The notes under the pieces: generated by a model | What the model saw: only the letters and a program-made list of their open reading frames with translations | Database searches by the model: none | Told to the model about the DNA's origin: nothing | Made by a program: the position numbers and the translations under genes | From: Escherichia coli | GTDB taxonomy: Bacteria; Pseudomonadota; Gammaproteobacteria; Enterobacterales; Enterobacteriaceae | Direction: 5' to 3' (one strand) | DNA length: 64,000 bases | NCBI RefSeq assembly: GCF_011045215.1 | Contig: NZ_CP049201.1 | Shown here: positions 1 to 64,000 of the stretch, one piece after another | Layout: each line of letters starts with the position of its first letter | How positions within the stretch are numbered: position 1 is the first letter of the stretch

Positions 1-187
1 TGTTCTGGCAATTACCCTGGCAATGTCTCTGAGTGCCTGTTCTAACTGGTCTAAACGGGACCGCAACACCGCAATCGGCGCGGGTGCAGGGGCATTAGGC
101 GGTGCAGTACTGACCGATGGCAGTACGTTGGGTACATTAGGTGGCGCAGCTGTCGGTGGTGTTATTGGTCACCAGGTCGGTAAATAA
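1..187 (+). CDS. osmB: OsmB osmotically inducible lipoprotein, C-terminal part (5' end outside window)
   Basis: Frame from nt 2 reads ...LAITLAMSLSACSNWSKRDRNTAIGAGAGALGG...GHQVGK then stop at 185-187; matches recalled OsmB and its position next to yciH. Confidence 0.85.
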   Translation, partial: VLAITLAMSLSACSNWSKRDRNTAIGAGAGALGGAVLTDGSTLGTLGGAAVGGVIGHQVGK

Positions 188-283
188 TCGTAAATAAATG
201 TCGATTATCGACTCGTAATTATAATACGCTTGATTCTGTTCAGTACGAAATAACTGAATAATACACACAGTAAAATATTCGAA

Positions 284-309
284 AGCCACGGATATATCCG
301 TGGCTTTTT
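284..309. terminator. Bidirectional rho-independent terminator between osmB and yciH
   Basis: Hairpin AGCCACGG..CCGTGGCT followed by TTTTT; sits between convergent genes. Confidence 0.6.
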
Positions 310-312
310 ATG

Positions 313-639
313 TTAACCGCCTGCGAGTTTTACCTTCATCCCTTTCGCTTCAAGTAGTGATTTTAATAAATCACGCTTATCGCCCTGGATTTCAATAACT
401 CCATCTTTAACTGCTCCGCCGCAGCCGCATTTTTTCTTCAGTTCCGCTGCAAGTTTTGTCAGTTCGGCATCATCGAGATCGATACCGGTAATCAGGCAAA
501 CGCCCTTACCTTTACGTCCACTGGTCTGACGCTGAATACGCACCACACCATCGCCTTTAGGGCGTACTGGGGCCGCTTTGGGCTCATCAATACGCCCGGT
601 TTCTGTCGAGTAGACCAGACGGCTGTTGGAATCACTCAT
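313..639 (-). CDS. yciH: YciH, SUI1-family translation initiation factor homologue
   Basis: ORF track 313..642; protein [21 protein letters not shown]... matches recalled YciH; start taken at second Met (alternative start 642). Confidence 0.85.
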   Translation of the reverse strand: MSDSNSRLVYSTETGRIDEPKAAPVRPKGDGVVRIQRQTSGRKGKGVCLITGIDLDDAELTKLAAELKKKCGCGGAVKDGVIEIQGDKRDLLKSLLEAKGMKVKLAGG

Positions 640-1376
640 CATGCACTCCGCTGTAAAGAGGCGTTGATCGCTTTCAGTGTTTGCGCTGGATCTACCGATT
701 GCGTTACCGGGCGACCAATCACCATATAATCAACACCAGCCGCCAACGCCTGTTCTGGCGTCATAATGCGGCGCTGGTCACCTGCTTCACTCCCCTGCGG
801 ACGAATGCCCGGTGTAACCAGTTTGAACTCCTGACCGAATACCTGTTTAAAGCGCACAGCTTCCTGAGCAGAACACACCACACCATCAAGGCCACATTTT
901 TGCGTCAGTGCCGCCAGACGTTCTGCATAATCTGCAGGTGACAGTGTCACGCCAAGATCGGCCAGGTCGCTGGCTTCCATGCTGGTCAACACTGTCACAG
1001 CAATCAAAAGCGGTGCATCTTTGCCATACGGAACCAGTGCCTCACGCGCTGCGGTCATCATACGCGCCCCACCAGAGGCATGAACATTCACCATCCACAC
1101 GCCTAAGTCAGCTGCAGCAGCGACAGCGTGCGCTGCAGTGTTAGGGATATCGTGGAATTTCAGGTCAAGAAAGATATCAAAACCACGCTGTTGAAGTTCG
1201 CGCACAAACTGTGGCCCAAACAATGTAAACATCTCTTTGCCGACCTTCAGACGACAATCGCGTGGGTCGATCTTGTCGACAAAGGCCAGCGCGGCATCAC
1301 GATTATGATAATCAAGGGCAACAACCACAGGAGAATTCGTAACAGCGCGGGAAGAAGATGAAGCAGTTAACGTCAT
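639..1376 (-). CDS. pyrF: Orotidine 5'-phosphate decarboxylase
   Basis: ORF track 639..1436; recalled PyrF begins [23 protein letters not shown], giving ATG at 1376 (245 aa). Confidence 0.95.
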
Positions 1377-1568
1377 GACCAGACCTTCTTGATGATGGGC
1401 ACCGGAAGTGGCGCGAAACAGGTAAACGGCGAGCATTCTACCCGTGGAAATAAAAAATTAACAGTTGCGATTTCTCCCCTGGCAGGCTTTTTCTGCGCTG
1501 TCGTTGCCGGAGCACAATGGGACATCAATAACTAGTATGTTGTAACTAAAGTCGGTTTTTTTAAAAAA

Positions 1569-2738
1569 TTACAGGCCATCAAGACCGCGAATCGGTTTAA
1601 TAGTTGACCAGGCACGACAAGACGGACAATGCCAGTAGAGGGTGTATGCGGTAAAACCACATTTCTGGCAGCGATAACGAGGCTTACTACGTACCTTCTC
1701 GCCAACCATGTCACGCAGCACCATCAGGCTCTCTTTGGCACGCCCTTCTTCCGCTTCATTTAAGTGGTAATCCATTAACTTATGGAACACACGCATGGTC
1801 GGATGACGCTGAAGCTGGCGCGTAATATAGACCTGTGCGGCCTCACTACCGTCGCGCGCTTCGATGATATCAGCAAGCATCAATTCAGCATCGGCACCGG
1901 TGTTCTCTTCCACCGCGCGTTGCAGGAATTCTGCCCATTCGGCAGTTTTACCCAACTGCTGATAGCAGGTTTGCAGCATTTCCAGCGTTTCGCTGACCAG
2001 TTCTCTGTCCTGGGATATCACGCGTTGCAAACTTTCGACGGCTTTGGCGTATTCTCCTTTCGCCATAAACACGCGTCCCATCATGATGGATACGCGGGCG
2101 CTGTTTTTATCTGCCGCCGCCCCTTTTTTTAGCAAGGTCATGGCACGATCGAGATCGTCGCTGGCCATATGCTGCAGGGCTAACTCACAGTAGAAATGGG
2201 CAATTTCGACGCGCTGTTTATCTTTACCCAGCTTCACCAGGCGTTCGGCAACATCAATTGCTTTCTGCCACTCACTGGTAGCCTGGTAGATTTGTAGCAA
2301 CTGTTGCAGCGCGCCAATGCGGAAGTCAGTTTCATCGGTCAGCTGATTGAACATGTCTTCCGCGCGGTCATATAACCCGGCGGCCATGTAATCACGCCCC
2401 AGTTGTTGAATCGCCAACAGACGCTGTTCATAGGTCAGCGAGGCGCTTTCCATTAGGGTCTGATGGATGCGAATAGCGCGATCAACTTCGCCACGCGAAC
2501 GGAACAGGTTTCCGAGCGTAAGGTGGGCTTCAACGGTGCCTGTATCCTCTTTAAGCATATCGAGAAACAGGTCTACCGCTTTATCCTGTTGATTACTAAG
2601 CAGGAAGTTAACCCCCGCTACGTAATCACGCGACAAGCGGTTGGCTTCATCTTGCTTGTTTTGTTGCGCACTTCTGCGGCCCATATACCAGCCATAGGCA
2701 GCGGCTACAGGCAAAAGCAGAAACAACAACTCCAGCAT
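1569..2738 (-). CDS. lapB: LapB (YciM) lipopolysaccharide assembly protein, TPR repeats plus C-terminal rubredoxin-like zinc finger
   Basis: 389-aa ORF; N-terminal membrane anchor, TPR-like repeats, C-terminal CQKCG...CPSC motif. Confidence 0.95.
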   Translation of the reverse strand: MLELLFLLLPVAAAYGWYMGRRSAQQNKQDEANRLSRDYVAGVNFLLSNQQDKAVDLFLDMLKEDTGTVEAHLTLGNLFRSRGEVDRAIRIHQTLMESASLTYEQRLLAIQQLGRDYMAAGLYDRAEDMFNQLTDETDFRIGALQQLLQIYQATSEWQKAIDVAERLVKLGKDKQRVEIAHFYCELALQHMASDDLDRAMTLLKKGAAADKNSARVSIMMGRVFMAKGEYAKAVESLQRVISQDRELVSETLEMLQTCYQQLGKTAEWAEFLQRAVEENTGADAELMLADIIEARDGSEAAQVYITRQLQRHPTMRVFHKLMDYHLNEAEEGRAKESLMVLRDMVGEKVRSKPRYRCQKCGFTAYTLYWHCPSCRAWSTIKPIRGLDGL

Positions 2739-2744
2739 AGAAAG

Positions 2745-3053
2745 TTATTCCTTCGCCGCTGACGAGTGCTGCACTACAGCCACGTCAGTCGCGGGTGAAA
2801 GCTGGTTTTCCAGTCGCTTTATTTTACGTTCAGCGCGCACCAGGGAAACACGAACTCGCAGCCAGAACAGGCCACAAATCAACCAACCGATAGCAAAACC
2901 CGCAGCAAACAATACCGCCAGCAATGTGGAAATACGGTACTCCCCTTGCGCTAACAGATAATTAAACGTCACCTGTTGATCGTTCTGCGCACCCAACGTG
3001 ACCGAAATCACAAAGATCGCTAACACCAGTAAGAAAATGAGTAAATATTTCAC
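2745..3053 (-). CDS. lapA: LapA (YciS) inner-membrane protein
   Basis: 102-aa ORF directly upstream of lapB, two hydrophobic segments; matches recalled LapA. Confidence 0.9.
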   Translation of the reverse strand: MKYLLIFLLVLAIFVISVTLGAQNDQQVTFNYLLAQGEYRISTLLAVLFAAGFAIGWLICGLFWLRVRVSLVRAERKIKRLENQLSPATDVAVVQHSSAAKE

Positions 3054-3201
3054 ATTACTTCCCGTTATGTGGTTAGAGCGAATAAATTATGGTCAACTTA
3101 CCGCAATAGCCCTTTAAAGTACCATTTTCGCGCCGTCTGCGAAATGGCATCCACGCGCATTGTTGATGATTTAAGGGCTAAATTCGGAAAATCAACCAGC
3201 G

Positions 3202-3966
3202 TTAACTTTCTTGTTCTCGTTGCGCTATTTCGCGATTTTCTTCCGCAGGTGGTGTTAATGGCCCACAAATTCGTTGCGCAAGCCACGTTGCCACCGCCAC
3301 CAGCGCCCACGAAATCAACGTAGCTACTACCAGATCGCGTGGCCAATGCATCCCGAGCAGCAGGCGGCTTCCCATGACTCCAGTTGCCCAGACCAACAAG
3401 ATAGCAATGGTTAACGTTCGCCGACGCGGCCACAGCAAACCAACGGCCAGCAGTGCCCAACTGGCAGCAAACATCGTGTGACCGGAAGGAAAGGCAAACC
3501 CCGTCTCTTTCTGCCAGTGTGAACGCAAATATTGTGGGATATTTTTCTCTTCAGCCAACTGTTCTTTCACTAGATTTCCGCGTTCTGCTCGCTTTAAAGT
3601 GTAGAACTCATCAACCGGAATATGATGTGTTTTTTCCAGCCAGATAACAAAAGGTCGTGGTTCCTGGACTTTGTCTTTGATCCAGGATTTAACGCCTTGT
3701 CCCACAAGGATTGCCGCCGCCAGAATGGCAAATAATACAAAGGCAGCCTTAATGCGAAAACGCAGACACCAGAGAAACCAGCCGAATAAAATCAAATGTG
3801 TAATGACGCCCCAGGGCTGGGTGACAGTTTCAGTAACCCAAAAAGCCGCTTTTAGTAGCCAACTTTGTTCTCCAGGTTGCCAACGCCAGCCAGAAATCCA
3901 TACGGCTACTGGCATAACAAGCAATAGTGCAGCTCCCACTGCGGTACGTCGGGCAATCGAACGCAT
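3202..3966 (-). CDS. pgpB: Phosphatidylglycerophosphatase B (PAP2 family)
   Basis: 254-aa ORF, multi-pass membrane protein with PAP2 motifs (PSGH, SRLLLGMH); conserved position. Confidence 0.95.
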   Translation of the reverse strand: MRSIARRTAVGAALLLVMPVAVWISGWRWQPGEQSWLLKAAFWVTETVTQPWGVITHLILFGWFLWCLRFRIKAAFVLFAILAAAILVGQGVKSWIKDKVQEPRPFVIWLEKTHHIPVDEFYTLKRAERGNLVKEQLAEEKNIPQYLRSHWQKETGFAFPSGHTMFAASWALLAVGLLWPRRRTLTIAILLVWATGVMGSRLLLGMHWPRDLVVATLISWALVAVATWLAQRICGPLTPPAEENREIAQREQES

Positions 3967-4135
3967 GGCCTCTCCTTTTTGATAAGTCCCACAATCATAA
4001 CTGAAAATGCCAGTTCCAGGAAAAATTGACAGATTTGTGCCATTCCGTGAACGATCGACGCGTCGTGATTAGGTGAACCCCTTCTCGTTATGGCAAAATA
4101 AGCCAATACAGAACCAGCATTATCTGGAGAATTTC

Positions 4136-4726
4136 ATGCAGCTTAAACGTGTGGCAGAAGCCAAACTGCCAACCCCATGGGGCGATTTCCTGATGGTGGG
4201 ATTTGAAGAACTGGCAACCGGACACGATCATGTCGCGCTAGTCTATGGCGATATTTCCGGGCATACCCCGGTACTTGCGCGCGTCCATTCCGAATGTCTG
4301 ACCGGTGACGCCCTGTTCAGCTTGCGCTGCGATTGTGGCTTCCAGCTCGAAGCGGCATTGACGCAAATTGCCGAGGAAGGCCGTGGTATTTTGCTGTATC
4401 ACCGTCAGGAAGGTCGTAACATTGGTCTGCTGAATAAAATCCGCGCTTACGCACTGCAGGATCAAGGTTACGATACTGTAGAGGCTAACCACCAGTTAGG
4501 CTTCGCCGCTGATGAGCGCGACTTCACTCTTTGCGCTGATATGTTCAAACTCCTTGGCGTCAATGAAGTCCGCTTGTTAACCAATAACCCGAAAAAAGTC
4601 GAAATTCTGACCGAAGCAGGGATTAATATTGTTGAACGCGTACCATTGATTGTAGGTCGTAACCCCAATAACGAACATTATCTCGATACCAAAGCCGAGA
4701 AAATGGGCCATTTGCTGAACAAATAA
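4136..4726 (+). CDS. ribA: GTP cyclohydrolase II
   Basis: ORF track 4073..4726; recalled RibA begins [21 protein letters not shown] at 4136 (196 aa). Confidence 0.95.
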
Positions 4727-4748
4727 CCCTCTTGCATTGTGTAATTCA

Positions 4749-4783
4749 TTTGCTTGCCGGAAGCAAAATAACCGGCAAGCAAA
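4749..4783. terminator. Bidirectional terminator between ribA and acnA
   Basis: Inverted repeat TTGCTTGCCGG..CCGGCAAGCAA between convergent genes. Confidence 0.6.
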
Positions 4784-4789
4784 TACTTG

Positions 4790-7465
4790 TTACTTCAACA
4801 TATTACGAATGACATAATGCAAAATGCCGTCGTTCTGGTAGTAGGTCAACTCCGTCGCGGTGTCGATACGACAACGGCAGGGTACGACTTCCTGGCTACC
4901 ATCCGCGCGCGTAAGCGTCACCGGAACCGTCGCGCCGGGTTGTAGGTTTTGCAGATCGCCAATATCAATCTTCTCTTCCCCGGTTAGCCCTAACGTTTTA
5001 CGCGTTACGCCTTGCGGAAATTCCAGCGGCAGGATGCCCATGCCAATTAAATTCGAACGGTGAATTCGTTCAAACGATTCGGCAATCACCACACGAATAC
5101 CAAGCAGACGCGGACCTTTTGCCGCCCAGTCACGGCTGGAGCCTGATCCATACTCTTTCCCGGCAATCACCGCCAGCGGCGTTTGCTCCTGCTTATAGCG
5201 CATCGCAGCATCATAAATAGAGACTACGTCGCTGTCAGGTAAATGCCGCGTCATCCCCCCTTCAACGCCAGGCACCATTTCATTACGGATGCGAATATTG
5301 GCGAAGGTGCCGCGCATCATCACTTCATGGTTACCACGCCGCGAACCGTAGGAGTTAAAGTCTTTTCGCTCAACACCCCGACCTTGTAGGTATCGACCCG
5401 CTGGGCTGTCGGGCTTAATACTGCCCGCCGGAGAGATATGGTCAGTGGTGACTGAATCCCCCAGCATTGCGAGGATCCGCGCACCGTGAATATCTTCCAC
5501 AGGTGCTGGTGTTGCCTGCATTTCATCAAAGAAAGGCGATAAACGAATATAGGTTGAATCCTCCTGCCATCCGTAGGTATCGGATCGTGCGACGTTAATT
5601 TCTTTCCACTCTGCAGTGCCTTCAAAGACTTCTGCGTACTCTTTGCGGAACATTTCTGTGGAGACTTGTTCTACCGCACGGGCAATTTCTTGTGCCGATG
5701 GCCAGATATCTTTCAGATATATTGGATCGCCTTTACGATCATGACCAATAGGCTCAGAAGCCAGGTTGATATTCATATTTCCCGCCAGCGCATAAGCAAC
5801 CACCAGCGGCGGCGAGGCCAACCAGTTGGTTTTAACCAGCGGATGGATACGGCCTTCAAAGTTACGGTTGCCGGACAGCACTGCACCGACGGTTAAATCG
5901 CCTTTTTTGATTGCCGTTTCGATAGGATCGGGCAGCGGCCCAGAGTTACCAATACAGGTGGTACAACCGTATCCCACAAGGTTAAACCCCAGTTCGTCGA
6001 GATACGGTGTAAGTTTCGCTTTTGCCAGATAATCAGAAACGACTTTCGAACCCGGTGCCAGCGACGCTTTGACCCACGGTTGCCGCTTGAGGCCCAGAGT
6101 TACGGCTTTTTTCGCCAGCAAGCCTGCGGCCATCAGCACACTTGGGTTAGAGGTGTTGGTGCACGAGGTTATCGCAGCAATGACCACAGCGCCATCAGGT
6201 AACTGATACTGATGTCCGTTCATAACATAATCGACCGGCTGGCGATCTTTATGCGTGGCATTCACTTCCAGTTCGTTACTGGCGGCAAATGCTTTTGGTA
6301 CATCGGGCAGTGCAACGCGATCCTGTGGGCGTTTAGGCCCTGCCAGGCTCGCTTCAACGTCATTCATATCCAGTTCTAACGTACTGGTAAAAATCGGTTC
6401 ATCGCCCGGGTTACGCCACATGCCCTGCGCTTTGGCATATTTTTCGACCAACTCGACCTGATCTTCGCTGCGCCCGCTTAAACGCATGTAATCGAGGGTT
6501 ACAGCATCGATTGGGAAGAAGCCACAGGTGGCACCATATTCTGGCGACATATTGGCAATGGTGGCGCGATCCGCCAACGGTAGTGAATCCAGACCATCAC
6601 CATAAAATTCGACGAATTTCCCCACCACGCCATGTTTGCGCAGCATTTGGGTAACAGTGAGAACCAGGTCTGTAGCGGTAATACCTTCACGTAATTTTCC
6701 GGTAAGTTTAAAGCCCACTACGTCCGGGATAAGCATGGAAACCGGCTGGCCTAACATTGCGGCTTCTGCTTCGATGCCACCCACGCCCCACCCCAACACG
6801 CCAAGGCCGTTTATCATAGTGGTGTGCGAGTCAGTACCAACGAGTGTATCCGGATAAGCAATCCATTCACCGTCCTGCAATTCGCTCCACACTGCTTTGC
6901 CGAGATATTCGAGGTTAACCTGATGGCAAATGCCTGTGCCTGGCGGCACGACGCTAAACCGACTGAACGCCTGCTTTCCCCATTTCAGGAACACATAACG
7001 TTCGTGGTTGCGCTCCATTTCCAGGCGTACGTTTTCTTCAAATGCCTCATCATCACCAAAACGATCGACGGTCACCGAGTGGTCAATGACCAGGTCGACC
7101 GGTGAGAGCGGGTTAACCTTTGCAGTATCGCCGCCGAGGCGTTTAACCGCTTCGCGCATTGCAGCGAGATCAACAACGGCAGGTACGCCGGTAAAGTCCT
7201 GCATCAGCACCCTTGCCGGGCGGTAGGCAATTTCACGGTCAGCATGGGCATTTTTCAGCCATCCCGCCAGCGCGTGGATATCCTCTTCGGTAACCGAGTT
7301 ACCATCCTGCCAGCGCAGCAGGTTTTCGAGCAAAACTTTGAGTGACTTGGGTAGACGGGTGATATCGCCCAGTGATTTGGCAGCAAGCGGCAGGCTGTAG
7401 TAGTGGTAAGTTTTATCTTTGGCCTGCAACGTGTCCTTACTGGCTTCTCGTAGGGTTGACGACAT
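4790..7465 (-). CDS. acnA: Aconitate hydratase A
   Basis: 891-aa ORF with aconitase-family motifs; matches recalled AcnA. Confidence 0.97.
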
Positions 7466-7837
7466 AGCTCCTCCTTAATGACAGGGTTGCGAAGCCCTGA
7501 TTCTCTTCAGGGTGAATATTAAAGATAACACAAACATCGCGTAACGATTTGATAACAACCCAAATTGATAAAAGAGGAGAAACCTTGTGGCAAAGCAAAT
7601 GACAACCCCGCCGCAGCGGGGTCAAGGATCAGTGAGTAATGATCCAGAGGAGTTCGGCCCAGAAGAGCATCGACAGAGAAAACGCGCCCATCCAGGACCA
7701 ATATTTCATATTTGTGTTGATCATAGGCTACACCCTTAACGGTTATTACTTTGTGTTGAGATAACTCAACCTGTTATTGCTGCGGTGTATTAAAAGCCCT
7801 GTAATTCATTAAAAATGGGTAATAAGAATGATGATAA

Positions 7838-8005
7838 TTATTGTTTCGGCTGATCATCTTCAGCAAACAGTTCTATAAAGGCTTGCTGCTGCGATGTTAG
7901 TTGCCAGTCGTCTGGAATAACGACGGAACATTCCCGTTTCGTTTCTGGTTCATTGTCACTATGCTGGCATAATGGTGACGACTCCAGTTGCTCCTGACCA
8001 ACCAT
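7838..8005 (-). CDS. yciX: Small protein YciX
   Basis: ORF track 7838..8026; MVGQEQLESSPLCQHSDNEPETKRE...; position between acnA and cysB as in E. coli; start assignment uncertain. Confidence 0.5.
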   Translation of the reverse strand: MVGQEQLESSPLCQHSDNEPETKRECSVVIPDDWQLTSQQQAFIELFAEDDQPKQ

Positions 8006-8007
8006 AG

Positions 8008-8136
8008 TTATCCCCACACTTTCCAAATCAGCAGTGCGACAACCACCCAGAAAAGTGCAGAACCAAGAAAAACCGCCAGCCAGGCTTTACGTTTTAATTC
8101 AGGATCGCGGCGGGGTTCCTGATTTCCAGAAGGCAT
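8008..8136 (-). CDS. ymiA: Small membrane protein YmiA (42 aa)
   Basis: Hand-translated minus-strand ORF MPSGNQEPRRDPELKRKAWLAVFLGSALFWVVVALLIWKVWG; below ORF-track length cutoff. Confidence 0.5.
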   Translation of the reverse strand: MPSGNQEPRRDPELKRKAWLAVFLGSALFWVVVALLIWKVWG

Positions 8137-8420
8137 TGCTAACCTCATATAATCGCCATCACTTATCAGCAAGACGTTGAACGATTGGTGTAATTAATCA
8201 TACGATGAGACAAATCCTAAAGAAACTTTAGTCAAAAATCCAGCGAATTTACGAATCGTCTTCAGTGAATAATTCAATCTTTTGACCTGAAATAGATATT
8301 TGAAAACTGGAGTTTGCGAGGCGGGTAATTAGACACTACTTTACAGGTAATTTACCCTATAAATATGAGGGATAAAATATTGTGCACGATATACAAATAA
8401 GTAACAAAAGAAAATATATT

Positions 8421-8449
8421 TCGGCACCTTCGCTACAAAAAAGGTGCCG
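8421..8449 (-). terminator. Probable cysB terminator
   Basis: Perfect 9-bp inverted repeat CGGCACCTT..AAGGTGCCG just downstream of cysB stop, T-rich flank on minus strand. Confidence 0.5.
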
Positions 8450-8465
8450 AAAATAACGCAAGAAA

Positions 8466-9464
<999 letters not shown>

Positions 9465-9600
9465 TCAGAACATCGTTTTTTCGTCACACCTGGCGGGTGA
9501 CTAATACGATTTAATAATAAAAAAGGTGCTAACTATAACCACTATATCATTTATAGCCTTAGTGTATAGGTGTGAAGAAAAAATAATATGCAATAAAAAA

Positions 9601-9618
9601 GGGCCGCTTTCGCGCCCC
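9601..9618 (-). terminator. Probable topA terminator
   Basis: GC-rich imperfect hairpin GGGCCGC-TTTC-GCGCCCC followed by T-run on the minus strand, 30 nt after topA stop. Confidence 0.45.
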
Positions 9619-9649
9619 TTTGTTTATAAAAACCTGACAGAATTAAAGG

Positions 9650-12247
9650 TTATTTTTTCCCTTCAACCCATTTGCCATCAACATAAAATGCTGACCAGCC
9701 AGTCGCCTTTCCGTCTTTTTCCGAAGAGACATATTGCTGTTTGGTTTTACGGCTAAAGCGAACCATAGTCTTATTACCTTCCGGATCCTGCTGCGGCGCA
9801 TCGGCCAGATAACGCAGTTTTTCCGGCAGACGATCGCGGAAGCGATACAGCTCTTCCACCAGCGGCGCACGCGTTTCACGCGATTTCGGGAAGGTATTGG
9901 CCGCCAGGAACACACCGGCAGCACCGTCACGCAGCACGAAATAGGCATCTGATTTTTCGCACGGCAGCTCCGGTAATGGTACCGGATCTTCTTTCGGTGG
10001 AGCCACTTCGCCGTTACGTAAAATCTTACGCGTGTTTTTACACTCTTCGTTGGTGCAGGCCATATATTTACCGAAACGCCCCATTTTCAGGTGCATTTCA
10101 GAACCACATTTTTCACACTCAACGATCGGGCCGTCATAACCTTTAATGCGGAATTCGCCCTCTTCGATCTCGTAACCGTCGCAGGTTGGGTTATTACCAC
10201 AGACATGCAACTTACGTTTCGGATCGATGAGATAGCTGTCCATCGCCGTGCCGCATTTCGGGCAACGACGTTTTGCGCGCAGCGCGTTGGTTTCAGCGTC
10301 TTCGCCTTCCAGCACGTTCAGCACTTCGTTTTCCGGCACCAGGTTAATGGTGGTTTTGCAACGCTCTTTCGGCGGCAGCGCATAGCCAGAACAGCCAAGG
10401 AATACCCCGGTGCTCGCTGTGCGAATACCCATTTTGCGACCACAGGTCGGGCAGTCGATGCTGGTCAGAACCATCTGGTTCGGACGCATACCCCCCTCTT
10501 CCGGATCTTTTTCAGCTTTATCTAACTGCTGAGTGAAATCCGAGAAGAAGTGATCCAGTACAGCTTTCCACTCTGCTTCGTGATTTGCCACCTGGTCGAG
10601 GCTGTTTTCCATCTGCGCGGTGAAGTCGTAGTTCATTAACTCGCGGAAATTCTCTTCCAGGCGATCGGTGACGATTTCGCCCATTTTTTCCGCATAGAAA
10701 CGACGGTTTTCTACACGCACATAGCCACGGTCCTGAATGGTCGAAATGATCGACGCATAGGTAGACGGACGACCGATACCGCGTTTTTCAAGCTCTTTAA
10801 CCAGCGATGCTTCACTGAAACGGGCTGGCGGTTTGGTAAAGTGCTGGGCTGGTGTCAGTTCAACGAGCGTCAGAGCATCGCCTTTATCGACTGCCGGTAA
10901 GATACGATCTTCATCGCCTTTACGCAGTGCAGGCATCACTTTTGTCCAGCCATCAAAGCGCAAAATACGACCGCGTGCTTTCAGGCGGAAATCGCCCGCA
11001 CCAACGGTCAGCGTCGTGGAGTCATATTTCGCTGGGGTCATCTGGCAGGCAACGAACTGACGCCAGATTAACTGGTACAGTTTCTGAGCATCTGCTTCCA
11101 TATCCTTCAGCGATTCCGCCATCACATTGACGTCAGAAGGACGAATCGCTTCGTGCGCTTCCTGTGAGTTTTCTTTGCTGGCGTACTGATTCGGACTTTC
11201 CGGCAGATATTTCTTACCAAAATTATCGCTGATATAACCGCGAACCATATTTACCGCGTCCTGACTCAGGTTAGTGGAGTCGGTACGCATGTAAGTGATA
11301 TAGCCTGCTTCATACAAACGCTGCGCCATCATCATGGTTTTTTTCACGCCAAATCCAAGACGGGTGCTGGCAGCTTGTTGCAGCGTAGAGGTAATAAAAG
11401 GAGCGCCAGGTTTACTGGTTGTCGGTTTGTCTTCACGTTCCAGCACGCTGTAGCGCGCTTTTTCCAGCAGACTTACCGCAGCCTGAGTTTGTTCTTTGTT
11501 GACCGGACGGAACGGTTTGTCGTTCTGATGAGTCACCTGCAACGCCAACGCTTCACCAGATGGCGTGGTCGTGCTGGCATCGACTTCCCAGAACTCCTCC
11601 GGCACGAACGCTTTAATTTCACGCTCACGCTCGACCACCAGGCGAACTGCCACCGACTGCACACGACCGGCAGACAGACCACGAGCGATCTTTTTCCATA
11701 GCAGCGGCGAAACCATATACCCCACCACGCGGTCCATAAAGCGACGCGCCTGCTGGGCATTAACACGATCAATATTCAGCTCACCCGGTTTGTTAAACGC
11801 CTGGCGGATCGCGTTTTTAGTAATTTCGTTAAACACCACTCGGCTATAGCGCGCATCATCACCCCCAATAACTTCCCGCAGGTGCCATGCAATGGCTTCC
11901 CCTTCGCGGTCAAGGTCGGTTGCGAGATAGATGTGATCGGCTTTTTCAGCCAGTTGTTTCAGTTCAGAGACGACCTTCTCTTTACCAGGCAACACTTCAT
12001 AGTGCGCCTCCCAATTGTGCCACGGGTCAACCCCCATACGGTTGACGAGAGCGCCACGTTCATCCTTTTTAGGCTTTTTAGCCGTCTTGGTGGAGGTAGA
12101 GTCGGCACTCTTTTTGGCAGCTGAGCCACTGGTCGGCAAATCGCGGATGTGACCGACGCTGGATTTAACCACGTAGTCACTACCCAGATACTTGTTGATC
12201 GTTTTGGCTTTTGCCGGGGACTCAACGATGACAAGAGCTTTACCCAT
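9650..12247 (-). CDS. topA: DNA topoisomerase I
   Basis: ORF track 9650..12289; recalled TopA begins [25 protein letters not shown] at 12247 (865 aa); C-terminal zinc ribbons. Confidence 0.97.
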
Positions 12248-12626
12248 ATTCACCTTACCTAATTTGATTCTTCCAGGAATGCGTCGCACGTTGAAAAACC
12301 TTCCACTGGCAACGAGTTACCGATATGGACTCGTTCTCTGCGGATATCAACCCCTTGTCGTGACTCTGTTCACGAAAATTCAGGTGACTGAGTTAACAGG
12401 TCTTGGCCTACAGGCGCTATAGCACGACGGAATTTTGGTCGAATGTCAAGCAAATCTATTGCCAGATTGACGAAAGCGTCACACTGTACCTGATAAAATC
12501 CGATACGCAACTTTATTAGCATGCAAAATCCAAAGTTGCCAGTAAGGCGCTCTTGCCACCAGCGTGGTATATTTGTCTGCAAGCCATGCCTGGCGTAGAC
12601 TAATGTCCTTGTTTAAGGAGTAAATA

Positions 12627-12878
12627 ATGAACAAAGAGACACAACCCATCGACCGCGAAACGCTGTTGAAAGAGGCCAACAAAATCATTCGTGAGCATGA
12701 GGATACGCTCGCAGGGATTGAAGCCACCGGCGTCACGCAGCGTAATGGCGTGCTGGTATTTACCGGCGACTACTTTTTAGATGAACAAGGATTGCCAACA
12801 GCCAAAAGCACCGCGGTGTTTAATATGTTCAAACACCTGGCCCATGTGCTTTCAGAAAAATATCACCTGGTTGATTAA
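12627..12878 (+). CDS. yciN: YciN, uncharacterised protein
   Basis: 83-aa [29 protein letters not shown]...; conserved position between topA and sohB. Confidence 0.9.
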
Positions 12879-12882
12879 AGCA

Positions 12883-12908
12883 AAACGCGAGGTCTTACCC
12901 TCGCGTTT
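12883..12908. terminator. Bidirectional terminator between yciN and sohB
   Basis: Inverted repeat AACGCGAGG..CCTCGCGTT between convergent genes, T-run after. Confidence 0.6.
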
Positions 12909-12913
12909 GTCTT

Positions 12914-13963
12914 TTACATCAATGGCTTTTGCCCCCGCTGCCACCAGCGTAACAACAATCGATCGGCGCTCTCTGCCGCGCTGCCGGTGAATCGGTCAAT
13001 GAGTCGTTTACGCTGCATATAGCGTACATTGACCACTTCACGGCCTTCCATCAGGCTAAGAATAACTTCATCACTGGTGTTGATTTCATCAACCAGGCCT
13101 TTCTCTACCGCCTGTTGTCCGTACCAGTGCTCACCCGTTGCCACCTGTTCAATATCCAGAGACGGACGCATACGCTTCACAAAATCTTTAAATAACTGAT
13201 GCGTTTCGTTCAACTCTTCGCGGAATTTCTCCCGCCCTTCTTCGGTATTTTCACCCAGCAAGGTCAGCGTGCGCTTATACTGCCCGGCGGTGTACAGTTC
13301 GATATCAATATCTTTGCTTTTCAGGAAGCGGTTAAAGTTGGGCATTTGCGCAACCACGCCAATGGAACCCACAATAGCAAACGGTGCGGAAACAATTTTG
13401 TCCGCCACACAGGCCATCATGTAACCGCCGCTGGCAGCGACTTTGTCTACCGTAACAGTTAAAGGAATGTTTTTATCACGCAGACGCTGCAGCTGCGAAG
13501 CCGCCAACCCGTAACCATGCACCATGCCACCAGGGCTTTCCAGACGGAGCACAACCTGATCCTGCGGTTTGAATGCTGCGAGTACAGCCGTTATCTCTTC
13601 ACGTAGCGAGTTCACTTCATGGGCGTCCATGCTGCCTTTAAAATCCAGCACCCAGACGCGGGGTTTACTGTCAGTTGCCACCTCGCCCAGTTTGGCTTTC
13701 GCTTTTGCTGCTTTCGCTTCTTGCTTGTGCTTTTTCTTCTGCGCTTTGTGCCACTGTTTTTGCTGATGTGAGTCCATCAGCGCCGCGGCCAGTTCTTCTT
13801 TCATCTCCTTATACTGTTCGCTGAGATTGTTGACCCGTAACTCGCCACGCTGGCGTTTATTACGTTGAGCAACATTGACAATAATGGCGGCAATCGCCGC
13901 AATCGCTAGCACAACGGTAACGATTTTCGCCAAAAACAAACCATATTCAGACAACAATTCCAC
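12914..13963 (-). CDS. sohB: SohB, S49-family periplasmic serine peptidase
   Basis: 349-aa ORF, N-terminal TM segment, ClpP/S49 peptidase core. Confidence 0.95.
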   Translation of the reverse strand: MELLSEYGLFLAKIVTVVLAIAAIAAIIVNVAQRNKRQRGELRVNNLSEQYKEMKEELAAALMDSHQQKQWHKAQKKKHKQEAKAAKAKAKLGEVATDSKPRVWVLDFKGSMDAHEVNSLREEITAVLAAFKPQDQVVLRLESPGGMVHGYGLAASQLQRLRDKNIPLTVTVDKVAASGGYMMACVADKIVSAPFAIVGSIGVVAQMPNFNRFLKSKDIDIELYTAGQYKRTLTLLGENTEEGREKFREELNETHQLFKDFVKRMRPSLDIEQVATGEHWYGQQAVEKGLVDEINTSDEVILSLMEGREVVNVRYMQRKRLIDRFTGSAAESADRLLLRWWQRGQKPLM

Positions 13964-14182
13964 GAGTCCCCACCTTGGTTAAACAACGCTTTGGCTCACA
14001 GTTTACAACAGGCATGTTAAGCCGTCTCGCAGAGATGTTATTGCAGCGAAAGTATGACAAAGTATCCATTTTGCGGTGTTATCGCCCCAGGCTGATTGAA
14101 ATGCCCTTCTGTTTCAGGCATAAAGCCCCAAAGTCATAAAGTACACTGGCAGCGCGACAGACAACGTCGTTGAGGAGTAGCC

Positions 14183-14941
14183 ATGCATTACCAGCCAAAA
14201 CAAGATTTACTCAATGATCGCATTATCCTGGTGACGGGAGCCAGTGATGGTATTGGTCGTGAAGCCGCGATGACGTATGCACGCTATGGTGCGACAGTGA
14301 TTCTGTTGGGCCGTAATGAAGAAAAATTACGTCAGGTAGCCAGCCACATAAACGAAGAAACTGGGCGTCAGCCACAGTGGTTTATTCTCGATTTGCTGAC
14401 CTGCAGGTCCGAAGATTGCCAACAACTGGCACAGCGCATTGCCGTTAATTATCCGCGTCTGGATGGTGTTTTGCATAATGCCGGATTGCTCGGCGATGTT
14501 TGTCCAATGAGCGAACAAAATCCACAGGTCTGGCAGGACGTCATACAGGTCAACGTTAATGCCACCTTTATGCTCACCCAGGCACTGCTTCCTTTATTAC
14601 TCAAATCGGACGCTGGTTCTCTGGTCTTTACTTCATCAAGCGTTGGACGTCAGGGACGAGCCAACTGGGGCGCATATGCAGCGTCGAAATTTGCCACCGA
14701 AGGGATGATGCAGGTACTGGCCGATGAATATCAGCAGCGCCTGCGCGTCAACTGCATTAACCCAGGCGGTACGCGCACCGCAATGCGTGCCAGCGCCTTC
14801 CCGACCGAAGATCCACAGAAACTTAAAACACCCGCTGATATCATGCCGCTCTACCTCTGGCTGATGGGCGATGACAGCCGCCGTAAAACCGGCATGACCT
14901 TTGACGCCCAACCGGGCCGTAAACCAGGAATTTCCCAATGA
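14183..14941 (+). CDS. yciK: YciK, short-chain dehydrogenase/reductase
   Basis: 252-aa ORF with Rossmann motif TGASDGIG and SDR catalytic Y-x3-K. Confidence 0.9.
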   Translation: MHYQPKQDLLNDRIILVTGASDGIGREAAMTYARYGATVILLGRNEEKLRQVASHINEETGRQPQWFILDLLTCRSEDCQQLAQRIAVNYPRLDGVLHNAGLLGDVCPMSEQNPQVWQDVIQVNVNATFMLTQALLPLLLKSDAGSLVFTSSSVGRQGRANWGAYAASKFATEGMMQVLADEYQQRLRVNCINPGGTRTAMRASAFPTEDPQKLKTPADIMPLYLWLMGDDSRRKTGMTFDAQPGRKPGISQ

Positions 14942-15528
14942 GTGATGAACGCTACCAACAGCGTCAGCAGCGAGTGAAAGAAAAAGTAGATGCTCGTGTG
15001 GCCCAGGCCCAGGATGAACGCGGTATTATCATCGTCTTTACCGGCAATGGAAAAGGCAAAACCACCGCGGCATTTGGTACGGCAACACGCGCAGTTGGTC
15101 ACGGAAAAAAAGTGGGCGTCGTGCAGTTTATTAAAGGCACCTGGCCTAATGGCGAACGCAATCTGCTGGAGCCACATGGCGTTGAGTTTCAGGTGATGGC
15201 AACGGGCTTTACCTGGGATACACAAAACCGCGAGTCTGATACCGCCGCCTGCCGCGAAGTCTGGCAACATGCAAAGCGGATGCTTGCTGATTCCTCACTG
15301 GATATGGTTTTGCTTGATGAGCTGACTTATATGGTGGCGTATGACTATTTGCCACTGGAAGAAGTGGTGCAGGCGTTAAATGAACGTCCACATCAACAGA
15401 CGGTGATTATCACGGGTCGAGGCTGTCATCGGGATATTCTTGAACTGGCGGATACGGTGAGTGGGTTGCGCCCCATCAAACATGCGTTTGATGCCGGTGT
15501 AAAAGCGCAGATAGGGATCGATTATTAA
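14938..15528 (+). CDS. btuR: Cob(I)alamin adenosyltransferase
   Basis: 196-aa ORF overlapping yciK stop (ATGA); P-loop GNGKGKTTAAFG; matches recalled BtuR/CobA. Confidence 0.95.
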   Translation: MSDERYQQRQQRVKEKVDARVAQAQDERGIIIVFTGNGKGKTTAAFGTATRAVGHGKKVGVVQFIKGTWPNGERNLLEPHGVEFQVMATGFTWDTQNRESDTAACREVWQHAKRMLADSSLDMVLLDELTYMVAYDYLPLEEVVQALNERPHQQTVIITGRGCHRDILELADTVSGLRPIKHAFDAGVKAQIGIDY

Positions 15529-15539
15529 TCTGTAAAAAT

Positions 15540-15562
15540 GCCGGATATGACGTCCGGCATAC
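15540..15562. terminator. Hairpin between btuR and rluB
   Basis: Inverted repeat TGCCGGA..TCCGGCA between convergent genes. Confidence 0.55.
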
Positions 15563-15567
15563 TTTGA

Positions 15568-16443
15568 TTAACCGTTATTATTACGTCCGCCAGAACGACG
15601 ACCGCCGCTCACCTGACTGTGACGTTTCACCGCACGACGAATCTGATTCGCCTTCATGCGACGACGGTCTTTTTCTACAGCGACTTTAGAGCTGGTTTCT
15701 GGCGGTAGCTCCACCAGTTCGCGCAGATAGTTAGTCTGGGCGAGGTCCAGCTCCGTCCAGCCACCGCGTGGCAGACCTTTTGGCAGTGGGATATCACCGT
15801 AACGAACACGGATCAGGCGGCTCACCTGCACACCAACCGCTTCCCACAGACGACGAACTTCACGGTTACGGCCTTCGGTCAGAGTCACGTTGTACCACTG
15901 GTTGATCCCTTCGCCGCCGCTGAACTTGATGGTTTTAAAAGCTGCCGGACCATCTTCCAACTGCACGCCACGACTCAAATCACGCAGTTTCGCGTCGTCA
16001 ACCTGACCAAATACACGCACGGCATATTCACGTTCAACTTCACGGCTTGGGTGCATTAAACGGTTTGCCAGTTCACCATCGGTGGTGAACAGCAGCAGAC
16101 CACAGGTATTAACGTCCAAGCGACCCACGGCAATCCAGCGTGCGCCACGTAGTTTTGGCAGACGGTCAAACACCGTTGGACGTCCTTCCGGATCGTTACG
16201 GGTACACAACTCACCTTCCGGTTTGTAATAGGCCAGAACGCGACAAATTTGTTCAGCGGACTCACGTACCGAAATCAGGTGACCATCGATACGGATTTTC
16301 AATCCAGGGGTAACTTCAACGCGATCGCCGAGTTTAGCAATTTTGCCATCAACACTCACACGACCGGCTTCAATAATAGATTCGATTTCACGGCGAGAAC
16401 CGTGGCCGGCACGCGCCAGCACTTTCTGTAGCTTTTCGCTCAT
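15568..16443 (-). CDS. rluB: 23S rRNA pseudouridine synthase RluB
   Basis: 291-aa ORF, S4 domain plus RsuA-type pseudouridine synthase core, Arg/Gly-rich C-terminus. Confidence 0.95.
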
Positions 16444-16655
16444 AGAGCTTCCTTTTGGTGTCGCCTTCCCAGGCGTCTGATATGCTTTTGTGCAACAGTG
16501 AGTCAGAACTTACATCTGACTCACTGATAGTAAAGTCTGTTTGAACTCTTCAGGCCTTAAGTAAACGACTCGACGTTTTAACTGGCCTGGCTTTGAGGCG
16601 CAACATACTACACTATCTTTATGGTTAAAGCTTGTTTCGATTAACATCAGCTTAA

Positions 16656-18551
16656 TTACCAGCCACCACCGCCTCCGCCACCCGCGCCGCCGCCAGAACC
16701 ACCACCGGAATAGCTCCGCCCCAACAAACTGGTATAGGCCCCGCAACTCAGGTGCGTCTGTAATGAGAATAAAACGCCACTACGGGCAATTTCCGGGGCG
16801 CTAACAGCCGCTGTGAGTGATGGGGTGATACGTGCTGCCCATTCTCTTCCAAGATTTGCTGAGACTGCCCAACCTAGCAACGCGTAATCCAGTTTCCGTG
16901 TTTCCCCTTTCCGCCGCCGCCCACTGTGTGTTGCCGCCTCTTTACGCGCAAGATAGTTAACGATAGCTTCACCGTGGGCATAACGTTGCTGCCCAGTTTG
17001 GGTAAACTTTGGCAGAAAAATATACCCCATACCAGTGAGATAACCGGTCAGGAAAACAGCGCTAAAATAACCCGCTGACATATACCAGTAAAAGAATACA
17101 TCTCCGACATTGATATAGAGAGAATAAAAGGCCACGCCTGAACAAATCAGCGGTAAAAACAAAGTGATGATTACACGATTAACGCAAGGCTTGTCATCAT
17201 CGCGGGCAAACAAAAGCTCAAGGGAACAAAATAAAAAAGGAAGAAGCCAGCAGATCATAATAAACATATCGCCCACCAGACTCATTCCTGCCCAGCCTAC
17301 AGGACTCAGGTTACCGTAGAGAATGACCGCCAATATTGCCAGTCCACCCCATTGCAAAAACATATCAGGCCGGTAAAACGAAGACTTTTTACGCGGCAGA
17401 TAAAATTTCTGCATTCGTAAAAATGCCCTGCGTAACACTCTGTTTCGCCCACCGCTCAGAATAACCTTATCGCTTTTGCGAAATAACGCGTCCAGCAATA
17501 ACTGCTCTGCGGGCAGTAATTCAGCATTATTTCTGGTCGCGCCTTCATTAACACGAATTAGGGTTTGCTGGTTCTTGTCATACTGATCTTCCAGATGAAT
17601 TTTTCCTTTCACAATCAGATTTACGATATCAGCACAAAAACCTTTATCGTCATAAACCAGCTTCGCATCGAGACGTAACATGCCGGGCGTGTAATCGGGT
17701 GGAATGACATCAGTTTCCATCACTTCCACCGGCGTAAATTGCGGCCTGCGCTTCCAGAGATATAACCATCCACACGCCAGGAACAGGCACGGAAACCAAA
17801 TTAACAACGATGACGTAGAAGGTAAAAGAAGATGGCTGAAAATATTCGTCGTTTGTGGTACCGGGGCATTACCAAGTAAAGCGTGAGGCCAGCGGTAGAG
17901 TACCGTGAAATCTTCACGATAAAACGGATCGCGGGATTCAATTCTTCCGTCCTCAAGGATGCGGCCATTTCGATATGTGTCGCCCTCTTCTCCAGTAAAG
18001 AGATCGATTTCGCTAAATGGATTACCCGCGATATCAGGGAACTTGAGTGAAAATCGGGTCTTATAGATTTCAAACGGCCAGTGGTTACCAGTCACGTTCC
18101 AGATTAACAGATCTGAATCTCCCTCACGCTGGAAAGCATTTTTAACCTGATAATGAATTTGATAATGATAGTCGCCTTGAGGCAAGAAACGTTGTTTATC
18201 GCCCACGACAATACTCATTAACCCGATATGCCAGTCATGATGCCAGGGTTCAGGAATACCATCACGGGTGACGCCAACAATATGATAGTTCAGCAGTGCA
18301 GCGTCCCCATTAGGCTGCATCCATAGTCGTGGTAAATCACGATAAAATCCGTGCTTAATCTGCTGATTTCGCGCCTGAAAATGAATGTTCTCTTTGATGT
18401 CGAGCACCCCATCCGGTTGCAGAGTGGCTTCAACATCAAAGAGCGAGATCCCTTCTTCATAAGAAGGCATCTCCGTGTTTTTCGCATAACTTAACGAAGA
18501 GAAAAAAAGCCCAACTATCAATAGCAAAATGCAGCGAAACTTCCCTGCCAT
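16656..18551 (-). CDS. yciQ: YciQ, large membrane protein with glycine-rich C-terminus
   Basis: 631-aa ORF, signal peptide, several TM segments, C-terminal GGGSGGGAGGGGGGGW. Confidence 0.9.
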   Translation of the reverse strand: MAGKFRCILLLIVGLFFSSLSYAKNTEMPSYEEGISLFDVEATLQPDGVLDIKENIHFQARNQQIKHGFYRDLPRLWMQPNGDAALLNYHIVGVTRDGIPEPWHHDWHIGLMSIVVGDKQRFLPQGDYHYQIHYQVKNAFQREGDSDLLIWNVTGNHWPFEIYKTRFSLKFPDIAGNPFSEIDLFTGEEGDTYRNGRILEDGRIESRDPFYREDFTVLYRWPHALLGNAPVPQTTNIFSHLLLPSTSSLLIWFPCLFLACGWLYLWKRRPQFTPVEVMETDVIPPDYTPGMLRLDAKLVYDDKGFCADIVNLIVKGKIHLEDQYDKNQQTLIRVNEGATRNNAELLPAEQLLLDALFRKSDKVILSGGRNRVLRRAFLRMQKFYLPRKKSSFYRPDMFLQWGGLAILAVILYGNLSPVGWAGMSLVGDMFIMICWLLPFLFCSLELLFARDDDKPCVNRVIITLFLPLICSGVAFYSLYINVGDVFFYWYMSAGYFSAVFLTGYLTGMGYIFLPKFTQTGQQRYAHGEAIVNYLARKEAATHSGRRRKGETRKLDYALLGWAVSANLGREWAARITPSLTAAVSAPEIARSGVLFSLQTHLSCGAYTSLLGRSYSGGGSGGGAGGGGGGGW

Positions 18552-18578
18552 AGTCTTCCATCCGTGGAACGCAATTTG

Positions 18579-19199
18579 TTATAAGAAAGGCTTCACATCA
18601 CCTACGCCTTCACGCACCACGACCGGCGTATCATCGGTAAGATCAATAACCGTTGTTGGTTTCTGCCCGAGATAGCCACCGTGAATAATCAAATCCACCT
18701 GTTTTTCCAGACGGTCTTTAATTTCTTCCGGGTCCGATTCGGTAAATTCGCTGCCTGGCAGCATTAGCGAAGTGGAAAGCATCGGTTCGCCCAATGCTTC
18801 AAGCAACGCCTGCGCAATCGGGTTAGAAGGCACACGCATACCGATGGTTTTGCGTTTTTCCTGCAACAGACGGCGTGGCACTTCTTTCGTCCCTTTCAGG
18901 ATGAAGGTGTAGTTACCCGGCGTGTTGTTTTTCATCAAACGAAACGCAACGTTATCGACAAATGAATAGGTCGAGAGTTCAGAAAGATCGCGACACATCA
19001 GGGTAAAGTTGTGACCGTCCGGCAGCTGGCGAATACGACAAATACGCTCCATGGCGTTTTTATCTTCAATTTTACAGCCGAGCGCATAGCCGGAATCAGT
19101 TGGATAAACAATCACCCCGCCTTTGCGCACGATCTCCACCGCCTGGTTGATCAGACGTTGCTGTGGGTTATCTGGATGAATATAAAAAAACTGGCTCAT
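18579..19199 (-). CDS. yciO: YciO, YrdC/Sua5-family protein
   Basis: ORF track 18579..19235; recalled YciO begins MSQFFYIHPDNPQQRL, ATG at 19199, ATGA overlap with trpH stop. Confidence 0.9.
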   Translation of the reverse strand: MSQFFYIHPDNPQQRLINQAVEIVRKGGVIVYPTDSGYALGCKIEDKNAMERICRIRQLPDGHNFTLMCRDLSELSTYSFVDNVAFRLMKNNTPGNYTFILKGTKEVPRRLLQEKRKTIGMRVPSNPIAQALLEALGEPMLSTSLMLPGSEFTESDPEEIKDRLEKQVDLIIHGGYLGQKPTTVIDLTDDTPVVVREGVGDVKPFL

Positions 19200-20077
19200 A
19201 ATTCCCTCTCTGTGGTGTTCTGCGGCTGTTCCCATAGCTGCCAGACGCCTTCAACGCCTGCGGGCAGCCAGAGTTTACGACCCAGTTCGATCCACGGGCA
19301 TGGCTGATGAAAATCAGATCCTTGTGATGCCCATAAATGATGCTGACGCGCAAGTGTCGCCAGCTGGGTGCGTTCATTGGGCGATTGCTGGCACTGCGCG
19401 ACTTCCATCGCGTCGCCGTCGTGTTCGGCAAAATGCGCAACCAATCTTTTCAGCCATTTAGCACTAAGATTGTACCGCCCAGGATGAGCTAGCACCGCCT
19501 TACCGCCAGAATGATGAATGACATCAATAGCTTGTTCTATTGTACACCACTGTGGCGGAACGTATCCGGTTTTCCCGCGCGCCAGATACTTTTTAAAGAC
19601 ATCCGCCATTGAACTGGCTTTGCCGCACTCAACAAGGAAACGCGCAAAATGACCGCGCGTCACTGCGCCGCCCTGCGCCAGTCGTTGTGCGCCTTCCAGC
19701 GCCCCAGGTATTTGCGCTTTTTCAAGTCTTTCGGCAATTTGCTGCGCCCGCTGATTGCGCCGTTCTGTCTGCTGCGCGAGGAACTCACACATTAGCGGAT
19801 GAGTAATATCAATATTCAGCCCGACAATATGAATTTCATGATTTTCCCAGACCGTGGAAATTTCCACGCCGGGAATAAGATTCAGCGCCAGTCCCGAACG
19901 TGAAATTTCCTCTCTTGCTGGCGCGATTGCAGCTGTGGTGTCATGGTCGGTGATCGCCAGGGTGCCGACGCGCATCTCGACTGCACGGTGCACCAATGCT
20001 TCTGGCGTCAGGCAGCCATCGGAAGCTGTGGTATGGCTATGCAGATCGTAAATCACTGCGTAATTCGTGTCGCTCAA
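19196..20077 (-). CDS. rnm: TrpH/YciV PHP-domain 5'-3' exoribonuclease (RNase AM)
   Basis: 293-aa ORF, PHP metal-binding motifs (HSHTTASDG, ITDHD); divergent from trp operon as in E. coli. Confidence 0.9.
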   Translation of the reverse strand: MSDTNYAVIYDLHSHTTASDGCLTPEALVHRAVEMRVGTLAITDHDTTAAIAPAREEISRSGLALNLIPGVEISTVWENHEIHIVGLNIDITHPLMCEFLAQQTERRNQRAQQIAERLEKAQIPGALEGAQRLAQGGAVTRGHFARFLVECGKASSMADVFKKYLARGKTGYVPPQWCTIEQAIDVIHHSGGKAVLAHPGRYNLSAKWLKRLVAHFAEHDGDAMEVAQCQQSPNERTQLATLARQHHLWASQGSDFHQPCPWIELGRKLWLPAGVEGVWQLWEQPQNTTEREL

Positions 20078-20149
20078 GGCGCACTCCCGTTCTGGATAAT
20101 GTTTTTTGCGCCGACATCATAACGGTTCTGGCAAATATTCTGAAATGAG

Positions 20150-20190
20150 CTGTTGACAATTAATCATCGAACTAGTTAACTAGTACGCAA
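20150..20190 (+). promoter_or_regulatory. trp promoter with TrpR operator
   Basis: -35 TTGACA 20153-20158, -10 TTAACT 20176-20181, operator palindrome ACTAGTTAACTAGT overlapping -10. Confidence 0.85.
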
Positions 20191-20214
20191 GTTCACGTAA
20201 AAAGGGTATCGACA

Positions 20215-20259
20215 ATGAAAGCAATTTTCGTACTGAAAGCTTGGTGGCGCACTTCCTGA
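20215..20259 (+). CDS. trpL: trp leader peptide (14 aa, tandem Trp codons)
   Basis: ATG AAA GCA ATT TTC GTA CTG AAA GCT TGG TGG CGC ACT TCC TGA; reads [14 protein letters not shown]. Confidence 0.9.
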   Translation: [14 protein letters not shown]

Positions 20260-20301
20260 AACGGGCAGTGTATTCACCATGCGTAAAGCAATCAGATACC
20301 C

Positions 20302-20329
20302 AGCCCGCCTAATGAGCGGGCTTTTTTTT
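20302..20329 (+). terminator. trp attenuator (3:4 terminator hairpin)
   Basis: AGCCCGCCTAATGAGCGGGCT followed by TTTTTTTT, between trpL and trpE. Confidence 0.9.
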
Positions 20330-20350
20330 GAACAAAATTAGAGAATAACA

Positions 20351-21913
20351 ATGCAAACACAAAAACCGACTCTCGAACTGCTAACCTGCGAAGGCGCTTA
20401 TCGCGACAACCCGACTGCGCTTTTTCACCAGTTGTGTGGGGATCGTCCGGCAACGCTGCTGCTGGAATCCGCAGATATCGACAGCAAAGATGATTTAAAA
20501 AGCCTGCTGCTGGTAGACAGTGCGCTGCGCATTACAGCTTTAGGTGACACTGTCACAATCCAGTCCCTTTCCGGCAACGGCGAAGCCCTGCTGACACTAC
20601 TGGATAACGCCCTGCCTGCGGGTGTGGAAAATGAACAATTACCAAACTGCCGTGTGCTGCGCTTCCCCCCTGTTAGTCCACTGCTGGATGAAGACGCTCG
20701 CTTATGCTCCCTTTCGGTTTTTGACGCTTTCCGCTTATTGCAGAATCTGTTGAATGTACCGAAGGAAGAACGAGAAGCCATGTTCTTCGGCGGCCTGTTC
20801 TCTTATGACCTTGTGGCGGGGTTTGAAGATTTACCGCAACTGTCAGCGGAAAATAACTGCCCTGATTTCTGTTTTTATCTCGCTGAAACGCTGATGGTGA
20901 TTGACCATCAGAAAAAAAGCACCCGCATTCAGGCCAGCCTGTTTGCTCCGAATGAAGAAGAAAAACAACGTCTCACTGCTCGCCTGAACGATCTTCGCCA
21001 GCAACTGACCGAAACCGCGCCACCGCTGCCGGTGGTTTCCGTGCCGCATATGCGTTGTGAATGTAACCAGAGCGATGAAGAGTTCGGTGGCGTAGTGCGT
21101 TTGTTGCAAAAAGCGATTCGCGCTGGAGAAATTTTCCAGGTGGTGCCATCTCGCCGTTTCTCTCTGCCCTGCCCGTCACCGCTGGCGGCCTATTACGTGC
21201 TGAAAAAGAGTAATCCCAGCCCGTACATGTTTTTTATGCAGGATAATGATTTCACCCTGTTTGGCGCGTCGCCGGAAAGTTCGCTCAAGTATGACGCCAC
21301 CAGCCGCCAGATTGAGATCTACCCGATTGCCGGAACACGTCCACGCGGTCGTCGTGCCGATGGTTCACTGGACAGAGACCTCGACAGCCGCATCGAACTG
21401 GAAATGCGTACCGATCATAAAGAGCTTTCTGAACATCTGATGCTGGTGGATCTCGCCCGTAATGATCTGGCACGCATTTGCACCCCCGGCAGCCGCTACG
21501 TCGCCGATCTTACCAAAGTTGACCGTTACTCTTACGTGATGCACCTGGTCTCCCGCGTGGTCGGTGAGCTGCGCCACGATCTCGACGCCCTACACGCTTA
21601 CCGCGCCTGTATGAATATGGGTACGTTAAGCGGTGCGCCGAAAGTACGCGCTATGCAGTTAATTGCCGAGGCTGAAGGTCGTCGCCGCGGCAGCTACGGC
21701 GGCGCGGTAGGTTATTTCACCGCGCATGGCGATCTCGACACCTGCATTGTGATCCGCTCGGCGCTGGTGGAAAACGGTATCGCCACCGTGCAAGCCGGTG
21801 CTGGCGTAGTCCTTGATTCTGTTCCGCAGTCGGAAGCCGACGAAACCCGTAATAAAGCCCGCGCTGTACTGCGCGCTATTGCCACCGCGCATCATGCACA
21901 GGAGACTTTCTGA
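20351..21913 (+). CDS. trpE: Anthranilate synthase component I
   Basis: 520-aa ORF; matches recalled TrpE. Confidence 0.97.
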
Positions 21914-23508
21914 TGGCTGACATTCTGCTGCTCGATAATATCGACTCTTTTACGTACAACCTGGCAGATCAGTTGCGCAGCAATGGGCATAACGTGGTGA
22001 TTTACCGCAACCATATTCCGGCGCAAACCTTAATTGAACGCCTGGCGACGATGAGCAATCCGGTGCTGATGCTTTCTCCAGGACCCGGTGTGCCGAGCGA
22101 AGCTGGTTGTATGCCTGAACTGCTTACCCGCCTGCGCGGTAAGCTGCCTATTATTGGCATTTGCCTCGGTCATCAGGCAATTGTCGAAGCTTACGGGGGC
22201 TATGTCGGTCAGGCGGGCGAAATTCTCCACGGTAAAGCGTCGAGCATTGAACACGACGGTCAGGCGATGTTTGCCGGATTAACAAACCCATTGCCGGTGG
22301 CGCGTTATCACTCGCTGGTTGGCAGTAACATTCCGGCAGGTTTAACCATCAATGCCCATTTTAATGGCATGGTGATGGCAGTACGTCACGATGCGGATCG
22401 CGTTTGTGGATTCCAGTTCCATCCGGAATCCATTCTTACTACCCAGGGCGCTCGCCTGCTGGAACAAACGCTGGCCTGGGCGCAGCAGAAACTAGAGCCA
22501 ACCAACACGCTGCAACCGATTCTGGAAAAACTGTATCAGGCACAGACCCTTAGCCAACAAGAAAGCCACCAGCTGTTTTCAGCGGTGGTACGTGGCGAGC
22601 TGAAGCCGGAACAACTGGCGGCGGCGCTGGTGAGCATGAAAATTCGCGGCGAGCACCCGAACGAGATCGCCGGAGCAGCAACCGCGCTACTGGAAAACGC
22701 CGCGCCGTTCCCGCGCCCGGATTATCTGTTTGCCGATATCGTCGGCACCGGCGGTGACGGCAGCAACAGCATCAATATTTCTACCGCCAGTGCGTTTGTC
22801 GCCGCGGCCTGTGGGCTGAAAGTGGCGAAACACGGCAACCGTAGCGTCTCCAGTAAATCTGGTTCGTCCGATCTGCTGGCGGCGTTCGGTATTAATCTTG
22901 ATATGAACGCCGATAAATCGCGCCAGGCGCTGGATGAGTTAGGTGTTTGTTTCCTCTTTGCGCCGAAATATCACACCGGATTCCGCCACGCGATGCCGGT
23001 TCGCCAGCAACTGAAAACCCGCACCCTGTTCAATGTGCTGGGGCCATTGATTAACCCGGCGCATCCGCCGCTGGCGTTAATTGGTGTTTATAGTCCGGAA
23101 CTGGTGCTGCCGATTGCCGAAACCTTGCGCGTGCTGGGGTATCAACGCGCGGCGGTGGTGCACAGCGGCGGGATGGATGAAGTTTCATTACACGCGCCGA
23201 CAATCGTTGCCGAGCTGCACGATGGCGAAATTAAGAGCTATCAGCTCACCGCAGAAGACTTTGGCCTGACACCCTACCACCAGGAGCAACTGGCAGGCGG
23301 AACACCGGAAGAAAACCGTGACATTTTAACACGCTTGTTACAAGGTAAAGGCGACGCCGCCCATGAAGCAGCCGTCGCGGCGAACGTCGCCATGTTAATG
23401 CGCTTGCATGGCCATGAAGATCTGCAAGCCAATGCGCAAACCGTTCTTGAGGTACTGCGCAGTGGTTCCGCTTACGACAGAGTCACCGCACTGGCGGCAC
23501 GAGGGTAA
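21913..23508 (+). CDS. trpD: Anthranilate synthase component II / anthranilate phosphoribosyltransferase
   Basis: 531-aa ORF, glutamine amidotransferase N-domain plus PRT C-domain. Confidence 0.97.
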
Positions 23509-24870
23509 ATGATGCAAACCGTTTTAGCGAAAATCGTCGCAGACAAGGCGATTTGGGTAGAAGCCCGCAAACAGCAGCAACCGCTGGCCAGTTTTCAGAA
23601 TGAGGTTCAGCCTAGCTCGCGACATTTTTATGATGCGCTACAGGGTGCGCGCACGGCGTTTATTCTGGAGTGCAAGAAAGCGTCGCCGTCAAAAGGCGTG
23701 ATCCGTGATGATTTCGATCCAGCACGCATTGCCGCCATTTATAAACATTACGCTTCGGCAATTTCGGTGCTGACTGATGAGAAATATTTTCAGGGGAGCT
23801 TTGATTTCCTCCCCATCGTGAGCCAAATCGCCCCGCAGCCGATTTTATGTAAAGACTTCATTATCGACCCTTACCAGATCTATCTGGCGCGCTATTACCA
23901 GGCCGATGCCTGCTTATTAATGCTTTCAGTACTGGATGACGACCAATATCGCCAGCTTGCAGCCGTCGCCCACAGTCTGGAGATGGGTGTGCTGACCGAA
24001 GTCAGTAATGAAGAGGAACTGGAGCGCGCCATTGCATTGGGGGCAAAGGTCGTTGGCATCAACAACCGCGATCTGCGCGATTTGTCGATCGATCTCAACC
24101 GTACCCGCGAGCTTGCGCCGAAACTGGGGCACAACGTGACGGTAATCAGCGAATCTGGCATCAATACTTACGCTCAGGTGCGCGAGTTAAGCCACTTCGC
24201 TAACGGCTTTCTGATTGGTTCGGCGCTGATGGCCCATGACGATTTGCACGCCGCCGTGCGTCGGGTGTTGCTGGGCGAGAATAAAGTGTGTGGCCTGACG
24301 CGTGGGCAAGATGCTAAAGCTGCTTATGATGCGGGGGCGATTTACGGTGGGTTGATTTTGGTTGCGACATCACCGCGTTGCGTCAACGTTGAACAGGCGC
24401 AGGAAGTGATGGCTGCGGCACCGTTGCAGTATGTTGGCGTGTTCCGCAATCACGATATTGCCGATGTGGTGGACAAAGCTAAGGTGTTATCGCTGGCGGC
24501 AGTGCAACTGCATGGTAATGAAGATCAGCTGTATATCGATACGCTGCGTGAAGCTCTGCCAGCACACGTTGCCATCTGGAAAGCATTAAGCGTCGGTGAA
24601 ACCCTGCCCGCCCGCGAGCTTCAGCACGTTGATAAATATGTTTTAGACAACGGCCAGGGTGGAAGCGGGCAACGTTTCGACTGGTCACTATTAAATGGTC
24701 AATCGCTTGGCAACGTTCTGCTGGCGGGGGGCTTAGGCGCAGATAACTGCGTGGAAGCGGCAAAAACCGGCTGCGCCGGGCTTGATTTTAATTCTGCTGT
24801 AGAGTCGCAACCGGGCATCAAAGACGCACGTCTTTTGGCCTCGGTTTTCCAGACGCTGCGCGCATATTAA
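23509..24870 (+). CDS. trpC: Indole-3-glycerol phosphate synthase / phosphoribosylanthranilate isomerase
   Basis: 453-aa ORF beginning [16 protein letters not shown]. Confidence 0.97.
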
Positions 24871-24881
24871 GGAAAGGAACA

Positions 24882-26075
24882 ATGACAACATTACTTAATC
24901 CCTATTTTGGTGAGTTTGGCGGCATGTACGTGCCACAAATCCTGATGCCTGCCCTGCGCCAGCTGGAAGAAGCTTTTGTCAGCGCGCAAAAAGACCCTGA
25001 ATTTCAGGCCCAGTTTAACGACCTTTTGAAAAACTATGCCGGACGCCCAACCGCGCTGACCAAATGCCAGAACATTACGGCTGGCACGAACACCACGCTG
25101 TACCTGAAGCGTGAAGATTTGCTGCACGGCGGCGCACACAAAACCAACCAGGTGCTCGGTCAGGCTTTGCTGGCGAAGCGAATGGGTAAAACCGAAATCA
25201 TCGCCGAAACCGGGGCTGGTCAGCATGGCGTGGCCTCTGCCCTTGCCAGCGCCCTGCTCGGCCTGAAATGCCGCATTTATATGGGGGCCAAAGACGTCGA
25301 GCGCCAGTCACCCAACGTTTTTCGTATGCGCTTAATGGGTGCGGAAGTGATCCCGGTGCATAGCGGTTCCGCAACGCTGAAAGATGCCTGTAACGAGGCT
25401 CTGCGCGACTGGTCCGGCAGTTATGAAACCGCGCACTATATGCTGGGTACCGCAGCCGGCCCACATCCTTACCCGACTATTGTCCGTGAGTTCCAGCGGA
25501 TGATTGGCGAAGAAACCAAAGCGCAGATTCTGGAAAGAGAAGGTCGCCTGCCGGATGCCGTTATCGCCTGTGTTGGCGGCGGTTCGAATGCCATCGGTAT
25601 GTTTGCAGATTTCATCAACGAAACCAACGTCGGCCTGATTGGTGTGGAGCCTGGTGGTCACGGTATCGAAACTGGCGAGCACGGCGCACCGCTAAAACAT
25701 GGTCGCGTGGGCATTTATTTCGGTATGAAAGCGCCGATGATGCAAACCGAAGACGGGCAGATTGAAGAATCTTACTCCATCTCCGCCGGACTGGATTTCC
25801 CGTCTGTCGGCCCACAACACGCGTATCTTAACAGCACTGGACGCGCTGATTACGTGTCTATTACCGATGATGAAGCCCTTGAAGCCTTCAAAACGCTGTG
25901 CCTGCACGAAGGGATCATCCCGGCGCTGGAATCCTCCCACGCCCTGGCCCATGCACTGAAAATGATGCGCGAAAACCCGGAAAAAGAGCAGCTACTGGTG
26001 GTTAACCTTTCCGGTCGCGGCGATAAAGACATCTTCACCGTTCACGATATTTTGAAAGCACGAGGGGAAATCTGA
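24882..26075 (+). CDS. trpB: Tryptophan synthase beta chain
   Basis: 397-aa ORF, PLP-enzyme motifs. Confidence 0.97.
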
Positions 26076-26881
26076 TGGAACGCTACGAATCTCTGTTTGC
26101 CCAGTTGAAGGAGCGCAAAGAAGGCGCATTCGTTCCTTTCGTCACGCTCGGGGATCCGGGCATTGAGCAGTCATTGAAAATTATCGATACGCTAATTGAA
26201 GCCGGTGCTGACGCGCTGGAGTTAGGTATCCCCTTCTCCGACCCACTGGCGGATGGCCCGACCATTCAAAACGCCACTCTGCGCGCCTTTGCGGCAGGTG
26301 TGACTCCGGCACAATGTTTTGAAATGCTGGCACTGATTCGCCAGAAACACCCGACCATTCCCATTGGCCTGTTGATGTATGCCAATCTGGTGTTTAACAA
26401 AGGCATTGATGAGTTTTATGCCCAGTGCGAAAAAGTCGGCGTCGATTCGGTGCTGGTTGCCGATGTGCCTGTTGAAGAGTCCGCGCCCTTCCGCCAGGCC
26501 GCGTTGCGTCATAATGTCGCACCTATCTTCATCTGCCCGCCAAATGCCGATGACGACCTGCTGCGCCAGATAGCCTCTTACGGTCGTGGTTACACCTATT
26601 TGCTGTCACGAGCGGGCGTGACCGGCGCAGAAAACCGCGCCGCGTTACCCCTCAATCATCTGGTTGCGAAGCTGAAAGAGTACAACGCTGCACCTCCATT
26701 GCAGGGATTTGGTATTTCCGCCCCGGATCAGGTAAAAGCAGCGATTGATGCAGGAGCTGCGGGCGCGATTTCTGGTTCGGCCATTGTTAAAATCATCGAG
26801 CAACATATTAATGAGCCAGAGAAAATGCTGGCGGCACTGAAAGCTTTTGTACAACCGATGAAAGCAGCGACGCGCAGTTAA
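26075..26881 (+). CDS. trpA: Tryptophan synthase alpha chain
   Basis: 268-aa ORF beginning [28 protein letters not shown]; 1-nt overlap with trpB stop. Confidence 0.97.
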
Positions 26882-26888
26882 TCCCACA

Positions 26889-26915
26889 GCCGCCAGTTCC
26901 GCTGGCGGCATTTTA
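26889..26915 (+). terminator. trp operon terminator
   Basis: GCCGCCAG-TTCC-CTGGCGGC hairpin followed by TTTT immediately after trpA. Confidence 0.8.
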
Positions 26916-27261
26916 ACTTTCTTTAACGAAGCCGGAAAAATCCTAAATTCATTTTATATTTATCTTTTTACCGTTTCGCTTACCCCTGTCGAACGTCAAC
27001 TTACGTCATTTTTCCGCCCAACAGTAATATAATCAAACAAATTAATCCCGCAACATAACACCAGTAAAATCAATAATTTTCTCTAAGTCACTTATTCCTC
27101 AGGCAATTGTTAATATATCAAGAACGTTCCTCATAATATATTTTCCCACTTTCTTCTCGTTACGCTTAATTTGACTAATTCTCATTAGCGACTAATTTTA
27201 ATGAGTGTCGACACACAACACTCATATTAATGAAACAATGCAACGCAACGGGAGAAATAAC

Positions 27262-27441
27262 ATGGCCGAACATCGTGGTGGTTCAGGAAATTTCGCCGAA
27301 GACCGTGAGAAGGCATCCGACGCAGGCCGTAAAGGCGGTCAGCATAGCGGCGGTAATTTTAAAAATGATCCGCAACGCGCATCTGAAGCGGGTAAAAAAG
27401 GCGGTCAACAAAACGGTGGTAATAAATCAGGTAAATCCTGA
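27262..27441 (+). CDS. yciG: YciG, KGG-repeat stress protein
   Basis: ORF track 27205..27441; start taken at MAEHRGGSGNF (ATG 27262) with RBS GGAGAAATAAC; KGG repeats. Confidence 0.85.
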   Translation: MAEHRGGSGNFAEDREKASDAGRKGGQHSGGNFKNDPQRASEAGKKGGQQNGGNKSGKS

Positions 27442-27526
27442 TTCACCGTTAATTATTAATATCAGCTGATAAAGATAATTGCATCTGCGGGCCGTATGGC
27501 TCGCAGTGATTCCACTGGAGAAAAAT

Positions 27527-28027
27527 ATGAATATGAAGACCATTGAAGATGTATTTATTCACCTGCTTTCAGATACCTACAGCGCAGAAAAACAATTAAC
27601 CCGGGCACTGGCAAAACTCGCAAGAGCAACATCAAACGAAAAATTAAGTCAGGCTTTTCATGCGCACCTCGAGGAAACACATGGACAGATTGAACGTATT
27701 GATCAAGTTGTGGAATCAGAATCGAATCTGAAAATTAAGCGCATGAAATGTGTGGCAATGGAAGGTCTTATTGAAGAAGCTAATGAGGTCATCGAAAGTA
27801 CCGAGAAAAACGAAGTGCGTGATGCCGCACTGATTGCCGCAGCACAGAAAGTCGAGCACTATGAGATTGCCAGTTACGGGACATTAGCGACGCTGGCTGA
27901 ACAATTAGGTTACCGTAAAGCAGCGAAGCTTCTGAAAGAGACCCTGGAAGAAGAAAAGGCCACCGACATCAAACTGACTGATCTGGCCCTTAATAACGTA
28001 AATAAGAAAGCCGAAAATAAAGCCTGA
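27527..28027 (+). CDS. yciF: YciF, ferritin-like stress protein (DUF892)
   Basis: ORF track 27479..28027; recalled YciF begins MNMKTIEDVFIHLLSDTYSAEKQ, ATG at 27527. Confidence 0.9.
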   Translation: MNMKTIEDVFIHLLSDTYSAEKQLTRALAKLARATSNEKLSQAFHAHLEETHGQIERIDQVVESESNLKIKRMKCVAMEGLIEEANEVIESTEKNEVRDAALIAAAQKVEHYEIASYGTLATLAEQLGYRKAAKLLKETLEEEKATDIKLTDLALNNVNKKAENKA

Positions 28028-28072
28028 AATATGAACTTTAACTTTTAGTCATTTTATAAAGAGGACATTTTC

Positions 28073-28579
28073 ATGAATCGTATTGAACATTATCATGACT
28101 GGTTACGTGACGCCCATGCAATGGAAAAGCAAGCCGAATCTATGCTTGAATCCATGGCCAGCCGTATAGATAATTATCCTGAACTACGTGCTCGTATTGA
28201 ACAACATCTTAGTGAAACCAAAAACCAGATTGTTCAACTGGAAACTATTCTTGATCGTAATGACATTTCACGTTCAGTCATTAAAGATTCCATGAGTAAA
28301 ATGGCTGCGCTTGGGCAGTCAATCGGTGGTATATTCCCTTCTGATGAAATAGTCAAAGGCTCTATTAGCGGATATGTCTTCGAGCAATTTGAAATCGCCT
28401 GTTACACCTCTCTATTAGCAGCAGCAAAAAATGCCGGTGATACAGCCTCAATTCCGATCATCGAAGCGATTTTAAATGAGGAAAAGCAAATGGCCGACTG
28501 GCTGATTGAGCATATTCCGCAAACAACTGAGAAATTTTTAATTCGATCTGAAACTGATGGCGTAGAAGCGAAGAAATAA
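28073..28579 (+). CDS. yciE: YciE, ferritin-like stress protein (DUF892)
   Basis: 168-aa ORF MNRIEHYHDWLRDAHAMEKQ; paralogue of yciF. Confidence 0.9.
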   Translation: MNRIEHYHDWLRDAHAMEKQAESMLESMASRIDNYPELRARIEQHLSETKNQIVQLETILDRNDISRSVIKDSMSKMAALGQSIGGIFPSDEIVKGSISGYVFEQFEIACYTSLLAAAKNAGDTASIPIIEAILNEEKQMADWLIEHIPQTTEKFLIRSETDGVEAKK

Positions 28580-28603
28580 TACCCTTTATGCCATGTCCTT
28601 ATT

Positions 28604-28630
28604 GACCCCGTATATTACGGGGTCGTTTTT
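28604..28630. terminator. Terminator after yciE
   Basis: GACCCCGTA-TATTA-CGGGGTC hairpin followed by GTTTTT. Confidence 0.6.
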
Positions 28631-28638
28631 GTGCGGAA

Positions 28639-28764
28639 TTAAAAACGATATCCTGCTGAGAACATAAACACCCACGGATCGAGGCGTACGCTATCGTGTT
28701 GCTGTGCACCGCCCAGCTTATAATTGGCGGTGGTATCGATATCCATGTACCAGACTGACATGTT
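28639..28764 (-). pseudogene. ompW: 3' fragment of ompW (last 41 codons only)
   Basis: Minus-strand reading MSVWYMDIDTTANYKLGGAQQHDSVRLDPWVFMFSAGYRF-stop matches recalled OmpW C-terminus; in-frame stop and unrelated sequence immediately upstream. Confidence 0.8.
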
Positions 28765-28948
28765 TTAAAAAATGAAATAAGACATTGTATCTGAAAGAAA
28801 AAACAGGATTTTGAGGCGCTTTTTTATACCGTTTCTCCGTGTTTTTAACTGCCTGATTTTATTGAAATCTTTTTTAGTTTTGCAGAAAGGATTTTTTGCT
28901 CGATCGTTTTAATTTTATACATTCCTGATAACGGAAATTTTTTTGCCG

Positions 28949-29061
28949 TTGACAGTTTTTGTTCTCCGGGGCTATATTCCTCACACAACCGCAAAATCGG
29001 TTGTCGGGATTGGCGTCCCGGATGTTTACGGAGCGATATAAGACGCGCCCGCGTCTTTTTT
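28949..29061 (+). ncRNA. Candidate small RNA: sigma70-like promoter, about 75-nt structured transcript, intrinsic terminator
   Basis: TTGACA 28949-28954, 18-bp spacer, TATATT 28973-28978; two internal hairpins (CAACCG..CGGTTG, CGGGA..TCCCG); terminator AGACGCG-CCC-GCGTCT + TTTTT at 29041-29061. Confidence 0.3.
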
Positions 29062-29224
29062 CATATCGTTTGCACAGTCACATTCGCGATTTATGGCGGG
29101 CTGTGTGGGGGAGCCGAAAGGCTCGCCGGTTTCCGTACCCGGTTACGCCAACCCTGCACAGTTCGCCACCAGTTCGATTGGCGTCGTCGGTGGCGATAAT
29201 TTCCAAATGTACGGAGTTATCGTT

Positions 29225-29788
29225 ATGACCACTCAGATTTCTGTCGAAACTCTTTCCCCGATTACACACAATCAAATTCCCGTTATCACTACCGAGTTGC
29301 TGGCGCAGCTTTATGGCACGGACTCAGATAACATCAAAAAGAATTATTCGCGCAACGCAGATCGCTTTTGTGAAGGTAAGCACTTTTACAAGGTGATTGG
29401 CGATGAACTAAAGAATTTGCGGGTGACTTTAAGTCACTCACAAAATCCCATCTCTCCCAAAACTCGCTCCCTCATCCTCTGGACAGAACGCGGCGCAGCC
29501 CGCCATGCCAAAATGCTCGAAACCGATCAGGCGTGGGAAGTGTTCGAAAAACTGGAAGACTGTTATTTCAGCCATAAACAACCACCAGCAACACAAAACT
29601 CCCCCACCCCAAATGATGGATGCGCATTACTGATCCACTTCGATAAACACGGGCAGGTCGAGTTCACGGAAAAAGTCCCCGCCGATGCGATGGTATGCAC
29701 TCTGGAACGGTTTAAATTTTATCTGGAGCAACATGGGTGGATCGTTGCCCGTAAAGAACAATTGGTAGAAAGGTTGATGCGGTTTTAA
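29225..29788 (+). CDS. ORF6N-domain (KilA-N-like) protein
   Basis: ORF track 29093..29788; start taken at MTTQISVETLSPITHNQIPVITTELLAQLYG (ATG 29225); motif typical of ORF6N/antirepressor-like family. Confidence 0.6.
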   Translation: MTTQISVETLSPITHNQIPVITTELLAQLYGTDSDNIKKNYSRNADRFCEGKHFYKVIGDELKNLRVTLSHSQNPISPKTRSLILWTERGAARHAKMLETDQAWEVFEKLEDCYFSHKQPPATQNSPTPNDGCALLIHFDKHGQVEFTEKVPADAMVCTLERFKFYLEQHGWIVARKEQLVERLMRF

Positions 29789-29794
29789 TGAATG

Positions 29795-29828
29795 CAAAAC
29801 CCCGGATGATCACCGGGGTTGATTTTAT
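29795..29828. terminator. Bidirectional terminator between ORF6N gene and tail fibre assembly gene
   Basis: AACCCCGG-ATGATCA-CCGGGGTT hairpin flanked by A/T runs. Confidence 0.5.
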
Positions 29829-30403
29829 CGAGGATGATTGCCGCTAATCGTCATCTCTCTGATTGAGAGTAAATCATCCAAGTTATTCAGCTCTTGCTTC
29901 ATCTCCCGCTGGCGGCGATAAATCTCGTCATTGCGATCGACCTGCGCCTGAACCATTGCAGTAAGCAGCTCATCCAGTTGTTGCATTGACAACTTTACCT
30001 GCTGATTTTCCGCATCGCGCCATACCATGGTTTTCCGTGCCGTGACTGATTTTGCTGATATCACCACCGGGTAAAGACGGGCCATCGAATCCGGTCCCCC
30101 GTTCCAGCTATGACCGTTCCATTCAAAAATGAATGGCTGCGCCTCCTGCTCTGTACGCCATGCTTCAATTTCCCGGCGTTTGGCTGCTTTTGCTGCTTCC
30201 AGCATCTCTGGCGTGACGGTGAACGGCGTTATTTCTCCCCACTTGCCGCTTTGCAGTTCCTGCCAGACTCGCTGCCCTGTCTCTGCTGTATCCGTGGCAG
30301 TTGCCGTATACGGAACCGGTTCATCCATGCCATCAAACAACACCCCGCAGTCAATCGCGCCATTTTCAAGATAACGCGCATTTTCGATGCGTTTTATTTC
30401 CAT
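29825..30403 (-). CDS. Putative tail fibre assembly chaperone (Tfa-like)
   Basis: ORF track 29825..30436, start at MEIKRIENARYLENG (ATG 30403); immediately downstream of a fibre gene. Confidence 0.55.
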   Translation of the reverse strand: MEIKRIENARYLENGAIDCGVLFDGMDEPVPYTATATDTAETGQRVWQELQSGKWGEITPFTVTPEMLEAAKAAKRREIEAWRTEQEAQPFIFEWNGHSWNGGPDSMARLYPVVISAKSVTARKTMVWRDAENQQVKLSMQQLDELLTAMVQAQVDRNDEIYRRQREMKQELNNLDDLLSIREMTISGNHPR

Positions 30404-30410
30404 AAAACAC

Positions 30411-31835
30411 CTACGCAATACGTATGAACAAACCAATCATGACACTGGCTGACCCGGCAGACCCGAGTTCATCGCCTGACAGTGCACGATATGACCCCGG
30501 CATACCACCACCAGAACCCCGCACATATACGGAAACGCTGCCGTTATATCCAACCCCGCTACCGGTCGTGCCGTAACACATAAATTCAACCGCACTCAGG
30601 CGTGACCCCGGATAACTGTAACCGCGCTTTATCCGGCGGTCGGTGTCTGCGTCTCCCTTACCGTTATAAGCCGCCAGTACAAGACTGCCTGCACCGTACC
30701 AGCCGTCCGTGGTACCGGGAGCAATACCGGACAGAAGAGAGATAATGTCCTGTGAGGTAATCTTCAGATTTTCCCAGCCAGTCAGATAACCATTACCTGT
30801 TGTCCAGTAGCGGCTGTAATAAACATCGCCATTGATACCGTAGAAAATAATGGCCTTTGGTGTATATCGCGGTTCCGGTGGATTATTGCGTGCCTCAACC
30901 CACCGGATGCTGACCACCCCGTTAAACAACACACCTCCGGATATGATTTTACTGCCACCCTCAACAAAATATTCACCCGGCGTCGCATTCCTTACCCATG
31001 CCAGAAAATCATCCTCTGTGTTAAAACGGATGCGTTCTGCGGGCAGAAAAATATGCCCAAAACCAAATGCGCCAGGTGTCGCCAGACGGCCTTCAGTCCG
31101 GTCGCGAATGTCGCTCTGTGGCGTCATTGTGGCTGCGCTTTTCAGTCCAAGATTATCACGGGATTCCTGCTGAGCCTCTTCACCTTCATCAGCCAGCTCT
31201 GATAAACGATTCGCCGTTTTCAGTGTCGCAGATAACGCGGTGTCAATATCCTCCCTGACATGCTCTGCATCAGATGCAGCCTGTTTAGCAGCTTCAGCGT
31301 CCTTTTTTACCTCCTCGGCGGCATTCTCAACCTGTGAGACCAGATTTTCGGCCTGTTGTTTACCCTCCGCAACCGCGTCGGCGTTCTGCTGAACACCTTC
31401 CGCCAGTTTTTTTACCTCTTCTTTTTCCCGAGCGGCAGCGTCTGCATGTTGCCCTGCCTGTCGTTCGCTTTCTGTTGCAGTTTCCGCGCTCTGCTGCGCC
31501 TGCGCCACCAGTTCTTCGAACCGCTTAACAACATCCGGCTTCAGGTCGCCTTCATCGAGGGCAGTCAGAAAGTCGTTCAGCGTGCCAGGCTTTGAGTCGT
31601 CGTAAACCGAAATATCACCGACACAGTATTCCCTTTCAATACACGACCGAAGATAAACGTCATATTTTCCGGTCTGAGCTTCAAAAGCATATTCTCCTGC
31701 CGGACCTGTCACCACTGTCGCCACCGTTCTCATGACCACTGCGGATGTATTCTGTCTGGCTTTCAGAATAATATGGTATCCGGACATGGGGAGTCCCGCG
31801 CCATCCGTCAGCACACCCGAAATTAATACAGACAT
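30411..31835 (-). CDS. Side tail fibre (Stf-like): prophage tail-fibre N-terminal domain, Ala/Glu-rich coiled region, distinct C-terminal domain
   Basis: N-terminus ISGVLTDGAGLPMSGYHIILKARQNTS...SVYDDSKPGTLNDFL resembles recalled StfR/StfE N-domain. Confidence 0.7.
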   Translation of the reverse strand: MSVLISGVLTDGAGLPMSGYHIILKARQNTSAVVMRTVATVVTGPAGEYAFEAQTGKYDVYLRSCIEREYCVGDISVYDDSKPGTLNDFLTALDEGDLKPDVVKRFEELVAQAQQSAETATESERQAGQHADAAAREKEEVKKLAEGVQQNADAVAEGKQQAENLVSQVENAAEEVKKDAEAAKQAASDAEHVREDIDTALSATLKTANRLSELADEGEEAQQESRDNLGLKSAATMTPQSDIRDRTEGRLATPGAFGFGHIFLPAERIRFNTEDDFLAWVRNATPGEYFVEGGSKIISGGVLFNGVVSIRWVEARNNPPEPRYTPKAIIFYGINGDVYYSRYWTTGNGYLTGWENLKITSQDIISLLSGIAPGTTDGWYGAGSLVLAAYNGKGDADTDRRIKRGYSYPGSRLSAVEFMCYGTTGSGVGYNGSVSVYVRGSGGGMPGSYRALSGDELGSAGSASVMIGLFIRIA

Positions 31836-31859
31836 TTTTATTTCCTGATTCAGAAAACA

Positions 31860-32936
31860 TTAACCAAAATAATTGACGCCTTTTTTCTTGCCACTGGCTT
31901 TCCCCTTTGCAGAAATATCCGTGGCCAGCGACAGATTCAGCGAAAATCCCTGCACCGGTGACAACGAAAATTCCACTGACTCTGCCTGCCAGTTATGGTC
32001 CTCCCGTACCCCGAAGCCCCGTGTGATAAAGCGCACTTCCGCCCCCGCTTTCAGCAATACCGGTCGGCAGGGCAGCGTTATCGTCATCTGACGCCCCGCT
32101 TTCTGCACCCGCTTTACCTTCGACTGTGCACAATGTTCTGCCGTGCCCTGGTCTGGCTGGGTGAAGGGATGACGCTTGTCTGTGGACTCCACATCCACTT
32201 TAAGTTCACGCGTGCGACCATCAGACGGAGTAAAGTACCTGACACCAACCTTTCCCCCTTTTCCGCCTCCGGATGCCCCCTGCCGATCGCCCTCCCGGTA
32301 ATCCCAGTCTGACACCATATCCGGTGTGATAGTCATCACAGGGGCATCCCTGCCTCCGGTACTCTGCGACGCACCATACTCCAGAAATAACCAGTAACCG
32401 TTCGTCGGTTTACTGGTGGCACCGTACATCCCTGCAAGCCGGGAAAGCAGGGACGCATCCGACTCAGATGACTGCATCACCCACGGAATACGAATTTCCT
32501 CCAGTACCGGAGATACCCGCGCCACCAGATTATTTTCAGTGGCGATCGTTTTTACCAGGTCACCCAGCGTGACATCGCTGAAGGCGCGGGTTTTCAGTGC
32601 AGTCACATCTGCACCATGCCTGGACGCATTCATGGGGGCTGCGGTGGCATAAATGGTGATCCGGCGGGGAGGGCCACCGCTTGCCACCTGACAGACAGTA
32701 AAGCTACCCTTATTCACCAGACGTCCGTTAAACCCCAGCCCCAGCGTTAATACTGCGCCTTTCGGTGGCAATGCCAGCGTTTCACTGAACAGCGTTATCA
32801 TTAACTCATCAGCCCGCTTTGTGGCAGCACCATTATCGGTATAACGCAGTTCAGCCAGTCCGCGTTTTATTGCTTTCGTGATATCCTCGCCTTCCACCGT
32901 CAGACTGAAATCCGGCTGATATTCATTCAGTCCCAT
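31860..32936 (-). CDS. P2 gpD-like tail protein (late control D)
   Basis: 358-aa ORF downstream of U/X in a P2-like order. Confidence 0.75.
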   Translation of the reverse strand: MGLNEYQPDFSLTVEGEDITKAIKRGLAELRYTDNGAATKRADELMITLFSETLALPPKGAVLTLGLGFNGRLVNKGSFTVCQVASGGPPRRITIYATAAPMNASRHGADVTALKTRAFSDVTLGDLVKTIATENNLVARVSPVLEEIRIPWVMQSSESDASLLSRLAGMYGATSKPTNGYWLFLEYGASQSTGGRDAPVMTITPDMVSDWDYREGDRQGASGGGKGGKVGVRYFTPSDGRTRELKVDVESTDKRHPFTQPDQGTAEHCAQSKVKRVQKAGRQMTITLPCRPVLLKAGAEVRFITRGFGVREDHNWQAESVEFSLSPVQGFSLNLSLATDISAKGKASGKKKGVNYFG

Positions 32937-33145
32937 AACTGAAACGTCTCCTTCTCTTCCGGCTCATATGTCCAGTCCGGTAACACAATTTCCACCCCGG
33001 ACGGATACACCGGACCAAGGTCAGCCAGCCCGGGATTGGCTTCCAGTACCGCCGCCAGTGACTGGTTGAGCCCGGCGCTGCCGTAGTGTCTCTGACAGAT
33101 ATCATCCAGCATATCGCCGTCAGTGGTCCGCCAGTTTTTCGCCAT
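32927..33145 (-). CDS. P2 gpX-like tail protein (LysM-like)
   Basis: 72-aa ORF; DDICQRHYG...LEANPGLADLGPVYPSGVEIVLPD resembles recalled P2 X. Confidence 0.7.
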   Translation of the reverse strand: MAKNWRTTDGDMLDDICQRHYGSAGLNQSLAAVLEANPGLADLGPVYPSGVEIVLPDWTYEPEEKETFQLWD

Positions 33146-33614
33146 AGTATTTCAGCTCCAGTGTGAACGTTTTGTTTTTCGGCGCACCGCCGGGAAGAAA
33201 GGACGTGGTGTTATCTGAATAGGCGGTTACAACAAAATACCCCATCACATCCCCCGTCCCGGAAACCAGCAGATGCGGCGCAGGATTTTTATCCACCATC
33301 TGAACCAGCGTATCAAGGGCATCCATCCCCACACCGTCACGAAATCCCGCATGAACCATCCCTTCAAGGCTTATCGTTCTGGCCCCCTTACCGGTATACT
33401 GCAGCAGATCATTTTTTCCGATTAACTGCTGCTCATCCCATCGCCATTCCATGGTGCGCTTCATGGCGTTATACGCCGCTGAATCAATACTGAACTCAAA
33501 CTCACCAAACGACAGCATGACCCGCGAGGCCACATCGGTTAATGAACCAATCCTGTCCCATGCCCTGCGCTCAATCATGTTTGCGCCAAAGCCAACAAAA
33601 TCCACCATCATCAC
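33120..33614 (-). CDS. P2 gpU-like tail protein
   Basis: 164-aa ORF beginning MMMV, between tape measure and X. Confidence 0.65.
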   Translation of the reverse strand: MMMVDFVGFGANMIERRAWDRIGSLTDVASRVMLSFGEFEFSIDSAAYNAMKRTMEWRWDEQQLIGKNDLLQYTGKGARTISLEGMVHAGFRDGVGMDALDTLVQMVDKNPAPHLLVSGTGDVMGYFVVTAYSDNTTSFLPGGAPKNKTFTLELKYYGEKLADH

Positions 33615-35266
33615 CCCCAGAATGCATAACTGTCGGTCATGCTGGCCCGCTGGCCAAAATCAATATCACCCAGATTTTTCGTCACCCTGTCTGCCAGCTG
33701 TCCGGCATCCTCGCCGGGCTTCTGGGTGAGGTTAAATTCAGCCCGTATCTGATACGTGGGTTTTACTTCCACCTGGCTGATACTGCCCGGAACGTAGTGA
33801 AGCGCAGAAAGAGGATCCGTTTTTTCCTGCCCCTGTTTTGTAGCGGGTGGGGTGTCATACTTCGCGAGGACATCAAGCGCTTTCTTTTCCCATCCGTCAA
33901 AGTCCGGATCGTCTTCTGGCCCCAGAAAAGGCTCGAGGGACGCCTCAAATTTTTTATCGTCATCACTCAGGAAACCGCGTGTGTCTGTATACGCCTTCAC
34001 AACCTGCTTCGTCAGATCGGGATTTTTTTTAAGCTGATCATCAAACCATTTATCCTGCCCGTTCCTCTTCGCCACTGCCCTTGCCAGCTCTGGCGAGCCT
34101 GTTTTTGCCAGATATTCCAGCACCTCACGCCGGTCACTCCGTGGATCTTCAGCCAGCCCCCACTCGATGGCCTTTTCAGTGAGCCCGGCAATGACTTTTC
34201 CAAAATTCCACGCCCAGGCCGTCACCTTGATCAACATCGGCAGCGCGTCCTCTCTGATAAATGTATTGATTTTTTCCAGCCCGCCGTTTTTAAACCAGTC
34301 CGCCAGGTCGTCCGTGACCTGCTGAATATTCGGTGCCAGCTCTTTCCCCAGCTGTCCACAGATTTCATCAATGGACGAACCCAGAACACCGGTGAGGTTT
34401 GAGACGGCGATATGTCCCCGGACGGCACCATCCGCCCCTTCCCTGGTCACCAGGTTATAGCGCTTCTGCTCCTCAATAAGCTCCCGGTAAGTTTTTCCTG
34501 ACAGACGCATCCAGGTCAGGATCTTATTACCCTCACCACCAAACAATGCATCCGCCATCCCGGCAGCCTTTTGTTCATCCTTCACCTGCAGCAATCGGTC
34601 AAAAAGAAATTCAACCTGCTCCTGGTTGTTTTTTCCCGCCATCGCCCCGGCTTTCAGCCCCAGCGCCCCGAAGACCTGCTGTATGGCACCTTTATCCGAT
34701 GCGCCATTATCATCATCAAAAACCTTGTTGCGGTACTCCTCAAACAGATCCCCGAAGTTTTCCCCGTTCAGCCCCATCTGCTTACCCAGCGAATCCCACG
34801 CTGCATACGTCTCATAATCCACACCGTAACTCCGGGCTATCCCTGCCCGCTCTGCAGTTTCACTGTTCCGGCTAAATGCTGCACCGGCAGCGCCTGCCAG
34901 TGTCAGTCCTGCCCCGACCGAAAGCCCTAACCCCGCTTTCAGAGCGGTCTTTCCACGCCCTTTCCAGCGTTCCAGACGTTCCGCACGTGCCAGCTTACGG
35001 TTAAATTTATCCTGCTCTCCGGTGGCATCATGAATTTTTTTGCCCAGCTTTTCATACTGCTTTCGCAGTTCAGTAATATCCTGCCCTGCCAGTACGCCAG
35101 CCTGAATTTTTCGTTTCAGTACATCCTGCTGGCGAGTCAGGCGAGCCACTTCCTGCGTTGCCCCTGATAATCCGTGCTTCAGTCCATCAACCGATTTTTT
35201 CCACGACGGATCTATCGTGCCGCCGATCCTGATATTCGCTTTCAGGTTATCGCCCACCGTTGCCAT
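33611..35266 (-). CDS. Tail tape measure protein (551 aa)
   Basis: Long Ala/Gly/Lys-rich ORF following the E/E' chaperone pair; start MATVGDNLKANIRIGG. Confidence 0.7.
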   Translation of the reverse strand: MATVGDNLKANIRIGGTIDPSWKKSVDGLKHGLSGATQEVARLTRQQDVLKRKIQAGVLAGQDITELRKQYEKLGKKIHDATGEQDKFNRKLARAERLERWKGRGKTALKAGLGLSVGAGLTLAGAAGAAFSRNSETAERAGIARSYGVDYETYAAWDSLGKQMGLNGENFGDLFEEYRNKVFDDDNGASDKGAIQQVFGALGLKAGAMAGKNNQEQVEFLFDRLLQVKDEQKAAGMADALFGGEGNKILTWMRLSGKTYRELIEEQKRYNLVTREGADGAVRGHIAVSNLTGVLGSSIDEICGQLGKELAPNIQQVTDDLADWFKNGGLEKINTFIREDALPMLIKVTAWAWNFGKVIAGLTEKAIEWGLAEDPRSDRREVLEYLAKTGSPELARAVAKRNGQDKWFDDQLKKNPDLTKQVVKAYTDTRGFLSDDDKKFEASLEPFLGPEDDPDFDGWEKKALDVLAKYDTPPATKQGQEKTDPLSALHYVPGSISQVEVKPTYQIRAEFNLTQKPGEDAGQLADRVTKNLGDIDFGQRASMTDSYAFWG

Positions 35267-35686
35267 AACGTCGCCGCCTCTCTTCCGATTCCTCCAGCAT
35301 CATTGACACAAAATCTGCATACGGCAGCGCCATCACATCTCCGGGAGACCACCCGAACCAGGCACCGGCGCGCCGTATCGCTGTCAGGATGCTGTCTTCT
35401 TCCGCCTGACCGGCGGCAGCAAAAAAACATTAAACTGCCGCTCCAGGGCCAGGTAATCACACGCTTCCATATTCATCATGTCCGCCGCATCCATTCCGCA
35501 CAGGCCGGCTATCATATCCAGATCGGCTTCTGCTTCCGGCTTGGTACTCCGGCGATGTAACAGACGATCGCGGACGGTGGGTGCACGCATGGTGACATGC
35601 GAGATTGTCTGACCTGACGCAGTGACATACGGCACGGATAACACAATCTCCACGCTGCTGCAGGGAATACTGTTTATCTCTGGCAT
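35247..35686 (-). CDS. Tail assembly chaperone E+E' fusion via putative -1 programmed frameshift
   Basis: Slippery site G-TTTTTTT-G at 35421-35427 (minus strand); the -1 frame stays open for 58 codons and ends at 35247, overlapping tape-measure start. Confidence 0.55.
35384..35686 (-). CDS. Tail assembly chaperone (P2 gpE-like)
   Basis: 100-aa ORF between tube and tape measure; contains slippery T7G run near its 3' end. Confidence 0.7.
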   Translation of the reverse strand: MPEINSIPCSSVEIVLSVPYVTASGQTISHVTMRAPTVRDRLLHRRSTKPEAEADLDMIAGLCGMDAADMMNMEACDYLALERQFNVFLLPPVRRKKTAS

Positions 35687-35746
35687 ATTGATTTCCTCTT
35701 AAAAAGAAAAGGCGGCCTGAACCGCCTGAATGACCACTTCTCCGGA

Positions 35747-36265
35747 TCACACCCGGATAATTTTTTTCAGATCCGACAGCACATTCACACCGTTAATGCG
35801 CCGTACAAACTGCTCCGGAATAATGCAGATGGTCTCCAGTCCATCGACAGCCTGGCGGTAATAACTCAGTGACATTTCCACCGACACCGCTGCTTCTGCC
35901 TGCGAGGTGGACGGACGCGCATCCGGCGTGATACTGGTGATCATCCCCTGAAGGGTTTCCACCAGACCGCTTGTTGCACCGCCCACCTGATACGCCTGAC
36001 GGACAACAATTTCTGGCGAATAAATCCCTGCCTGCAATCCCAGCAGAGTCAGTATGGCCACGTCGTATCCGTAAATTTTAAACGAGCAGGTCAGCGCCTC
36101 CATACCGTCATCCACTGACACCGGCGCATCCATCGCACCGGTTTTGATGTCCACCTTCGTGATATTGATGGCCGGAGGCGTGTACTCATGTGCCCCCTGA
36201 AGGCGAATACCACCCGGCAGAAAGAGCGCCCATGCCCGTAGCAGTTTTTTTTCGCACGACATCAT
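35747..36265 (-). CDS. Tail tube protein (P2 FII-like)
   Basis: 172-aa ORF directly after sheath, ATGA overlap. Confidence 0.75.
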   Translation of the reverse strand: MMSCEKKLLRAWALFLPGGIRLQGAHEYTPPAINITKVDIKTGAMDAPVSVDDGMEALTCSFKIYGYDVAILTLLGLQAGIYSPEIVVRQAYQVGGATSGLVETLQGMITSITPDARPSTSQAEAAVSVEMSLSYYRQAVDGLETICIIPEQFVRRINGVNVLSDLKKIIRV

Positions 36266-37737
36266 ACTGTCAGTTCCTCCTGTGCCAGTTTATTGTTGAT
36301 CATTGTACGCAGCGTCAGGCGTTCCAGTGGTGACTTCGGCCCGAAGTCATAGTCGATATACAACTGCCCGGCAGCCAGGGTTTCTGCTGTATTCAGTTCG
36401 TCGTTCAGCCATGCGCTACCACCGTGGATCGCGCCCAGATTTTTAAGCTGGCGCATGTAGGCATTAATACTGCCGAGAATATCGTCCGCAACATCCCGAT
36501 CAATCGGACGGTCAACATAAGGCAACATGGATTCCTGAACACTGTCTTCAATCACATCAGCCGTACGGCGCACGGACTCAAAGCGCAACTGGCTATGAGA
36601 TGTGCACAGGCGGTTACCCCAGTGTTTAAAACCGTCATGACGAATAATGGTGGAGATGTTTTCCATGTTCAGCAGATTTGCCGTGCAGTTCTGCTCCCCG
36701 AGAATAAATGTATCCACCTGCTCAAGACCGGTGATATTCATCACGTCCTGATTTGATTTGGACCACCACCATCCTTTTTCATAATCAATACGGGCACGCA
36801 GTCCGGCAGCGCGTGCCGAATACGGGCGAAACACTGTTTGTCCGCTGTCATCCGTCACCGACACGCGCGGACGAAGCAGTTCAACACGCCCACCAAATAA
36901 CGTCCGGCGCTGAACCACATCCTGCGGCGTTACCATTGAGGGGGAGTCAATATAGGCAACAGCCCGCAGTTTCGCGGCATACGTTTCCAGCGCCTTTGCC
37001 ACACCATCATCCTCGCTGTAGCCAGTGGCGACAAGAATACGCGGCTGGTAGCCTGTTACGCCTTTGCTCTTCGTCAGAGCTTCCATGGCCTTAATCACTG
37101 CGGCACGCTGTTCTGCCTCCTTCGCTTTCGGTTTGCTTTCCGCACGTACCACAATCACCAGCGCACCGGTCTGGTCAAAAATATCACGCAGGGCAGGATA
37201 CAGCGTTCCGGAAGCCCCCAGCTTTCCGGCCTGCGTGAGTGCCCCCGCCACCACCACCGGCGTATTAACCGGAAATGCCTCATCCTCACCGCCGGACAAC
37301 GTCAGGGTAAAGGGAGATACCACTCCTTCCCCGACAGAATCTGCATTCAGCATGCTGGTATCGGCCATCACCGGTGAATCCTCCAGCGCATTCACAACCT
37401 CCTTCACACGTGACGCAGTGGCATTCGTCTCACCATGTTCATCTGTGCCCAGTGTGATCGTCAGGGTGTTTCCCTCCAGAGCCGCGGTTGTCTCTGCGTT
37501 TTGCTGCGTGCTTCCGTTGGCCACAACTGAAATCTCATTGCCGGACCGCCCGGCTTTTTTCGCTGTAAAATCCAGCGCGGAACTCAACAACCATGATCCG
37601 GCAGTACCGGAAGCACACACACCGCCGGAGGCGTCCGGCGCTGTCCCCACGAGGCCAATCACTGCCGTGGAGACGGTCTGCACGGCCACCGTGCCTGTCG
37701 TCAGTTCAATGGTTTCCACACCATGTAGTCCGGACAT
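36262..37737 (-). CDS. Tail sheath protein (P2 FI-like) with enlarged central region
   Basis: ORF track 36262..37824; start taken at MSGLHGVETIELTTGTVAVQTVSTAVIGLVGTAPDA (ATG 37737, RBS GGGAGAAA); C-terminus LYIDYDF..PLERLTLR resembles recalled P2 sheath. Confidence 0.8.
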   Translation of the reverse strand: MSGLHGVETIELTTGTVAVQTVSTAVIGLVGTAPDASGGVCASGTAGSWLLSSALDFTAKKAGRSGNEISVVANGSTQQNAETTAALEGNTLTITLGTDEHGETNATASRVKEVVNALEDSPVMADTSMLNADSVGEGVVSPFTLTLSGGEDEAFPVNTPVVVAGALTQAGKLGASGTLYPALRDIFDQTGALVIVVRAESKPKAKEAEQRAAVIKAMEALTKSKGVTGYQPRILVATGYSEDDGVAKALETYAAKLRAVAYIDSPSMVTPQDVVQRRTLFGGRVELLRPRVSVTDDSGQTVFRPYSARAAGLRARIDYEKGWWWSKSNQDVMNITGLEQVDTFILGEQNCTANLLNMENISTIIRHDGFKHWGNRLCTSHSQLRFESVRRTADVIEDSVQESMLPYVDRPIDRDVADDILGSINAYMRQLKNLGAIHGGSAWLNDELNTAETLAAGQLYIDYDFGPKSPLERLTLRTMINNKLAQEELTV

Positions 37738-37792
37738 ACATTTCTCCCATAAAAAAACCGCCCCTGAGGCGGTCAGTTGATTTACTTCTTTT

Positions 37793-38338
37793 TCAGGTGT
37801 TTTGTGGAGGTACTGGCCACTCAATGGCGTTATATGAGGTTTTATCAGTGATGGTGCTGAAATCCATCGCCTGCAGCGATTTCGCGTAAATGCGGTACGC
37901 TTTCAGCTTTTCCCTGTCCTCGTCGCTGATTAATCCCAGCAACAGGTCTTTTTCCCATTCGCTGGTCATTATACTGACCTGTTTTAACAGGGCATCACGC
38001 TCGTCTTCCGCTTTAAGTTTGTAGTCGAAAACAAATTCATCATTGCGGTAAAACCAGTAGCCTGATGCTTCAATGCGACGATTAGCGGTAATATCCGGCA
38101 ACTCAATCACGCTTTTATTTTCCGGGCAGATTGAGGTGATGTCTTTTCCGACCCAGACCACTTCGCCAGTTTCAACATAAATAACTTTCAGGGTGTCTGG
38201 TAGAAATTTTTCCTGGGCTTCGTGCCATTCCTGTCCATCATCTGAGAACAGCCACAATAAAAATTTATGCTGTCGCGCCAGCTGGTATTGCTCAATTGTT
38301 TTAGGGTTTTGTACCGTAATATTTTTTAAGTGCATCAT
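37793..38338 (-). CDS. Tail fibre assembly chaperone (P2 gpG / Tfa family)
   Basis: 181-aa ORF directly after fibre gene; C-terminus ...NAIEWPVPPQNT typical of Tfa. Confidence 0.75.
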   Translation of the reverse strand: MMHLKNITVQNPKTIEQYQLARQHKFLLWLFSDDGQEWHEAQEKFLPDTLKVIYVETGEVVWVGKDITSICPENKSVIELPDITANRRIEASGYWFYRNDEFVFDYKLKAEDERDALLKQVSIMTSEWEKDLLLGLISDEDREKLKAYRIYAKSLQAMDFSTITDKTSYNAIEWPVPPQNT

Positions 38339-38340
38339 GA

Positions 38341-39714
38341 TTACAAACTCGCTACATTTCTCCAGACGCCATTAATCAGAACCTGCACCGGGCGTGCATT
38401 GGCCCAGTCCACACTTTCACCGCCATCAACACCACTCAGTAAATGACCTGATGGCGCATTTCCCCCGCGTCCAATACCAATGGCGCTTCCCAGACGTACA
38501 TCCTGCACGCCGCCTGTTTTGGTCTGATAGCGGGCATCAAAGTTTCCGTAGTTTGATGGAGTTATCTGCCCATTTACAGCGAATGTGACGCTACCGTCTG
38601 TATTTCTCTGACTGTAGAAATGCCAGCCGGAATCATCACCAAGCTCTGCAACTACAGGTCTGGATGGATTACCCCATAAATTAAACCCTACGTTCTTCGT
38701 GGAGCTGTTGGAGCTGGATAGCGTGAATTTTTTACTATCCCCGGCCTGAACGTTTTTAAAAGCAATAGCAACTCCATTCTGAAAGCGAAATACGCGCTGA
38801 TTATTAGCATAAACATCCAGAATGCCGTCGCCGTTTTGTTTTATACCTGTATCGTTATCACCGAGAGTAATAGAATTACCACCCAATGCGTTATTCGTAC
38901 CAAGCGCCAGCCCACCATCAATTTTTGCACCGTGGCTGACTGATATAGCGCCTGTTCTCAGATTTATAGCAAATGGCCTTAATGGGCCGATATCACCGTT
39001 TTCGCCCCGTCCTTCAGACGTCGGGATAAAATGAAGATATTCTTCCGAACGACGAAAAATCAGGCCAAAAGCATCGTCGAAAATTCGCAGCGCATTCACC
39101 GTGCCAATTTTCAGCTCCCCGGTCATGGTGTCACCACCGCGCTGAACGGCATTTTTCGCTTTATCCACCGTAGGTTTTAATCCGAGGTTATCAACCGCTT
39201 CATCTTTATCTTCCACATCGGCAAGATTCTCGCCGATGCGCAGATAGCGTTTATCTCCGGCCTCCTGCGTGATAATCGCCCTGTGAGGATCCACCTCCAG
39301 CGTCACACTCTGTGTATGTGTAAGCGCAAGAACCAGTGTCAGTATCACCTCCTTGATAACGGAATCCGTCTGTGCCGGTAAATACGTATCCGGATAACGA
39401 CCATACGCAATCAGCGTGCCACGGCGACTCACCATCCCCAGCTCGCGCAGGGTCTTTCCCGGGTATGACTGACAGTCAATGACAATATCCCCGCTGATAA
39501 AACCTTCGTCCACCACGCCGCCTGAAAAGGGCTCCCGACCAAACTCACCACACAACATGACCATCGCCGCCATCTCATCCGGCGTTGAGGGCAGTGTTTT
39601 CCCGCCCCCGTCACCAATCATCACCTGACTGATGGTCACCACCTCACCGGCATGATATGCAGCTTCAATTTCGGCTGCCCCGGCTGTTGTCAAAACTAGT
39701 CCATGCATACCCAC
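38341..39714 (-). CDS. Tail fibre protein (P2 gpH-like)
   Basis: 457-aa ORF; C-terminal half (NNALGGNSITLGDNDTGIKQNGDGILDVYANNQRVFRFQNGVAIAFKN...) closely resembles recalled P2 H. Confidence 0.8.
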   Translation of the reverse strand: MGMHGLVLTTAGAAEIEAAYHAGEVVTISQVMIGDGGGKTLPSTPDEMAAMVMLCGEFGREPFSGGVVDEGFISGDIVIDCQSYPGKTLRELGMVSRRGTLIAYGRYPDTYLPAQTDSVIKEVILTLVLALTHTQSVTLEVDPHRAIITQEAGDKRYLRIGENLADVEDKDEAVDNLGLKPTVDKAKNAVQRGGDTMTGELKIGTVNALRIFDDAFGLIFRRSEEYLHFIPTSEGRGENGDIGPLRPFAINLRTGAISVSHGAKIDGGLALGTNNALGGNSITLGDNDTGIKQNGDGILDVYANNQRVFRFQNGVAIAFKNVQAGDSKKFTLSSSNSSTKNVGFNLWGNPSRPVVAELGDDSGWHFYSQRNTDGSVTFAVNGQITPSNYGNFDARYQTKTGGVQDVRLGSAIGIGRGGNAPSGHLLSGVDGGESVDWANARPVQVLINGVWRNVASL

Positions 39715-39717
39715 AAC

Positions 39718-40299
39718 TCACTCCACCCACTCATCCCGGATACCCCGGGTATCATCAGCACTGATACCACTGACTTTTTCTGTTGCCATCACATAACCGT
39801 AACCAAAAATACGCCCCCTGCTGTTTCCGTAAAGATGAACACTGAACCAGCTGCGCAGATTTTTGGCACGGAGCACCGCATGCTTCAGATCCTGATAGTC
39901 ATTCATCTGTACCGGTAAATCCTTCTGCTCCACATTCAACCGGAAGGTATAGGGTTCACCTGGTGGCGTCTGCTCATACCACTCCACAATCTGTGACCGG
40001 AACGGGCTGTCTGTCAGTGATTCGTTCAGAGCGGCTTTTGTTCCCCGGTGACGATGGATATAAGCGGCACGTTTTATCGCCGCTCTTTTTTCCGCCTCCG
40101 TCCAGTGTTCATTCCAGGCGTCCACCGACATTTCCCAGGCCAGCCATGGCAGCAATTCCGTCGGACATAAATCGGGATTTTTTACATAGCGGATCAGACA
40201 GACCGCGATTTCCGCCAGCATATCACCGGCGGTACTGTCCACCACCCGCTCTGCCCGGCTGGCGCTGACAGGAAGTATGCTTCTGATGATGTCATTCAT
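39718..40299 (-). CDS. Baseplate protein (P2 gpI-like)
   Basis: 193-aa ORF; LLPWLAWEMSVDAWNEHW motif resembles recalled P2 I. Confidence 0.75.
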   Translation of the reverse strand: MNDIIRSILPVSASRAERVVDSTAGDMLAEIAVCLIRYVKNPDLCPTELLPWLAWEMSVDAWNEHWTEAEKRAAIKRAAYIHRHRGTKAALNESLTDSPFRSQIVEWYEQTPPGEPYTFRLNVEQKDLPVQMNDYQDLKHAVLRAKNLRSWFSVHLYGNSRGRIFGYGYVMATEKVSGISADDTRGIRDEWVE

Positions 40300-41206
40300 C
40301 GGTTGCCTCCACCTTGTTCAGTGTGACTGAGCGACACCATGGAGCCTGTCCCATCGCCGGAACAATATCACTGGCCGGCGATTTCAGTGCCACCGTAATC
40401 ACCCCCGTCTGATGCAGGGCTCCGTCCATACCGGAGCAGGACGCCACAGAACCAATCCGGTGAACACTGTCAGTGTATGTCTGCAGCGCCTGACGGGCAT
40501 TTTTCATCACCAGTTCACCATCCAGCCCGTAGGGAATATGAATATCTGCAACCACATCGTAGAGAATAATTTCTGCCGCACGGACACTGACAAAATCCGT
40601 CAGAGGTCGAATTTCATCATCATTGACTGACGCTGCCACCTTATCCAGCAGGGGTTGCGATGCCGTACCGTTTCCGGTTCGCGATAACACATAAAGAAAA
40701 ACACGCCCTTCCTGTGAATGCGTTTCCGGCCCGTAGGCTTTCACATCCAGCACATCAGGATCAGCACTCTGTGCAAAATAATGGTAAGCATTTTTCGCAC
40801 CGGCTGTACTGAGTCGCGCCCACGACAACTGAATACGCTCACGAAAGGCATCATCCCCTTCATACACCGCCGGTGTGGGCGGGATAGTGCTGTCATCTGC
40901 CGGAGTAATCACCAGACGTTGCACCTGAAAATTCGCACCAATCTGATCCAGATCGTTCCTGCGGGCACTGGCAAGCAGTACAGCCCGGACTGCATCATTG
41001 ACCTGCTGGCGCATCAGCGCCACCCGAAAAGCAAGCGCCTCCGCCCATTTATACGCCGGATCTGATTCCACCAGGGCCGAAAACAACGTGTCCAGTTCCT
41101 GATATTTCGCCACTATCTGAGTGACCAGCACAGCGGTGTCCGGCACCTCCACCGCATCCGGTACAGGTATCGCGGACAAATCAATAATGGCCTGAGACGT
41201 TGTCAA
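40292..41206 (-). CDS. Baseplate assembly protein J (P2 gpJ-like)
   Basis: 304-aa ORF; ...ITPADDSTIPPTPAV... identical stretch to recalled P2 J. Confidence 0.8.
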   Translation of the reverse strand: MTTSQAIIDLSAIPVPDAVEVPDTAVLVTQIVAKYQELDTLFSALVESDPAYKWAEALAFRVALMRQQVNDAVRAVLLASARRNDLDQIGANFQVQRLVITPADDSTIPPTPAVYEGDDAFRERIQLSWARLSTAGAKNAYHYFAQSADPDVLDVKAYGPETHSQEGRVFLYVLSRTGNGTASQPLLDKVAASVNDDEIRPLTDFVSVRAAEIILYDVVADIHIPYGLDGELVMKNARQALQTYTDSVHRIGSVASCSGMDGALHQTGVITVALKSPASDIVPAMGQAPWCRSVTLNKVEATDE

Positions 41207-41537
41207 TTCTGATTTCCTCCAGACGAATTGTTTCCTGTGTTTCGTTATTCACGCCCAAAAGCGTCAACATGACATTTCCCTCACCGCCGAAGCTCACCTC
41301 CACACGGCGGATCGTCAGTCTCGGTTCCCAGCGTTCAAGAGCGGTAACCGTCTCACGGACAATCCTCACCCGTGTGAAATCATCCTGCGGGTTATCAAGC
41401 AGACTGAACAACCTGCTGCCGTATTCCCTGAGAAGTACCCGGCTGCCGACTGGTGTTGACAAAATATCGGTGACGGACTGACGCAGATGTTCGTTACCGT
41501 GCAGATATCTGCCGGTGGCGGAATCAATACCAATCAT
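41181..41537 (-). CDS. Baseplate protein W (P2 gpW / gp25-like)
   Basis: ORF track 41181..41627; start taken at MIGIDSATGRYL (ATG 41537); SVTDILSTPVGSRV resembles recalled P2 W. Confidence 0.75.
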   Translation of the reverse strand: MIGIDSATGRYLHGNEHLRQSVTDILSTPVGSRVLLREYGSRLFSLLDNPQDDFTRVRIVRETVTALERWEPRLTIRRVEVSFGGEGNVMLTLLGVNNETQETIRLEEIRIDNVSGHY

Positions 41538-41571
41538 GAAATTTTTCCGAAAAAAAACGCCGGTGCGGCGT

Positions 41572-42195
41572 TCACATTTCCTGGTTAGGTTTACGGGTGG
41601 TTCCCCCGCTGTCGCCAGGGTGATCATGAGTATTATAAATTTCGCGAATTTTACTCATGCTGCCGGTTTTATCGGTGATCTCCTGTGAGGCACCGATATT
41701 GCCCAGAACCTGCGTATCGGCATTAATCTTCGTTTCTCCCTGCACAGTCAGGGTATCCGTGATTTCCACCGGACCGTCCAGCGTTCCCCTGCCGGTGATT
41801 TTATAGCTGCCGCTTTCAGCCAGCGTGATGGACAGGGCATTGGCTTTACGGTCGTAACGGATTTCCGTTCCGGTATCAAACAAAATAACATGCTCGTGTT
41901 CACTGCCCGCCGGTACAGGAATGGCGTCAATATTCGCCCCCGGATACACACGACCGTTACGCAGATCGCCCGCCTCCGATATCACCGTGACCGCATCTCC
42001 TGGTGCCGGGTAATTACTGACCTGCATGTAACGCCCGGACTGCATCTGAATCCAGGGCAACGGCGGCGAAAGCACATCTCCGATATCCACCCGAACCATC
42101 ACCGGGTTACCCGGGATCACCTCTTCCACCACGCCGCGACGGATCATGTCCGCCACCCTGCGGCGTAACTCTGCCACTTCATCCGCCAGACTCAT
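41572..42195 (-). CDS. Baseplate spike protein V (P2 gpV-like)
   Basis: ORF track 41572..42354; start taken at MSLADEVAELRRRV (ATG 42195); C-terminus HDHPGDSGGTT as in P2 V. Confidence 0.8.
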   Translation of the reverse strand: MSLADEVAELRRRVADMIRRGVVEEVIPGNPVMVRVDIGDVLSPPLPWIQMQSGRYMQVSNYPAPGDAVTVISEAGDLRNGRVYPGANIDAIPVPAGSEHEHVILFDTGTEIRYDRKANALSITLAESGSYKITGRGTLDGPVEITDTLTVQGETKINADTQVLGNIGASQEITDKTGSMSKIREIYNTHDHPGDSGGTTRKPNQEM

Positions 42196-42339
42196 CGCCG
42201 GTGCCCTCCGCTTTCCAGATAAGACGATAATCCTGCACATGCTTTTTACCGGTTTCCGGTACTTTACCCAGCCAGACTTCCTGTAACGGCACACCTGCCG
42301 GAGCCGCAAACGGATCTTCGCCGACCGGAATGTCCTGTT
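42179..42339 (-). pseudogene. 3' fragment of a tail-completion gene (P2 gpS-like position), separated from its 5' part by the inserted element
   Basis: Open frame ...FSFEQDIPVGEDPFAAPAGVPLQEVWLGKVPETGKKHVQDYRLIWKAEGTGDESGG-stop with no upstream start (in-frame stop at 42398-42400); ATGA overlap with gene V. Confidence 0.55.
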
Positions 42340-42348
42340 CAAAAGAGA
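42340..42348. repeat. Left copy of 9-bp direct repeat CAAAAGAGA (putative att core)
   Basis: Identical 9-mer at 53493-53501; both copies sit in the same reading frame of the split gene. Confidence 0.5.
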
Positions 42349-42760
42349 AAGCAAACAAACAAGATAATAAGTTGAATTTAAAGGAATAAAAAAGGCATCA
42401 TTTTTGCTTTTGGTACAAATTCTAGTCCGTATAAACGCGGAAAAATCCGCTAAATTAAGATAAAAAAGATGCTTAGATAGTTACTATGTTTAGCTTCATG
42501 GCTACGGGGAGTAAGTTTGCTCTTTGCTTAATCTCGGTTATGGAAATCCCCATATCGGCATCATGCCCACCAGCGTGACGCATTTTTTTTAATTTCGCGG
42601 GTATAAAAATTTGACGAGGCGGGCGGTCCCATAAGCAATGGGGTGTAGGGATTCCGATCCCCCTGGGGGGGGTATTAAACACCCACCCTATTTAAATACC
42701 GTCTTTTTTGTCACTGTGTGTCACTGGTTGTCACTCTCCGTCACGGTATGCCACCATAAG

Positions 42761-43075
42761 TTAACGTCGTAACCGCTCCGGCTTCTTCCAGTGGTAAGTA
42801 ATTTTTTCTTTCTCCTGGTACATCTGCACGCGGCGACGGTATGACAACATCTCCAGAACTCTGGTGCGTATATTGCGCATATCCACGCCGTTAAGCTCAA
42901 TACCGTCACGGCGCATCACCTCAGCCACCACACGCGCGTAATTTTCGGCTATCACGCTGTCCGGCTGCGTGGCCTCCTGTTTGCCTGCTGGTGGTCTGAT
43001 TCCGGCAGCACGGCGAATCATTTTGAGCATTTCGGCTTCGGTCATTGTCATGGCCTCCGTGGTGATGGAAAACAA
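42761..43075 (-). CDS. Hypothetical protein downstream of element terS
   Basis: 104-aa ORF, no recognised motif; start uncertain (Met at 43075, 43051 or 43045). Confidence 0.4.
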   Translation of the reverse strand: MFSITTEAMTMTEAEMLKMIRRAAGIRPPAGKQEATQPDSVIAENYARVVAEVMRRDGIELNGVDMRNIRTRVLEMLSYRRRVQMYQEKEKITYHWKKPERLRR

Positions 43076-43310
43076 TGCCGTAATTGTGGCGGGTCCTTCC
43101 TGGAAAATGAAACACCGGGGGTGGCCATACGCGCAATTCTTAACTGTTTATGAAAATTTTTCGGGAAAAGTCAGATCCGTTCTTCTTCTCTGTAACTCAT
43201 TGTTTAATGGTAAAATCATCAAAAAAAGAAAGGATCTGGCAGTGGTCATTCTGGGCCCAAAATGACGTTATCAGATCCTTTCTCAGTTTTGTTCAATAAT
43301 TGCGCGGTTG

Positions 43311-43895
43311 TCACTCAGCTCTCTGTTGCCGTAACTTCTCCGGCACGTTTCCGGTTGTTTCCATCAGATAATCTTCCAGAATGCGGGGCAGGTTATCGGC
43401 AGTTTTAGCGCACGCATTACAGGCGCGTGCTGTTTCCCTCCTCAGGCCATCGATCATTGCCGGAGTCATCGCGGGAAACTGCCTTTGCATCGTAAGGGGC
43501 AAGCTATTCATGATGGTTGAAATCTGTTGCGCCAGTTTAGACAGTGCATACATACAAAAGCCGGTATCTATAACCTCTCCTGTCTCCCTGGCGTTCTTCA
43601 GTTCCTGCCCGTCAGCCTGTGCTTTAGTGAGACGGTATCGTTCGTACTCTGTTGTGCCTGGCTGTAAATCTGATTCACCAACGGCACGTAAATCATCAAG
43701 CTCACTGCGGAGTTTTTCTTTTTCGATCTCCTTCTCCCTCTGTACATACCATTCGATCACCTGTGAAGAGTCGAAAGTCACCTCCATACCTTTTCCGCCA
43801 CCAGATACATGGGGGAGCCCTTGCATCTGCCAACGTTCAATTGTGCGCGGATCAACACCGAAAATCTCTGCCAGTCTCTTTTTGTTAACATTCAT
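43311..43895 (-). CDS. Terminase small subunit, lambda Nu1-like (element copy)
   Basis: N-terminus MNVNKKRLAEIFGVDPRTIERWQMQGLPHVSGGGKGMEV resembles recalled lambda Nu1 winged HTH; C-terminal half similar to the prophage TerS at 62051..62560. Confidence 0.8.
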   Translation of the reverse strand: MNVNKKRLAEIFGVDPRTIERWQMQGLPHVSGGGKGMEVTFDSSQVIEWYVQREKEIEKEKLRSELDDLRAVGESDLQPGTTEYERYRLTKAQADGQELKNARETGEVIDTGFCMYALSKLAQQISTIMNSLPLTMQRQFPAMTPAMIDGLRRETARACNACAKTADNLPRILEDYLMETTGNVPEKLRQQRAE

Positions 43896-44039
43896 TTATC
43901 AAATCCTCATCAAAAACCACCTCCGACATGAAACGCCTGAAAAACGGGATTTTCCGGCGTTATGGTGTCGTATGTTTATTATAGTTAATTTAAATAAAAA
44001 CATAATGTTACATGCAAGAAGTACCGACATGCTTTTTCC

Positions 44040-44115
44040 CTGAAAAATTTTCATAAATAGTGAAAATCTGCGCGTCTGCCGCCCCGCGGTGTTTCTGATT
44101 CTGGAAAGGACCCGT
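44040..44115. other. Lambda-like cos site of the element
   Basis: GAAAAATTTTCATAAATAG ... GCGCGTCTGCCGCCCCGCGG ... GGAAAGGACCCG; reverse complement resembles the lambda cos junction (CGCTATTTATGAAAATTTTCC, GGGCGGCGACCT, GGGTCCTTTCC); about 185 bp upstream of terS. Confidence 0.6.
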
Positions 44116-44194
44116 GAAAATTGGGGCGATCACCACCGTTCCGGATACAAAAAAAATCGCGAGACCTTGCCAGCCTCGCGAACGTTCATTTCAG

Positions 44195-44620
44195 TTACTT
44201 AACAGACAGCAACAGCTTTTCATCTTCGGTCAGTCCGGCGTTGCCATCACCGGCTGCTGGCCCAACACATTTCGGGCTGTGCTTTTCCATGTACGCTTCA
44301 AACAGAAAAGCCGTTTTCTTTTCCTGCATCATTGCCTGGGCATCCACGGCAGCCAGTAACGTTTGTGCATAGGTTACTGTCATTACTTCAGAACCACACT
44401 CAATCAGCTTACTGGTGAACTCAGGGTATTTTGATGCCAGCGGTAACGCCTTGATACCCTCTATGCGCTGTTTATCACTCTCAGCCTTTGCAGTAAGCAC
44501 CGTTCGGGCTTCTGTCAGTGATGCGCCATTATTTGCGAGATTTTCCGCAAGCGTCGGGTATTTCTGCGCCTCAGGCAGTGCCATGATCAATGCTCTGGTT
44601 GAATTTGCTTTCTCAGTCAT
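44195..44620 (-). CDS. Hypothetical head-module protein (possible scaffold)
   Basis: 141-aa ORF between decoration-like gene and cos; no recognised motif. Confidence 0.45.
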   Translation of the reverse strand: MTEKANSTRALIMALPEAQKYPTLAENLANNGASLTEARTVLTAKAESDKQRIEGIKALPLASKYPEFTSKLIECGSEVMTVTYAQTLLAAVDAQAMMQEKKTAFLFEAYMEKHSPKCVGPAAGDGNAGLTEDEKLLLSVK

Positions 44621-44634
44621 AAATCACCACAAAA

Positions 44635-44964
44635 TTATTGCCCTAAAGGCTGCACGGAAATACCGGAACCAACAAAAGACGACACTTTTTTCTCGAACGT
44701 GTCCGCTGTATCAGGCCAGTTAATTTCATCGATATTAAAAACCCCGCACTTATAAACCTGTGCGCGGTTTTTTGTGGCCGTGTTAATGTCCGATATGGTC
44801 AGATACACCGCCTTACCGGGTGTACCGTCCCACTCAACCATCAGGCCCGCGCCGTTCTGCATCAGCGGAGTTCTCGCTTTAATTTCTCCGGCACTGGCAA
44901 AACAGGCCAGCGTGCTGACCAGTTCCTGCGTGCCGGAAAGGAATTGCGTGTAAGGTGTTGGCAT
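44635..44964 (-). CDS. Head decoration protein homologue (lambda gpD-like, element copy)
   Basis: RTPLM..VEWDGTPGKAV...YKCGVF..INWPD...FVGSGISV parallels the gpD pattern TPLM..VAWDG...YKSGTF...WP..AF.GTAIS. Confidence 0.65.
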   Translation of the reverse strand: MPTPYTQFLSGTQELVSTLACFASAGEIKARTPLMQNGAGLMVEWDGTPGKAVYLTISDINTATKNRAQVYKCGVFNIDEINWPDTADTFEKKVSSFVGSGISVQPLGQ

Positions 44965-44974
44965 ACGATCCCCT

Positions 44975-46030
44975 TTATTTCACTTCGACGGTAACAAAGC
45001 GACCAATATCCACGGGTACTGGCTGCGGGGCGCTGTGCGTCTGCACGTATTCAATCGCCGGATCGCCCGGTACGATATAATTTTTCGGGTAGTACATCCC
45101 CTCAGAAAATCCCTCGCGTGCCGCGTCCTGATCCATGATGGCACCATAAGCAACAAGGCCTTTATTTTCGGTATTGCCGAAAACCATCATGTTTTGTTTC
45201 AGGAAATATTGCTGCTGCCCGTTTTCGTCGTCATAACGACCGGAATAAACCACGATCGCCACATCACCGAGATACCCCTTGAAGCTGACAACGCCGCCCA
45301 AATCTTTTAGCGCAAGTTCAAGTGACGAGTTTGAACCGCGACGCGTGTCCATTAGTTCGCGGAATCGACGGAACGAGCGCAAAATACGCCAGGCTTCGCC
45401 ACCCATGACGATAATATTTACCGTACCTTCGGAAAAATCAGCGTAAGCCTCAATGTCGCTTATCGGATCAAACGTTTCGGCATCCTGTTTTGACCATTCT
45501 TTCCCGCCAGCCTGCGTAATATGATTGGTTTCGGGTAATCCCCAGTCAATTTCATAACGCTCAATGCCTTCGCCCTCAATAACGTTACGGCCTGTTGTGA
45601 TGGCATTGACCGCCAGCCATTCAACACGCGCTTTGATGGCAGCAAGCTGTTTTTTCTGGCTGTCGTGAACCATTTTTACGCGGCGTAGTGCCGGGGAAGA
45701 CTGACCATTGCCGATCTGTTCTCCAGGCATGCGCATGATTGTTTTGGTGGGATCAATAACGTGTTTGGGCTTCATATAACCCGGCGTGAACGTGTTCGTT
45801 GTGAAACCTTTGTCACGCATAACCTGGCTGCCTGACATTGGAGAACAAAACGGACTCATGACCACGTTTTCAATATCCAGCGTATCAAGTGCAATATCTC
45901 TGGTGCTGAAAGTAGCGACGTTCGGAAAGAACAACGTAGTAAAGAGTGGATTAAATTTAAATTCCGGCACATCTTCGCGCCCGATATTTTTCAGTAGCGT
46001 TGGTGTGCTTACCAGTTGCGGCGCTGTCAT
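44975..46030 (-). CDS. Major capsid protein homologue (lambda gpE-like, element copy)
   Basis: 351-aa ORF; TPGYMKPKH, NHITQAGGKEWSKQDAETFDP, KELMDTRRGSNSSLELALKDLGGVVSFKGY align with the prophage gpE at 55439..56467. Confidence 0.8.
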   Translation of the reverse strand: MTAPQLVSTPTLLKNIGREDVPEFKFNPLFTTLFFPNVATFSTRDIALDTLDIENVVMSPFCSPMSGSQVMRDKGFTTNTFTPGYMKPKHVIDPTKTIMRMPGEQIGNGQSSPALRRVKMVHDSQKKQLAAIKARVEWLAVNAITTGRNVIEGEGIERYEIDWGLPETNHITQAGGKEWSKQDAETFDPISDIEAYADFSEGTVNIIVMGGEAWRILRSFRRFRELMDTRRGSNSSLELALKDLGGVVSFKGYLGDVAIVVYSGRYDDENGQQQYFLKQNMMVFGNTENKGLVAYGAIMDQDAAREGFSEGMYYPKNYIVPGDPAIEYVQTHSAPQPVPVDIGRFVTVEVK

Positions 46031-46266
46031 TACTCACCCCCATGAGGCTGATTCATACCAAGCGCAGCGCGTAAATGGCTGCGTACCATCCAGCCGACTG
46101 ACGGCTTCACCAGGCACAACGGATCAAGGCCGATTTTTTTTCCTGCCTCTGCGTTCTCCTCAAAGCGCGCATTAAGTGCGGCGATAATATCGGGGCTGAT
46201 GTACACGGATACACCGCCCGGCTTCTGTGTTCCCATAAATGAGATTCCTCTTTGACTAAAAAACAA
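46030..46266 (-). CDS. Hypothetical protein upstream of capsid homologue
   Basis: 78-aa ORF, start uncertain; no recognised motif. Confidence 0.35.
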   Translation of the reverse strand: MFFSQRGISFMGTQKPGGVSVYISPDIIAALNARFEENAEAGKKIGLDPLCLVKPSVGWMVRSHLRAALGMNQPHGGE

Positions 46267-46457
46267 ACATAACGAAAAGTCATGTCATGATTTTAATTAT
46301 CGTTGCACTTTTTGCAATATAATTGACTATTGTTGCGAATAATGAAATCATTATGTCGTGGTTTTAATCCTTGTACCACAGAGTTGTTTAGCATTAATCA
46401 CGTTAGCGGCGTGAAATCCCCCGGAACCTCATCCCGGGGGATTTTTTTGCGCACAAA

Positions 46458-46482
46458 AAAGCCGGGAAAAATCCCGGCTTCT
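46458..46482 (-). terminator. Terminator after element ssb
   Basis: AGCCGGGA..TCCCGGCT hairpin followed by TTTTTTGTG on the minus strand, just after ssb stop. Confidence 0.5.
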
Positions 46483-46494
46483 GTCACTCGTTGC

Positions 46495-46917
46495 TTAAAA
46501 CGGTATTTCATCCCCGTACGGATCATCATTTCCCGCCTGTTGTTTTGCTCTGCTCAGTGCATCAGTAGCCTGCCCCTGTTGGCCTTTTTTGCCGCCCGGT
46601 CGCGCCGTTCTGGCACTGATTACACTGTCTGCGATAACCTGCCAGCTCTGCCGCGTTTCGCCGTTCTGGCCTGTCCACTGGCTTACCTGCATGTTACCCG
46701 CCACGCTCACCAGTTCGCCTTTGCGGTGTTTTGCCAGTGCGTCGGCCTGTCTGCCAAACGCCAGGACGGATAACCACATCGTCGCCGTTCCGTCATCTGC
46801 CTGGCTGCACGGCAGGGGAACCGCCATACTCGCCATCGCCATTTGTGTTCCCTTGCTGGTGGTCTTTAACTGCGGGTCAGCCACCAGCCGCCCGTAAGCT
46901 GCTATCTGTGCTGTCAT
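46495..46917 (-). CDS. Single-stranded DNA-binding protein (SSB-like) with acidic C-terminal tip
   Basis: 140-aa ORF; C-terminus ...NDDPYGDEIPF resembles the SSB tail ...DFDDDIPF. Confidence 0.7.
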   Translation of the reverse strand: MTAQIAAYGRLVADPQLKTTSKGTQMAMASMAVPLPCSQADDGTATMWLSVLAFGRQADALAKHRKGELVSVAGNMQVSQWTGQNGETRQSWQVIADSVISARTARPGGKKGQQGQATDALSRAKQQAGNDDPYGDEIPF

Positions 46918-47165
46918 GCTGTCTGCTCTCCGGTTTTAACGTTGATGGTTGTCACCTGTTCCGCTTCGGCAATCTCCCGCTCTGTCAGCGTGGCAAAGTT
47001 TGCCGCCGCTGTGGTCATGAATGCGCTTATCAGTTCGGGATGTGCTTTTGCGTATCCTTCTCCGGCATGGCGGTCTATTGTTCTGATTGCCACCTTTAAG
47101 GCGTGCTCTGTCATGTCTAACGCTTTATATTTTGGCGCTGTCTTATCTCTGGTTTTTTTGGTCAT
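46914..47165 (-). CDS. Hypothetical protein
   Basis: 83-aa ORF, ATGA overlap with ssb start. Confidence 0.45.
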   Translation of the reverse strand: MTKKTRDKTAPKYKALDMTEHALKVAIRTIDRHAGEGYAKAHPELISAFMTTAAANFATLTEREIAEAEQVTTINVKTGEQTA

Positions 47166-47370
47166 TTCTCACTATTCCCCACTTTTTCGCCTCACTTTTT
47201 AAGCTCCCAACATGATTTCCAACCTTGTTTTTTTGTGATTCTAATATGTTGTTTTTCAATGTGTTTTTTATTCCTCACTTTTGAGCCTATATACAGGTTG
47301 AAAAGTGAGGGGCGCGGTTGCTTTTTGTTCAGTTTCTGCTATCCCCTCACTTTTGTGCCTCACTTTTTAC
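47165..47370. repeat. Iteron array with AT-rich core (candidate replication origin of the element)
   Basis: CTCACTTTT at 47191, 47274, 47346, 47361 and inverted AAAAGTGAGG at 47301, flanking an AT-rich stretch (47225-47275), directly downstream of the helicase gene. Confidence 0.55.
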
Positions 47371-48782
47371 AGTGGGCGCACATCATCACCGTCAATAGTG
47401 ATAACGCCGTCTCTTTCCAGCTTGTACAGCCAGCGCCGAAAGTTTTTCATCTCATACCCCAGCTTTTTCATATCATCACGCAATAACGGGATAGTGCATT
47501 TATCGCCGCGCTGTGTGCGTGAACGGATACAGCCCCATAGCGCGGCGTGATTCTCCGTCTTGTTTCCGGCCTCCTCAATGCGCTCCAGTTCAACAGGTGG
47601 GCGCGGCTTATCCACTACCACCAGCGACGTGATTAACTCCTTGTCAGCGTCGATAAAAAGCTCCACCACGCGTAAATCGTATGCGGCCTCTTTCAGTTCC
47701 TCTGCGTCCTTCATTTTGGTGCAGGAGATAACCAGGGCTTCACTGTCTGCACCTTCCCGGCGAATACGGTATTCAGCGTCCAGAGATGCACGAAATGCAC
47801 TGGAACCACGCGCCCCCTTTGTTTCATCCTTGCCGGAATGGTGAACCACCAGTACCGTGGCCCCTGTGCGTCGTTTCAGTTCGTCACATCCACGGATAAA
47901 CGCCCCCATATCCCGCGCGTCATTTTCATCATTACCGCCAAAACACCGCGCCAGCGTATCCAGAATAATCATGCGTACCGGTTTACCCGTTTCCCTTTCA
48001 ACCTGGCGGGAAGCGATGACCATTTCATCAATATCAAACTGTGCTGCCGGAAAAATCGGGCGGTTTACCAGGTACAGATTTTTCACCCGTTCATCATTAA
48101 CGATTTCCCATGCTTTGATACGACGAGGGACACCAATGCCACCTTCACCGACGACATACATCACCGAACCATGCGCCACCCTGCGGCCTCCCCAGTGGCG
48201 ACCCGTGGCAACATGACACGCCCAGGAACACGCGAGGAATGATTTATAGGAACCGCTCGCGCCGTATGTGCTGCACAACGAATTAGCCGGAATCACGCCC
48301 TTAACGACATAATCAAGCTGTGTGTCGTACCCTGCAGATCCAATACTCATTGGTAGCGTGGTTTTTCGCTGGTCGTTTTTTTCTTCCTCCGGTATCTCTC
48401 CGGACCGTCTTTTCTGGCGCTCTCGTTCCAGATATTCGCGCCACCCCTCCCGCTTCTGGCTGTGCATTCCCTCAGGGTAATAATTCGCATCCCGTACACC
48501 TGCCGCTGCCAGCTTTTGCCCGATGGCATTAATATTTGACGGCTTGATGTGGCCTGCCTTGTACAGCCGGACACAATAGCGACCATCGTCGATAATTTTC
48601 AGGTCAGCCAGTTCGTCAAGATGGCTGTCTCCAAGCCATACAGGCGGAACATTGTCGCCAGCAAGTCGCCCGTCCTGCTCCTGCCATTGTTTCGCGTGCG
48701 CCCAGGCATCACTACCCGCAAAAATAATGACTTCGGTCATTTTGTCGTGCGGCTGTTTTTTTAAGTTCGGTGCCAGTTTCAT
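47367..48782 (-). CDS. Replication protein, RepA/DnaB-like P-loop helicase
   Basis: 471-aa ORF with Walker A GASGSYKS and RecA-like core; C-terminal winged-helix-like region. Confidence 0.7.
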   Translation of the reverse strand: MKLAPNLKKQPHDKMTEVIIFAGSDAWAHAKQWQEQDGRLAGDNVPPVWLGDSHLDELADLKIIDDGRYCVRLYKAGHIKPSNINAIGQKLAAAGVRDANYYPEGMHSQKREGWREYLERERQKRRSGEIPEEEKNDQRKTTLPMSIGSAGYDTQLDYVVKGVIPANSLCSTYGASGSYKSFLACSWACHVATGRHWGGRRVAHGSVMYVVGEGGIGVPRRIKAWEIVNDERVKNLYLVNRPIFPAAQFDIDEMVIASRQVERETGKPVRMIILDTLARCFGGNDENDARDMGAFIRGCDELKRRTGATVLVVHHSGKDETKGARGSSAFRASLDAEYRIRREGADSEALVISCTKMKDAEELKEAAYDLRVVELFIDADKELITSLVVVDKPRPPVELERIEEAGNKTENHAALWGCIRSRTQRGDKCTIPLLRDDMKKLGYEMKNFRRWLYKLERDGVITIDGDDVRPL

Positions 48783-49078
48783 TTTTTACCCCTGAATGCG
48801 TTAATCATGTTTTTCATTTTCTGAATGTTCGCCCGTGCCTTTGCGTTGCTGGTGGGCTGTTTGCATGGCGTGGCCTGTATCAGTGAAAAATCACGCCGGA
48901 ACTGATAAACAGGCATCACGCAGTCATAGCCGTACCCATCACGGCGGTAAGTAACGCACCGTCCCGCCACGCTTTTAATCGTTACCGTGCCGCCGTAGTT
49001 ATCCCGGAAAATATCGCCGGGGCGGATTTCAGGCCGAGCGGGGCCGCTGGCAGTAAAGCCAGAAATTTTCTGTTTCAT
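48779..49078 (-). CDS. Hypothetical protein
   Basis: 99-aa ORF, ATGA overlap with helicase start. Confidence 0.4.
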   Translation of the reverse strand: MKQKISGFTASGPARPEIRPGDIFRDNYGGTVTIKSVAGRCVTYRRDGYGYDCVMPVYQFRRDFSLIQATPCKQPTSNAKARANIQKMKNMINAFRGKK

Positions 49079-49286
49079 GGTTTTTATTCCTCTGCGCGGG
49101 TCTTGTTGTGTATTTCCATAACCGCGTTTAATTCATCAATAACCGGGGTTAACAGAGTGCTGAAAGCAGAAAATAAATCCCCCCCCCTGTTCGGCATGAA
49201 CTTCGGTTAATTTAATTAATACCGCTTTCATTTCCAGTGCCCGGTTTAATGCATTCTCAGAATGAATAAGAACATCGAAAGGGATT

Positions 49287-49520
49287 TTATCCATGGCTTA
49301 CATCCTCCGGGAATTTTCTTCTGTAACGCGCCTCTGCAACATATTCCGCATAGTCCGACGCAATATTGAGAATCTCCACACCCTCTGACCTGTAGCCACT
49401 GGTACTGATAAGAAAAAATGCGGCTTTCATCATGTCGGCAACGCATAACAACGCATCGCCTGTATGTTCCGGTGCGCCATCAAATTCCTGTTTCAGGGCA
49501 TTAAAACGATCATCACGCAT
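49287..49520 (-). CDS. Hypothetical protein (may be the 3' part of one gene frameshifted at a C9 tract)
   Basis: 77-aa ORF; begins inside poly-C/G tract 49523-49531. Confidence 0.3.
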   Translation of the reverse strand: MRDDRFNALKQEFDGAPEHTGDALLCVADMMKAAFFLISTSGYRSEGVEILNIASDYAEYVAEARYRRKFPEDVSHG

Positions 49521-49753
49521 AACCCCCCCCCATTTTCACAATCAGTAATCAGGATGGCTTTAGCCTCATTCAGTGCCATATCAGCACTAAATTGCATAAC
49601 AGCCAGTGAGTGAGGAACGAAATCCCCGGCATATTCTGTTTCGCTGGTGGCGTGCTTATGTGCCCTGTCCGCGATAACAGAAATATCAATCAGCGCGTGC
49701 ATCAGCGTTTTGATGGCTTCGGCGGCTGCGTCCTGACGGGTGTTATTGCACAT
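49493..49753 (-). CDS. Hypothetical protein (may be the 5' part of one gene frameshifted at a C9 tract)
   Basis: 86-aa ORF ending just after poly-C/G tract. Confidence 0.3.
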   Translation of the reverse strand: MCNNTRQDAAAEAIKTLMHALIDISVIADRAHKHATSETEYAGDFVPHSLAVMQFSADMALNEAKAILITDCENGGGLCVMIVLMP

Positions 49754-49949
49754 GGCGCACCTCCTGACGAATACGGGCGGCGAATACCATCACGCAGCCA
49801 TCAGGAGATTGCTGACGCGCTTCCTGTTCGTTGGTGGCCTCAATGGTAATCACGCGCGGTTGTGCCGTGCTCAGGGCGATAAAACGCCAGATGTATTTAT
49901 TCAGGTTGTGCGAGTCCCGCCCTTGCGGGTGTGTGGTATGATTTAACAT
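49743..49949 (-). CDS. Hypothetical small protein, divergent from the RHH gene
   Basis: Start taken at MLNHTTHPQ (ATG 49949, RBS GAGGTA); long upstream extension in ORF track rejected. Confidence 0.4.
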   Translation of the reverse strand: MLNHTTHPQGRDSHNLNKYIWRFIALSTAQPRVITIEATNEQEARQQSPDGCVMVFAARIRQEVRHVQ

Positions 49950-50043
49950 AGCTACCTCGATAATCTTGCTATCGTTGGTGGTTAGACGCCCTGCATGTGT
50001 ACCACCACTGCGGGGCGTTGCGTTTTTTGATGTGCACGTGTTA

Positions 50044-50088
50044 AGGTGTACACCTAACGAACCAAAACATAACGCCATAGGTGTACAC
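50044..50088. promoter_or_regulatory. Two palindromic operator-like sites GTGTACAC in a divergent promoter region
   Basis: AGGTGTACAC at 50044-50053 and 50079-50088, second abutting the RHH start codon. Confidence 0.5.
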
Positions 50089-50283
50089 ATGTCAACAGTT
50101 ATTAAGCGCGATAAAAAACAAAAAGGCACAGGAAAGGCCCCACCATTCCATATGCGTATAGTCCCTGAATTGAAGGAGCAGTTTGATAACGAAGCCAGTA
50201 ACGATGGAGTAAGTCTTGCCAACTGGCTTAAAGAGTTAGGGCGCAAAGAACTGCTACGGCGCGGAATTGAACCAAAGGGATAA
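50089..50283 (+). CDS. Ribbon-helix-helix (Arc/CopG-like) DNA-binding protein
   Basis: ORF track 49966..50283; start taken at MSTVIKRDKKQKG (ATG 50089); APPFHMRIVPELKEQFDNEASNDGVSLANWLKELGRK fits the Arc-type RHH pattern. Confidence 0.6.
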   Translation: MSTVIKRDKKQKGTGKAPPFHMRIVPELKEQFDNEASNDGVSLANWLKELGRKELLRRGIEPKG

Positions 50284-50340
50284 CTATCACTAATGTCGCA
50301 ACCAGAGGAGTTGCGACTCCGAAGATTACATAGGAAATTA

Positions 50341-50823
50341 ATGATTATGGGATTCGTCATTTTCATTGCGATCGTAATTTTATCCATTTACGTTCTTACC
50401 AAATTATTTATTTCAGAAAATTCACACGACAAAATTAGAGCCGAGGCATCCAGAAGAATTGCACAAGAAGAGGCCGAACGGGCTAAGTTGTATGAAGAGA
50501 GAAAGGAATCATCTGATAATCCTGTTAATAAACAAAAACGAATAACAACACACGAAGATCATTTTTATATGGATATTCATGGTGGTCACAAATATATATG
50601 TGTTGATGCTAAGTTAGTTTTTGAATATGCAAATTTAAAACACAACTATTTTCTTCACGCCTCTCACTATTTCCCTGAGTTAGAGTATGTTTATGGAAAA
50701 AACGAACATGGGAAAATAGTTAGAGTAGATTTGTACGATAAAAAAATTCAAGCTATTAACCCCGATACTGGCGAAAAAATACCTGGTGTGAGACGTTATC
50801 TACGACAGCACAAGATAAAATAG
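50341..50823 (+). CDS. AT-rich membrane-anchored protein of unknown function
   Basis: ORF track 50293..50823; start taken at MIMGFVIFIAIVILSIYVL (ATG 50341, RBS AGGAAA); single N-terminal TM helix; markedly lower GC than neighbours. Confidence 0.5.
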   Translation: MIMGFVIFIAIVILSIYVLTKLFISENSHDKIRAEASRRIAQEEAERAKLYEERKESSDNPVNKQKRITTHEDHFYMDIHGGHKYICVDAKLVFEYANLKHNYFLHASHYFPELEYVYGKNEHGKIVRVDLYDKKIQAINPDTGEKIPGVRRYLRQHKIK

Positions 50824-51238
50824 CCCACCGGAATTTTTTTCCGGTTACGCTTTGCCCACCAGCCGCAAATGTGGCATTGTTGGCTATGCTCATGCGTTGG
50901 GGATAACGCGCAATTAGTGTTGAAGGGCCACCGTAGCGGGTGGCCTTTGTTTTGCCTGTTATCCGGCAATTGTGGCGCTTCGCCACACGGTTGATATAAT
51001 CCTCCTGCACAGATTCATTTTTTGCGCAGCAGGTTAATTGTTCGCAAGGGCGCTCCGGCAACTGGGCGCTTTTTGTTTTTACCCACCAGCACAATAAAAA
51101 TCTTCATTTTCCATTTTTGCAAAATTTCATGCTTTCCGGACGACTGGCCATATGTCATTTTTTAGCAGAAGATTTTGCCTTGCTGGTGGGTAGCTTCCCG
51201 GTTAACACGATGTACCGTATAATCAGCACCGCACGCGG

Positions 51239-51820
51239 TTACTGAATACGCTCACCAAAGTAAAACTCAGGCTGATATTCACGTATCAGCCTTTTTTCTT
51301 CTTCCTCCAGCTCACGCTTTTTGCGCTTACATGCCTGTAGTTCCCTCCCCTTCTCGCTGGCACTTATCTGGTATTGCTCTTTGCGACGGGAAAAATCCTG
51401 TAATGCGCCCCACGGGATACCATAAGCCCCCGTTTTTCTGATACCCGGTATCACATTTCTGAATACCCAGTTACTGAAACGATGGGCGAACGTGCCAGGA
51501 GTAGCAGCTTTTCGACTTCTGGCAATCAGCTTGTAAAAACCAGATTCAGAAACGACGCTATGATTTGGATTTCCGCGAATACCGTAAGTTAAAGTTACGG
51601 TATTACTTTCATCATCATCCAGAGCTTGCAACGCCATGCGTGAATTAGTCAGTTCCAGCGCAGCGCAGACATCCTTTGCAACAAACCACGGATCGCCGTT
51701 CAGATACACCACGCGAACGTTCACACTATCAAAGCGCAGAACGACCAGATCACGAATATCACAGAATTTTTTCACTGGACGTGCGTCACCCTTGCCAGTC
51801 ACGGCAATATTTTTATTCAT
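51239..51820 (-). CDS. Bro-N domain protein (antirepressor-like)
   Basis: DIRDLVVLRFDSVNVRVVYLNGDPWFVAKDVCAALEL...GFYKLI..S....A..F..WV fits Bro-N. Confidence 0.7.
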   Translation of the reverse strand: MNKNIAVTGKGDARPVKKFCDIRDLVVLRFDSVNVRVVYLNGDPWFVAKDVCAALELTNSRMALQALDDDESNTVTLTYGIRGNPNHSVVSESGFYKLIARSRKAATPGTFAHRFSNWVFRNVIPGIRKTGAYGIPWGALQDFSRRKEQYQISASEKGRELQACKRKKRELEEEEKRLIREYQPEFYFGERIQ

Positions 51821-51870
51821 CGCTTTTTACCTCACATACAAAAAACCCCGCATTGCGCGGGGTATATCAA

Positions 51871-52080
51871 TCATTGACGATATTCATTAGCTTGTTTTCG
51901 TTGTCTTTCCAGCCACGATGCAACATCATCACGATGCCATGCGTTGCGTCGCCCAATCTTAAAGGGGCGTGGAAATTTATTTTTTTCATCATTCATGAAA
52001 GCGTAAAATGCACTCATTGCACCGTAGCGAAGCTCTGCCATCACGTCTTTGGTAAATAGAATATTGCCGTTAGTGCTCAT
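51871..52080 (-). CDS. AlpA-family regulator / excisionase-like protein
   Basis: 69-aa ORF immediately downstream of integrase, HTH-like core. Confidence 0.65.
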   Translation of the reverse strand: MSTNGNILFTKDVMAELRYGAMSAFYAFMNDEKNKFPRPFKIGRRNAWHRDDVASWLERQRKQANEYRQ

Positions 52081-52086
52081 ATTGCC

Positions 52087-53319
52087 TCACATATTCACTA
52101 CTTTTAGCCCCTGATGACCACCAGAACGACGGATAATTCCCTTTCTGGCATCATCAACAAAATCACCAATCCATTGCATCATGATCTTACGTTGCTCAAA
52201 ATATTTTGAGCGATTATAAATATCACGAATAGCATCGCCGCTTTTATGGGCTAATGCTGCCTCAATAACATCTGGGTTAAACCCTTCTTCGTTGAGTAAC
52301 GTACTCCACATAGCCCGGAATCCGTGGGCAGTTGCAATACCATAAAATTGTCCATCTTTGAAACACTTATGACGCAACACGCTTGATATAGCTTTCCCCG
52401 GATTCTTTGGAGAAAAAAATATATAGCTACCACATTTTATTTTATTCATTTCATTTAAAATATCCACGGCTTGCCGTGAAAGCGGAACTACGTGTTCACG
52501 TCCACACTTCATTCTTTCAGGGGGAATTGTCCAGATACAATTTTCTAAATCAATTTCCTCCCATTTTGCCTCCCTTGCTTCACATGGTCGTACCATAGTG
52601 AAAATCTGGAACAAAAGAGAGCATCTTATAGAGATATTACTTGTAGTATCCCACCAGTTCAAAAATTCTGATAACAGTTCAACTGGTAATGCCTTTAATG
52701 GGGTATGTTTTTTTGTTGCAAATGCATTTCTTATTGTTGATAGCGGGTTATTTTTAATTACTCCAGAGTTAACACAGTAATTCATTATTTCATTAATTTT
52801 TGAAATAATTTTATCCAATACAGAATTACGATCAGAAAATTGATTAAGCAATGGTATGACCACAGGCGCGGTCATATCATGTATGTACACATTTCCAAAT
52901 ACAGGGATTATATGTCTGTTCAATAACTCTTCTATTGTCTGTAAAGTCGACAGTCGCAAATCACCTTTTTTCTTAAAATTAAACCATTCAATTGCAATAG
53001 CACCAAACGTCTGTAAGTGCTTTCTTTTAGCCTCGAGTCGTTTTTCTGCCCGGTATGATAACGGATCTATATCCCGTGCCAACAATCTGCGCAGATTATC
53101 GCGTTCTTCTCTGGCTTCAACCAGCGTGAAATCGGGGTATCGCCCTATAGTGTATGTTTGCCGCTTCTTCGTAAAAGGTTGTACATAACGAAAACGCCAC
53201 GATTTACTACCGGCTTTTGACACATAAAGCAAAAGCCCAAACCCATCATATAGAGCGTAATCTTTCTCTCGTGGCCTGGCGCTTTTTACCTCTGATGCAG
53301 TAAGAGGCTTCACCGACAT
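52087..53319 (-). CDS. Tyrosine recombinase, P4-type integrase
   Basis: ORF track 52087..53418; start taken at MSVKPLTASEVKSARPREKDYALYDGFGLLLYVSKAGSKSWRFRY (ATG 53319); C-terminal catalytic region with HGFR and Y. Confidence 0.85.
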   Translation of the reverse strand: MSVKPLTASEVKSARPREKDYALYDGFGLLLYVSKAGSKSWRFRYVQPFTKKRQTYTIGRYPDFTLVEAREERDNLRRLLARDIDPLSYRAEKRLEAKRKHLQTFGAIAIEWFNFKKKGDLRLSTLQTIEELLNRHIIPVFGNVYIHDMTAPVVIPLLNQFSDRNSVLDKIISKINEIMNYCVNSGVIKNNPLSTIRNAFATKKHTPLKALPVELLSEFLNWWDTTSNISIRCSLLFQIFTMVRPCEAREAKWEEIDLENCIWTIPPERMKCGREHVVPLSRQAVDILNEMNKIKCGSYIFFSPKNPGKAISSVLRHKCFKDGQFYGIATAHGFRAMWSTLLNEEGFNPDVIEAALAHKSGDAIRDIYNRSKYFEQRKIMMQWIGDFVDDARKGIIRRSGGHQGLKVVNM

Positions 53320-53492
53320 ACAAGCACTCCAATACAAATTTTTTCTAGTCCATGCGCTGGTTCCTTTTGCCAGAATACTGGCGATAAAAAAGCGAAAAAC
53401 AAGGAACAATGCACACAATGAAAAAACCGCAACTTATTGAATAAGAAGAAAAACAAAAAGAAACGGTAACGAAAGATAATGATTGCATAGTC

Positions 53493-53501
53493 CAAAAGAG
53501 A
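53493..53501. repeat. Right copy of 9-bp direct repeat CAAAAGAGA (putative att core)
   Basis: Identical to 42340-42348; about 170 bp from the integrase start. Confidence 0.5.
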
Positions 53502-53898
53502 CACGGAAAACGATGTAGTCGTCCAGCAGTCGGTCGAAGGTATCCACCTCAGCATCAATAAAAACCGCCGGATCAACGTTATCCAGCCCGAACGTGGCTC
53601 CATCAATCCAGTCAGATAAATCCATTGCCAGACAGCGGGCAAATATCTGCGGTTTTGGCACGTTTTCCGTCTTTCCGGCCCGATCAGTCACCACAAACAG
53701 ATCGCATTTCAGCGTGACCCGTGTCTGCCCGTCGGCAAACTGAGCCTTGTCCCAGCCGGGTACATCCACAAACACGGCAGGCGTCACCAGTTGCGTCACT
53801 TTTTCCGGGTACTCATCGGCATCTTCCACCCAGGGAATTTGTTTCAGACTGTCAATCACTGCCTGATGCCAGGTTCCCATCATCAATGGTTCCATCAT
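53501..53898 (-). pseudogene. 5' fragment of the split tail-completion gene
   Basis: ORF 53434..53898 reads a coherent protein to ...DDYIVFRVSF then a hydrophobic nonsense tail (GLCNHYLSLPFLFVFLLIQ) encoded by element sequence; frame at the junction matches the fragment at 42179..42339. Confidence 0.55.
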
Positions 53899-54617
53899 TC
53901 CATCCCCTTAAATACCCGGAATTTCAGTTCATGCTCAAAATTTTTCAGGATCAGTGCTTCCGCATCAGGGAAAACAAAATCCTCTATACGGTTCAGCATG
54001 GCTTCATAAATATCAATTTCCGCTTCGCGCACCCTTCGTCGTCCGGATGCCTGCCGGACCAGTACCGTCTTACGTCGTGAAATGCGTCCGCGCCGGTTTT
54101 CAGACTCAAACTCATTAACAAAAGCCTCGTCACCTGACCAGGTGGTGACCGGTATTGCCTCCCCGGCGGGCTTAAAACGTATCTCCGGCGCTTTCCTGCG
54201 ACGGGAAGCCGGTGCAAAACGCCCCCGTTCATCACGCAGCTGATGGCGTTCACCGCGTCGCCCCCCACTGATGCGTCCGCGCAGATCACGCACTTTGATG
54301 GCGTTCAGGCCGAACCACACCTTTACCTCATCAAACTCATCGCCATTTCGACGAATGATAAAAGCATTCAGGACACGTTTTTTGATCATTTTCTGGCTGC
54401 GTGGCGCAACCTGTTTTTTAAACTCTGCCATGGCCTTCATCCGCAGTGCGGACGCGGCTCTTTTCAGCGCCACGCCCCAGGCTTTACGGATCTGGCTTTT
54501 TGAACCACCCAGTTTAGCGATAATTTTCAGCACATCATCCTCGTCAATATCGACGACGAGGTTTCGTGCCAGCCGTCGCTGCCGGACAGTGCTTCGTTCA
54601 TGCTCTCTGACTGTCAT
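53895..54617 (-). CDS. Putative head-tail joining / virion morphogenesis protein
   Basis: ORF track 53895..54677; start taken at MTVREHERSTVRQ (ATG 54617); between FII-like and tail-completion genes; family not recognised. Confidence 0.45.
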   Translation of the reverse strand: MTVREHERSTVRQRRLARNLVVDIDEDDVLKIIAKLGGSKSQIRKAWGVALKRAASALRMKAMAEFKKQVAPRSQKMIKKRVLNAFIIRRNGDEFDEVKVWFGLNAIKVRDLRGRISGGRRGERHQLRDERGRFAPASRRRKAPEIRFKPAGEAIPVTTWSGDEAFVNEFESENRRGRISRRKTVLVRQASGRRRVREAEIDIYEAMLNRIEDFVFPDAEALILKNFEHELKFRVFKGME

Positions 54618-55005
54618 AACGTTTACTCGGTCGGACAGGGGCGGCGGGTGTACTTCTTCCGGGTTCTCCCCGCGCAAGAGTAATGGTAATCACACCATGA
54701 CCCGCAGTGCCTGACTCATCCCAGCCAGGATCGACCACCTGGTAGGGTTCGCCGTGGATCATGACCCTGTCATATTTTTTCAGTCCGGCAACCCATGCGC
54801 TCCGGGTAAATAACACCGGTGCAGTATCACGAATTTCGCCGCTGCCAGTGTTCATCCCGGTGTTATCTGCCGGGGCATCAAAAACAGCACGGATTTTTCT
54901 TTCCGTGCCGCCCGGATATATGCTGATTTCCGTCCCCATCGTATCCAGGATGATGTCATCCGCATCACTCATGGCCTGATCGAACAGATTATCGGACATC
55001 ATCAC
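54598..55005 (-). CDS. Head-tail joining protein (lambda FII-like)
   Basis: 135-aa ORF; NLFDQAMSDADDIILDTMG resembles recalled lambda FII N-terminus; ATGA overlap with FI. Confidence 0.65.
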   Translation of the reverse strand: MMMSDNLFDQAMSDADDIILDTMGTEISIYPGGTERKIRAVFDAPADNTGMNTGSGEIRDTAPVLFTRSAWVAGLKKYDRVMIHGEPYQVVDPGWDESGTAGHGVITITLARGEPGRSTPAAPVRPSKRYDSQRA

Positions 55006-55388
55006 TCCCGGATTTTTTCTGCCAGACCATCCGCCAGCAACGCAGGAACTGTGGCTTCATTAACCAGCACAACACTGGAGGCCCGGGCGAACATCAACAT
55101 TTTGCCCGTCACCGCATCACGGGACGGCATATGTGCCGTTTTCAGCATGCGCACCCGAACGAGTCCCCGCTCAGAATACACCTCATTACGGGCATCCCCT
55201 CCGGATGCATCACGCTGTTCATCATGCACATCATCCTGTTCTGTCCCTTCCCCATCGAATCCGGCGGCCTCCTCTTCCCATTCCGCCAGGCGCTGTTCAA
55301 GATCGGCTTTTGAACCTGAAATATCTGCTTCACGCCCCAGAATCTCTGCCAGCTCCTGCAGGCGTTCAGTCATCTGCTCTTTTGTCAT
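55002..55388 (-). CDS. DNA packaging protein (lambda FI-like)
   Basis: ORF track 55002..55520; start taken at MTKEQMTERLQELAEILGREADISGSK (ATG 55386-55388); resembles recalled lambda FI. Confidence 0.65.
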   Translation of the reverse strand: MTKEQMTERLQELAEILGREADISGSKADLEQRLAEWEEEAAGFDGEGTEQDDVHDEQRDASGGDARNEVYSERGLVRVRMLKTAHMPSRDAVTGKMLMFARASSVVLVNEATVPALLADGLAEKIRE

Positions 55389-55438
55389 CACATTTCTCCC
55401 GTGCGATAAAGAAAAAGGCGGGAATATCCCGCCTGACC

Positions 55439-56467
55439 TTATTTCACCTGAACCACCACAAACGCGTCCGGATCCGGCAACACCATCAACGGCGCAGACT
55501 GCGTCATGGTATATTCGCACCCCGGGTCCCCCACCTCTAACCAGTGTTTCGGATAACGAATTGCAGAGGTGATCCCTTCACTCAGCGCCTGGTTATCCTG
55601 GATTGCGCCATAACAACGGACACCCTCCACCTGAGTGTTTCCAAGAATCAGTGTGCCTTCCGGCAGATAACGCTGCTCATCCCCGTTTTCATCAACATAC
55701 GTTGTTTTCGCCACCATGATGGCCAGATCACCGTAATAACCTTTAAAAGAAACCACGGAACCCAGATCTTTCAGCGCGGTTTCCAGTTCAGATTTTGAGC
55801 CACGGCGGGTATCCAGTTTTTCACGAAACAGCTTAAAACCGTTCAGCATACGCCAGACAGTACCGTCCATAATCGCAATATTGATGGTACCGGAAGCAAA
55901 ATCGCAGTACGCATCCAGATCATGCGTCGGATCAAAGGTGTCAGCATTCTGTTTTGACCATTCGCGTCCCCCTGCCTGCGTTATGTTATTGGCGGCAGAA
56001 CGTCCAAAATCCACTTCCACCGTCTCAAACTGTTCACCGCTCATGGTGTACTTACCCTGCAGAACAGCGCTGACCGCCTGCATTTCTTCCACCTGCACAA
56101 TCGCCTGCTCTTCCTGTTTCAGGTTATCAGTCAGAATACGCAGGCGACGGTAGGCCGGGTCATTAAGACGGGCCGGATCTTCCCCCGGAAGACGCTCCAC
56201 CGCCTGCTGATAATCCAGCCGGTGTTTTGGTTTAACATAGCCGGGGCGTAACACGCGGGTTTCACCACCACGACTGCGCAGTACCTTACCTGACACAACC
56301 GGAGACACATATGCCGCAACCGGTGTTTTTCCGGTGATTTTATCCAGCATCACTTCCTGAGTATGGAAAGTGACCGTACGACGAAAAAACAGCTCCAGAA
56401 ACAGCGCACGGAATTTCACTTTCTGCTCGGTGTAGCCGAGCAACTGACGCGTGGTAAATAACCCCAT
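55439..56467 (-). CDS. Major capsid protein (lambda gpE-like)
   Basis: ORF track 55439..56506; start taken at MGLFTTRQLLG (ATG 56467, RBS GGAAAG); long stretches match recalled lambda E (PIVSG.V.RSRGG, PGYVKPKH, VEEMQAVSAVL.GKYTM.GE.F, KLDTRRGS.SELETA.KDLG). Confidence 0.9.
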   Translation of the reverse strand: MGLFTTRQLLGYTEQKVKFRALFLELFFRRTVTFHTQEVMLDKITGKTPVAAYVSPVVSGKVLRSRGGETRVLRPGYVKPKHRLDYQQAVERLPGEDPARLNDPAYRRLRILTDNLKQEEQAIVQVEEMQAVSAVLQGKYTMSGEQFETVEVDFGRSAANNITQAGGREWSKQNADTFDPTHDLDAYCDFASGTINIAIMDGTVWRMLNGFKLFREKLDTRRGSKSELETALKDLGSVVSFKGYYGDLAIMVAKTTYVDENGDEQRYLPEGTLILGNTQVEGVRCYGAIQDNQALSEGITSAIRYPKHWLEVGDPGCEYTMTQSAPLMVLPDPDAFVVVQVK

Positions 56468-56537
56468 AATTGACTTTCCTTTAAAAACACAAACGAACCG
56501 CATCACGACCCGTTTTTTTCAGTTAATCACTTCACCA

Positions 56538-56873
56538 TCAGGCGTGGCTGATGGCACTTCCCACAAACGCGTTGGCTTTTTTCACCGCATCCACCGAATC
56601 CGGCCAGACCAGCGATTCGGTGGCAAACGTACCGCTTTTGTAGTACGTCAGTGTGGGCTCGGTCCCGGCCAGCGCCAGTGCCAGTACCCCCACAGCCGTT
56701 CCGGCTTTCTGACCATCCCATGCCACCAGTTTTCCGCTGGCGTCATCCAGCATCAGTGGCGTCAGTGAAGGCGTGGCAACACTGATACCGCTGGTACCTG
56801 TTGCGGTATACACCGGATCGCTTCCGGCAAAAATGCGCCCGTCCGCACGCTTTTCTGTGGTGGTTTTAATCAT
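56538..56873 (-). CDS. Head decoration protein (lambda gpD-like)
   Basis: ORF track 56538..56903; start taken at MIKTTTEKRADG (ATG 56873); TPLMLDDASGKLVAWDG...YYKSGTF...WPD matches recalled lambda D. Confidence 0.85.
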   Translation of the reverse strand: MIKTTTEKRADGRIFAGSDPVYTATGTSGISVATPSLTPLMLDDASGKLVAWDGQKAGTAVGVLALALAGTEPTLTYYKSGTFATESLVWPDSVDAVKKANAFVGSAISHA

Positions 56874-56913
56874 TTTCTCAGTCTCCTGATTTATCTGAAT
56901 CACGGATCCCCGC

Positions 56914-58395
56914 TTACGGCATACTCATCAGCAGTTCTTCTTCCCCGTTCCCGGCAGTTCCGCCACCGGAAACGGCACTGGCGGCATGCTGTGCCATGAA
57001 GCGCTCAAAAAGTGTTACCTGTGACGGTTGCGATACTGATGGCGCAGCTGCCAGCAGTGTTTTCGCCTGGTCCACTGTCATTCCCGGCTGTTCAGCCAGC
57101 GCCTGTGCCAGTTTTTCGCGTCCTTTTGCTTCCGGAAGTGCCATTATCTGCTCGCCGGTACTTGCCGCACCGGTTGCCGGTGCCGCTGCCAGTAACATTT
57201 TCGCCTGTTCCACCGTCATTCCCGGCTGTTCAGCCAGCGTCCGTGCCAGTTGTTCACGCCCTTTTGCTTCCGGAAGTGCCACAATCTGATCGCCAGTACT
57301 GTCAGTACCGGCAACCGGTGCCGCTGCCAGTAACGTTTTCGCCTGCTCAACTGACATTCCCTGCTGACCTGCCAGCATCTGCGCCAGTTTTTCGCGTCCT
57401 TTCGCCTCCTGACAATTCAGGATCCCCATCACGCGCTGATTTTCCTGGGACACCGCTTCAGCAACGGTGAGATTTTTTGTTGTCATCGTATTCTCCTGTG
57501 TAACAGAGTCGTTCAGAGCAGAAACCATTACATCAACGGCATCTGCAGCATTAATCAGTTGATCAGCCAGGCCTGTATCAATGCCTGCCTGACCGTCATA
57601 AACGGCAGCCTCGGTATTCATCACCACCTCTGAACTCAGCCCCGTATAAAGTGCCACCTTGTCGACAAACATCCGGCGGGCCTCATCAATACGGCGCTGA
57701 AAATCCGCACGCACACCTGTCGGCAACGCCTGAATACTGTTGCCGTCAACCTTGTGCTGCCCGGAGTAAATCAGCGTGATATCCACCCCTTCCTGTGCCA
57801 GTTGTTTCTCATAACTGATGTGCGCCATCATCACACCAATCGAACCAATTTTTGCCGTCTGCGTGACCAGCCGACGCGTACAGGCTGCCGCCAGCAACAT
57901 GGCGGCTGAACAGGCCATGTCATTACACAGCGCCCACACGGGCTTCTGTTCCCGCAGACGGTAAATCATGTCAGCACAGTCAAACGCCCCGGCAGCCTGA
58001 CCGCCAGGACTGTCGATATCCAGCAAAATACCGCGCACATCCGGATCATTCACCGCCAGCTGAAGACGGGCGGTAAGACCGTCATAGCCTGTCATGCCAG
58101 AGTAAGGCCTCAGGGTACCCATTTTATGTACCAGCGTGCCGCTCACCGGCAGAATGGCGATGCCATTTTTCACCTGATAGCATTTTTCAGGACGCCGGCC
58201 ACCAGACATATAGTCCGCCACCGCCAGTTGCATACCGTCGGCATCAAGCTGAACATCCAGTTGCGGAACGGAAAGACTGCCCGCCCCCATCTCCTTACCC
58301 AGCGCGCAAAAGAAAACCCGCGCATAGGCGGGTTCCAGTAAAAGCGGTTCATTAAATGCCATGGCGGCAATATGCGATAAATTACGACGCATCAC
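56914..58395 (-). CDS. Head maturation protease / scaffold (lambda gpC-like, S49 peptidase) with triplicated C-terminal repeat
   Basis: N-terminus ...NLSHIAAMAFNEPLLLEPAYARVFFCAL matches recalled lambda C; C-terminal region has three tandem copies of an ~46-aa unit. Confidence 0.85.
   Translation of the reverse strand: MMRRNLSHIAAMAFNEPLLLEPAYARVFFCALGKEMGAGSLSVPQLDVQLDADGMQLAVADYMSGGRRPEKCYQVKNGIAILPVSGTLVHKMGTLRPYSGMTGYDGLTARLQLAVNDPDVRGILLDIDSPGGQAAGAFDCADMIYRLREQKPVWALCNDMACSAAMLLAAACTRRLVTQTAKIGSIGVMMAHISYEKQLAQEGVDITLIYSGQHKVDGNSIQALPTGVRADFQRRIDEARRMFVDKVALYTGLSSEVVMNTEAAVYDGQAGIDTGLADQLINAADAVDVMVSALNDSVTQENTMTTKNLTVAEAVSQENQRVMGILNCQEAKGREKLAQMLAGQQGMSVEQAKTLLAAAPVAGTDSTGDQIVALPEAKGREQLARTLAEQPGMTVEQAKMLLAAAPATGAASTGEQIMALPEAKGREKLAQALAEQPGMTVDQAKTLLAAAPSVSQPSQVTLFERFMAQHAASAVSGGGTAGNGEEELLMSMP
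57040..57406. repeat. Tandem repeat, about 138 bp x 2.7, inside the gpC-like gene
   Basis: Protein units EAKGRE(K/Q)LA..LA.Q.GM(S/T)V(E/D)QAK.LLAAAP...STG.QI.ALP repeated; DNA motif ...GTGCCAGTTTTTCGCG..TTTTGCTTCCGGAAGTGCCA recurs at about 138-bp period. Confidence 0.7.
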
Positions 58396-59953
58396 CTTTT
58401 TCTCCCGTTGTCTGACGGATCTGCTGCTGAAACGCGTCCTTTATCCAGACCGGACGCGGAAGACCGGCAGCCTGTCGCTCCTGAGTTTCCCGTAGCTGCT
58501 GGCGGAAAATCTCCTGATAGTCATCCCCCATCAGGGCCAGCTCTTTCTCGTATGTACTCAGGCCGCCTTCAATGCGCATCACCGCTTCCTGCACTTCCTT
58601 AAGGCCATCAATCGCCATACGACCGGCACCAATCCACTCGGCACGGCACCACCCGGAACGGGCCTCCCAGAATGAGAAACGGGATTTCGGCGGACGGATC
58701 ACACCACGAATAAGGGCTTCCTCCAGCCAGCAGGCAAACATCTGTGACGCCAGGCGACTGGCCACAAATTTTCGTTTTCCCATAAAATACCGCCACGACT
58801 CATTGGCGGATGCCCTGGCACTGGAATAACTGACCTGTGAATAATCACGGGAAAGCTGCTCATAGGACACGCCCAGTCCGGCAGCTATGTAACGTAACAG
58901 CGCCTTTTCCAGTTCAGAAAAACCATTATCCGCATTCTGGGCTGTCTGCAGATTCAGTGAATCTCCCGGGTAAAGATGCGGAATACGGACCCCGCCCAGT
59001 TTTACCGTATTGGTGGCGTAATAACGCGCGTAGCCTTTCATGATGGTGTTCAGGGGATTTTTACCTCCATCTCCCACTCCGGCGATATATTCAAACGCTT
59101 TTTCCGAATCCAGTGTGGATTCAATCGTCGCGGCGTACATCGCCCGCACCACCGCCGACTGCAGTTGCGTGGCCTGCAGTGTGTCGAGCATCTTGAGACG
59201 CTCCATGACGGAATAAAACTGGTTGGCCCCGCGCGTCTGCCCGTCTTCCTGTGGCTGAAACACATGGATCATTCCCGGTCTCCCGGAAGGCAGTGTTGCC
59301 GTAATTCGTGTCCATTTACTGACACCGTAGCCGGGCCAGCCATCATCCTGAACATGGTAGGCCAGCGCTTTTCCGTGTCGGTTTATTTCCACCCCGGCAC
59401 GCATAAAACGATCGCCGGTACCATAACCGGGTGTACTGACACGCTTCGGGCTGATGGTTTTGAATTTCGTCCGGAATAATGACGTGGATTCCGCATCCCA
59501 TACGGGCTGGACAAAAATTTCACCGTTAAACGTATGGACCCCCACCCCTTCACGAATGAATTCGGTAAACGAACGACGTCCTTCCACATCCATCGTACCA
59601 AACACCGGATCGCAGTATTCCATCCACGCAGCCTCAACATCTTCAATAAAAGCATGTGAATCTGCTTCCGACATCCCCAGCCAGCGCCAGTTGGGACGGT
59701 AACTCAGACGAAACATGTGCCCGACAATATGATCCTTATGAATTTCCACTGCATTCGATGCAATACCGTTGTTACGGACCAGATCATCCGCGCGGGCGTT
59801 ACCCAGATGAATGGAAGGTAAGAGCGCCACGTCGGCACTTTCCGGTGCAGGCAGCCATTCTGCCATTTGCCCACCGAACCCGGAACCACCACCAGAATAT
59901 CCCATGCTTTGCCGTAAAGGCTGCCCATGAATATCCACCAGTTCCCCGTTCAC
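58382..59953 (-). CDS. Portal protein (lambda gpB-like)
   Basis: 523-aa ORF; GGGSGFGGQ, LPGDSLNLQTAQ.DNG, LLRYIAAGLGVSYEQLSR, GRMAIDGLKEVQEAVM match recalled lambda B. Confidence 0.9.
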   Translation of the reverse strand: MNGELVDIHGQPLRQSMGYSGGGSGFGGQMAEWLPAPESADVALLPSIHLGNARADDLVRNNGIASNAVEIHKDHIVGHMFRLSYRPNWRWLGMSEADSHAFIEDVEAAWMEYCDPVFGTMDVEGRRSFTEFIREGVGVHTFNGEIFVQPVWDAESTSLFRTKFKTISPKRVSTPGYGTGDRFMRAGVEINRHGKALAYHVQDDGWPGYGVSKWTRITATLPSGRPGMIHVFQPQEDGQTRGANQFYSVMERLKMLDTLQATQLQSAVVRAMYAATIESTLDSEKAFEYIAGVGDGGKNPLNTIMKGYARYYATNTVKLGGVRIPHLYPGDSLNLQTAQNADNGFSELEKALLRYIAAGLGVSYEQLSRDYSQVSYSSARASANESWRYFMGKRKFVASRLASQMFACWLEEALIRGVIRPPKSRFSFWEARSGWCRAEWIGAGRMAIDGLKEVQEAVMRIEGGLSTYEKELALMGDDYQEIFRQQLRETQERQAAGLPRPVWIKDAFQQQIRQTTGEKGDAS

Positions 59954-60159
59954 AGCCCCACTCCTGCCGGGCCACGACGCCGTCCGGATACACCCAGCGC
60001 ACTTTCCAGCTCTTCAATATACTGACGCAGTTCACCAATCGTCGCACGCGAATACTGAACCTGCCGTCCGTTCCTGCCGACAGAAACCACAGCACGCCCG
60101 ATCATCAGTTCATGTAATGCCCGACGCGCCTCGCAAAGCATTTCATGCGTATAAACCAT
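59950..60159 (-). CDS. Head-tail connector (lambda gpW-like)
   Basis: 69-aa ORF; ARRALHELMIGRAVVSV..GRQVQYSRATIGELRQYIEELE...RRRGPAG resembles recalled lambda W. Confidence 0.8.
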   Translation of the reverse strand: MVYTHEMLCEARRALHELMIGRAVVSVGRNGRQVQYSRATIGELRQYIEELESALGVSGRRRGPAGVGL

Positions 60160-60162
60160 CCT

Positions 60163-62079
60163 TTATCCTCCACTCAGTGCAGCCGCGATCTCTTCCATGC
60201 TCATATCATCCTCATCCTGCTCATCTCTTCGTGCCCTCGCCAGCGCTTCAAGGTCCAGTTGCCACCGCTGTACCGAAACGCGCAGGGCGGCATAAGCATA
60301 TACCAGGCAGTCGAGGGCTTCGTTGCGTCGCCCTTTTTTATCCCACAGCAGTTTCACCCTGCCGTTAACCACCTTTTCCACCAGTTCTTCCGCTACGATT
60401 TGACGCGCCTCTTCTTCCGAAAAAATGTCCGGGTTATCCGGAAAACGGAAGGTATACGGGGCTGCTTCACTTGCAGAAACCACCGGCAGGGCAAAACGCG
60501 CATACAGCATTTCCTTGACGGTATCGGAGCCCACCTCACACAAAAACACACCACGCTGGTTGCGCTTTTTGGGCATGGTGATCACCGGCTTGCCATACAC
60601 CGATGCCCCTTTTATGGGAAGCACAAAAAAAGTGCCGTGTTTCCTGGAACGCTGATACACAATGTCCTGGTCGATACCACCGGTATCCCAGCAGACGCGG
60701 GAAATGGAAATTTCAGTACCGTCAGCATGGCGGTATTTTTTCCGGATCACCGCATCAACACGTTTAAGGGTGTCCTCGTCCTCCGGTCGCCCCATGATAA
60801 TTTGCTTGTCAATCAGAAAGGCTTCTTCGCCGGGAGCCCAGCCCCAGACATAAATTTCATAGCGATCTTTCTGGGAGTCGATCCCGGCAGTCAGGTAAAC
60901 CACCCGCAGGGGAACCTGCGCATCATAGTGGCAGACTTTTTCCAGCAACAACTCAAAGCTCAGTTTTTCTGCCACGGCCTCTTCATAGGGCTCCCCGAGC
61001 GTGGTGTTAATAAACGTCTTGACACCGTTCGGATCCTTCAGCGCATCCAGCCAGTCATAAACAATCTGTACCCAGGTGGTGAACGGACTGTACGCTGTCC
61101 ACACGTGGTACGTGATTGAGCGCGGTGGCGGCATCTCCTCATCACCGGCGCTGTAAAATGCCAGGCCGTCACGCGTCCACATCCCGGTATTGTCACAAAT
61201 CCAGCGCCCGTCGGTCTGGTCAAGCTCCGACTGCCGGATCACACAGCCATTATGTTCACACAGGTAATACACCGTTTCCGGTTTACCCTTCTCCCATTTC
61301 AGGCCAAAGGTTGTCGCATCATCGCCAAACTTAAGATACTGGGCTTCACCACAATGAGGGCATGGCACATAAAACCGCATAAAATGTGCAGATTCGTTCG
61401 CGGCTTTTTCAATCTGACAGGAACCTTTAATTTTTGGCGTTGAGCCGCGTATGGATTTAGGCCATACCGAACCTTCGATACGTTTATCGCCAAGCAGCGT
61501 TGGCGAGCCTTCCTTTTCCACATCCGGTTCAAACGAGGAGAGTTCGTCATAGCAGACCACATCCACTGATTTTTCACGGTAGTTTTTAGCAGCGGCACCC
61601 CCCAGGCACCAGAACCCCACGCCGGAGGAGAAACGCTTCAGGGTGAGTGTGTTGTCACGATGTTTTCTGCCCAGCCATGGCGATAACGCTTTAAGGCTGG
61701 GGACATCCCGGAGCGTTGCTTCCACATGCGCTTTCATAAAATCTTCAGCTGCGGAATCTGTCGGCTGGAAGAGCAGGCTGTTACGGGATTTATGCTCAAT
61801 AAAATACCCGACCACGCCCAGCAGCATTTTGGTGTAACCCACACGCGCCGATTTAATCAGATTAACAGTGCGGATCCTGTCGTGCCCCATGCTGTTCATA
61901 ATGGCGACCTGGAACGGCAGTGTTTTCCATTCCCCATCACCGTATGACGATTCTTTAGGCAGATAATAATTTTGATCAGCCCATTCAACTGCCGTCATCG
62001 GTACAACCCTGACCAGAGGCTGCAGCGCAACTGAAACAGCAGCCATCATATTATTCAGCTGTAGTTCGGATATATTCAT
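60163..62079 (-). CDS. Terminase large subunit (lambda gpA-like)
   Basis: ORF track 60163..62115; start taken at MNISELQ (ATG 62079); extensive match to recalled lambda A (TAVEWAD.NYYLPKES, KRIEGSVWPKSIRGSTPK, WTAYSPFTTWVQIV). Confidence 0.95.
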   Translation of the reverse strand: MNISELQLNNMMAAVSVALQPLVRVVPMTAVEWADQNYYLPKESSYGDGEWKTLPFQVAIMNSMGHDRIRTVNLIKSARVGYTKMLLGVVGYFIEHKSRNSLLFQPTDSAAEDFMKAHVEATLRDVPSLKALSPWLGRKHRDNTLTLKRFSSGVGFWCLGGAAAKNYREKSVDVVCYDELSSFEPDVEKEGSPTLLGDKRIEGSVWPKSIRGSTPKIKGSCQIEKAANESAHFMRFYVPCPHCGEAQYLKFGDDATTFGLKWEKGKPETVYYLCEHNGCVIRQSELDQTDGRWICDNTGMWTRDGLAFYSAGDEEMPPPRSITYHVWTAYSPFTTWVQIVYDWLDALKDPNGVKTFINTTLGEPYEEAVAEKLSFELLLEKVCHYDAQVPLRVVYLTAGIDSQKDRYEIYVWGWAPGEEAFLIDKQIIMGRPEDEDTLKRVDAVIRKKYRHADGTEISISRVCWDTGGIDQDIVYQRSRKHGTFFVLPIKGASVYGKPVITMPKKRNQRGVFLCEVGSDTVKEMLYARFALPVVSASEAAPYTFRFPDNPDIFSEEEARQIVAEELVEKVVNGRVKLLWDKKGRRNEALDCLVYAYAALRVSVQRWQLDLEALARARRDEQDEDDMSMEEIAAALSGG

Positions 62080-62560
62080 CGAGTAACTCCGGCAATTTAT
62101 CCCCTGTCCGCGCACACTGATTCGCGCCTTTTGCGATAAGGGTTTTCAGATAATCGATATGACGCGGGGTTAAATCCGGGAACTGTCGCTGCATGGATAA
62201 AGGAATGGAATCAAGCGTACTGGACAATGCCATCGCCAGTTTGCTGAGAGCGAAAACGCAGAACCCAGAATCAATGAGCTTGCCTTCGGTTACCTGATTT
62301 TTTAATTGCTGTGCTATTGCCTGTTCTTCAGTCAATTTCCATCTGGCGATAAGTAATTTTTCTTCGTAATCGCTATTTCCATCGTCATCAGTATCGCTTC
62401 TTCCTTTGCGTTTAAGGTATGAAATATAAAAATATCGCCAGGCATCAATATCGTATTCACCACGCTTTCGATTTTTTGGCGCTCCCGGGTGCTTCTGAAG
62501 ATCCCGCAACCAGCGTTCAGTTATACCAAGATGCTCGGCTACCTCCGCCTGCGTTGCCAT
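62051..62560 (-). CDS. Terminase small subunit (Nu1-like, prophage copy)
   Basis: 169-aa ORF upstream of terL; C-terminal half similar to the element TerS; N-terminal domain distinct. Confidence 0.8.
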   Translation of the reverse strand: MATQAEVAEHLGITERWLRDLQKHPGAPKNRKRGEYDIDAWRYFYISYLKRKGRSDTDDDGNSDYEEKLLIARWKLTEEQAIAQQLKNQVTEGKLIDSGFCVFALSKLAMALSSTLDSIPLSMQRQFPDLTPRHIDYLKTLIAKGANQCARTGDKLPELLDEYIRTTAE

Positions 62561-62699
62561 ACACCCTCTTTAGCTGTTCACTTTACACTCAACTCCGTTT
62601 TTGCCGCTATTTTCCCACAAACTGGTCGGACTTCCGGTTTTCTTGATAACTAAAAACAATATAATCAATTGGTTAGATAATTAAAAAACCGGAAGTGGA

Positions 62700-62776
62700 A
62701 CTCGAAAAATTTTCATAAATAGCGCGTTTTTGCGCGTCCTACGACCCCCGGTGTTTCAGATTCCGGAAAGGACCCG
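62700..62776. other. Lambda-like cos site of the prophage
   Basis: CTCGAAAAATTTTCATAAATAGCGCG ... GCGCGTCCTACGACCCCCGG ... GGAAAGGACCCG; reverse complement parallels the lambda cos junction; about 180 bp upstream of Nu1-like gene. Confidence 0.65.
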
Positions 62777-63421
62777 CGCAAATGAGAGCATTTATCATTA
62801 ACATTTACAGATAAGATGACGTACATCATTGCAACGCCATTCAGCCATATACCTGTGGCATTCGTTGTTGCACTCCGTAACCCTGCGACTAAAGTTGAAA
62901 GCATGGCCATCTTTTGCCACCGGCAAATCTTCAATGGATTTCCCCTGCCGGTTTTTTATTTTCGTCGATGCATAACATTGCATTTACATCAATACCGTCT
63001 ATTGTCATAAGTATGTTGTACCGATGCTCGGGTGATATTGGCGGTCTTCGCCAGCCGGTTCTGTGTAGCTGCTCCCTGTGACCGGTTTTTTATTTCTCAC
63101 ATTATCGCAGCCCCTCACTGAAGGGCTGCTGTAATGCCTGTTACTCACAAATCAAACGAACATGCTGACCACTCATTTCAATGCGTAAGTATTGTGGCTT
63201 GCCGTCAATCAACGCGGTGATTAACTTGTCACCTGTAGGTTTCCACATAATTTTCTCCTGTTTTAATGCCCCTTGCCGCCGGGCAGTTGATCAAAGTTCA
63301 TCTTGATTCGACAAGATTTAGAATGAATAAGATAAAATTGGCACAAGCAGCAGAATTTCATGCTTTCTGGACGCTGGCGCACCCTTCATTTTTCAGCAAA
63401 ATATTCTGCTCTTACAGGCGA

Positions 63422-63646
63422 TCAGTTCTGCATACACTGCCGAACACCGTCGACAATTTCACAGACCTGAGAAGCTGTATCGAAAAGCTGGCGCGCCTTA
63501 TCCAGGCTGACGCACCCCACCAATAAAAAAGGCACCAGTATCGCTACCAGTGCCCATTTCGCCGCCGTTCGCGGCATTCTGTGTGTCCAGTGTTTTCGGC
63601 TCATGTCACCACCACCTGACCGCACTAACCAACTGTGCAATACCAT
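63422..63646 (-). CDS. Putative small lipoprotein
   Basis: Hydrophobic leader ending in lipobox-like LLVGC; start uncertain; function unknown. Confidence 0.35.
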   Translation of the reverse strand: MVLHSWLVRSGGGDMSRKHWTHRMPRTAAKWALVAILVPFLLVGCVSLDKARQLFDTASQVCEIVDGVRQCMQN

Positions 63647-63821
63647 ACAAACACAAGCAAAACGCTCCAGCCTTGATTAACCAGGCGGTAGCTACACTGA
63701 TTTCGCTCGTCACCGGAGCTTTCAGTTCAGGGCCGTTTTTCATTGTCAACCTCAGCAGTATTCTTTTATACTTTCCCACGAGGATTTTTTCCGTATTCAC
63801 TGAGCACAATTTCCTTTTCAT
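63606..63821 (-). CDS. Hypothetical small protein with C-terminal hydrophobic segment
   Basis: 71-aa ORF overlapping the lipoprotein ORF in another frame. Confidence 0.3.
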   Translation of the reverse strand: MKRKLCSVNTEKILVGKYKRILLRLTMKNGPELKAPVTSEISVATAWLIKAGAFCLCLYGIAQLVSAVRWW

Positions 63822-63838
63822 CGCGTGATAACTAAAAA

Positions 63839-63875
63839 CCCCGGACTGTTCCAGCAGCCGGGGTTTTATTTTTTT
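63839..63875. terminator. Bidirectional hairpin terminator
   Basis: CCCCGG..CCGGGG stem with flanking A-run and T-run, immediately after the stop of the partial gene at the window end. Confidence 0.5.
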
Positions 63876-64000
63876 ATTTACTGGTATGAGTGCGGCATCG
63901 GGCTATTTCATTCCGGGCCTTACTGTCACCGCGACAGATGCAACGCACCGTATCGCCGTTCAGTGTGGTAATGTAAGCCTCATCCTCTTTTTCTACCGGA
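63874..64000 (-). CDS. 3' end of a gene continuing beyond the window (Cys-rich C-terminus)
   Basis: Minus-strand frame ...VEKEDEAYITTLNGDTVRCICRGDSKARNEIARCRTHTSK-stop; start outside window. Confidence 0.3.
   Translation of the reverse strand, partial: PVEKEDEAYITTLNGDTVRCICRGDSKARNEIARCRTHTSK

Follow-up and report, generated by a model that had tools for sequence, protein, structure and literature searches.

The 64,000-nucleotide stretch of Escherichia coli DNA analyzed here (the window) carries, at 29225 to 29788 on the plus strand, an antirepressor-type gene for a protein of 187 residues (ATG at 29225, TAA at 29786 to 29788). The gene stands at one end of a prophage, and the question that it raises is whether it is cargo carried for the benefit of the host or a regulatory switch of the phage itself. 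Up to 28579 the window is E. coli-type chromosome with the host genes trpB-trpA, yciG, yciF and yciE; it also holds ordinary host RNA elements recognized by Rfam, the STnc180 sRNA (7595 to 7797) and the trp operon leader (20236 to 20329). Next comes a 3′ fragment of ompW on the host side of the junction (residues 172 to 212; 28642 to 28764, minus strand; 100% identical to K-12 by tblastn), which comprises the last 41 codons of the gene and is annotated as a partial OmpW in relatives too. In the alignments, identity to K-12 ompW ends at 28764 and homology to L041, a related phage integrated beside another host gene, sets in at 28767. Because the first stops and the second starts at these positions, the alignments show that a prophage is inserted in ompW and has its left end at 28765. 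An AT-rich terminal phage segment on the attP-arm side (28765 to 28948), which diverges from K-12 and shows the L041 homology from 28767, leads from the junction to the promoter described below. A tRNA scan found no tRNA gene in the window; thus, the attachment site is not a tRNA gene. A search for the remainder of ompW in the 64-kb window found residues 172 to 212 only, and since the rest of the gene is missing from it, the window does not reach the other end of the prophage or its immunity/repressor region.

On its other side, the gene faces the tail genes. All large ORFs from 29825 to ∼43 kb are on the minus strand. The nearest is a DUF4376 tail-fiber-assembly-like gene (29825 to 30436, minus strand), followed by a tail fiber gene with PF08400 (30411 to 31835, minus strand), both recognized by Pfam and by the annotation of a relative, the prophage of E. 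coli SA53-3 (L006). Beyond the tail fiber, the minus strand continues with a contractile-tail module that, by Pfam and the SA53-3 annotation, includes gpD-like and gpX-like genes and then the tape measure, tube, sheath and baseplate genes. The antirepressor-type gene is therefore read toward the DUF4376 gene, with which it is convergent, and lies ∼460 bp from the ompW junction. A plus-strand terminator hairpin at 29798 to 29820 (8-bp stem with six GC pairs, followed by a T-run; −14.4 kcal/mol, z = −2.5) separates it from the DUF4376 gene, whose stop is at 29825. The original prediction had placed the gene on the strand opposite to the whole tail operon, between the last tail gene and the att junction, and both statements hold: it is a plus-strand gene facing minus-strand ORFs, bounded by the DUF4376 gene at 29825 and the ompW junction at 28764/28765.

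Farther along the prophage, a ∼10-kb minus-strand block (43311 to 53418) separates the contractile-tail module from a second head module, which is lambda-like and lies at 53.4 to 62.1 kb (protease/scaffold, portal, large terminase and a major capsid gene at 55439 to 56506). The block contains, all on the minus strand, an integrase gene (52087 to 53418), a Bro-N "anti-repressor" gene (51239 to 51820), a repressor-like gene (49743 to 50387), a primase/RepA helicase gene (47367 to 48782), a major capsid gene (44975 to 46030) and a small terminase gene (43311 to 43895), and it also holds a small HTH gene and Icd-like, DUF4222, SSB and head decoration genes. It looks like a P4/PICI-like satellite inserted within the prophage. 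Two sets of capsid and decoration genes are present in the window, the layout with the 10-kb block is also found in E. coli SA53-3, and the prophage may be defective, given the satellite-like insertion.

The protein itself is of a known phage type. A domain search bore out the ORF6N assignment of the original prediction (PF10543, E = 1.2e-20; 74 bits against a cut-off of 27.8), with residues 12 to 97 matching positions 3 to 86 of the 86-position profile. This domain is joined by a linker to a C-terminal domain of ∼65 residues (approximately 125 to 187). The antirepressor type that had been proposed was likewise upheld. AnrP of Gifsy-1 (STM2616) is as long as the window protein and shares 54% identity with it over 186 of 187 residues (E = 7e-65), the phrog_2379 "anti-repressor" family matches 187 of 187 residues (E = 3.9e-89), and the DNA is homologous to the Ant modules of Stx phages. 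Ant of the Stx phage P27 is 63% identical over the ORF6N part but has P22_AR_C as its C-terminal domain instead. Searches with Pfam and PHROG found no signal peptide and no toxin, defense or metabolic domain in the protein. An AlphaFold2 model (mean pLDDT of 79) consists of two domains connected by a low-confidence linker at residues 118 to 127, and the N-terminal domain has a DNA-binding-type fold in this predicted structure. The label "KilA-N-like" is no more than plausible. A sequence search of the PDB returned no relative of the protein, and a Foldseek search of the model against the PDB returned nothing at E ≤ 0.001. A database search with the C-terminal 71 residues found only 17 short fragments, and the domain carries both Rha and ORF6N labels; ORF6N relatives have several related types of C-terminal domain, which end in GW[IFL]V...L.E[RK]L. 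A weak fstAT match on the minus strand inside the gene (21 bits against a gathering score of 72, E = 0.58) was dismissed as chance.

What defines the identity and control of the locus is a set of regulatory RNAs that were absent from the original prediction. An Rfam scan of the whole window identified c4-a1b1, isrK and C4 in the 275 bp ahead of the gene, all on the plus strand and all above their gathering scores. For comparison, viral contigs were scanned with the protein, which yielded 80 loci, and 40 distinct leaders were aligned. Of the 85 fetched loci with a BLAST match, 74 have the leader ahead of the gene; for the remaining 11, the sequence stored or matched ends short of the leader region. 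The leader starts with a sigma-70 promoter (28949 to 28978, plus strand; TTGACA-18-TATATT) that matches 11 of 12 consensus positions and has a predicted start near 28985. Its −35 TTGAC and most of its −10 element are invariant in the 40 leaders, and the isrK model begins at 28985, which is the predicted transcription start.

The c4-a1b1 match (RF03163; 28972 to 29024, plus strand) scores 48.6 bits (gathering score 46.7). The IsrK-type short RNA (28985 to 29063, plus strand) gives an isrK match at 28985 to 29061 (RF01394; 75.2 bits, gathering score 50) and is composed of hairpin 1, hairpin 2 carrying a site a1, a site b1, and a terminator with its U-tract. We follow P1 usage in naming these sites, such that a sites pair with a single-stranded ACGCCAA segment of C4 and b sites with the loop of its hairpin 2. 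Site a1 (UUGGCGU; 29010 to 29016, plus strand) provides the a1–a′ pairing, and site b1 (UACGGAG; 29027 to 29033, plus strand) the cognate-specific pairing with the b′ loop. The terminator hairpin and T-run at 29040 to 29057 on the plus strand was recognized in a terminator scan, which gave 8 terminator-like sites as compared to 2.5 expected in shuffled sequences. In the covariation count over the 40 leaders, its helix is only 60% paired; this is not evidence against a terminator, because half of the leaders have a different, misaligned terminator sequence. Since the hairpin is downstream of the gene's own promoter, it lies inside the transcription unit and, from this layout, is read as the internal IsrK-type terminator/attenuator of the operon, not as an insulator ahead of it. 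Thus, of the flanking terminators originally attributed to the gene, the downstream one stands at 29798 to 29820, while the upstream one is this attenuator.

C4 follows the attenuator. The C4 antisense RNA at 29089 to 29173 (plus strand) matches Rfam RF01695 with 77.6 bits (gathering score 45) and has a 17-bp outer stem, hairpin 1, hairpin 2 with the loop b′, and a single-stranded a′ segment. Its minimum-free-energy fold is the Rfam family structure (−45.9 kcal/mol, z = −4.63). The b′ loop (UUUCCGUAC) is at 29130 to 29138 and a′ (ACGCCAA) at 29145 to 29151, both on the plus strand. Downstream of C4 on the same strand are two target sites: a2 (UUGGCGU; 29178 to 29184), complementary to a′, and b2 (GUACGGAG; 29209 to 29216), complementary to the loop of hairpin 2. 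Site b2 contains the Shine-Dalgarno sequence of the gene, GGAG at 29213 to 29216, 9 to 12 nt ahead of the ATG at 29225, with a spacer of 8 nt. The b2–b′ duplex, calculated with RNAduplex at −10.4 kcal/mol, covers positions −16 to −9 from the AUG.

The aligned leaders show that these pairings are maintained. The C4 stems are 98.5 to 100% paired with many compensatory changes. For a′–a2, all cells of the eight aligned pairs are paired (100%), with five of the eight changed on both sides, and the a1–a′ pairing is equally complete (100% paired, five of eight pairs changed on both sides). In slid controls, in which the partner was moved by one to three columns, pairing falls to 27 to 43% (34 to 43% for a′–a2 alone). 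Because the length of the b′ loop varies, its pairings were instead scored by duplex energy over nine loop types. Cognate b′–b2 pairs have a mean of −9.8 kcal/mol as compared to −5.0 kcal/mol for noncognate pairs, and for b′–b1 the corresponding means are −8.9 and −4.1 kcal/mol; strong off-diagonal pairings occur only between near-identical loop types. The 40 leaders contain six a′ types and nine b′ loop types in 15 combinations, and the combination in the window is otherwise found only in L001 and L084. The RNA elements, their layout and the three-way co-variation are established at this locus. As read from the alignment, the co-variation of a′ with a1 and a2, and of b′ with b1 and b2, shows selection for C4 pairing with both the downstream and the leader sites. 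A further pairing was seen by eye in the alignment. Within 29162 to 29196, GGUGGCGA just past a2 is an alternative partner for UCGCCACC, the 3′ strand of the C4 outer stem, and their pairing would put a2 in the loop of a hairpin; the arms of this hairpin seem to co-vary (GCC/GGC vs. ACC/GGU), and this alternative C4-stem/a2 hairpin may correspond to the structures A and B described for Gifsy-1.

ORF calling gave a 231-codon frame from an ATG at 29093, which is in frame with 29225 with no stop between them and belongs to the C4 outer stem. We rejected the longer ORF as a gene, as its upstream part overlaps C4 and neither frame nor length is conserved in the 40 relatives: ORFs at the equivalent ATG have 14 to 64 codons, lie in each of the three possible frames with respect to the gene, and end from −92 to +108 nt from its start. 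Since the Shine-Dalgarno sequence and ATG at 29225 are conserved throughout the 40 leaders, while the frame and length of the upstream ORF are not, the comparison identifies 29225 as the true start, and the in-frame extension from 29093 to 29224 is most likely incidental. Translational coupling through an orf45-like ORF, which was expected, was discarded as well; it is unconserved, with an ATGA overlap in two Gifsy-type leaders only. No icd-like ORF is present between C4 and the gene, where the gap from C4 to the ATG is only 51 nt. The translation of the upstream ORF matches Phage_ASH (PF10554) weakly in the window (22.1 bits) and with 28.9 bits in the SA53-3 prophage, where the equivalent ORF (L006 6510 to 6647) passes the Pfam threshold and is called "ash family protein" in RefSeq. 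This suggests that Phage_ASH is in part a model of translated C4-type RNA genes.

The closest functionally described relative of the locus is in Gifsy-1 of Salmonella Typhimurium. There, anrP is transcribed from the isrK promoter into an mRNA that goes untranslated; IsrK supplied in trans raises anrP translation more than 100-fold by pairing with the orf45 region, and processing of the read-through transcript yields an ∼80-nt RNA, STnc1160 (PMC4825925, Hershko-Shalev et al. 2016). AnrP increases antQ-operon transcription, and its overexpression induces Gifsy-1, and deletion of the isrK promoter abolishes Gifsy-1 induction in stationary phase (PMC4825925). The leader DNA of the window is 77% identical to that of Gifsy-1 and collinear with it through promoter, IsrK hairpins, terminator, the C4-like orf45/STnc1160 region, Shine-Dalgarno sequence and gene. 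The a-type is identical and AnrP has the same architecture of ORF6N plus a small C-terminal domain. The two loci differ in the b loop (UCGGUGAU in Gifsy-1 vs. UUUCCGUAC in the window), in the C-terminal domain, which in AnrP is weakly similar to that of the window protein, and in the upstream frame, as the end of orf45 overlaps the start of anrP in an ATGA, whereas its equivalent in the window is fused in frame with the gene. They also differ in location: the Gifsy-1 cassette is just downstream of antQ, and that in the window is at the prophage terminus, convergent with tail genes. A search for isrJ downstream of the gene gave no match at E ≤ 1. The Gifsy-1 study likens IsrK to P4 seqA/CI, which it cites as a structural homolog, without mention of P1 c4 (PMC4825925), and a 2025 review gives IsrK and c4 as separate entries (PMC12197685). 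The Rfam matches and the co-variation described above point to a C4 RNA in the Gifsy-1 "orf45" region and to IsrK as the carrier of the a1 and b1 sites.

The same arrangement is found in P1, whose annotated record has the order promoter P1c4, a1, b1, C4, a2, b2, icd and ant1, and in the immI system of P1 and P7 an antisense RNA from the transcript of its own target controls the antirepressor. All three Rfam models match P1 also, where the isrK match is below gathering (35 bits). However, in P1 the icd gene lies between C4 and ant, with b2 on the icd ribosome binding site, while b2 in the window is on the ribosome binding site of the antirepressor itself. Ant1 (347 residues, with a KilAC domain) is unrelated to the ORF6N protein (no similarity by BLASTP), and the P1 promoter has a C1 operator, of which no counterpart was identified in the window. 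P1 C4 is freed from its precursor by RNase P and is active in trans. The Ant modules of Stx and lambdoid phages (P27, 2851 and PA28), which are annotated as antirepressor Ant, are 72 to 78% identical in DNA over the leader and ORF6N domain and have the leader architecture of the window; they differ in their location, in the nin region or after Q, and in their C-terminal domains, which in P27 is P22_AR_C. P4 CI RNA, of the seqA-seqC immunity system, is also a leader-processed small RNA that pairs upstream and downstream of itself, and it belongs to the same Rfam clan as C4 (CL00128). P4 CI differs in that it causes premature transcription termination of replication genes rather than repression of antirepressor translation.

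Taken together, these data make it probable that the locus is an immI-type antirepressor operon of the P1 c4-icd-ant/Gifsy-1 isrK-anrP kind, with the ORF6N gene as its effector. In the mechanism that we propose, the conserved and probably constitutive promoter at 28949 to 28978 would start transcripts near 28985, also in the lysogen. Most of these would end at the terminator (29040 to 29063), giving a 77-nt IsrK-type RNA with a1 and b1, and the read-through transcripts would carry C4 (29089 to 29173), a2, b2 and the gene. C4, either processed or within the same transcript, would pair through a′ with a2 and through the b′ loop with b2, and because b2 contains the Shine-Dalgarno sequence, translation of the ORF6N gene would be blocked in the lysogen. 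The layout thus predicts transcription without translation in the lysogenic state. The short IsrK-type RNA could compete for C4, since it carries the same two sites, and would thereby release translation. Once made, the protein would counteract prophage repression and promote induction. The regulatory outcome in this scheme is transferred from the Gifsy-1 homolog, and the presumed mode of action of the protein is inactivation of a repressor.

The cassette is widespread, and the window copy has one of its less usual locations. The cassette or parts of it are present in 1333 of 5426 complete E. coli genomes, in 144 of them at full length, and the ompW-cassette-DUF4376 order recurs in 91 complete E. 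coli genomes. The original prediction had regarded a place next to the attachment site as typical for such a gene, but this is not the case. Of ∼70 viral loci with a callable upstream neighbor (80 in total), 58 have the cassette directly after a Q antiterminator (PF06530 or DUF1133), Stx phages have it in the nin region, and only ∼9 fetched loci show the terminal layout convergent with a DUF4376 or tail fiber gene. Two loci from the survey deserve separate mention. The closest DNA match (99.4%), in E. coli C5 (L001, 3060 to 5332), is decayed, with a frameshifted ORF6N gene and two truncated DUF4376 fragments in opposite orientation, followed by tRNA-Ser and hyaA instead of a prophage. A record named "Actinobacillus phage vB_Apl-pPE4" (PP818812; L004, 2986 to 3848) has a cassette with 84 to 91% nucleotide identity to E. 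coli sequence and the Hok/Gef and DUF1133 Q-like neighbors typical of enterobacterial lambdoid phages; its recorded host is Actinobacillus pleuropneumoniae, and this assignment looks doubtful.

Several other readings of the module were weighed against this explanation. In one, the module serves mainly in secondary immunity or heteroimmunity, with C4 of the resident prophage preventing superinfecting phages that have its a/b type from making antirepressor, such that the antirepressor would matter mostly on infection and less for induction of the resident prophage. The 15 a′/b′ combinations and the strict three-way co-variation fit diversifying selection for specificity, the cassette occurs widely in E. 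coli prophages (the 1333 of 5426 genomes given above, at up to five places per genome), and a role of c4 in P1/P7 heteroimmunity has been described (PMC12197685). We regard such a main role in immunity as a serious possibility, if one somewhat short of even. It complements the antirepressor-operon explanation rather than excluding it, and the loss of spontaneous stationary-phase induction upon deletion of the isrK promoter in Gifsy-1 (PMC4825925) argues for a role in the resident prophage. A second reading concerns the protein, which might be a DNA-binding regulator like Rha or Roi, acting on phage or host promoters through a winged-helix-like ORF6N domain. Action on DNA is conceivable in view of the DNA-binding-type fold predicted for the N-terminal domain, and the AnrP study reports only raised antQ-operon transcription and phage induction (PMC4825925); overall we hold this to be rather unlikely.

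The two remaining readings are far less probable. One option in the original prediction was a lysogenic-conversion moron. On this reading, the prophage would express the gene as cargo that benefits its host. The locus does have the anatomy of a moron, as the sequence gives it a promoter and terminator of its own in a self-contained unit at the prophage end, its position and content differ between related phages, and in other loci typical cargo lies downstream of the module. What is lacking is any pointer to a host-directed function: with b2 sitting on the Shine-Dalgarno sequence, translation would be off by default, the homolog induces its own prophage, the AntQ pathway that it switches on is toxic to the cell (PMC4825925), and the protein has none of the signal, toxin, defense or metabolic domains searched for. 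We therefore give conversion cargo very little weight and conclude that the cassette has moron anatomy and the function of a phage regulatory switch; the moron part of the original prediction stands in the structural sense, and lysogenic conversion does not. It is equally improbable that the locus is the inert remnant of an older prophage decaying at the ompW site. The C5 copy, frameshifted amid truncated DUF4376 fragments, would suit such a history, but the ORF in the window is intact and of AnrP length, as are the promoter, RNAs, Shine-Dalgarno sequence and terminator, and the sequence from 28767 onward is common to L041, which is integrated elsewhere, and hence is phage genome.

With the gene as the probable effector of an immI-type operon, the corresponding slot in SA53-3 (L006 6361 to 7201, equivalent to 28949 to 29788) is informative as to how the effector is built. 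This prophage is of the same type, at the same site and with the same leader, in which C4, IsrK and a1b1 score above or near gathering, but the effector gene is different. It encodes a Rha-family N-terminal domain (PF09669) followed by a C-terminal 71-residue segment that is 93% identical to that of the window protein. The a type is the same and the b type is another, with the loop UGUGAUG and a b2 site complementary to it, CAUCACA, between the Shine-Dalgarno sequence and the ATG; the loop–b2 pairing is thus kept with a different effector. From the two proteins, the small C-terminal domain may be the portion specific to each phage. We tentatively put forward a wider proposal, which taken as a whole is somewhat doubtful, that IsrK/orf45 and c4/immI are one device, in which the a1+b1 RNA is a dedicated C4 decoy and the a/b types form a combinatorial specificity code in enterobacterial prophages, and that the ∼70-residue C-terminal domain sets the target while the ORF6N and Rha N-terminal domains are interchangeable, since both occur with the same C-terminal domain, leader and prophage slot.

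The locus belongs to an already known operon type (immI/isrK-anrP) that is common in E. coli. The window copy adds little to it beyond a module at the terminus of a prophage with a contractile (P2-like) tail, in which b2 lies directly on the ribosome binding site of the effector. Where genes at prophage ends carry no annotation beyond "ORF6N domain-containing protein", they can be taken as RNA-controlled antirepressor switches, and the small "ash family" or hypothetical ORFs ahead of ORF6N genes are most likely translations of C4 RNA genes. With the cassette or parts of it in approximately one-quarter of complete E. coli genomes, Stx phages included, the a/b type may determine cross-activation and cross-silencing among co-resident or incoming phages, with a bearing on prophage induction and on the spread of toxin phages.

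Follow-up and report, generated by a model that had tools for sequence, protein, structure and literature searches.

A second tail fiber gene and its DUF4376 partner as a probable portable host-recognition cassette closing the tail operon in an Escherichia coli prophage

What may a second fiber and helper pair contribute to a phage tail that already possesses one? The window analyzed here, a stretch of 64,000 nucleotides from Escherichia coli, contains a temperate phage with lambda-like head genes and a contractile tail in P2 order, comprising sheath, tube, and P2-type baseplate (proteins V, W, J, and I). Relatives indicate that the prophage resides at ompW, and no tRNA gene was found at the prophage end. 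Upstream in the tail gene row, a tail or neck gene is interrupted by a satellite-like island of 11 kb (42347 to 53489), and the prophage may form no tails unless this island excises. The head-tail joining and tail-completion proteins belong to 54598 to 55005, 53895 to 54677, and the split gene, which would comprise 183 aa when restored. An earlier reading, made from the sequence only, had recognized a P2 H/G-type fiber and chaperone set at positions 37793 to 39714, which was confirmed by PF12571 in H and PF02413 in G (Table 1). It had also described a second, Stf-type fiber with a “Tfa-like chaperone” at the end of the tail module and had proposed dual receptor specificity or a recently swapped host-range cassette. 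The two genes of this second pair are probably a working, portable host-recognition cassette that the tail operon acquired at its end.

Table 1. Features of the second fiber locus and of the primary fiber genes, in window coordinates
Feature	Position	Strand	Residues	Basis and remarks
GC-rich hairpin AACCCCGG-7 nt-CCGGGGTT	29798..29820	.		Terminator scan and sequence
DUF4376 protein, presumed fiber-tip chaperone or cap	29825..30403	-	192 aa	PF14301; phrog_1141
Second fiber gene	30411..31835	-	474 aa	ORF; PF08400; phrog_2636 “tail fiber protein,” E 2e-161
C-terminal tip, presumably receptor-binding	30414..31139	-	aa 233-474 (~240 aa)	Two beta-rich subdomains
Joint motif RDNLGLK, putative shaft/tip recombination seam	31140..31160	-	aa 226-232	
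Ala/Glu-rich shaft, presumed trimeric coiled coil	31161..31550	-	aa 96-225	Composition
N-terminal anchor (“collar”) domain, lambda-Stf type	31437..31835	-	aa 1-133	PF08400, E 8.5e-55
AGGAA ribosome-binding site	31842..31846	-		Read from sequence; 6 nt upstream of fiber ATG, 13 nt past gpD stop
gpD-like tail protein, immediate upstream neighbor	31860..32936	-		phrog_52; relatives annotate “phage late control protein” or “VgrG/Pvc8 family”
Primary fiber chaperone G	37793..38338	-	181 aa	PF02413 Caudo_TAP, E 6.9e-22
Primary fiber H	38341..39714	-	457 aa	PF12571, E 5.7e-16; P2-H-type N-terminus

Both open reading frames of the second pair are present on the minus strand, and annotations of both genes already exist in public databases, with exact protein matches in NCBI (WP_164475787.1/QIF13940.1 for the fiber and WP_164475786.1 for its partner). 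The N-terminal prophage tail fiber domain that had been suggested for the fiber was found as PF08400. This anchor matched residues 1 to 93 of lambda Stf in PDB 9e7m with an E value of 2.9e-17 and is nearer to this protein than to the collar spike gp40 of Vibrio phage XM1 (PDB 7kjk), which matched the N-terminal region with an E value of 1.4e-7. Lambdoid Stf proteins align with residues 1 to 110 of the fiber only, at 47% identity over 110 aa. The following region, described before as rich in alanine and glutamate, indeed contains 20.8% Ala, 16.9% Glu, and one Pro between residues 96 and 225, and the coiled portion of XM1 gp40 aligns to it. PF12571, the P2 gpH-type baseplate-docking domain, is present in H but was absent from the second fiber in the Pfam search. 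NCBIfam gave no match for the second fiber, the DUF4376 protein, H, G, gpD, or the antirepressor.

Shaft and tip meet at the RDNLGLK motif. This joint is kept across tips that are fused to different anchors, and the homology to locus L004 and to phage phiP27 breaks at window position 31131, which is at this joint. Its “DNLGLK” part is also the sole stretch that the second fiber and H have in common; BLASTP revealed no significant similarity between both proteins, and the best match (E value of 0.18) was confined to the joint. The claim that the tip is unrelated to the C-terminus of H holds within this phage, but beyond it the tip is not distinct, because a near-identical version (97% aa identity) is mounted on the P2-H-type (PF12571) fibers of other E. 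coli prophages. The C-terminal 250 residues, which had been termed Gly/Tyr-rich, are rich in glycine (15.6%) but only mildly so in tyrosine (about 6% by our own count from the sequence). Structure prediction, which the sequence-only reading had recommended, yielded a confident tip model with a pLDDT of 85.6. Its best structural neighbors are phage fiber or receptor-binding-protein tips, those of phi812, phage K gp144, the R2 pyocin fiber, Mu S, and Pa193, in line with its presumed role in receptor binding. The tip match extended to the protein's C-terminal end in 119 of the 119 full-coverage homologues.

Concerning the partner of the fiber, the designation “Tfa-like chaperone” had to be given up. 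PF14301 (aa 70 to 175, E 2.5e-16) was the sole Pfam match of the 192-aa protein; PF02413 (Tfa/Caudo_TAP), which G of the same phage possesses, was not found by Pfam, and the protein exhibits no similarity to G. The E values of these domain assignments lie far outside what chance would give. With PF08400 and PF14301 as domains, a tip unrelated to that of H, and a helper dissimilar from G, the pair is nevertheless a second and independent set, as had been proposed. The DUF4376 protein has 1,761 homologous clusters, with PF14301 in every homologue listed. In its AlphaFold2 (AF2) model (pLDDT 84.7), strands at residues 3 to 11, 17 to 23, and 30 to 34 are followed by helices at 65 to 88, 104 to 119, and 140 to 173, with hairpins at 92 to 101 and 125 to 139. 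This predicted architecture of three N-terminal strands, a helical body, and hairpins fits gp27 of Alteromonas phage V22 and gp9 of phage A5 as these are verbally described (PMC10579305). Proteins with DUF4376 are required for, or bind to, the fibers of V22, A5, and Campylobacter CJIE1 (PMC10579305, PMC7882524). When the family profile was compared by sequence with solved structures, no match was obtained, so that the published link between DUF4376 and TfaMu was not reproduced here. A longer reading frame from a TTG start at 30436 (29825 to 30436) was rejected; the ATG at 30403 is the more likely start, since MEIK, MQIK, or MKIR opens every homologue.

The start codon of the DUF4376 gene is located 7 nt past the TAG stop of the fiber gene, and the same direct succession of both genes occurs in the loci L001 to L006 and in Escherichia phage Av-05. 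Downstream, the hairpin separates the DUF4376 gene from the antirepressor gene that converges on it, with a T-run that is good on the plus strand and weak on the minus strand; it is likely a two-way terminator that closes the tail operon. Ribosome-binding site, 7-nt coupling, and this hairpin after both genes agree with the earlier assignment of the pair to the end of the tail module. An origin of the pair as part of a neighboring lambdoid remnant was rejected because only 24 nt separate gpD from the start of the fiber gene, a junction that is kept in relatives.

The order of gpD, Stf-type fiber, DUF4376 protein, and antirepressor recurs in E. coli prophages at ompW. Their fibers comprise 490, 757, or 854 aa and have the anchor in common but not the tip. 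In comparison to these same-site relatives, homology breaks inside the fiber gene, either around residue 161 or at the joint around residue 235, and resumes in the chaperone gene. Tip and chaperone together are 92% identical at the nucleotide level to cassettes in unrelated prophage contexts, combined with an Stf-type anchor in L005, an E. coli prophage, and with a P2-H-type anchor in L006. Judged from these alignments, tip plus chaperone evidently form a mobile, swappable cassette. In four different contexts, the cassette of H-tip and G travels together with that of the second tip and DUF4376 protein: the window, phiP27, L005, and L006. Of the proposed “recently swapped host-range cassette,” the exchange of the tip is therefore evident, but a recent origin of the two-fiber set is not, since the layout is conserved at ompW and also exists as H/G plus Stf-type fiber/DUF4376 in phiP27 and in another E. 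coli prophage. The fiber/helper pair is a common cassette that is annotated in hundreds of genomes, real but ordinary.

These data can be combined into a model for the working of the pair. The 474-aa protein would be a trimeric fiber composed of four modules. Its lambda-Stf-type anchor would dock the fiber to the virion, the coiled-coil shaft would link the anchor to the joint, the joint would serve as the seam for exchange of tips by recombination, and the beta-rich tip would recognize a receptor on the cell surface. The DUF4376 protein, translated in step with the fiber, would trimerize on the tip, aid its folding, and possibly stay there as a removable cap. A virion would thus carry two kinds of fibers, H on the baseplate by way of its P2-type N-terminus, and the Stf-type accessory fiber, by which the phage may adsorb quickly and reversibly to a second receptor in the manner of the lambda side fibers. 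The use of two receptors by the two fiber sets is plausible.

Stf/Tfa of lambda (Ur-lambda) indeed agrees with the second pair in its homologous PF08400 anchor and a helper gene directly downstream, and the shaft next to the anchor, presumed here to be a coiled coil, may correspond as well. So may the accessory function in addition to a primary receptor binder, presumed here for the second fiber; the lambda side fibers accelerate adsorption through OmpC but are dispensable for plaque formation (PMC12617516). In contrast, the OmpC-binding, T4-gp37-like tip of lambda belongs to another family without similarity to the tip found here, its helper is Tfa (PF02413) instead of a DUF4376 protein, and its tail is a non-contractile, naked tube instead of a sheathed one. 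The P2 H/G and Mu S/U pairs differ in that the second fiber lacks PF12571 and its partner lacks PF02413, domains that the phage's own H and G possess.

Direct homologues of both proteins are L56/L57 of the Stx2e phage phiP27, which are annotated as being of unknown function. This fiber is 51% identical over its full length and the chaperone 69%; both are likewise the last tail genes, adjoin the att site, and stand behind a primary fiber/Tfa pair, L54/L55, to which the C-terminal part of H (57% identity to L54) and G (95% to L55) are also related. However, the phiP27 tip is a different variant of the same family, the order of the tail genes is different, and beyond the two fibers and two chaperones, no protein similarity between both tails was detectable. 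In gp76/gp77 of Escherichia phage Av-05 (Vequintavirinae), a tip from this family, 31% identical over aa 196 to 474, is followed by a DUF4376 homologue (41% identity, E 3e-54), albeit behind a different N-terminal anchor and in a virulent 121-kb myophage. A fiber followed by a DUF4376 protein is also present as gp26/gp27 in Alteromonas phage V22, gp8/gp9 in A5, and as the H-fiber and its downstream gene in CJIE1, but there the tips and anchors are unrelated, and the likeness of the chaperones is one of published description and model. The fiber/DUF4376 module is common to unrelated phage morphotypes.

Evaluation of the docking site needs to consider that the anchor of lambda Stf encircles the uncovered tail tube where gpV and gpM join (PMC12617516), a surface that is covered here because this tail has a sheath and a baseplate. 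As a tentative refinement of the model, the Stf-type domain may instead bind to the exposed connector or tail-terminator ring below the head, resulting in a neck (collar) fiber that acts like whiskers or collar spikes in first contact or sensing. XM1 gp40, with its related N-terminal domain and coiled region, belongs to a contractile-tailed Vibrio myophage, in which six gp40 trimers attach by the N-terminal domain to gp4 and gp5 of the neck (PMC10457771). The lambda domain wraps a tube-fold ring (PMC12617516), and a sheathed tail exposes such a ring mainly at the neck. The position of the gene after gpD at the operon end, apart from the baseplate and H/G genes, would also agree with this. However, gp40 is an 839-aa protein with an unrelated distal part, its neck position has been shown (PMC10457771), and the anchor of the fiber here is nearer to that of lambda Stf. 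In sequence, none of the neck proteins of this phage resembles a solved chain of XM1; the search for homology to gp4 and gp5 gave only a lambda gpFII-like match, for the head-tail joining protein. Moreover, phiP27 shares only the fiber and chaperone proteins, so that co-occurrence cannot indicate a docking partner, and L006 mounts the same tip on an anchor of the P2-H type, which docks to the baseplate, showing that this tip functions distally. It is possible, though not probable, that the Stf-type anchor is a general plug-in adaptor by which a single tip/chaperone cassette can be fitted to quite different virions, on the bare tube of siphophages and, as in XM1, at the neck and not the baseplate of contractile-tailed phages, and that the E. 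coli myophages of this family carry neck fibers.

Alternatively, the fiber may dock on the baseplate as an alternative or co-primary receptor-binding fiber with a role like that of H, which would mean a true second host range and not accessory adsorption. Many myophages possess two fiber sets at the baseplate, and the presence of the same tip on P2-H-type anchors as well as the common travel of both cassettes point in this direction. Such a docking is nevertheless rather doubtful. The fiber sockets of P2-type baseplates are already filled by H, and we know of no solved structure with a PF08400 domain on a baseplate; the two known sites are the lambda junction of tube and distal tail protein and the XM1 neck (PMC12617516, PMC10457771).

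More than a folding helper, the DUF4376 protein might be a permanent distal component of the tip that adds to or masks receptor binding, similar to the gp38 adhesins of T2 and T6 or to TfaMu. The PHROGs label of phrog_1141 is “tail fiber protein,” and the N-terminal 60 residues of the protein vary together with the type of tip. TfaMu stays on the Mu fiber, and the Alteromonas DUF4376 chaperones, which have been proposed to be transient caps, co-purify with the fibers (PMC10579305). This role is unlikely, since the DUF4376 proteins are 74 to 95% identical among the homologues listed while the tips diverge to 30 to 50%, which fits a general assembly factor better. Finally, that the pair is the silent leftover of a defective prophage, neither made nor used, might be suspected from the 11-kb island upstream and from the lack of a promoter-like site directly upstream of the fiber gene, bar one weak internal match, but is very improbable: both reading frames are intact, with ribosome-binding site and coupling; the dN/dS of anchor, tip, and chaperone compared to relatives is 0.10 to 0.21, so that both genes are under purifying selection and not decaying; the 368 members of the 90%-identity cluster are nearly all full length; the arrangement is kept in relatives without the island; and the split gene would be whole again if the island excised.

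A working, portable host-recognition cassette remains the preferred explanation, and the locus displays cleanly how parts for host range are shuffled in nature, although its importance is modest. One tip/chaperone unit is found behind two types of anchors, in temperate and virulent phages, with the seam visible at RDNLGLK, which is useful for engineering the specificity of phages or tailocins. The biological question raised, that of the docking of a lambda-type side fiber anchor on a sheathed tail, is no surprise to specialists. If the anchor should be a general adaptor, this prophage family and the phiP27-like phages would represent a widespread kind of E. coli myophage whose neck fibers bind receptors and thus provide a second organ of adsorption, located at the tail end that faces away from the baseplate.

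A second fibre with its own partner protein is encoded at 29825-31835, as the sequence-only reading had reported, and the exact proteins are present in NCBI (the 474-aa fibre, here fibre 2, as QIF13940.1/WP_164475787.1 and its 192-aa partner as QIF13939.1/WP_164475786.1). They are encoded on a contig of 5.41 Mb, and the window is part of the E. coli chromosome. PF08400 spans aa 1-133 of fibre 2 (E 8.5e-55), aa 96-225 are Ala/Glu-rich (20.8% Ala, 16.9% Glu), and the C-terminal 250 aa are Gly-rich (15.6%), with about 6% Tyr as counted from the sequence. The primary pair had been labeled "P2 H/G-type," rightly, because fibre H carries PF12571 and chaperone G carries PF02413. That fibre 2 does not resemble H was also borne out: there was no significant similarity, and the sole local match (E 0.18), "EAQQESRDNLGLKSAA" in fibre 2 versus "EDKDEAVDNLGLKPTV" in H, is the joint motif (RDNLGLK, aa 226-232). 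The partner had been called "Tfa-like," which is not correct by family and at most a functional guess, since DUF4376/PF14301 is its sole family match (E 2.5e-16) and comparison with G revealed no relation. The earlier interpretation was right in part, for the second pair and for a tip unlike that of H, and has to be revised for the partner, which is a DUF4376 and not a Tfa protein. The pair is a common, already annotated cassette type, a PF08400 fibre plus a DUF4376 protein.

An AGGAA ribosome-binding site is located 13 nt past the gpD stop codon, and the ATG of fibre 2 follows 6 nt after it. With gpD preceding and a GC-rich hairpin directly following the DUF4376 gene, the pair ends the row of tail genes. 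The hairpin is shared with a convergent antirepressor gene, the start of which is more likely near 29225 than at 29093; in relatives, the gene at this position is of ORF6N type or of Rha type. Whether the fibre gene might be a non-expressed remnant had been raised beforehand. Both ORFs are intact and coupled, and dN/dS (Nei-Gojobori) came to 0.13-0.16 in the anchor when three same-site relatives were compared, to 0.11-0.19 in the tip, and to 0.16-0.21 in the DUF4376 chaperone when the comparison was with the two closest cassettes. The 90%-identity cluster of fibre 2 has 368 members, nearly all of 474 aa. As judged from these sequence data, all of this argues against decay.

The head genes of the prophage are lambda-like (Nu1, A, portal, protease/scaffold, E-like capsid, FI, and an FII-like joining protein), and its contractile tail is encoded in the order known from P2. 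In same-site relatives, an incomplete ompW remains between the phage end and yciE, which indicates that the phage integrates in ompW. The tail sheath ORF comprises 520 aa when read from a TTG start overlapping the end of G, and that of a relative 491 aa (1476 bp); the true start is probably further downstream. In E. coli OkiPb01676, which carries a prophage of the same family at the same site, a subtilase-type AB5 toxin locus (L010 7326-9253; an S8 peptidase and two B subunits) follows three tRNA genes upstream of the lysis genes. The counterpart of this region in the window's prophage lies beyond 64000.

Coordinates of the prophage tail genes, the fibre 2 operon and the satellite-like island in the window
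Feature	Position	Strand	Remark
trpEDCBA-yciG-yciF-yciE	20351-28579		then prophage
ORF6N/KilA-N-type antirepressor	29093-29788	+	converges on fibre operon at prophage end
GC-rich hairpin	29798-29820		directly past DUF4376 gene
DUF4376 partner	29825-30403	-	192 aa; ATG 7 nt past fibre 2 TAG
Fibre 2	30411-31835	-	474 aa; TAG stop
D (gpD)	31860-32936	-	tail gene
U, X		-	tail genes, listed between tape measure and D
Tape measure	33611-35266	-	tail gene
E		-	tail gene, listed between tube and tape measure
Tube	35747-36265	-	tail gene
Sheath	36262-37824	-	tail gene
G	37793-38338	-	tail gene, primary chaperone
H	38341-39714	-	tail gene, primary fibre
I	39718-40299	-	tail gene
J	40292-41206	-	tail gene
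W	41181-41627	-	tail gene
V	41572-42354	-	tail gene
Displaced 3' part of split gene	42179-42346		just upstream of baseplate gene V
Satellite-like island	42347-53489	minus-strand genes	11.14 kb; interrupts tail and neck gene row
Island small terminase	43311-43895
Island D-like decoration protein	44635-44964
Island lambda-E-like capsid protein	44975-46030
Island RepA-type helicase/primase	47367-48782
Island integrase	52087-53418
Truncated 5' part of split gene	53434-53898		ORF

An 11-bp direct repeat, TCTCTTTTG(G/A)AC, flanks the island, the junctions of which are at about 42347-42357 and 53490-53500. The island splits the reading frame of a tail or neck gene of the phage (phrog_1072; 183 aa), of which the relative NZ_AP042480.1 has an intact copy. 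Regulators, an SSB, and a scaffold-like protein are further carried. With portal, large terminase, and tail genes absent between 42347 and 53489, the island looks like a phage satellite. The same phage gene holds this island in E. coli SA53-3, TUM9812, and CFIAFB20180511, and the island core is present elsewhere in many other genomes. The split gene bears on whether the island must first excise before the prophage can build tails, and a satellite integrating in a structural gene of its likely helper phage may merit a separate study.

Two known systems bear on where fibre 2 may be attached to the virion. Ur-lambda has a collar of twelve Stf N-domains at the gpV/gpM junction of its naked tube, bearing four projecting trimeric fibres; with these, adsorption via OmpC is faster, and they are not essential (PMC12617516). 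This docking site is not exposed on a sheathed tail, so that attachment to the neck would be a serious possibility by analogy to the Vibrio myophage XM1, in which six gp40 trimers are bound to the neck proteins gp4 and gp5 (PMC10457771). The N-terminal region of gp40 matches that of fibre 2 (E 1.4e-7); no sequence match to XM1 chains was found for the neck proteins of the window's prophage. The proteins shared with phage phiP27, all of them fibres or chaperones, point to no docking partner either.

A full-library HMMER search (1.84 billion representatives) yielded 103 tip clusters (50% identity) with E <= 1e-3, and the match extended to the protein end in all 119 of the 119 full-coverage homologues. 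In some long fibres the first tip half is present in two copies, which indicates two subdomains, approximately aa 245-356 and aa 357-474. Segments of conserved framework (aa 245-264, 385-394, 405-414, 445-454, and 465-474) alternate with variable ones (aa 265-274, 315-324, 355-374, 415-444, and 455-464), the latter being candidate specificity loops. At the ompW locus, fibres range from 474 to 854 aa across relatives. The long fibres of two same-site relatives (L002 5231-7795 and L003 4428-6701) hold a segment resembling collagen or lambda Stf, "APLxSPAxTGTPTxPT," and an extra copy of the first subdomain, so tip subdomains duplicate as well as swap.

Beside the fibres of E. coli prophages, DUF4376 proteins abound (1761 clusters). 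Fibres of Alteromonas phage V22 require their DUF4376 protein, gp27, to be active, and it co-purifies with these fibres; that of A5 binds the fibre but is dispensable. The architecture described by the authors consists of a helical body with a "tentacle" formed by a beta-hairpin, and of three beta-strands pairing with the fibre head; they proposed a role as a transient cap (PMC10579305). H-fibre function in Campylobacter CJIE1 likewise depends on a downstream DUF4376 gene (PMC7882524).

The order gpD, Stf-type fibre, DUF4376 protein, and antirepressor is the same in E. coli prophages at ompW, with fibres of 490, 757, and 854 aa. Their DNA is about 84% identical to the window through the tail genes and into the 5' portion of the fibre gene. 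There the homology ends, either at window position 31352 (aa ~161) or precisely at the joint (position 31131, aa ~235), and it picks up again in the chaperone gene (74-84%). The window's tip and chaperone are 92-93% identical in nucleotides to cassettes in two other contexts. The first is prophage L005, whose baseplate module differs; a 517-aa fibre and a PF02413 chaperone come first there, and an Stf-type fibre of 439 aa with a DUF4376 protein lies after them where the prophage ends. In the second, L006, the window's tip (93-97% in amino acids) is joined to a P2-H-type PF12571 anchor with the DUF4376 gene downstream, just behind an H-tip/G cassette, 95.5% identical in nucleotides to that of the window (L006 1-831 compared). 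Phage phiP27 has the same two-set arrangement, L54/L55 and then L56/L57, and shares only four proteins with the prophage: the C-terminal part of H (57%, L54) and G (95%, L55), both compared between window 37793-39714 and L009 38636-40185, as well as the DUF4376 protein (69%) and fibre 2 (51%). Beyond fibres and chaperones, no virion protein common to both was detectable. In the virulent phage Av-05, a gene for a tip of this family (31% identity) precedes one for a DUF4376 homologue (41%, E 3e-54). Recurrence in the same-site, L005, L006, phiP27, and Av-05 contexts thus marks tip and DUF4376 protein, at the level of sequence comparison, as a conserved unit, mobile between anchors and between phage types. 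Two-fibre architectures combining H-tip/G with tip/DUF4376 cassettes recur as well; both co-occur in four different prophage contexts, which suggests joint selection of the two specificities.

What the first reader, a model, noticed from the sequence alone, without database searches (positions are those of the whole stretch)
35415..35430. Slippery T7G site predicts a -1 programmed frameshift producing E+E' tail chaperone
Near the 3' end of the gpE-like gene the coding strand reads G-TTT-TTT-TG. The -1 frame from this point is open for 58 codons (…AAAGQAEEDSILTAIRRAGAWFGWSPGDVMALPYADFVSMMLEESEERRRRYGNGGR) and ends overlapping the tape-measure start. This is the conserved arrangement of tail assembly chaperone pairs (lambda G/GT, P2 E/E'). 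The ORF track's 35242..35460 entry is the other (+1) frame and is probably not the real extension.
Basis: partly seen in the sequence, partly recalled or inferred. Interest (0 to 1): 0.45.

Follow-up and report, generated by a model that had tools for sequence, protein, structure and literature searches.

The report
Frameshifted tail chaperone gene pair
This is an ordinary, well-known phage device: a run of T's near the end of a small tail-assembly gene very probably makes a few ribosomes slip back one base and produce a longer second protein. It sits in an E. coli prophage where genome annotation has missed it.

Summary
On the minus strand the 100-codon gene 35686..35384 reads AAT GTT TTT TTG. 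That places the heptamer T_TTT_TTG (35426..35420) in the phase needed for -1 slippage, 11 codons before the stop. The -1 frame opens two codons upstream (stop TAA 35432..35430) and runs 57 codons after the slip. It ends at TAA 35249..35247, 20 nt inside the tape-measure gene (ATG 35266).

The gene is a Pfam PF10109 tail assembly chaperone, as is P2 gpE. P2's annotated -1 site is the same heptamer at the same profile position.

Comparative evidence supports the reading:
- The heptamer is invariant in 29 distinct close relatives.
- The codon before it changes amino acid (V/D/N/A) in more distant relatives but always ends in T.
- A homologous -1 extension is open in all 79 evaluable viral loci.
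- Substitutions between the E stop and the tape-measure start fall on third positions of the -1 frame (26 of 42).
- The +1 ORF 35242..35460 is broken in 10 of 22 variants.
- In the window the -1 frame has no start codon before its conserved core.

No fusion protein has been shown experimentally here. Verdict: a new, unannotated member of a known kind; low interest.

The parts
35384..35686 (-). E-like tail assembly chaperone gene (0 frame, 100 aa)
   Evidence: ORF and translation. Pfam PF10109 Phage_TAC_7, E=1.3e-11, 44.8 bits against a cutoff of 25, residues 14-89 = profile 2-78/79. phrog_166 'tail protein', E=1e-22. RefSeq calls the homologue 'phage tail assembly protein'.
35420..35426 (-). 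Slippery heptamer T_TTT_TTG (part of G-T7-G, 35428..35420), in X_XXY_YYZ phase
   Evidence: Sequence and phase. Invariant in 29 distinct close relatives. In-phase TTTTTT(G/A) at the same codon in 6 intermediate relatives and in 47 of 79 viral loci. Identical heptamer at the annotated P2 frameshift site.
35247..35420 (-). E' extension in the -1 frame (57 codons plus TAA). With 35686..35420 it forms the predicted 146-aa E+E' fusion
   Evidence: Translation. Always open in relatives. Third-position substitution bias in the -1 frame, 26 of 42 variable columns, p=4e-4. A family profile aligns across both E and E' of P2 E+E', probability 90.8%, E=1.2e-6. AlphaFold model pLDDT 83; best viral fold match is 'Tape measure chaperone', Burkholderia phage Mica, E=6e-6.
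35430..35432 (-). TAA stop in the -1 frame immediately 5' of the T run. It limits the place where the frame can be entered to 35429..35384
   Evidence: Read from the sequence; -1 ORF limits computed (loci L025/L026, 99% identical to the query).
33611..35266 (-). Tape measure protein gene (551 aa). Its start overlaps the E' end by 20 nt
   Evidence: ORF. phrog_3654 E=1e-203 and several 'tail length tape measure protein' PHROGs at E=3e-10 to 1e-3. RefSeq homologue named 'phage tail tape measure protein'.
35747..36265 (-). Tail tube gene upstream of E (sets the synteny)
   Evidence: Pfam PF04985 Phage_tube, E=4e-22.
35441..35444 (-). GGAG 14 nt 5' of the heptamer: a possible Shine-Dalgarno-like stimulator (speculative)
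   Evidence: In every clade that carries the T6G/A heptamer, the Glu codon here is GAG, giving GGAG or GAGG at the same distance. This is confounded with coding for Leu-Glu. Inference only.
35710..35727 (-). Terminator-like hairpin plus T run between the tube gene and E (context, not part of the shift)
   Evidence: Terminator scan. The same GC hairpin plus T run precedes the E ribosome-binding site in most relatives, including distant clades.

Best explanation
The locus is a P2-type tail assembly chaperone pair made from one start codon. Most ribosomes translate the 100-aa E-like protein and stop at 35384. A minority slip back one base on U_UUU_UUG, with tRNA-Phe in the P site (UUU to UUU) and tRNA-Leu in the A site (UUG to UUU). 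They continue in the -1 frame for 57 codons and make a 146-aa E+E' fusion (...NVFL-AAAGQ...GGR) that ends just inside the tape-measure gene. By analogy with lambda G/GT and P2 E/E+E', the shared N-terminal domain should coat the tape measure protein. The E' tail, present in a fixed low ratio, should recruit tube subunits so that the tail polymerises to the right length. Neither protein should remain in the virion. Shown here: the sequence anatomy, family membership of E, synteny, conservation of the heptamer, and protein-coding constraint on the -1 frame. Inferred: that the ribosome rather than RNA polymerase slips, the ratio of the two products, and the binding partners.
For: Anatomy and phase. 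E is PF10109, as is P2 gpE. In both, the Leu of the heptamer is the last matched residue of the domain (profile position 78 of 79). The P2 record annotates gpE+E' with a -1 frameshift at GGT TTT TTG; PMC3091744 states that P2 shifts at TTTTTTG. Conservation: the heptamer is invariant in 29 distinct close sequences and the -1 frame never has a stop. Six relatives at 54-82% identity keep an in-phase T_TTT_TT(G/A) while the preceding codon changes (GTT/GAT/AAT/GCT) and always ends in T. All 79 evaluable viral loci keep a homologous -1 extension of 35-49 codons beyond the E stop. Coding signal: between the E stop and the tape-measure ATG, 26 of 42 variable columns are third positions of the -1 frame. 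In the 53 nt before the first possible -1 start codon the figure is 14 of 18 (p=3e-4). Upstream E shows the bias in frame 0 (53 of 72), and so does the tape-measure gene, more weakly (34 of 78; 31 of 44). No independent start: in the window the first ATG/GTG/TTG of the -1 frame is codon 31 of the extension, after the conserved AIRRAGAWFGWSPGD core. The 0-frame tail is dispensable: one lineage truncates it by 4 codons without touching E'. Homology to P2 E+E' across both parts: hhalign probability 90.8%, E=1.2e-6. Fold: best viral match is a tape measure chaperone of fusion length, and lambda-type GT of phage N15 is also listed.
Against: There is no direct evidence of the fusion protein for this element. 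The E' part matches no Pfam or NCBIfam model, and pairwise BLASTP to P2 E+E' is not significant (E=0.11). No downstream stimulatory RNA structure was found: single-sequence z-scores are -0.95 and -0.06, and the alignment fold is -2.9 kcal/mol with a positive (unfavourable) covariation term of +0.65. P2 is reported to lack one too (PMC3091744). About 30 distant relatives keep E' but have GTT TTT ATG instead of a canonical heptamer, so the canonical tandem slip is not the only way this family reaches the frame. A run of seven T could also allow some transcriptional slippage.
Confidence: 0.88

Rival explanations
1. The longer product is made by transcriptional slippage. RNA polymerase adds one extra U while copying the T7 run, and ordinary translation of that minority mRNA gives E+E'.
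For: The window has seven consecutive T. An inserted U would give the same -1 reading. Homopolymer slippage by bacterial RNA polymerase is an established route to such products (reviewed in PMC5009743; general knowledge).
Against: Relatives with the same arrangement have only six T (GAT/AAT/GCT TTT TTG), five T (GTT TTT ATG) or GGGTTTT at the same place. These runs are too short for efficient polymerase slippage (the run-length requirement is from my own knowledge, not tested here). What is conserved is the in-phase heptamer and a T at the preceding third position. The identical P2 site is annotated and described as a translational frameshift.
Confidence: 0.06
2. E' is a separate small protein translated from its own start codon in the -1 frame, as RefSeq implies with a 45-aa 'hypothetical protein' in some strains. 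No recoding occurs.
For: Some relatives have ATG at extension codon 13 (ILMAIRR), and PGAP calls a 45-aa ORF there. In the window a GGAG lies 5 nt before an ATG at extension codon 32.
Against: In the window and several relatives that codon is ACA (Thr), so no ATG/GTG/TTG precedes the conserved core. Yet the 53 nt upstream of the first start codon show a clear -1-frame coding pattern (14 of 18 changes at third positions). In the window the -1 frame opens only two codons before the heptamer.
Confidence: 0.02
3. The slip occurs in the same T run but not as the canonical P2-type tandem slip. It might be a P-site-only slip of tRNA-Phe on U_UUU, or a slip one codon earlier (GUU in the P site, UUU in the A site), giving NVFF-AAAGQ instead of NVFL-AAAGQ.
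For: About 30 related loci have GTT TTT ATG and two phages have G_GGT_TTT, one codon 5' of the window's heptamer position. Both groups still keep E' in the -1 frame.
Against: The window and 47 of 79 viral loci do have the full in-phase heptamer, with Leu TTG/TTA conserved. That is unnecessary for a P-site-only slip.
Confidence: 0.1
4. The real extension is the +1-frame ORF 35242..35460, or the open -1 frame is a chance feature with no product.
For: A 72-codon +1 ORF exists in the window. A -1 run of at least 57 codons occurs at about 6% of positions by chance.
Against: The +1 frame has stops within 57 codons in 10 of 22 distinct relatives and has no family hits. The -1 frame is open in all relatives and shows coding constraint.
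Confidence: 0.01

Closest known systems
Bacteriophage P2 gpE / gpE+E' (FETUD tail operon; Christie et al. 2002, cited; GenBank AF063097)
   Same: Same Pfam family for the N-terminal part (PF10109). Same heptamer T_TTT_TTG in the same phase at the same profile position. -1 direction. The extension is 57 codons in both and ends a few bases inside the tape-measure gene. Same gene order: sheath, tube, E/E', T, U, (X), D. No downstream RNA structure (PMC3091744 for P2).
   Different: Only about 22% pairwise identity. The E' part does not reach PF06528, which P2 E' matches at 1e-21. The 0-frame tail after the site is 11 codons here against 6 in P2. The host element is not P2-like overall: it has a lambda-type head module, and the nearly identical strain C5 prophage has a Mu-type transposase region next to it.
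Phage lambda gpG / gpGT
   Same: Same logic: a chaperone gene between the major tail gene and the tape-measure gene, a -1 slip near its 3' end, a low-abundance fusion, and neither product in the virion (PMC5009743). The N15 GT protein appears among the fold matches (probability 0.97, E=0.09).
   Different: A non-contractile tail and a different slippery sequence (G_GGA_AAG; my own knowledge). No detectable sequence similarity.
Phage Mu and BcepMu-type chaperone pairs (gp41 family)
   Same: The same Pfam family name covers 'E, or 41 or 14'. The BcepMu-like phages PhiKM and KP12 were found as distant relatives of E.
   Different: In those phages the conserved extension lies in the +1 frame. This agrees with the -2 frameshift reported for Mu (PMC5009743). 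The window uses -1.

Membership tests
Frameshifted tail assembly chaperone pair (lambda G/GT, P2 E/E+E'; Xu, Hendrix & Duda 2004) | Two overlapping reading frames located between the major tail/tube gene and the tape-measure gene | tested here: met
   Tube gene 35747..36265, E 35384..35686, E' to 35247, tape-measure gene from 35266.
Frameshifted tail assembly chaperone pair (lambda G/GT, P2 E/E+E'; Xu, Hendrix & Duda 2004) | A slippery sequence in the correct phase inside the overlap of the two frames | tested here: met
   T_TTT_TTG at 35426..35420. It lies at the 5' edge of the 46-nt window in which both frames are open and is conserved.
Frameshifted tail assembly chaperone pair (lambda G/GT, P2 E/E+E'; Xu, Hendrix & Duda 2004) | The second frame has no start of its own and is conserved as protein in relatives | tested here: met
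   No start codon before extension codon 31 in the window. Third-position bias in the -1 frame. Homologous extension in all 79 evaluable viral loci.
Frameshifted tail assembly chaperone pair (lambda G/GT, P2 E/E+E'; Xu, Hendrix & Duda 2004) | A fusion protein is made at a low fixed ratio, is required for tail assembly, and is absent from virions | not testable with these tools
   Needs protein detection and genetics.
Pfam PF10109 Phage_TAC_7 (tail assembly chaperones E / 41 / 14) | Score above the curated gathering threshold (25 bits) | tested here: met
   44.8 bits for E and 50.2 bits for the fusion. P2 gpE+E' scores 47.8 bits in the same model.
Pfam PF06528 Phage_P2_GpE (the E' domain of P2) | Score above the gathering threshold (23 bits) on the extension | tested here: not met
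   No hit even at E<=10, whereas P2 E' scores 76 bits. A family profile does align with P2 E' (FGWSPGDVMALP with FHWPPSELYPMS) as part of a 115-column match, probability 90.8%. This suggests a probable distant homologue, not a member by the curated test.
Peduoviridae (P2-like phages) as a whole | P2-type head, replication and control genes together with the P2-type tail | tested here: not met
   The tail module is in P2 order. The head module is lambda-like: Nu1 and large terminase, portal, S49 peptidase, decoration protein, capsid E, FI. In the nearly identical strain C5 prophage a Mu-type transposase/MuB/GemA/Mor region is adjacent. There is no near-identical isolated phage in the phage collection.

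The most novel reading that the evidence does not exclude
The canonical heptamer may not be the essential element in this family. About a third of related loci keep a homologous E' in the -1 frame, entered within one or two codons of the same place, with only GTT TTT ATG. In all heptamer-bearing clades a GAG codon gives GGAG/GAGG 14 nt upstream. The core mechanism could therefore be a P-site U_UUU slip, helped by an upstream Shine-Dalgarno-like pairing as in dnaX, with T_TTT_TTG merely a more efficient derived state. That would make this family a natural series for studying how slip sites are gained and lost while the product ratio is maintained.
Probability: 0.2. Interest if true: 0.35.

Novelty: new member of a known kind. 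Interest (0 to 1): 0.12.

Why it matters
Scientifically this adds little. Programmed frameshifting in tail chaperone genes has been a textbook feature of tailed phages since lambda G/GT and P2 E/E+E'.

Its practical value is for annotation. In the RefSeq records inspected, PGAP either leaves 35383..35267 unannotated or calls a 45-aa 'hypothetical protein'. No fusion-length protein was found in the 5.8-billion-sequence protein collection (best query coverage 64%). This prophage family occurs in 73 of 5,426 complete E. coli genomes, so an essential tail protein is missing from its annotations.

The E' domain of this lineage also lies outside the current Pfam model for P2 E'.

Tried and rejected
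- **Near-identical phage search.** A megablast search of the phage collection found nothing. Only distant protein-level relatives exist there.
- **Family scans of E'.** Pfam at E<=10 and NCBIfam at E<=1 found no hit. PHROGs gave only a weak match to phrog_8286, of unknown function (E=0.037).
- **Downstream stimulatory RNA.** Single-sequence folds of 55 and 100 nt are no better than shuffles. The local GUCAGG/CCUGAC hairpin is broken by an A-to-C change in most relatives. The alignment fold of 10 diverse relatives gives -2.9 kcal/mol with an unfavourable covariation term. Rejected.
- **Solved structures.** The sequence search found only chance hits. Foldseek against PDB gave nothing significant; the HK97 tail assembly chaperone 2ob9 appears only at E=2.9.
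- **Christie et al. 2002.** The paper could not be read because it is not held. P2 facts come from the GenBank record and from PMC3091744 and PMC5009743.
- **The +1 ORF 35242..35460.** Rejected as the extension.
- **Independent initiation of E'.** Rejected for the window.
- **A control statistic.** The number of -1 runs extending past ORF stops was contaminated by spurious stop-to-stop ORFs, so I do not rely on it.

Full report
**1. The observation**

All genes in this part of the window are on the minus strand. The coding strand reads ...CAG TTT AAT GTT TTT TTG CTG CCG CCG GTC AGG CGG AAG AAG ACA GCA TCC TGA. The run is G(35428)-T7(35427..35421)-G(35420), inside the stated 35415..35430.

The ORF 35686..35384 encodes 100 residues. 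In its frame the codons are GTT(Val87) TTT(Phe88) TTG(Leu89). The canonical -1 heptamer X_XXY_YYZ is therefore T_TTT_TTG at 35426..35420, 11 codons before the stop.

The -1 frame has a TAA at 35432..35430, directly 5' of the T run. It then stays open through F-AAAGQAEEDSILTAIRRAGAWFGWSPGDVMALPYADFVSMMLEESEERRRRYGNGGR to TAA at 35249..35247.

The next gene starts at ATG 35266..35264, so the extension overlaps it by 20 nt. The predicted fusion is 146 aa.

**2. Chance**

Neither element is rare by itself. The window holds 11 T7G copies on the two strands. About 6% of positions within long ORFs are followed by at least 57 open codons in the -1 frame. The case therefore rests on location, phase and conservation.

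**3. What the genes are**

- E matches Pfam PF10109 (Phage_TAC_7, 'tail assembly chaperone proteins E, or 41 or 14') at 44.8 bits against a 25-bit cutoff. Residues 14-89 cover profile positions 2-78 of 79, so the Leu of the heptamer is the last residue of the domain match.
- Upstream lie a Phage_tube gene (35747..36265) and a sheath gene.
- Downstream lie a 551-aa protein, then gpU, tail protein X and a gpD-like protein.
- The 551-aa protein hits phrog_3654 (E=1e-203) and several tape-measure PHROGs. RefSeq names its homologue 'phage tail tape measure protein'.
- The order baseplate V-W-J-I, fibre, fibre assembly, sheath, tube, E/E', T, U, X, D is that of P2.

**4. Where it comes from**

The 551-bp region is 99.5% identical to a prophage of E. 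coli strain C5. Versions at 87-92% identity occur in 73 of 5,426 complete E. coli genomes. No isolated phage in the phage collection is close at the DNA level.

RefSeq annotates E as 'phage tail assembly protein'. It leaves the stretch up to the tape-measure gene empty, or in some strains calls a 45-aa 'hypothetical protein' in the -1 frame. No joined CDS is annotated. A search of 5.8 billion proteins with the fusion found only E-length proteins, with at most 64% coverage.

**5.

*Close relatives.* I combined 10 E. coli loci and 30 viral contigs, giving 29 distinct sequences.
- ATGTTTTTTTG is invariant.
- The -1 extension never contains a stop (20 distinct peptides).
- The +1 frame has a stop within 57 codons in 10 of 22 distinct versions.
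- One lineage ends the 0-frame tail four codons early without affecting E'.

*Substitution pattern.* The distribution of variable columns over codon positions identifies the translated frame.

| Region | Variable columns at the third codon position of the translated frame | Translated frame |
|---|---|---|
| Upstream E | 53 of 72 | 0 |
| Between the E stop and the tape-measure ATG | 26 of 42 (p=4e-4) | -1 |
| The 53 nt before the first possible -1 start codon | 14 of 18 (p=3e-4) | -1 |
| Tape-measure gene | 34 of 78 (weak here; 31 of 44) | 0 |

The stretch between the E stop and the tape-measure ATG is therefore translated in the -1 frame. In the window it has no start codon of its own before the conserved AIRRAGAWFGWSPGD core. 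The ATG that PGAP uses in other strains is ACA here.

*Intermediate relatives.* These have 54-82% identity in E and come from Salmonella, Citrobacter, Trabulsiella and three sequencing-run (Logan) assemblies.
- All six have an in-phase T_TTT_TTG, or TTA in one case, at the same codon, plus a homologous -1 extension.
- The codon before the heptamer encodes Val, Asp, Asn or Ala in different lineages but always ends in T. Selection is therefore on the nucleotide heptamer, not on the protein.

*Viral contigs.* I evaluated 79 loci.
- All keep a homologous -1 extension of 35-49 codons beyond the E stop.
- 47 have the in-phase T6(G/A).
- About 30, similar to Citrobacter phage Chris1 and Hafnia phage yong2, have GTT TTT ATG instead, with no canonical heptamer.

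Vibrio phage Valp1 and Ralstonia phage phiRSP have G_GGT_TTT one codon 5' of that position.

**6. Comparison with P2**

The P2 record annotates gpE (91 aa) and gpE+E' (142 aa; '-1 frameshift; essential tail protein'), with the site at GGT TTT TTG. PMC3091744 states that P2 shifts at TTTTTTG and that P2 lacks a downstream structure.

P2 gpE+E' matches PF10109 over residues 7-85 (profile 2-78). Leu85 of the P2 heptamer therefore sits at the same profile position as Leu89 here. P2's extension after the slip is also 57 codons.

A profile of 12 predicted fusions from this family aligns with P2 E+E' over 115 columns spanning both parts. VFLAA pairs with GFLVA, and FGWSPGDVMALP pairs with FHWPPSELYPMS (probability 90.8%, E=1.2e-6). 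Pairwise identity is only 22% and is not significant on its own.

The E' part does not reach PF06528, the P2 E' model, at any threshold, while P2 E' scores 76 bits. I therefore file E as a member of PF10109. I treat E' as a probable distant homologue of P2 E', but not as a member by the curated test.

**7. Structure**

An AlphaFold model of the fusion is confident (mean pLDDT 83, pTM 0.75). It shows a short beta hairpin followed by helices.
- Its best match among predicted viral structures is a 137-aa 'Tape measure chaperone' of Burkholderia phage Mica (E=6e-6). Other tail assembly chaperones and the N15 GT protein appear lower in the list.
- There is no significant match among solved structures.

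**8. Mechanism**

The best-supported mechanism is ribosomal -1 tandem slippage on U_UUU_UUG, as in P2, giving ...NVFL-AAAGQ....

I found no downstream stimulatory RNA. An upstream GGAG (35444..35441) lies 14 nt before the heptamer. It is kept as GAG-containing GGAG/GAGG in all heptamer-bearing clades. It might act like the dnaX Shine-Dalgarno-like stimulator, but it is confounded with coding and remains a speculation.

The roles of E (binding the tape measure protein) and E' (recruiting tube protein) are inferred from the lambda G/GT work summarised in PMC5009743.

**9. Rivals**

- *Transcriptional slippage* on T7 is possible in principle. It fits poorly with relatives that have T6, T5 or GGGTTTT at the same place.
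- *Independent initiation of E'* is contradicted by the coding signal upstream of any start codon.
- *The +1 ORF* is not conserved.
- *A P-site-only or one-codon-earlier slip* remains open. It would change only residue 89.

**10. Verdict**

It is a new, unannotated member of a thoroughly known kind of recoding site. The fusion protein has not been shown experimentally. Interest is low.

Noticed in passing
window 42348-53490: An 11-kb segment is absent from the otherwise collinear strain C5 prophage and lies between the baseplate V gene and the head-completion genes. It encodes a tyrosine integrase with an Arm-DNA-bind_3 domain (52087-53418), a Bro-N protein, an AAA_25 primase/helicase-like protein (47367-48782), its own Phage_cap_E major capsid protein (44975-46030) and a Nu1-type small terminase (43311-43895). 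It looks like a capsid-encoding phage satellite (PICI-like) or small integrative element inserted inside the prophage.
   Followed up: partly
window 35710-35727 (minus strand); also L002-L104 just upstream of E: A GC-rich hairpin followed by a T run sits between the tube gene and the E ribosome-binding site. It recurs at the same place in most relatives, including distant clades. It is probably a partial intrinsic terminator that lowers expression of E/E'/tape measure relative to sheath and tube. A similar site lies just before the sheath gene (37774-37756).
   Followed up: partly
L011, L012, L057, L060-L065, L076-L101 (viral and phage loci): About 30 related loci keep a homologous E' in the -1 frame but have GTT TTT ATG ('NVFM') instead of T_TTT_TTG, with no canonical in-phase heptamer. 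In several, the -1 frame opens only one or two codons upstream. How these lineages shift is unexplained; a P-site U_UUU slip is one possibility.
   Followed up: partly
L013 (Escherichia phage PhiKM) and L014 (Klebsiella phage KP12): In these BcepMu-like distant relatives of E, the conserved extension (RFQPGEIDALDTDDLEMWLEQAEEQ...) lies in the +1 frame. This is consistent with the -2/+1 shift reported for Mu-type chaperones. Neither record annotates it.
   Followed up: no
L024 (E. coli C5, NZ_CP010122 3560000-3608000); window 53490-63209: The element combines a P2-order contractile tail module with a lambda-type head module (Nu1 and large terminase, portal, S49 peptidase, decoration protein, capsid E, FI). 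In C5 it lies next to a divergently oriented Mu-type early region (repressor, MuA-like transposase, MuB-like ATPase, GemA, Mor, holins). Whether this is one mosaic phage or two adjacent prophages was not resolved.
   Followed up: no
window 37815-39126 and 31199-31835: Parts of the tail-fibre and fibre-assembly region match the C5 prophage in inverted orientation, at 96% and 83% identity. C5 carries partial 'prophage tail fiber N-terminal domain' pseudogenes there. This suggests fibre-gene inversion or shuffling.
   Followed up: no
window 36262-37824 (minus strand): The mechanical ORF for the sheath gene starts at a TTG (520 aa), but RefSeq homologues are 491 aa (1,476 nt). The true start is probably an internal ATG about 29 codons downstream.
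   Followed up: no
L010 and L036 (E. coli relatives), equivalent to window 35396-35398: One lineage has a stop four codons earlier in the 0-frame tail of E (…PPVRRK*) while the -1 frame reads on unchanged (AEVNS). The last residues of E are therefore not under constraint, but the overlapping E' residues are.
   Followed up: yes

What the first reader, a model, noticed from the sequence alone, without database searches (positions are those of the whole stretch)
36262..37737. Tail sheath is about 100 residues longer than P2 sheath because of a central insertion
The N-terminal and C-terminal parts resemble the P2 sheath, but the central region (about residues 40-190, Gly/Ser/Thr-rich) has no counterpart I recognise. 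Extra sheath domains are surface-exposed in contracted tails and can be decoration or adhesion domains.
Basis: inference. Interest (0 to 1): 0.35.

Follow-up and report, generated by a model that had tools for sequence, protein, structure and literature searches.

The report
P2-like tail sheath with extra outer domain
An E. coli prophage tail sheath carries one extra surface domain of about 114 residues compared with phage P2; extra sheath domains are ordinary and this one is widespread, but it sits at an unusual point in the chain and has relatives in flagellar proteins.

Summary
The minus-strand ORF at 36262-37737 encodes a 491-aa contractile tail sheath. P2 FI (396 aa) aligns to residues 5-36 and 146-483. 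The extra segment is residues 37-150, so it lies near the N-terminus, not in the centre, and 151-190 do have a P2 counterpart.

The segment is predicted to fold on its own as a compact strand-rich domain with helices (pLDDT 93). Its best structural matches are the protruding domains of other tail sheaths. It gives weak, sub-threshold hits to Pfam PF17481 (sheath domain II).

It is present in hundreds of 484-501-aa sheaths of Enterobacterales prophages and in cultured phages such as Hafnia yong2 and Citrobacter Chris1.

Two points are less routine:
- The domain is inserted before the Gp18_domIII_N unit. In T4, Mu and phiC2 the outer domain comes after that unit.
- A profile of the domain finds strong relatives, often in tandem, in flagellins, FlgE, FlgK, another sheath family and phage virion proteins.

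The domain is the most variable part of the protein but is under purifying selection (dN/dS about 0.2, against 0.04 in the core). The most likely role is surface decoration, not contraction. Interest is low to moderate.

The parts
36262..37737 (-). Tail sheath CDS, 491 aa plus stop codon
37630..37737 (-). Residues 1-36: N-terminal arm and first strand (27-32) of the subtilisin-like domain
   Evidence: 53% identical to P2 FI residues 6-37. The family's mean pairwise identity is 84% here. Residues 1-20 have low confidence in the monomer model, as expected for an arm that orders only in the assembled sheath.
37288..37629 (-). Residues 37-150: the inserted outer domain, strand-rich with helices
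37144..37305 (-). Residues 145-198: the rest of the Gp18_domIII_N (PF22671) unit, which resumes after the insert
   Evidence: Pfam match to profile positions 8-57 of 58, E 5.8e-5, 23.7 bits against a cut-off of 27. In P2 the same profile matches 26-86 without a break.
36613..37095 (-). Residues 215-375: Phage_sheath_1 subtilisin-like domain
   Evidence: PF04984, E 7.6e-15, 55.6 bits.
36301..36597 (-). Residues 381-479: sheath C-terminal domain
   Evidence: PF17482, E 4e-16, 59.4 bits.
37743..37748 (-). Shine-Dalgarno GGGAGA, 5 nt upstream of the ATG
   Evidence: Read directly from the sequence.
37751..37774 (-). Terminator-like hairpin and T-run between the tail-fibre-assembly stop codon (37793) and the sheath start
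   Evidence: Terminator scan: 8-pair stem, 5 of them G-C, followed by a run of T. Sequence. Function not tested.

Best explanation
This is the contractile tail sheath of a temperate myovirus prophage in an E. coli chromosome. The tail genes are in P2 order.

Shown:
- The contraction machinery is P2/pyocin-like: the N-terminal arm, the subtilisin-like domain and the C-terminal domain.
- One extra autonomous domain of about 114 residues (37-150) is spliced in between the first strand of the subtilisin-like domain and the conserved '(E)DExFPLN' segment.
- Its closest structural matches are the protruding outer domains of other sheaths, and there are weak sequence hits to the same domain (gp18 'domain II', called 'domain III' in Mu).
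- In this family the domain enters the chain about 50-60 residues earlier than in T4, Mu or phiC2.

Inferred:
- The domain projects from the outer face of the sheath and takes no part in the arm exchange that drives contraction.
- It rides on the subunit as a rigid decoration, giving the tail a ridged, variable surface.
- Its role is probably structural or surface-related: extra lateral contacts, or weak interaction with the surroundings or the host surface.
- It was most likely gained by insertion of a mobile domain into a one-domain P2-like sheath. The same domain family occurs in tandem in flagellin, hook and hook-junction proteins and in phage virion proteins.
For: Core identity:
- Pfam sheath domains above cut-off.
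- P2 FI 37% identical over 146-483 and 53% over 5-36.
- Neighbouring genes are baseplate J and I, fibre, fibre-assembly protein, sheath, tube, E, tape measure, U and D.

The insert is a real domain:
- pLDDT 92.8 when modelled alone and 81-90 within the full model.

It resembles known sheath outer domains:
- PF17481 matches 13 of 43 family members, best E 5.5e-4. In this protein the match spans profile positions 13-97 of 98. Hafnia yong2 gives E 2.2e-5.
- PHROG 279 'tail sheath' matches residues 51-154 to profile positions 100-213.

Insertion site differs (Pfam order):
- T4, Mu and phiC2: PF22671, then PF17481, then PF04984, then PF17482.
- This protein and yong2: insert, then PF22671, then PF04984, then PF17482.

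Widespread and conserved:
- 677 cluster representatives at E <= 1e-5, with full-length members 484-501 aa across Enterobacterales.
- Cultured phages yong2, Chris1, AcaML1 and Valp1 carry it.

Selection:
- The insert has 49% mean pairwise identity, against 75-84% elsewhere.
- dN/dS is 0.14-0.23 in the insert and 0.03-0.05 in the core.

Mobile family:
- The insert profile finds 622 representatives, with E values down to 1.8e-41.
- They include flagellins, FlgE, FlgK, a DUF3383 sheath and phrog_8757 virion proteins, with up to 22 matched stretches per protein.

Literature:
- Outer sheath domains are structurally divergent and point outward (PMC11915804).
- Added sheath domains are common and lie away from the tube (PMC9230969).
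Against: - No assembled structure was modelled, so the outward position of the domain is inferred from homology and chain topology.
- Similarity to PF17481 is below Pfam's gathering score: 13.4 bits against 31.4 for this protein.
- hhalign against single domain II sequences of Mu, phiC2 and T4 aligned only the short 'A..G..GN.i.V' motif, without significance.
- A profile search of PDB sequences found nothing.
- The direction of change is not resolved: gain in this lineage or loss in P2.
- Nothing here tests function.
- The insertion site was compared with only three canonical sheaths and a few PHROG profiles.
Confidence: 0.78

Rival explanations
1. The domain is an adhesin. It binds a host surface polymer (O-antigen, capsule) or environmental glycans and helps adsorption or retention, as proposed for Ig-like domains on phage surfaces.
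For: It is the most variable region of the protein and is probably surface-exposed. Relatives sit in the exposed variable regions of flagellin, FlgE and FlgK. PMC9230969 suggests that added sheath domains may serve adsorption (abstract).
Against: No match to any lectin, carbohydrate-binding or Ig family above noise. dN/dS of about 0.2 shows no overall positive selection. The prophage has dedicated tail fibres next to the sheath gene.
Confidence: 0.15
2. The domain is ancestral at this position and was lost in the P2/pyocin lineage. It is not an insertion gained by this lineage.
For: Most sheath families have an outer domain of this fold class. The flanking motifs (APDA ... FPLN) are retained on both sides in P2, which would also fit a clean deletion.
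Against: Canonical sheaths carry the outer domain at a different point in the chain. The insert is closer in sequence to repeats in flagellar and virion proteins (E down to 1e-41) than to canonical sheath domain II (E about 1e-4). This points to separate acquisition. No rooted phylogeny was made.
Confidence: 0.2
3. The extra length is an artefact: a wrong start codon, a frameshift or fusion, or low-complexity filler with no structure.
For: The segment is rich in Gly, Ser, Thr and Ala. A longer TTG ORF also exists.
Against: Hundreds of homologues have the same length and architecture. Four E. coli alleles align without gaps and show dN/dS well below 1 in the insert. The fold prediction is confident. 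The ATG start has a ribosome-binding site.
Confidence: 0.01

Closest known systems
P2 gpFI and the R2 pyocin sheath PA0622 (one-domain, 'type 1' sheaths)
   Different: P2 and the pyocin sheath have no outer domain. This protein has 114 extra residues between the first strand and the FPLN segment. All modelled Peduovirinae sheaths were one-domain (PMC9230969).
Sheaths with a canonical PF17481 'domain II' outer domain: Mu gpL/gp39, phiC2 and phiCD508 gp55, DSY3957 (3HXL), T4 gp18
   Different: In those proteins the domain follows the PF22671 unit; here it precedes it. There is no BLASTP similarity to Mu gpL. The Pfam gathering score is not reached.
Sheaths of Hafnia phage yong2 and Citrobacter phage Chris1, and the 484-501-aa 'phage tail sheath family protein' of Enterobacterales prophages
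   Same: Same family and same architecture. 62% identity over the full length to yong2. The insert is 39-43% identical. E. coli prophage alleles are 89-91% identical.
   Different: Only allelic divergence, concentrated in the insert. yong2 has a different tail gene order, with the sheath ahead of the baseplate genes.
Repeat domains in the variable regions of flagellin, FlgE and FlgK, and in phage virion proteins (phrog_8757)
   Same: Same domain family by profile (E 1e-14 to 1e-41). 23-30% identity with a shared motif running from '..FTA..G..GN.I.V' to 'L.GG.D'. All are exposed parts of subunits that build helical assemblies.
   Different: Those proteins carry 2 to 22 tandem copies in unrelated scaffolds; the sheath has one copy. 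Pfam has no family for these repeats.

Membership tests
Contractile tail sheath (Pfam Phage_sheath_1 + Phage_sheath_1C) | PF04984 subtilisin-like domain above the gathering score | tested here: met
   55.6 bits against a cut-off of 31.4, residues 215-375.
Contractile tail sheath (Pfam Phage_sheath_1 + Phage_sheath_1C) | PF17482 C-terminal domain above the gathering score | tested here: met
   59.4 bits against a cut-off of 26.9, residues 381-479.
Contractile tail sheath (Pfam Phage_sheath_1 + Phage_sheath_1C) | Gene lies next to a tail tube gene within a contractile-tail module | tested here: met
   The tube gene is at 35747-36265, followed by E, tape measure, U and D. Baseplate and fibre genes lie upstream.
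Contractile tail sheath (Pfam Phage_sheath_1 + Phage_sheath_1C) | N- and C-terminal arms exchange strands between subunits and the sheath contracts | not testable with these tools
   Only sequence conservation of the N-arm is available: 53% identity to P2 and 84% within the family.
P2-like one-domain ('type 1') sheath, Peduoviridae | Main domain only, 321-410 aa, no added domain (PMC9230969) | tested here: not met
   491 aa, with an autonomous 114-residue extra domain.
Two-domain ('type 2') sheath, Evseev et al. 2022 | Main domain plus one added domain rich in beta strands, 426-713 aa, located away from the tube | tested here: met
   Length and domain count. The added domain has beta strands and short helices. 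Its position relative to the tube is inferred, not modelled.
Pfam PF17481 Phage_sheath_domII | Score at or above the gathering score of 31.4 bits | tested here: not met
   13.4 bits, E 0.11, for this protein. 13 of 43 family members match at E <= 10, best E 5.5e-4.
Pfam PF17481 Phage_sheath_domII | Fold shared with the outer domains of solved sheaths | tested here: met
Pfam PF17481 Phage_sheath_domII | Canonical position in the chain: after the Gp18_domIII_N unit (PF22671) and before PF04984 | tested here: not met
   In T4, Mu and phiC2 the domain comes after PF22671. Here and in yong2 it comes before it.

The most novel reading that the evidence does not exclude
The insert may belong to an uncurated, horizontally mobile 'filament-surface' domain family. 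The family is shared by phage tail sheaths of at least two sheath families, other phage virion proteins and the exposed regions of flagellar axial proteins (flagellin, FlgE, FlgK). Its presence at a non-canonical site in a P2-like core would record a separate capture of that module. This would imply exchange of surface modules between phage tails and flagella.
Probability: 0.4. Interest if true: 0.45.

Novelty: new variant of a known kind. Interest (0 to 1): 0.27.

Why it matters
For this gene the result is mainly a better annotation. It is a two-domain sheath on a P2-like core, and the 114-residue domain is currently unlabelled in Pfam and RefSeq.

Two wider points follow:
- Sheath outer domains can be placed at different loops of the same core. 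This protein, the canonical sheaths and phiRSP each use a different site. That is useful for anyone engineering pyocin- or P2-type particles with displayed domains.
- One domain family decorates both phage tails and flagellar filaments, hooks and junctions. This hints at a shared pool of surface modules for helical assemblies.

Neither point changes how contraction is understood.

Tried and rejected
- hhalign of the insert profile against single domain II sequences of Mu, phiC2 and T4. Only a 17-22-residue motif aligned and the probabilities were negligible. Inconclusive, because the targets were single sequences.
- Profile search of the insert against PDB sequences at E <= 10. No hits, so the link to solved sheaths rests on fold comparison.
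- Foldseek against afdb50 was not available. BFVD was used instead and returned mostly uncharacterised phage proteins.
- BLASTP against Mu gpL. No significant similarity, so the idea that this is a Mu-type sheath of similar length was rejected.
- P0004, a 462-aa E. coli homologue, was checked as a possible natural deletion of the insert. Its 29-residue deletion is in the core, not the insert.
- Pfam 'Flagellin_IN' was considered as the identity of the domain. It matched only 2 of 43 members, best E 0.11, and was rejected as unsupported.
- The phiRSP sheath (476 aa) was considered as a homologue of the insertion. Its extra segment sits at a third site, after PRILIAPGF, and does not align with this one.

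Full report
**What is at the coordinates**

The window is E. coli chromosome. Bases 1-6000 match the acnA-pyrF region at 99.9% identity. Phage DNA occupies about 29.8-62.5 kb.

The ORF at 36262-37737 on the minus strand encodes 491 aa. A longer TTG-initiated ORF reaches 37824, but it overlaps the upstream tail-fibre-assembly gene. The ATG at 37737 has a GGGAGA ribosome-binding site 5 nt upstream. All full-length homologues start at the same MSGLHGVETIEL.

The protein is a contractile tail sheath:
- Pfam PF04984 scores 55.6 bits and PF17482 59.4 bits, both above cut-off.
- The R2 pyocin sheath PA0622 (3j9q) matches at E 3.7e-51 over query 148-487.

The neighbouring genes follow P2 order: baseplate J and I, fibre, fibre-assembly protein, sheath, tube, E, tape measure, U and D. 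A related E. coli prophage (87.5% nucleotide identity) is annotated the same way.

**The observation**

BLASTP against P2 FI (396 aa) gives two separate matches:
- query 5-36 to P2 6-37, 53% identity;
- query 146-483 to P2 33-384, 37% identity, E 8e-65.

The multiple alignment shows one clean block that is absent from P2, from the P2-like phage vB_EcoM-613R3 and from Ralstonia phiRSP. The insertion is residues 37-150, window 37288-37629.

G+S+T is 36% in the insert and 22% elsewhere. Two details need correcting. The insertion follows the N-terminal arm and first strand directly, so it is not central. Residues 151-190 do have a P2 counterpart.

**What the insert is**

Modelled alone with a 43-sequence alignment, the insert gives a confident compact domain of strands and short helices (pLDDT 92.8, pTM 0.86). 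It is equally confident inside the full-length model.

- then T4 gp18, Klebsiella phage KP1 and phiKZ gp29.

At sequence level, Pfam PF17481 (Phage_sheath_domII) matches 13 of 43 family members below threshold. The best is E 5.5e-4. In this protein the match spans almost the whole profile. Hafnia phage yong2 gives E 2.2e-5. PHROG 279 'tail sheath' aligns residues 51-154 to its positions 100-213.

hhalign against single domain II sequences recovered only the 'A..G..GN.i.V' motif. A PDB sequence-profile search found nothing.

My reading is that the insert is a divergent relative of the familiar protruding sheath domain. The support is fold similarity and weak sequence signals, not a family-level match.

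**How common it is**

A search of the large protein collection was capped at 8000 candidates. It returned 677 cluster representatives at E <= 1e-5. The best 120 share 57% or more identity with the query over the aligned part, and the full-length ones are 484-501 aa. A few are longer, probably from miscalled starts. They come from Escherichia, Salmonella, Klebsiella, Enterobacter, Citrobacter, Pantoea, Erwinia, Serratia, Providencia and others. The sources name them only 'phage tail sheath family protein' or similar.

Twenty-five complete E. coli genomes carry the region at 80% coverage or more. Among cultured phages, the insert itself is found in the sheaths of Citrobacter phage Chris1, Hafnia phage yong2, Acidithiobacillus phage AcaML1 and Vibrio phage Valp1. 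PHROG 23 'tail sheath' covers residues 2-489 in one stretch.

Evseev et al. 2022 classify sheaths into three types (PMC9230969):
- one-domain 'type 1', 321-410 aa, which includes all modelled Peduovirinae;
- two-domain 'type 2', 426-713 aa;
- multi-domain 'type 3'.

The Mu structure paper notes that the outward domain is the structurally divergent part of sheaths (PMC11915804). By these criteria this protein is a type 2 sheath built on a P2-like core.

**What is less routine: the insertion site**

Pfam coordinates give the following domain orders.

| Sheath | Domain order along the chain |
|---|---|
| T4 gp18 | PF22671 (24-82), PF17481 (200-344, with gp18 domain I at 96-188 ahead of it), PF04984, PF17482 |
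| Mu gpL | PF22671-like (50-87), PF17481 (99-203), PF04984, PF17482 |
| phiC2 | PF22671 (35-87), PF17481 (96-181), PF04984, PF17482 |
| P2 FI | PF22671 (26-86), PF04984, PF17482 |
| This protein | insert (37-150), PF22671 (145-198, profile positions 8-57), PF04984, PF17482 |
| Hafnia yong2 | insert, PF22671 (145-197), PF04984, PF17482 |

In this family the outer domain splits the first strand (residues 27-32) from the rest of the PF22671 unit. In the canonical sheaths it follows that unit.

Ralstonia phiRSP uses a third site, after PRILIAPGF. Both loops follow strands of what I take, from general knowledge of the subtilisin-like fold, to be a parallel sheet. An outward-facing position is therefore plausible for this insert too, but this is inference; I could not inspect the coordinates. 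Only three canonical sheaths and a few PHROG profiles were compared, so the rarity of this site is not established.

**What is less routine: the wider domain family**

A profile of the insert was searched against 1.84 billion representative proteins. It found 622 hits at E <= 1e-3, 81 at E <= 1e-10 and 6 at E <= 1e-30.

Only about 14 of the best 150 contain the P2-like sheath core. Most of the rest carry 2 to 22 matched stretches, usually in tandem. Pfam and PHROG scans of a sample identify:
- flagellins, with the domain between Flagellin_N and Flagellin_C (P0133, P0137, P0144, P0181);
- hook proteins FlgE (P0160, P0197);
- hook-junction proteins FlgK (P0164, P0171);
- a DUF3383-type sheath (P0138, two copies at 97-315);
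- phage 'virion structural proteins' of phrog_8757 (P0121, P0126);
- many proteins with no Pfam match at all.

A direct BLASTP of the insert against P0126 gives 32% identity over 99 residues and hits several repeats. An alignment of ten representatives shows a shared motif running from 'FTA..G..GN.I.V' through 'I.V.LATD..G.ITTTA' to 'G.G.V....L.GG.D'.

The sequence evidence that this is one domain family is strong. Whether it has been described elsewhere I could not determine. Two literature searches found nothing on it.

**Selection**

Within the family, mean pairwise identity is 49% in the insert, 84% in the N-arm, 75% in the core and 84% in the C-terminal domain.

I compared four E. coli alleles: the window and three RefSeq prophages, which align without gaps. 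Nei-Gojobori dN/dS is 0.14-0.23 in the insert and 0.03-0.05 in the core. The domain is therefore maintained by selection but is five to seven times more tolerant of change. That fits an exposed, non-catalytic surface.

**Likely mechanism**

- Shown: a P2/pyocin-like core with conserved arms; an autonomous extra domain of the sheath outer-domain fold class; conservation with relaxed constraint.
- Inferred: the domain projects from the outer face, moves as a rigid passenger when subunits rotate during contraction, and gives the tail a variable outer surface.
- Possible roles: extra lateral contacts that stiffen the sheath, or weak surface interactions. The first is suggested by analogy with flagellin outer domains, which affect filament properties (abstract of PMC8931119). 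Nothing here separates these roles.

Adhesion is a live rival at about 0.15. An artefact is excluded. The direction of change (gain here or loss in P2) is unresolved. Gain is favoured because the site is non-canonical and the nearest sequence relatives lie outside the canonical sheath domain II.

**Verdict**

The protein is a variant of a known kind, a two-domain sheath with a non-canonical insertion point and a domain from a broad, uncurated family. Interest is low to moderate.

Noticed in passing
window 43300-53420 (between the head module at 53.4-62.1 kb and the tail module at 29.8-42.4 kb): About 10 kb sits between a lambda-like head module and the P2-order tail module. It carries an integrase (52087-53418), an AAA_25 protein (47367-48782), a second capsid-E gene (44975-46030) and, at about 43578-44087, sequence 73% identical to the phage 21 small-terminase (Nu1) gene. 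The head module comprises TerL at 60163-62115, portal, S49 protease and capsid E at 55439-56506. In a related E. coli prophage the head and tail modules are contiguous. This may be a satellite-like island inside the prophage, or two elements in tandem.
   Followed up: partly
window 37751-37774, minus strand: A terminator-like hairpin (8-pair stem followed by a run of T) lies in the 55-nt gap between the tail-fibre-assembly gene and the sheath gene. P2 has an operon boundary at the same place, between G and FI (from my own knowledge of P2). No sigma-70-like promoter was found nearby.
   Followed up: partly
window 29825-31835, minus strand: A second tail fibre gene (474 aa, phrog_2636) and an adjacent 203-aa ORF at 29825-30436, not scanned, which may be its assembly gene, follow gpD at the end of the tail module. 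Part of this region matches phage phiP27 tail-fibre genes at 84% nucleotide identity. The related E. coli prophage ends at gpD.
   Followed up: no
L003 (Ralstonia phage phiRSP sheath, residues about 246-340): This 476-aa P2-like sheath has a Gly/Thr/Ala-rich extra segment of about 90 residues. It sits at a third site, after PRILIAPGF, and does not align with the insert studied here.
   Followed up: no
P0121, P0123, P0126, P0135, P0143 (representative proteins); L008 8001-10142: These are long proteins of 700-5977 aa with 4 to 22 stretches matching the sheath-insert domain and no Pfam family. P0126 lies on a 31-kb metagenome contig near a Phage_tube_2 gene. phrog_8757 labels its relatives 'virion structural protein'.
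   Followed up: partly
P0004 (E. coli, 462 aa): This is a close homologue that lacks 29 residues of the sheath core (query 220-248). It is probably a defective prophage allele. The outer domain is intact.
   Followed up: yes
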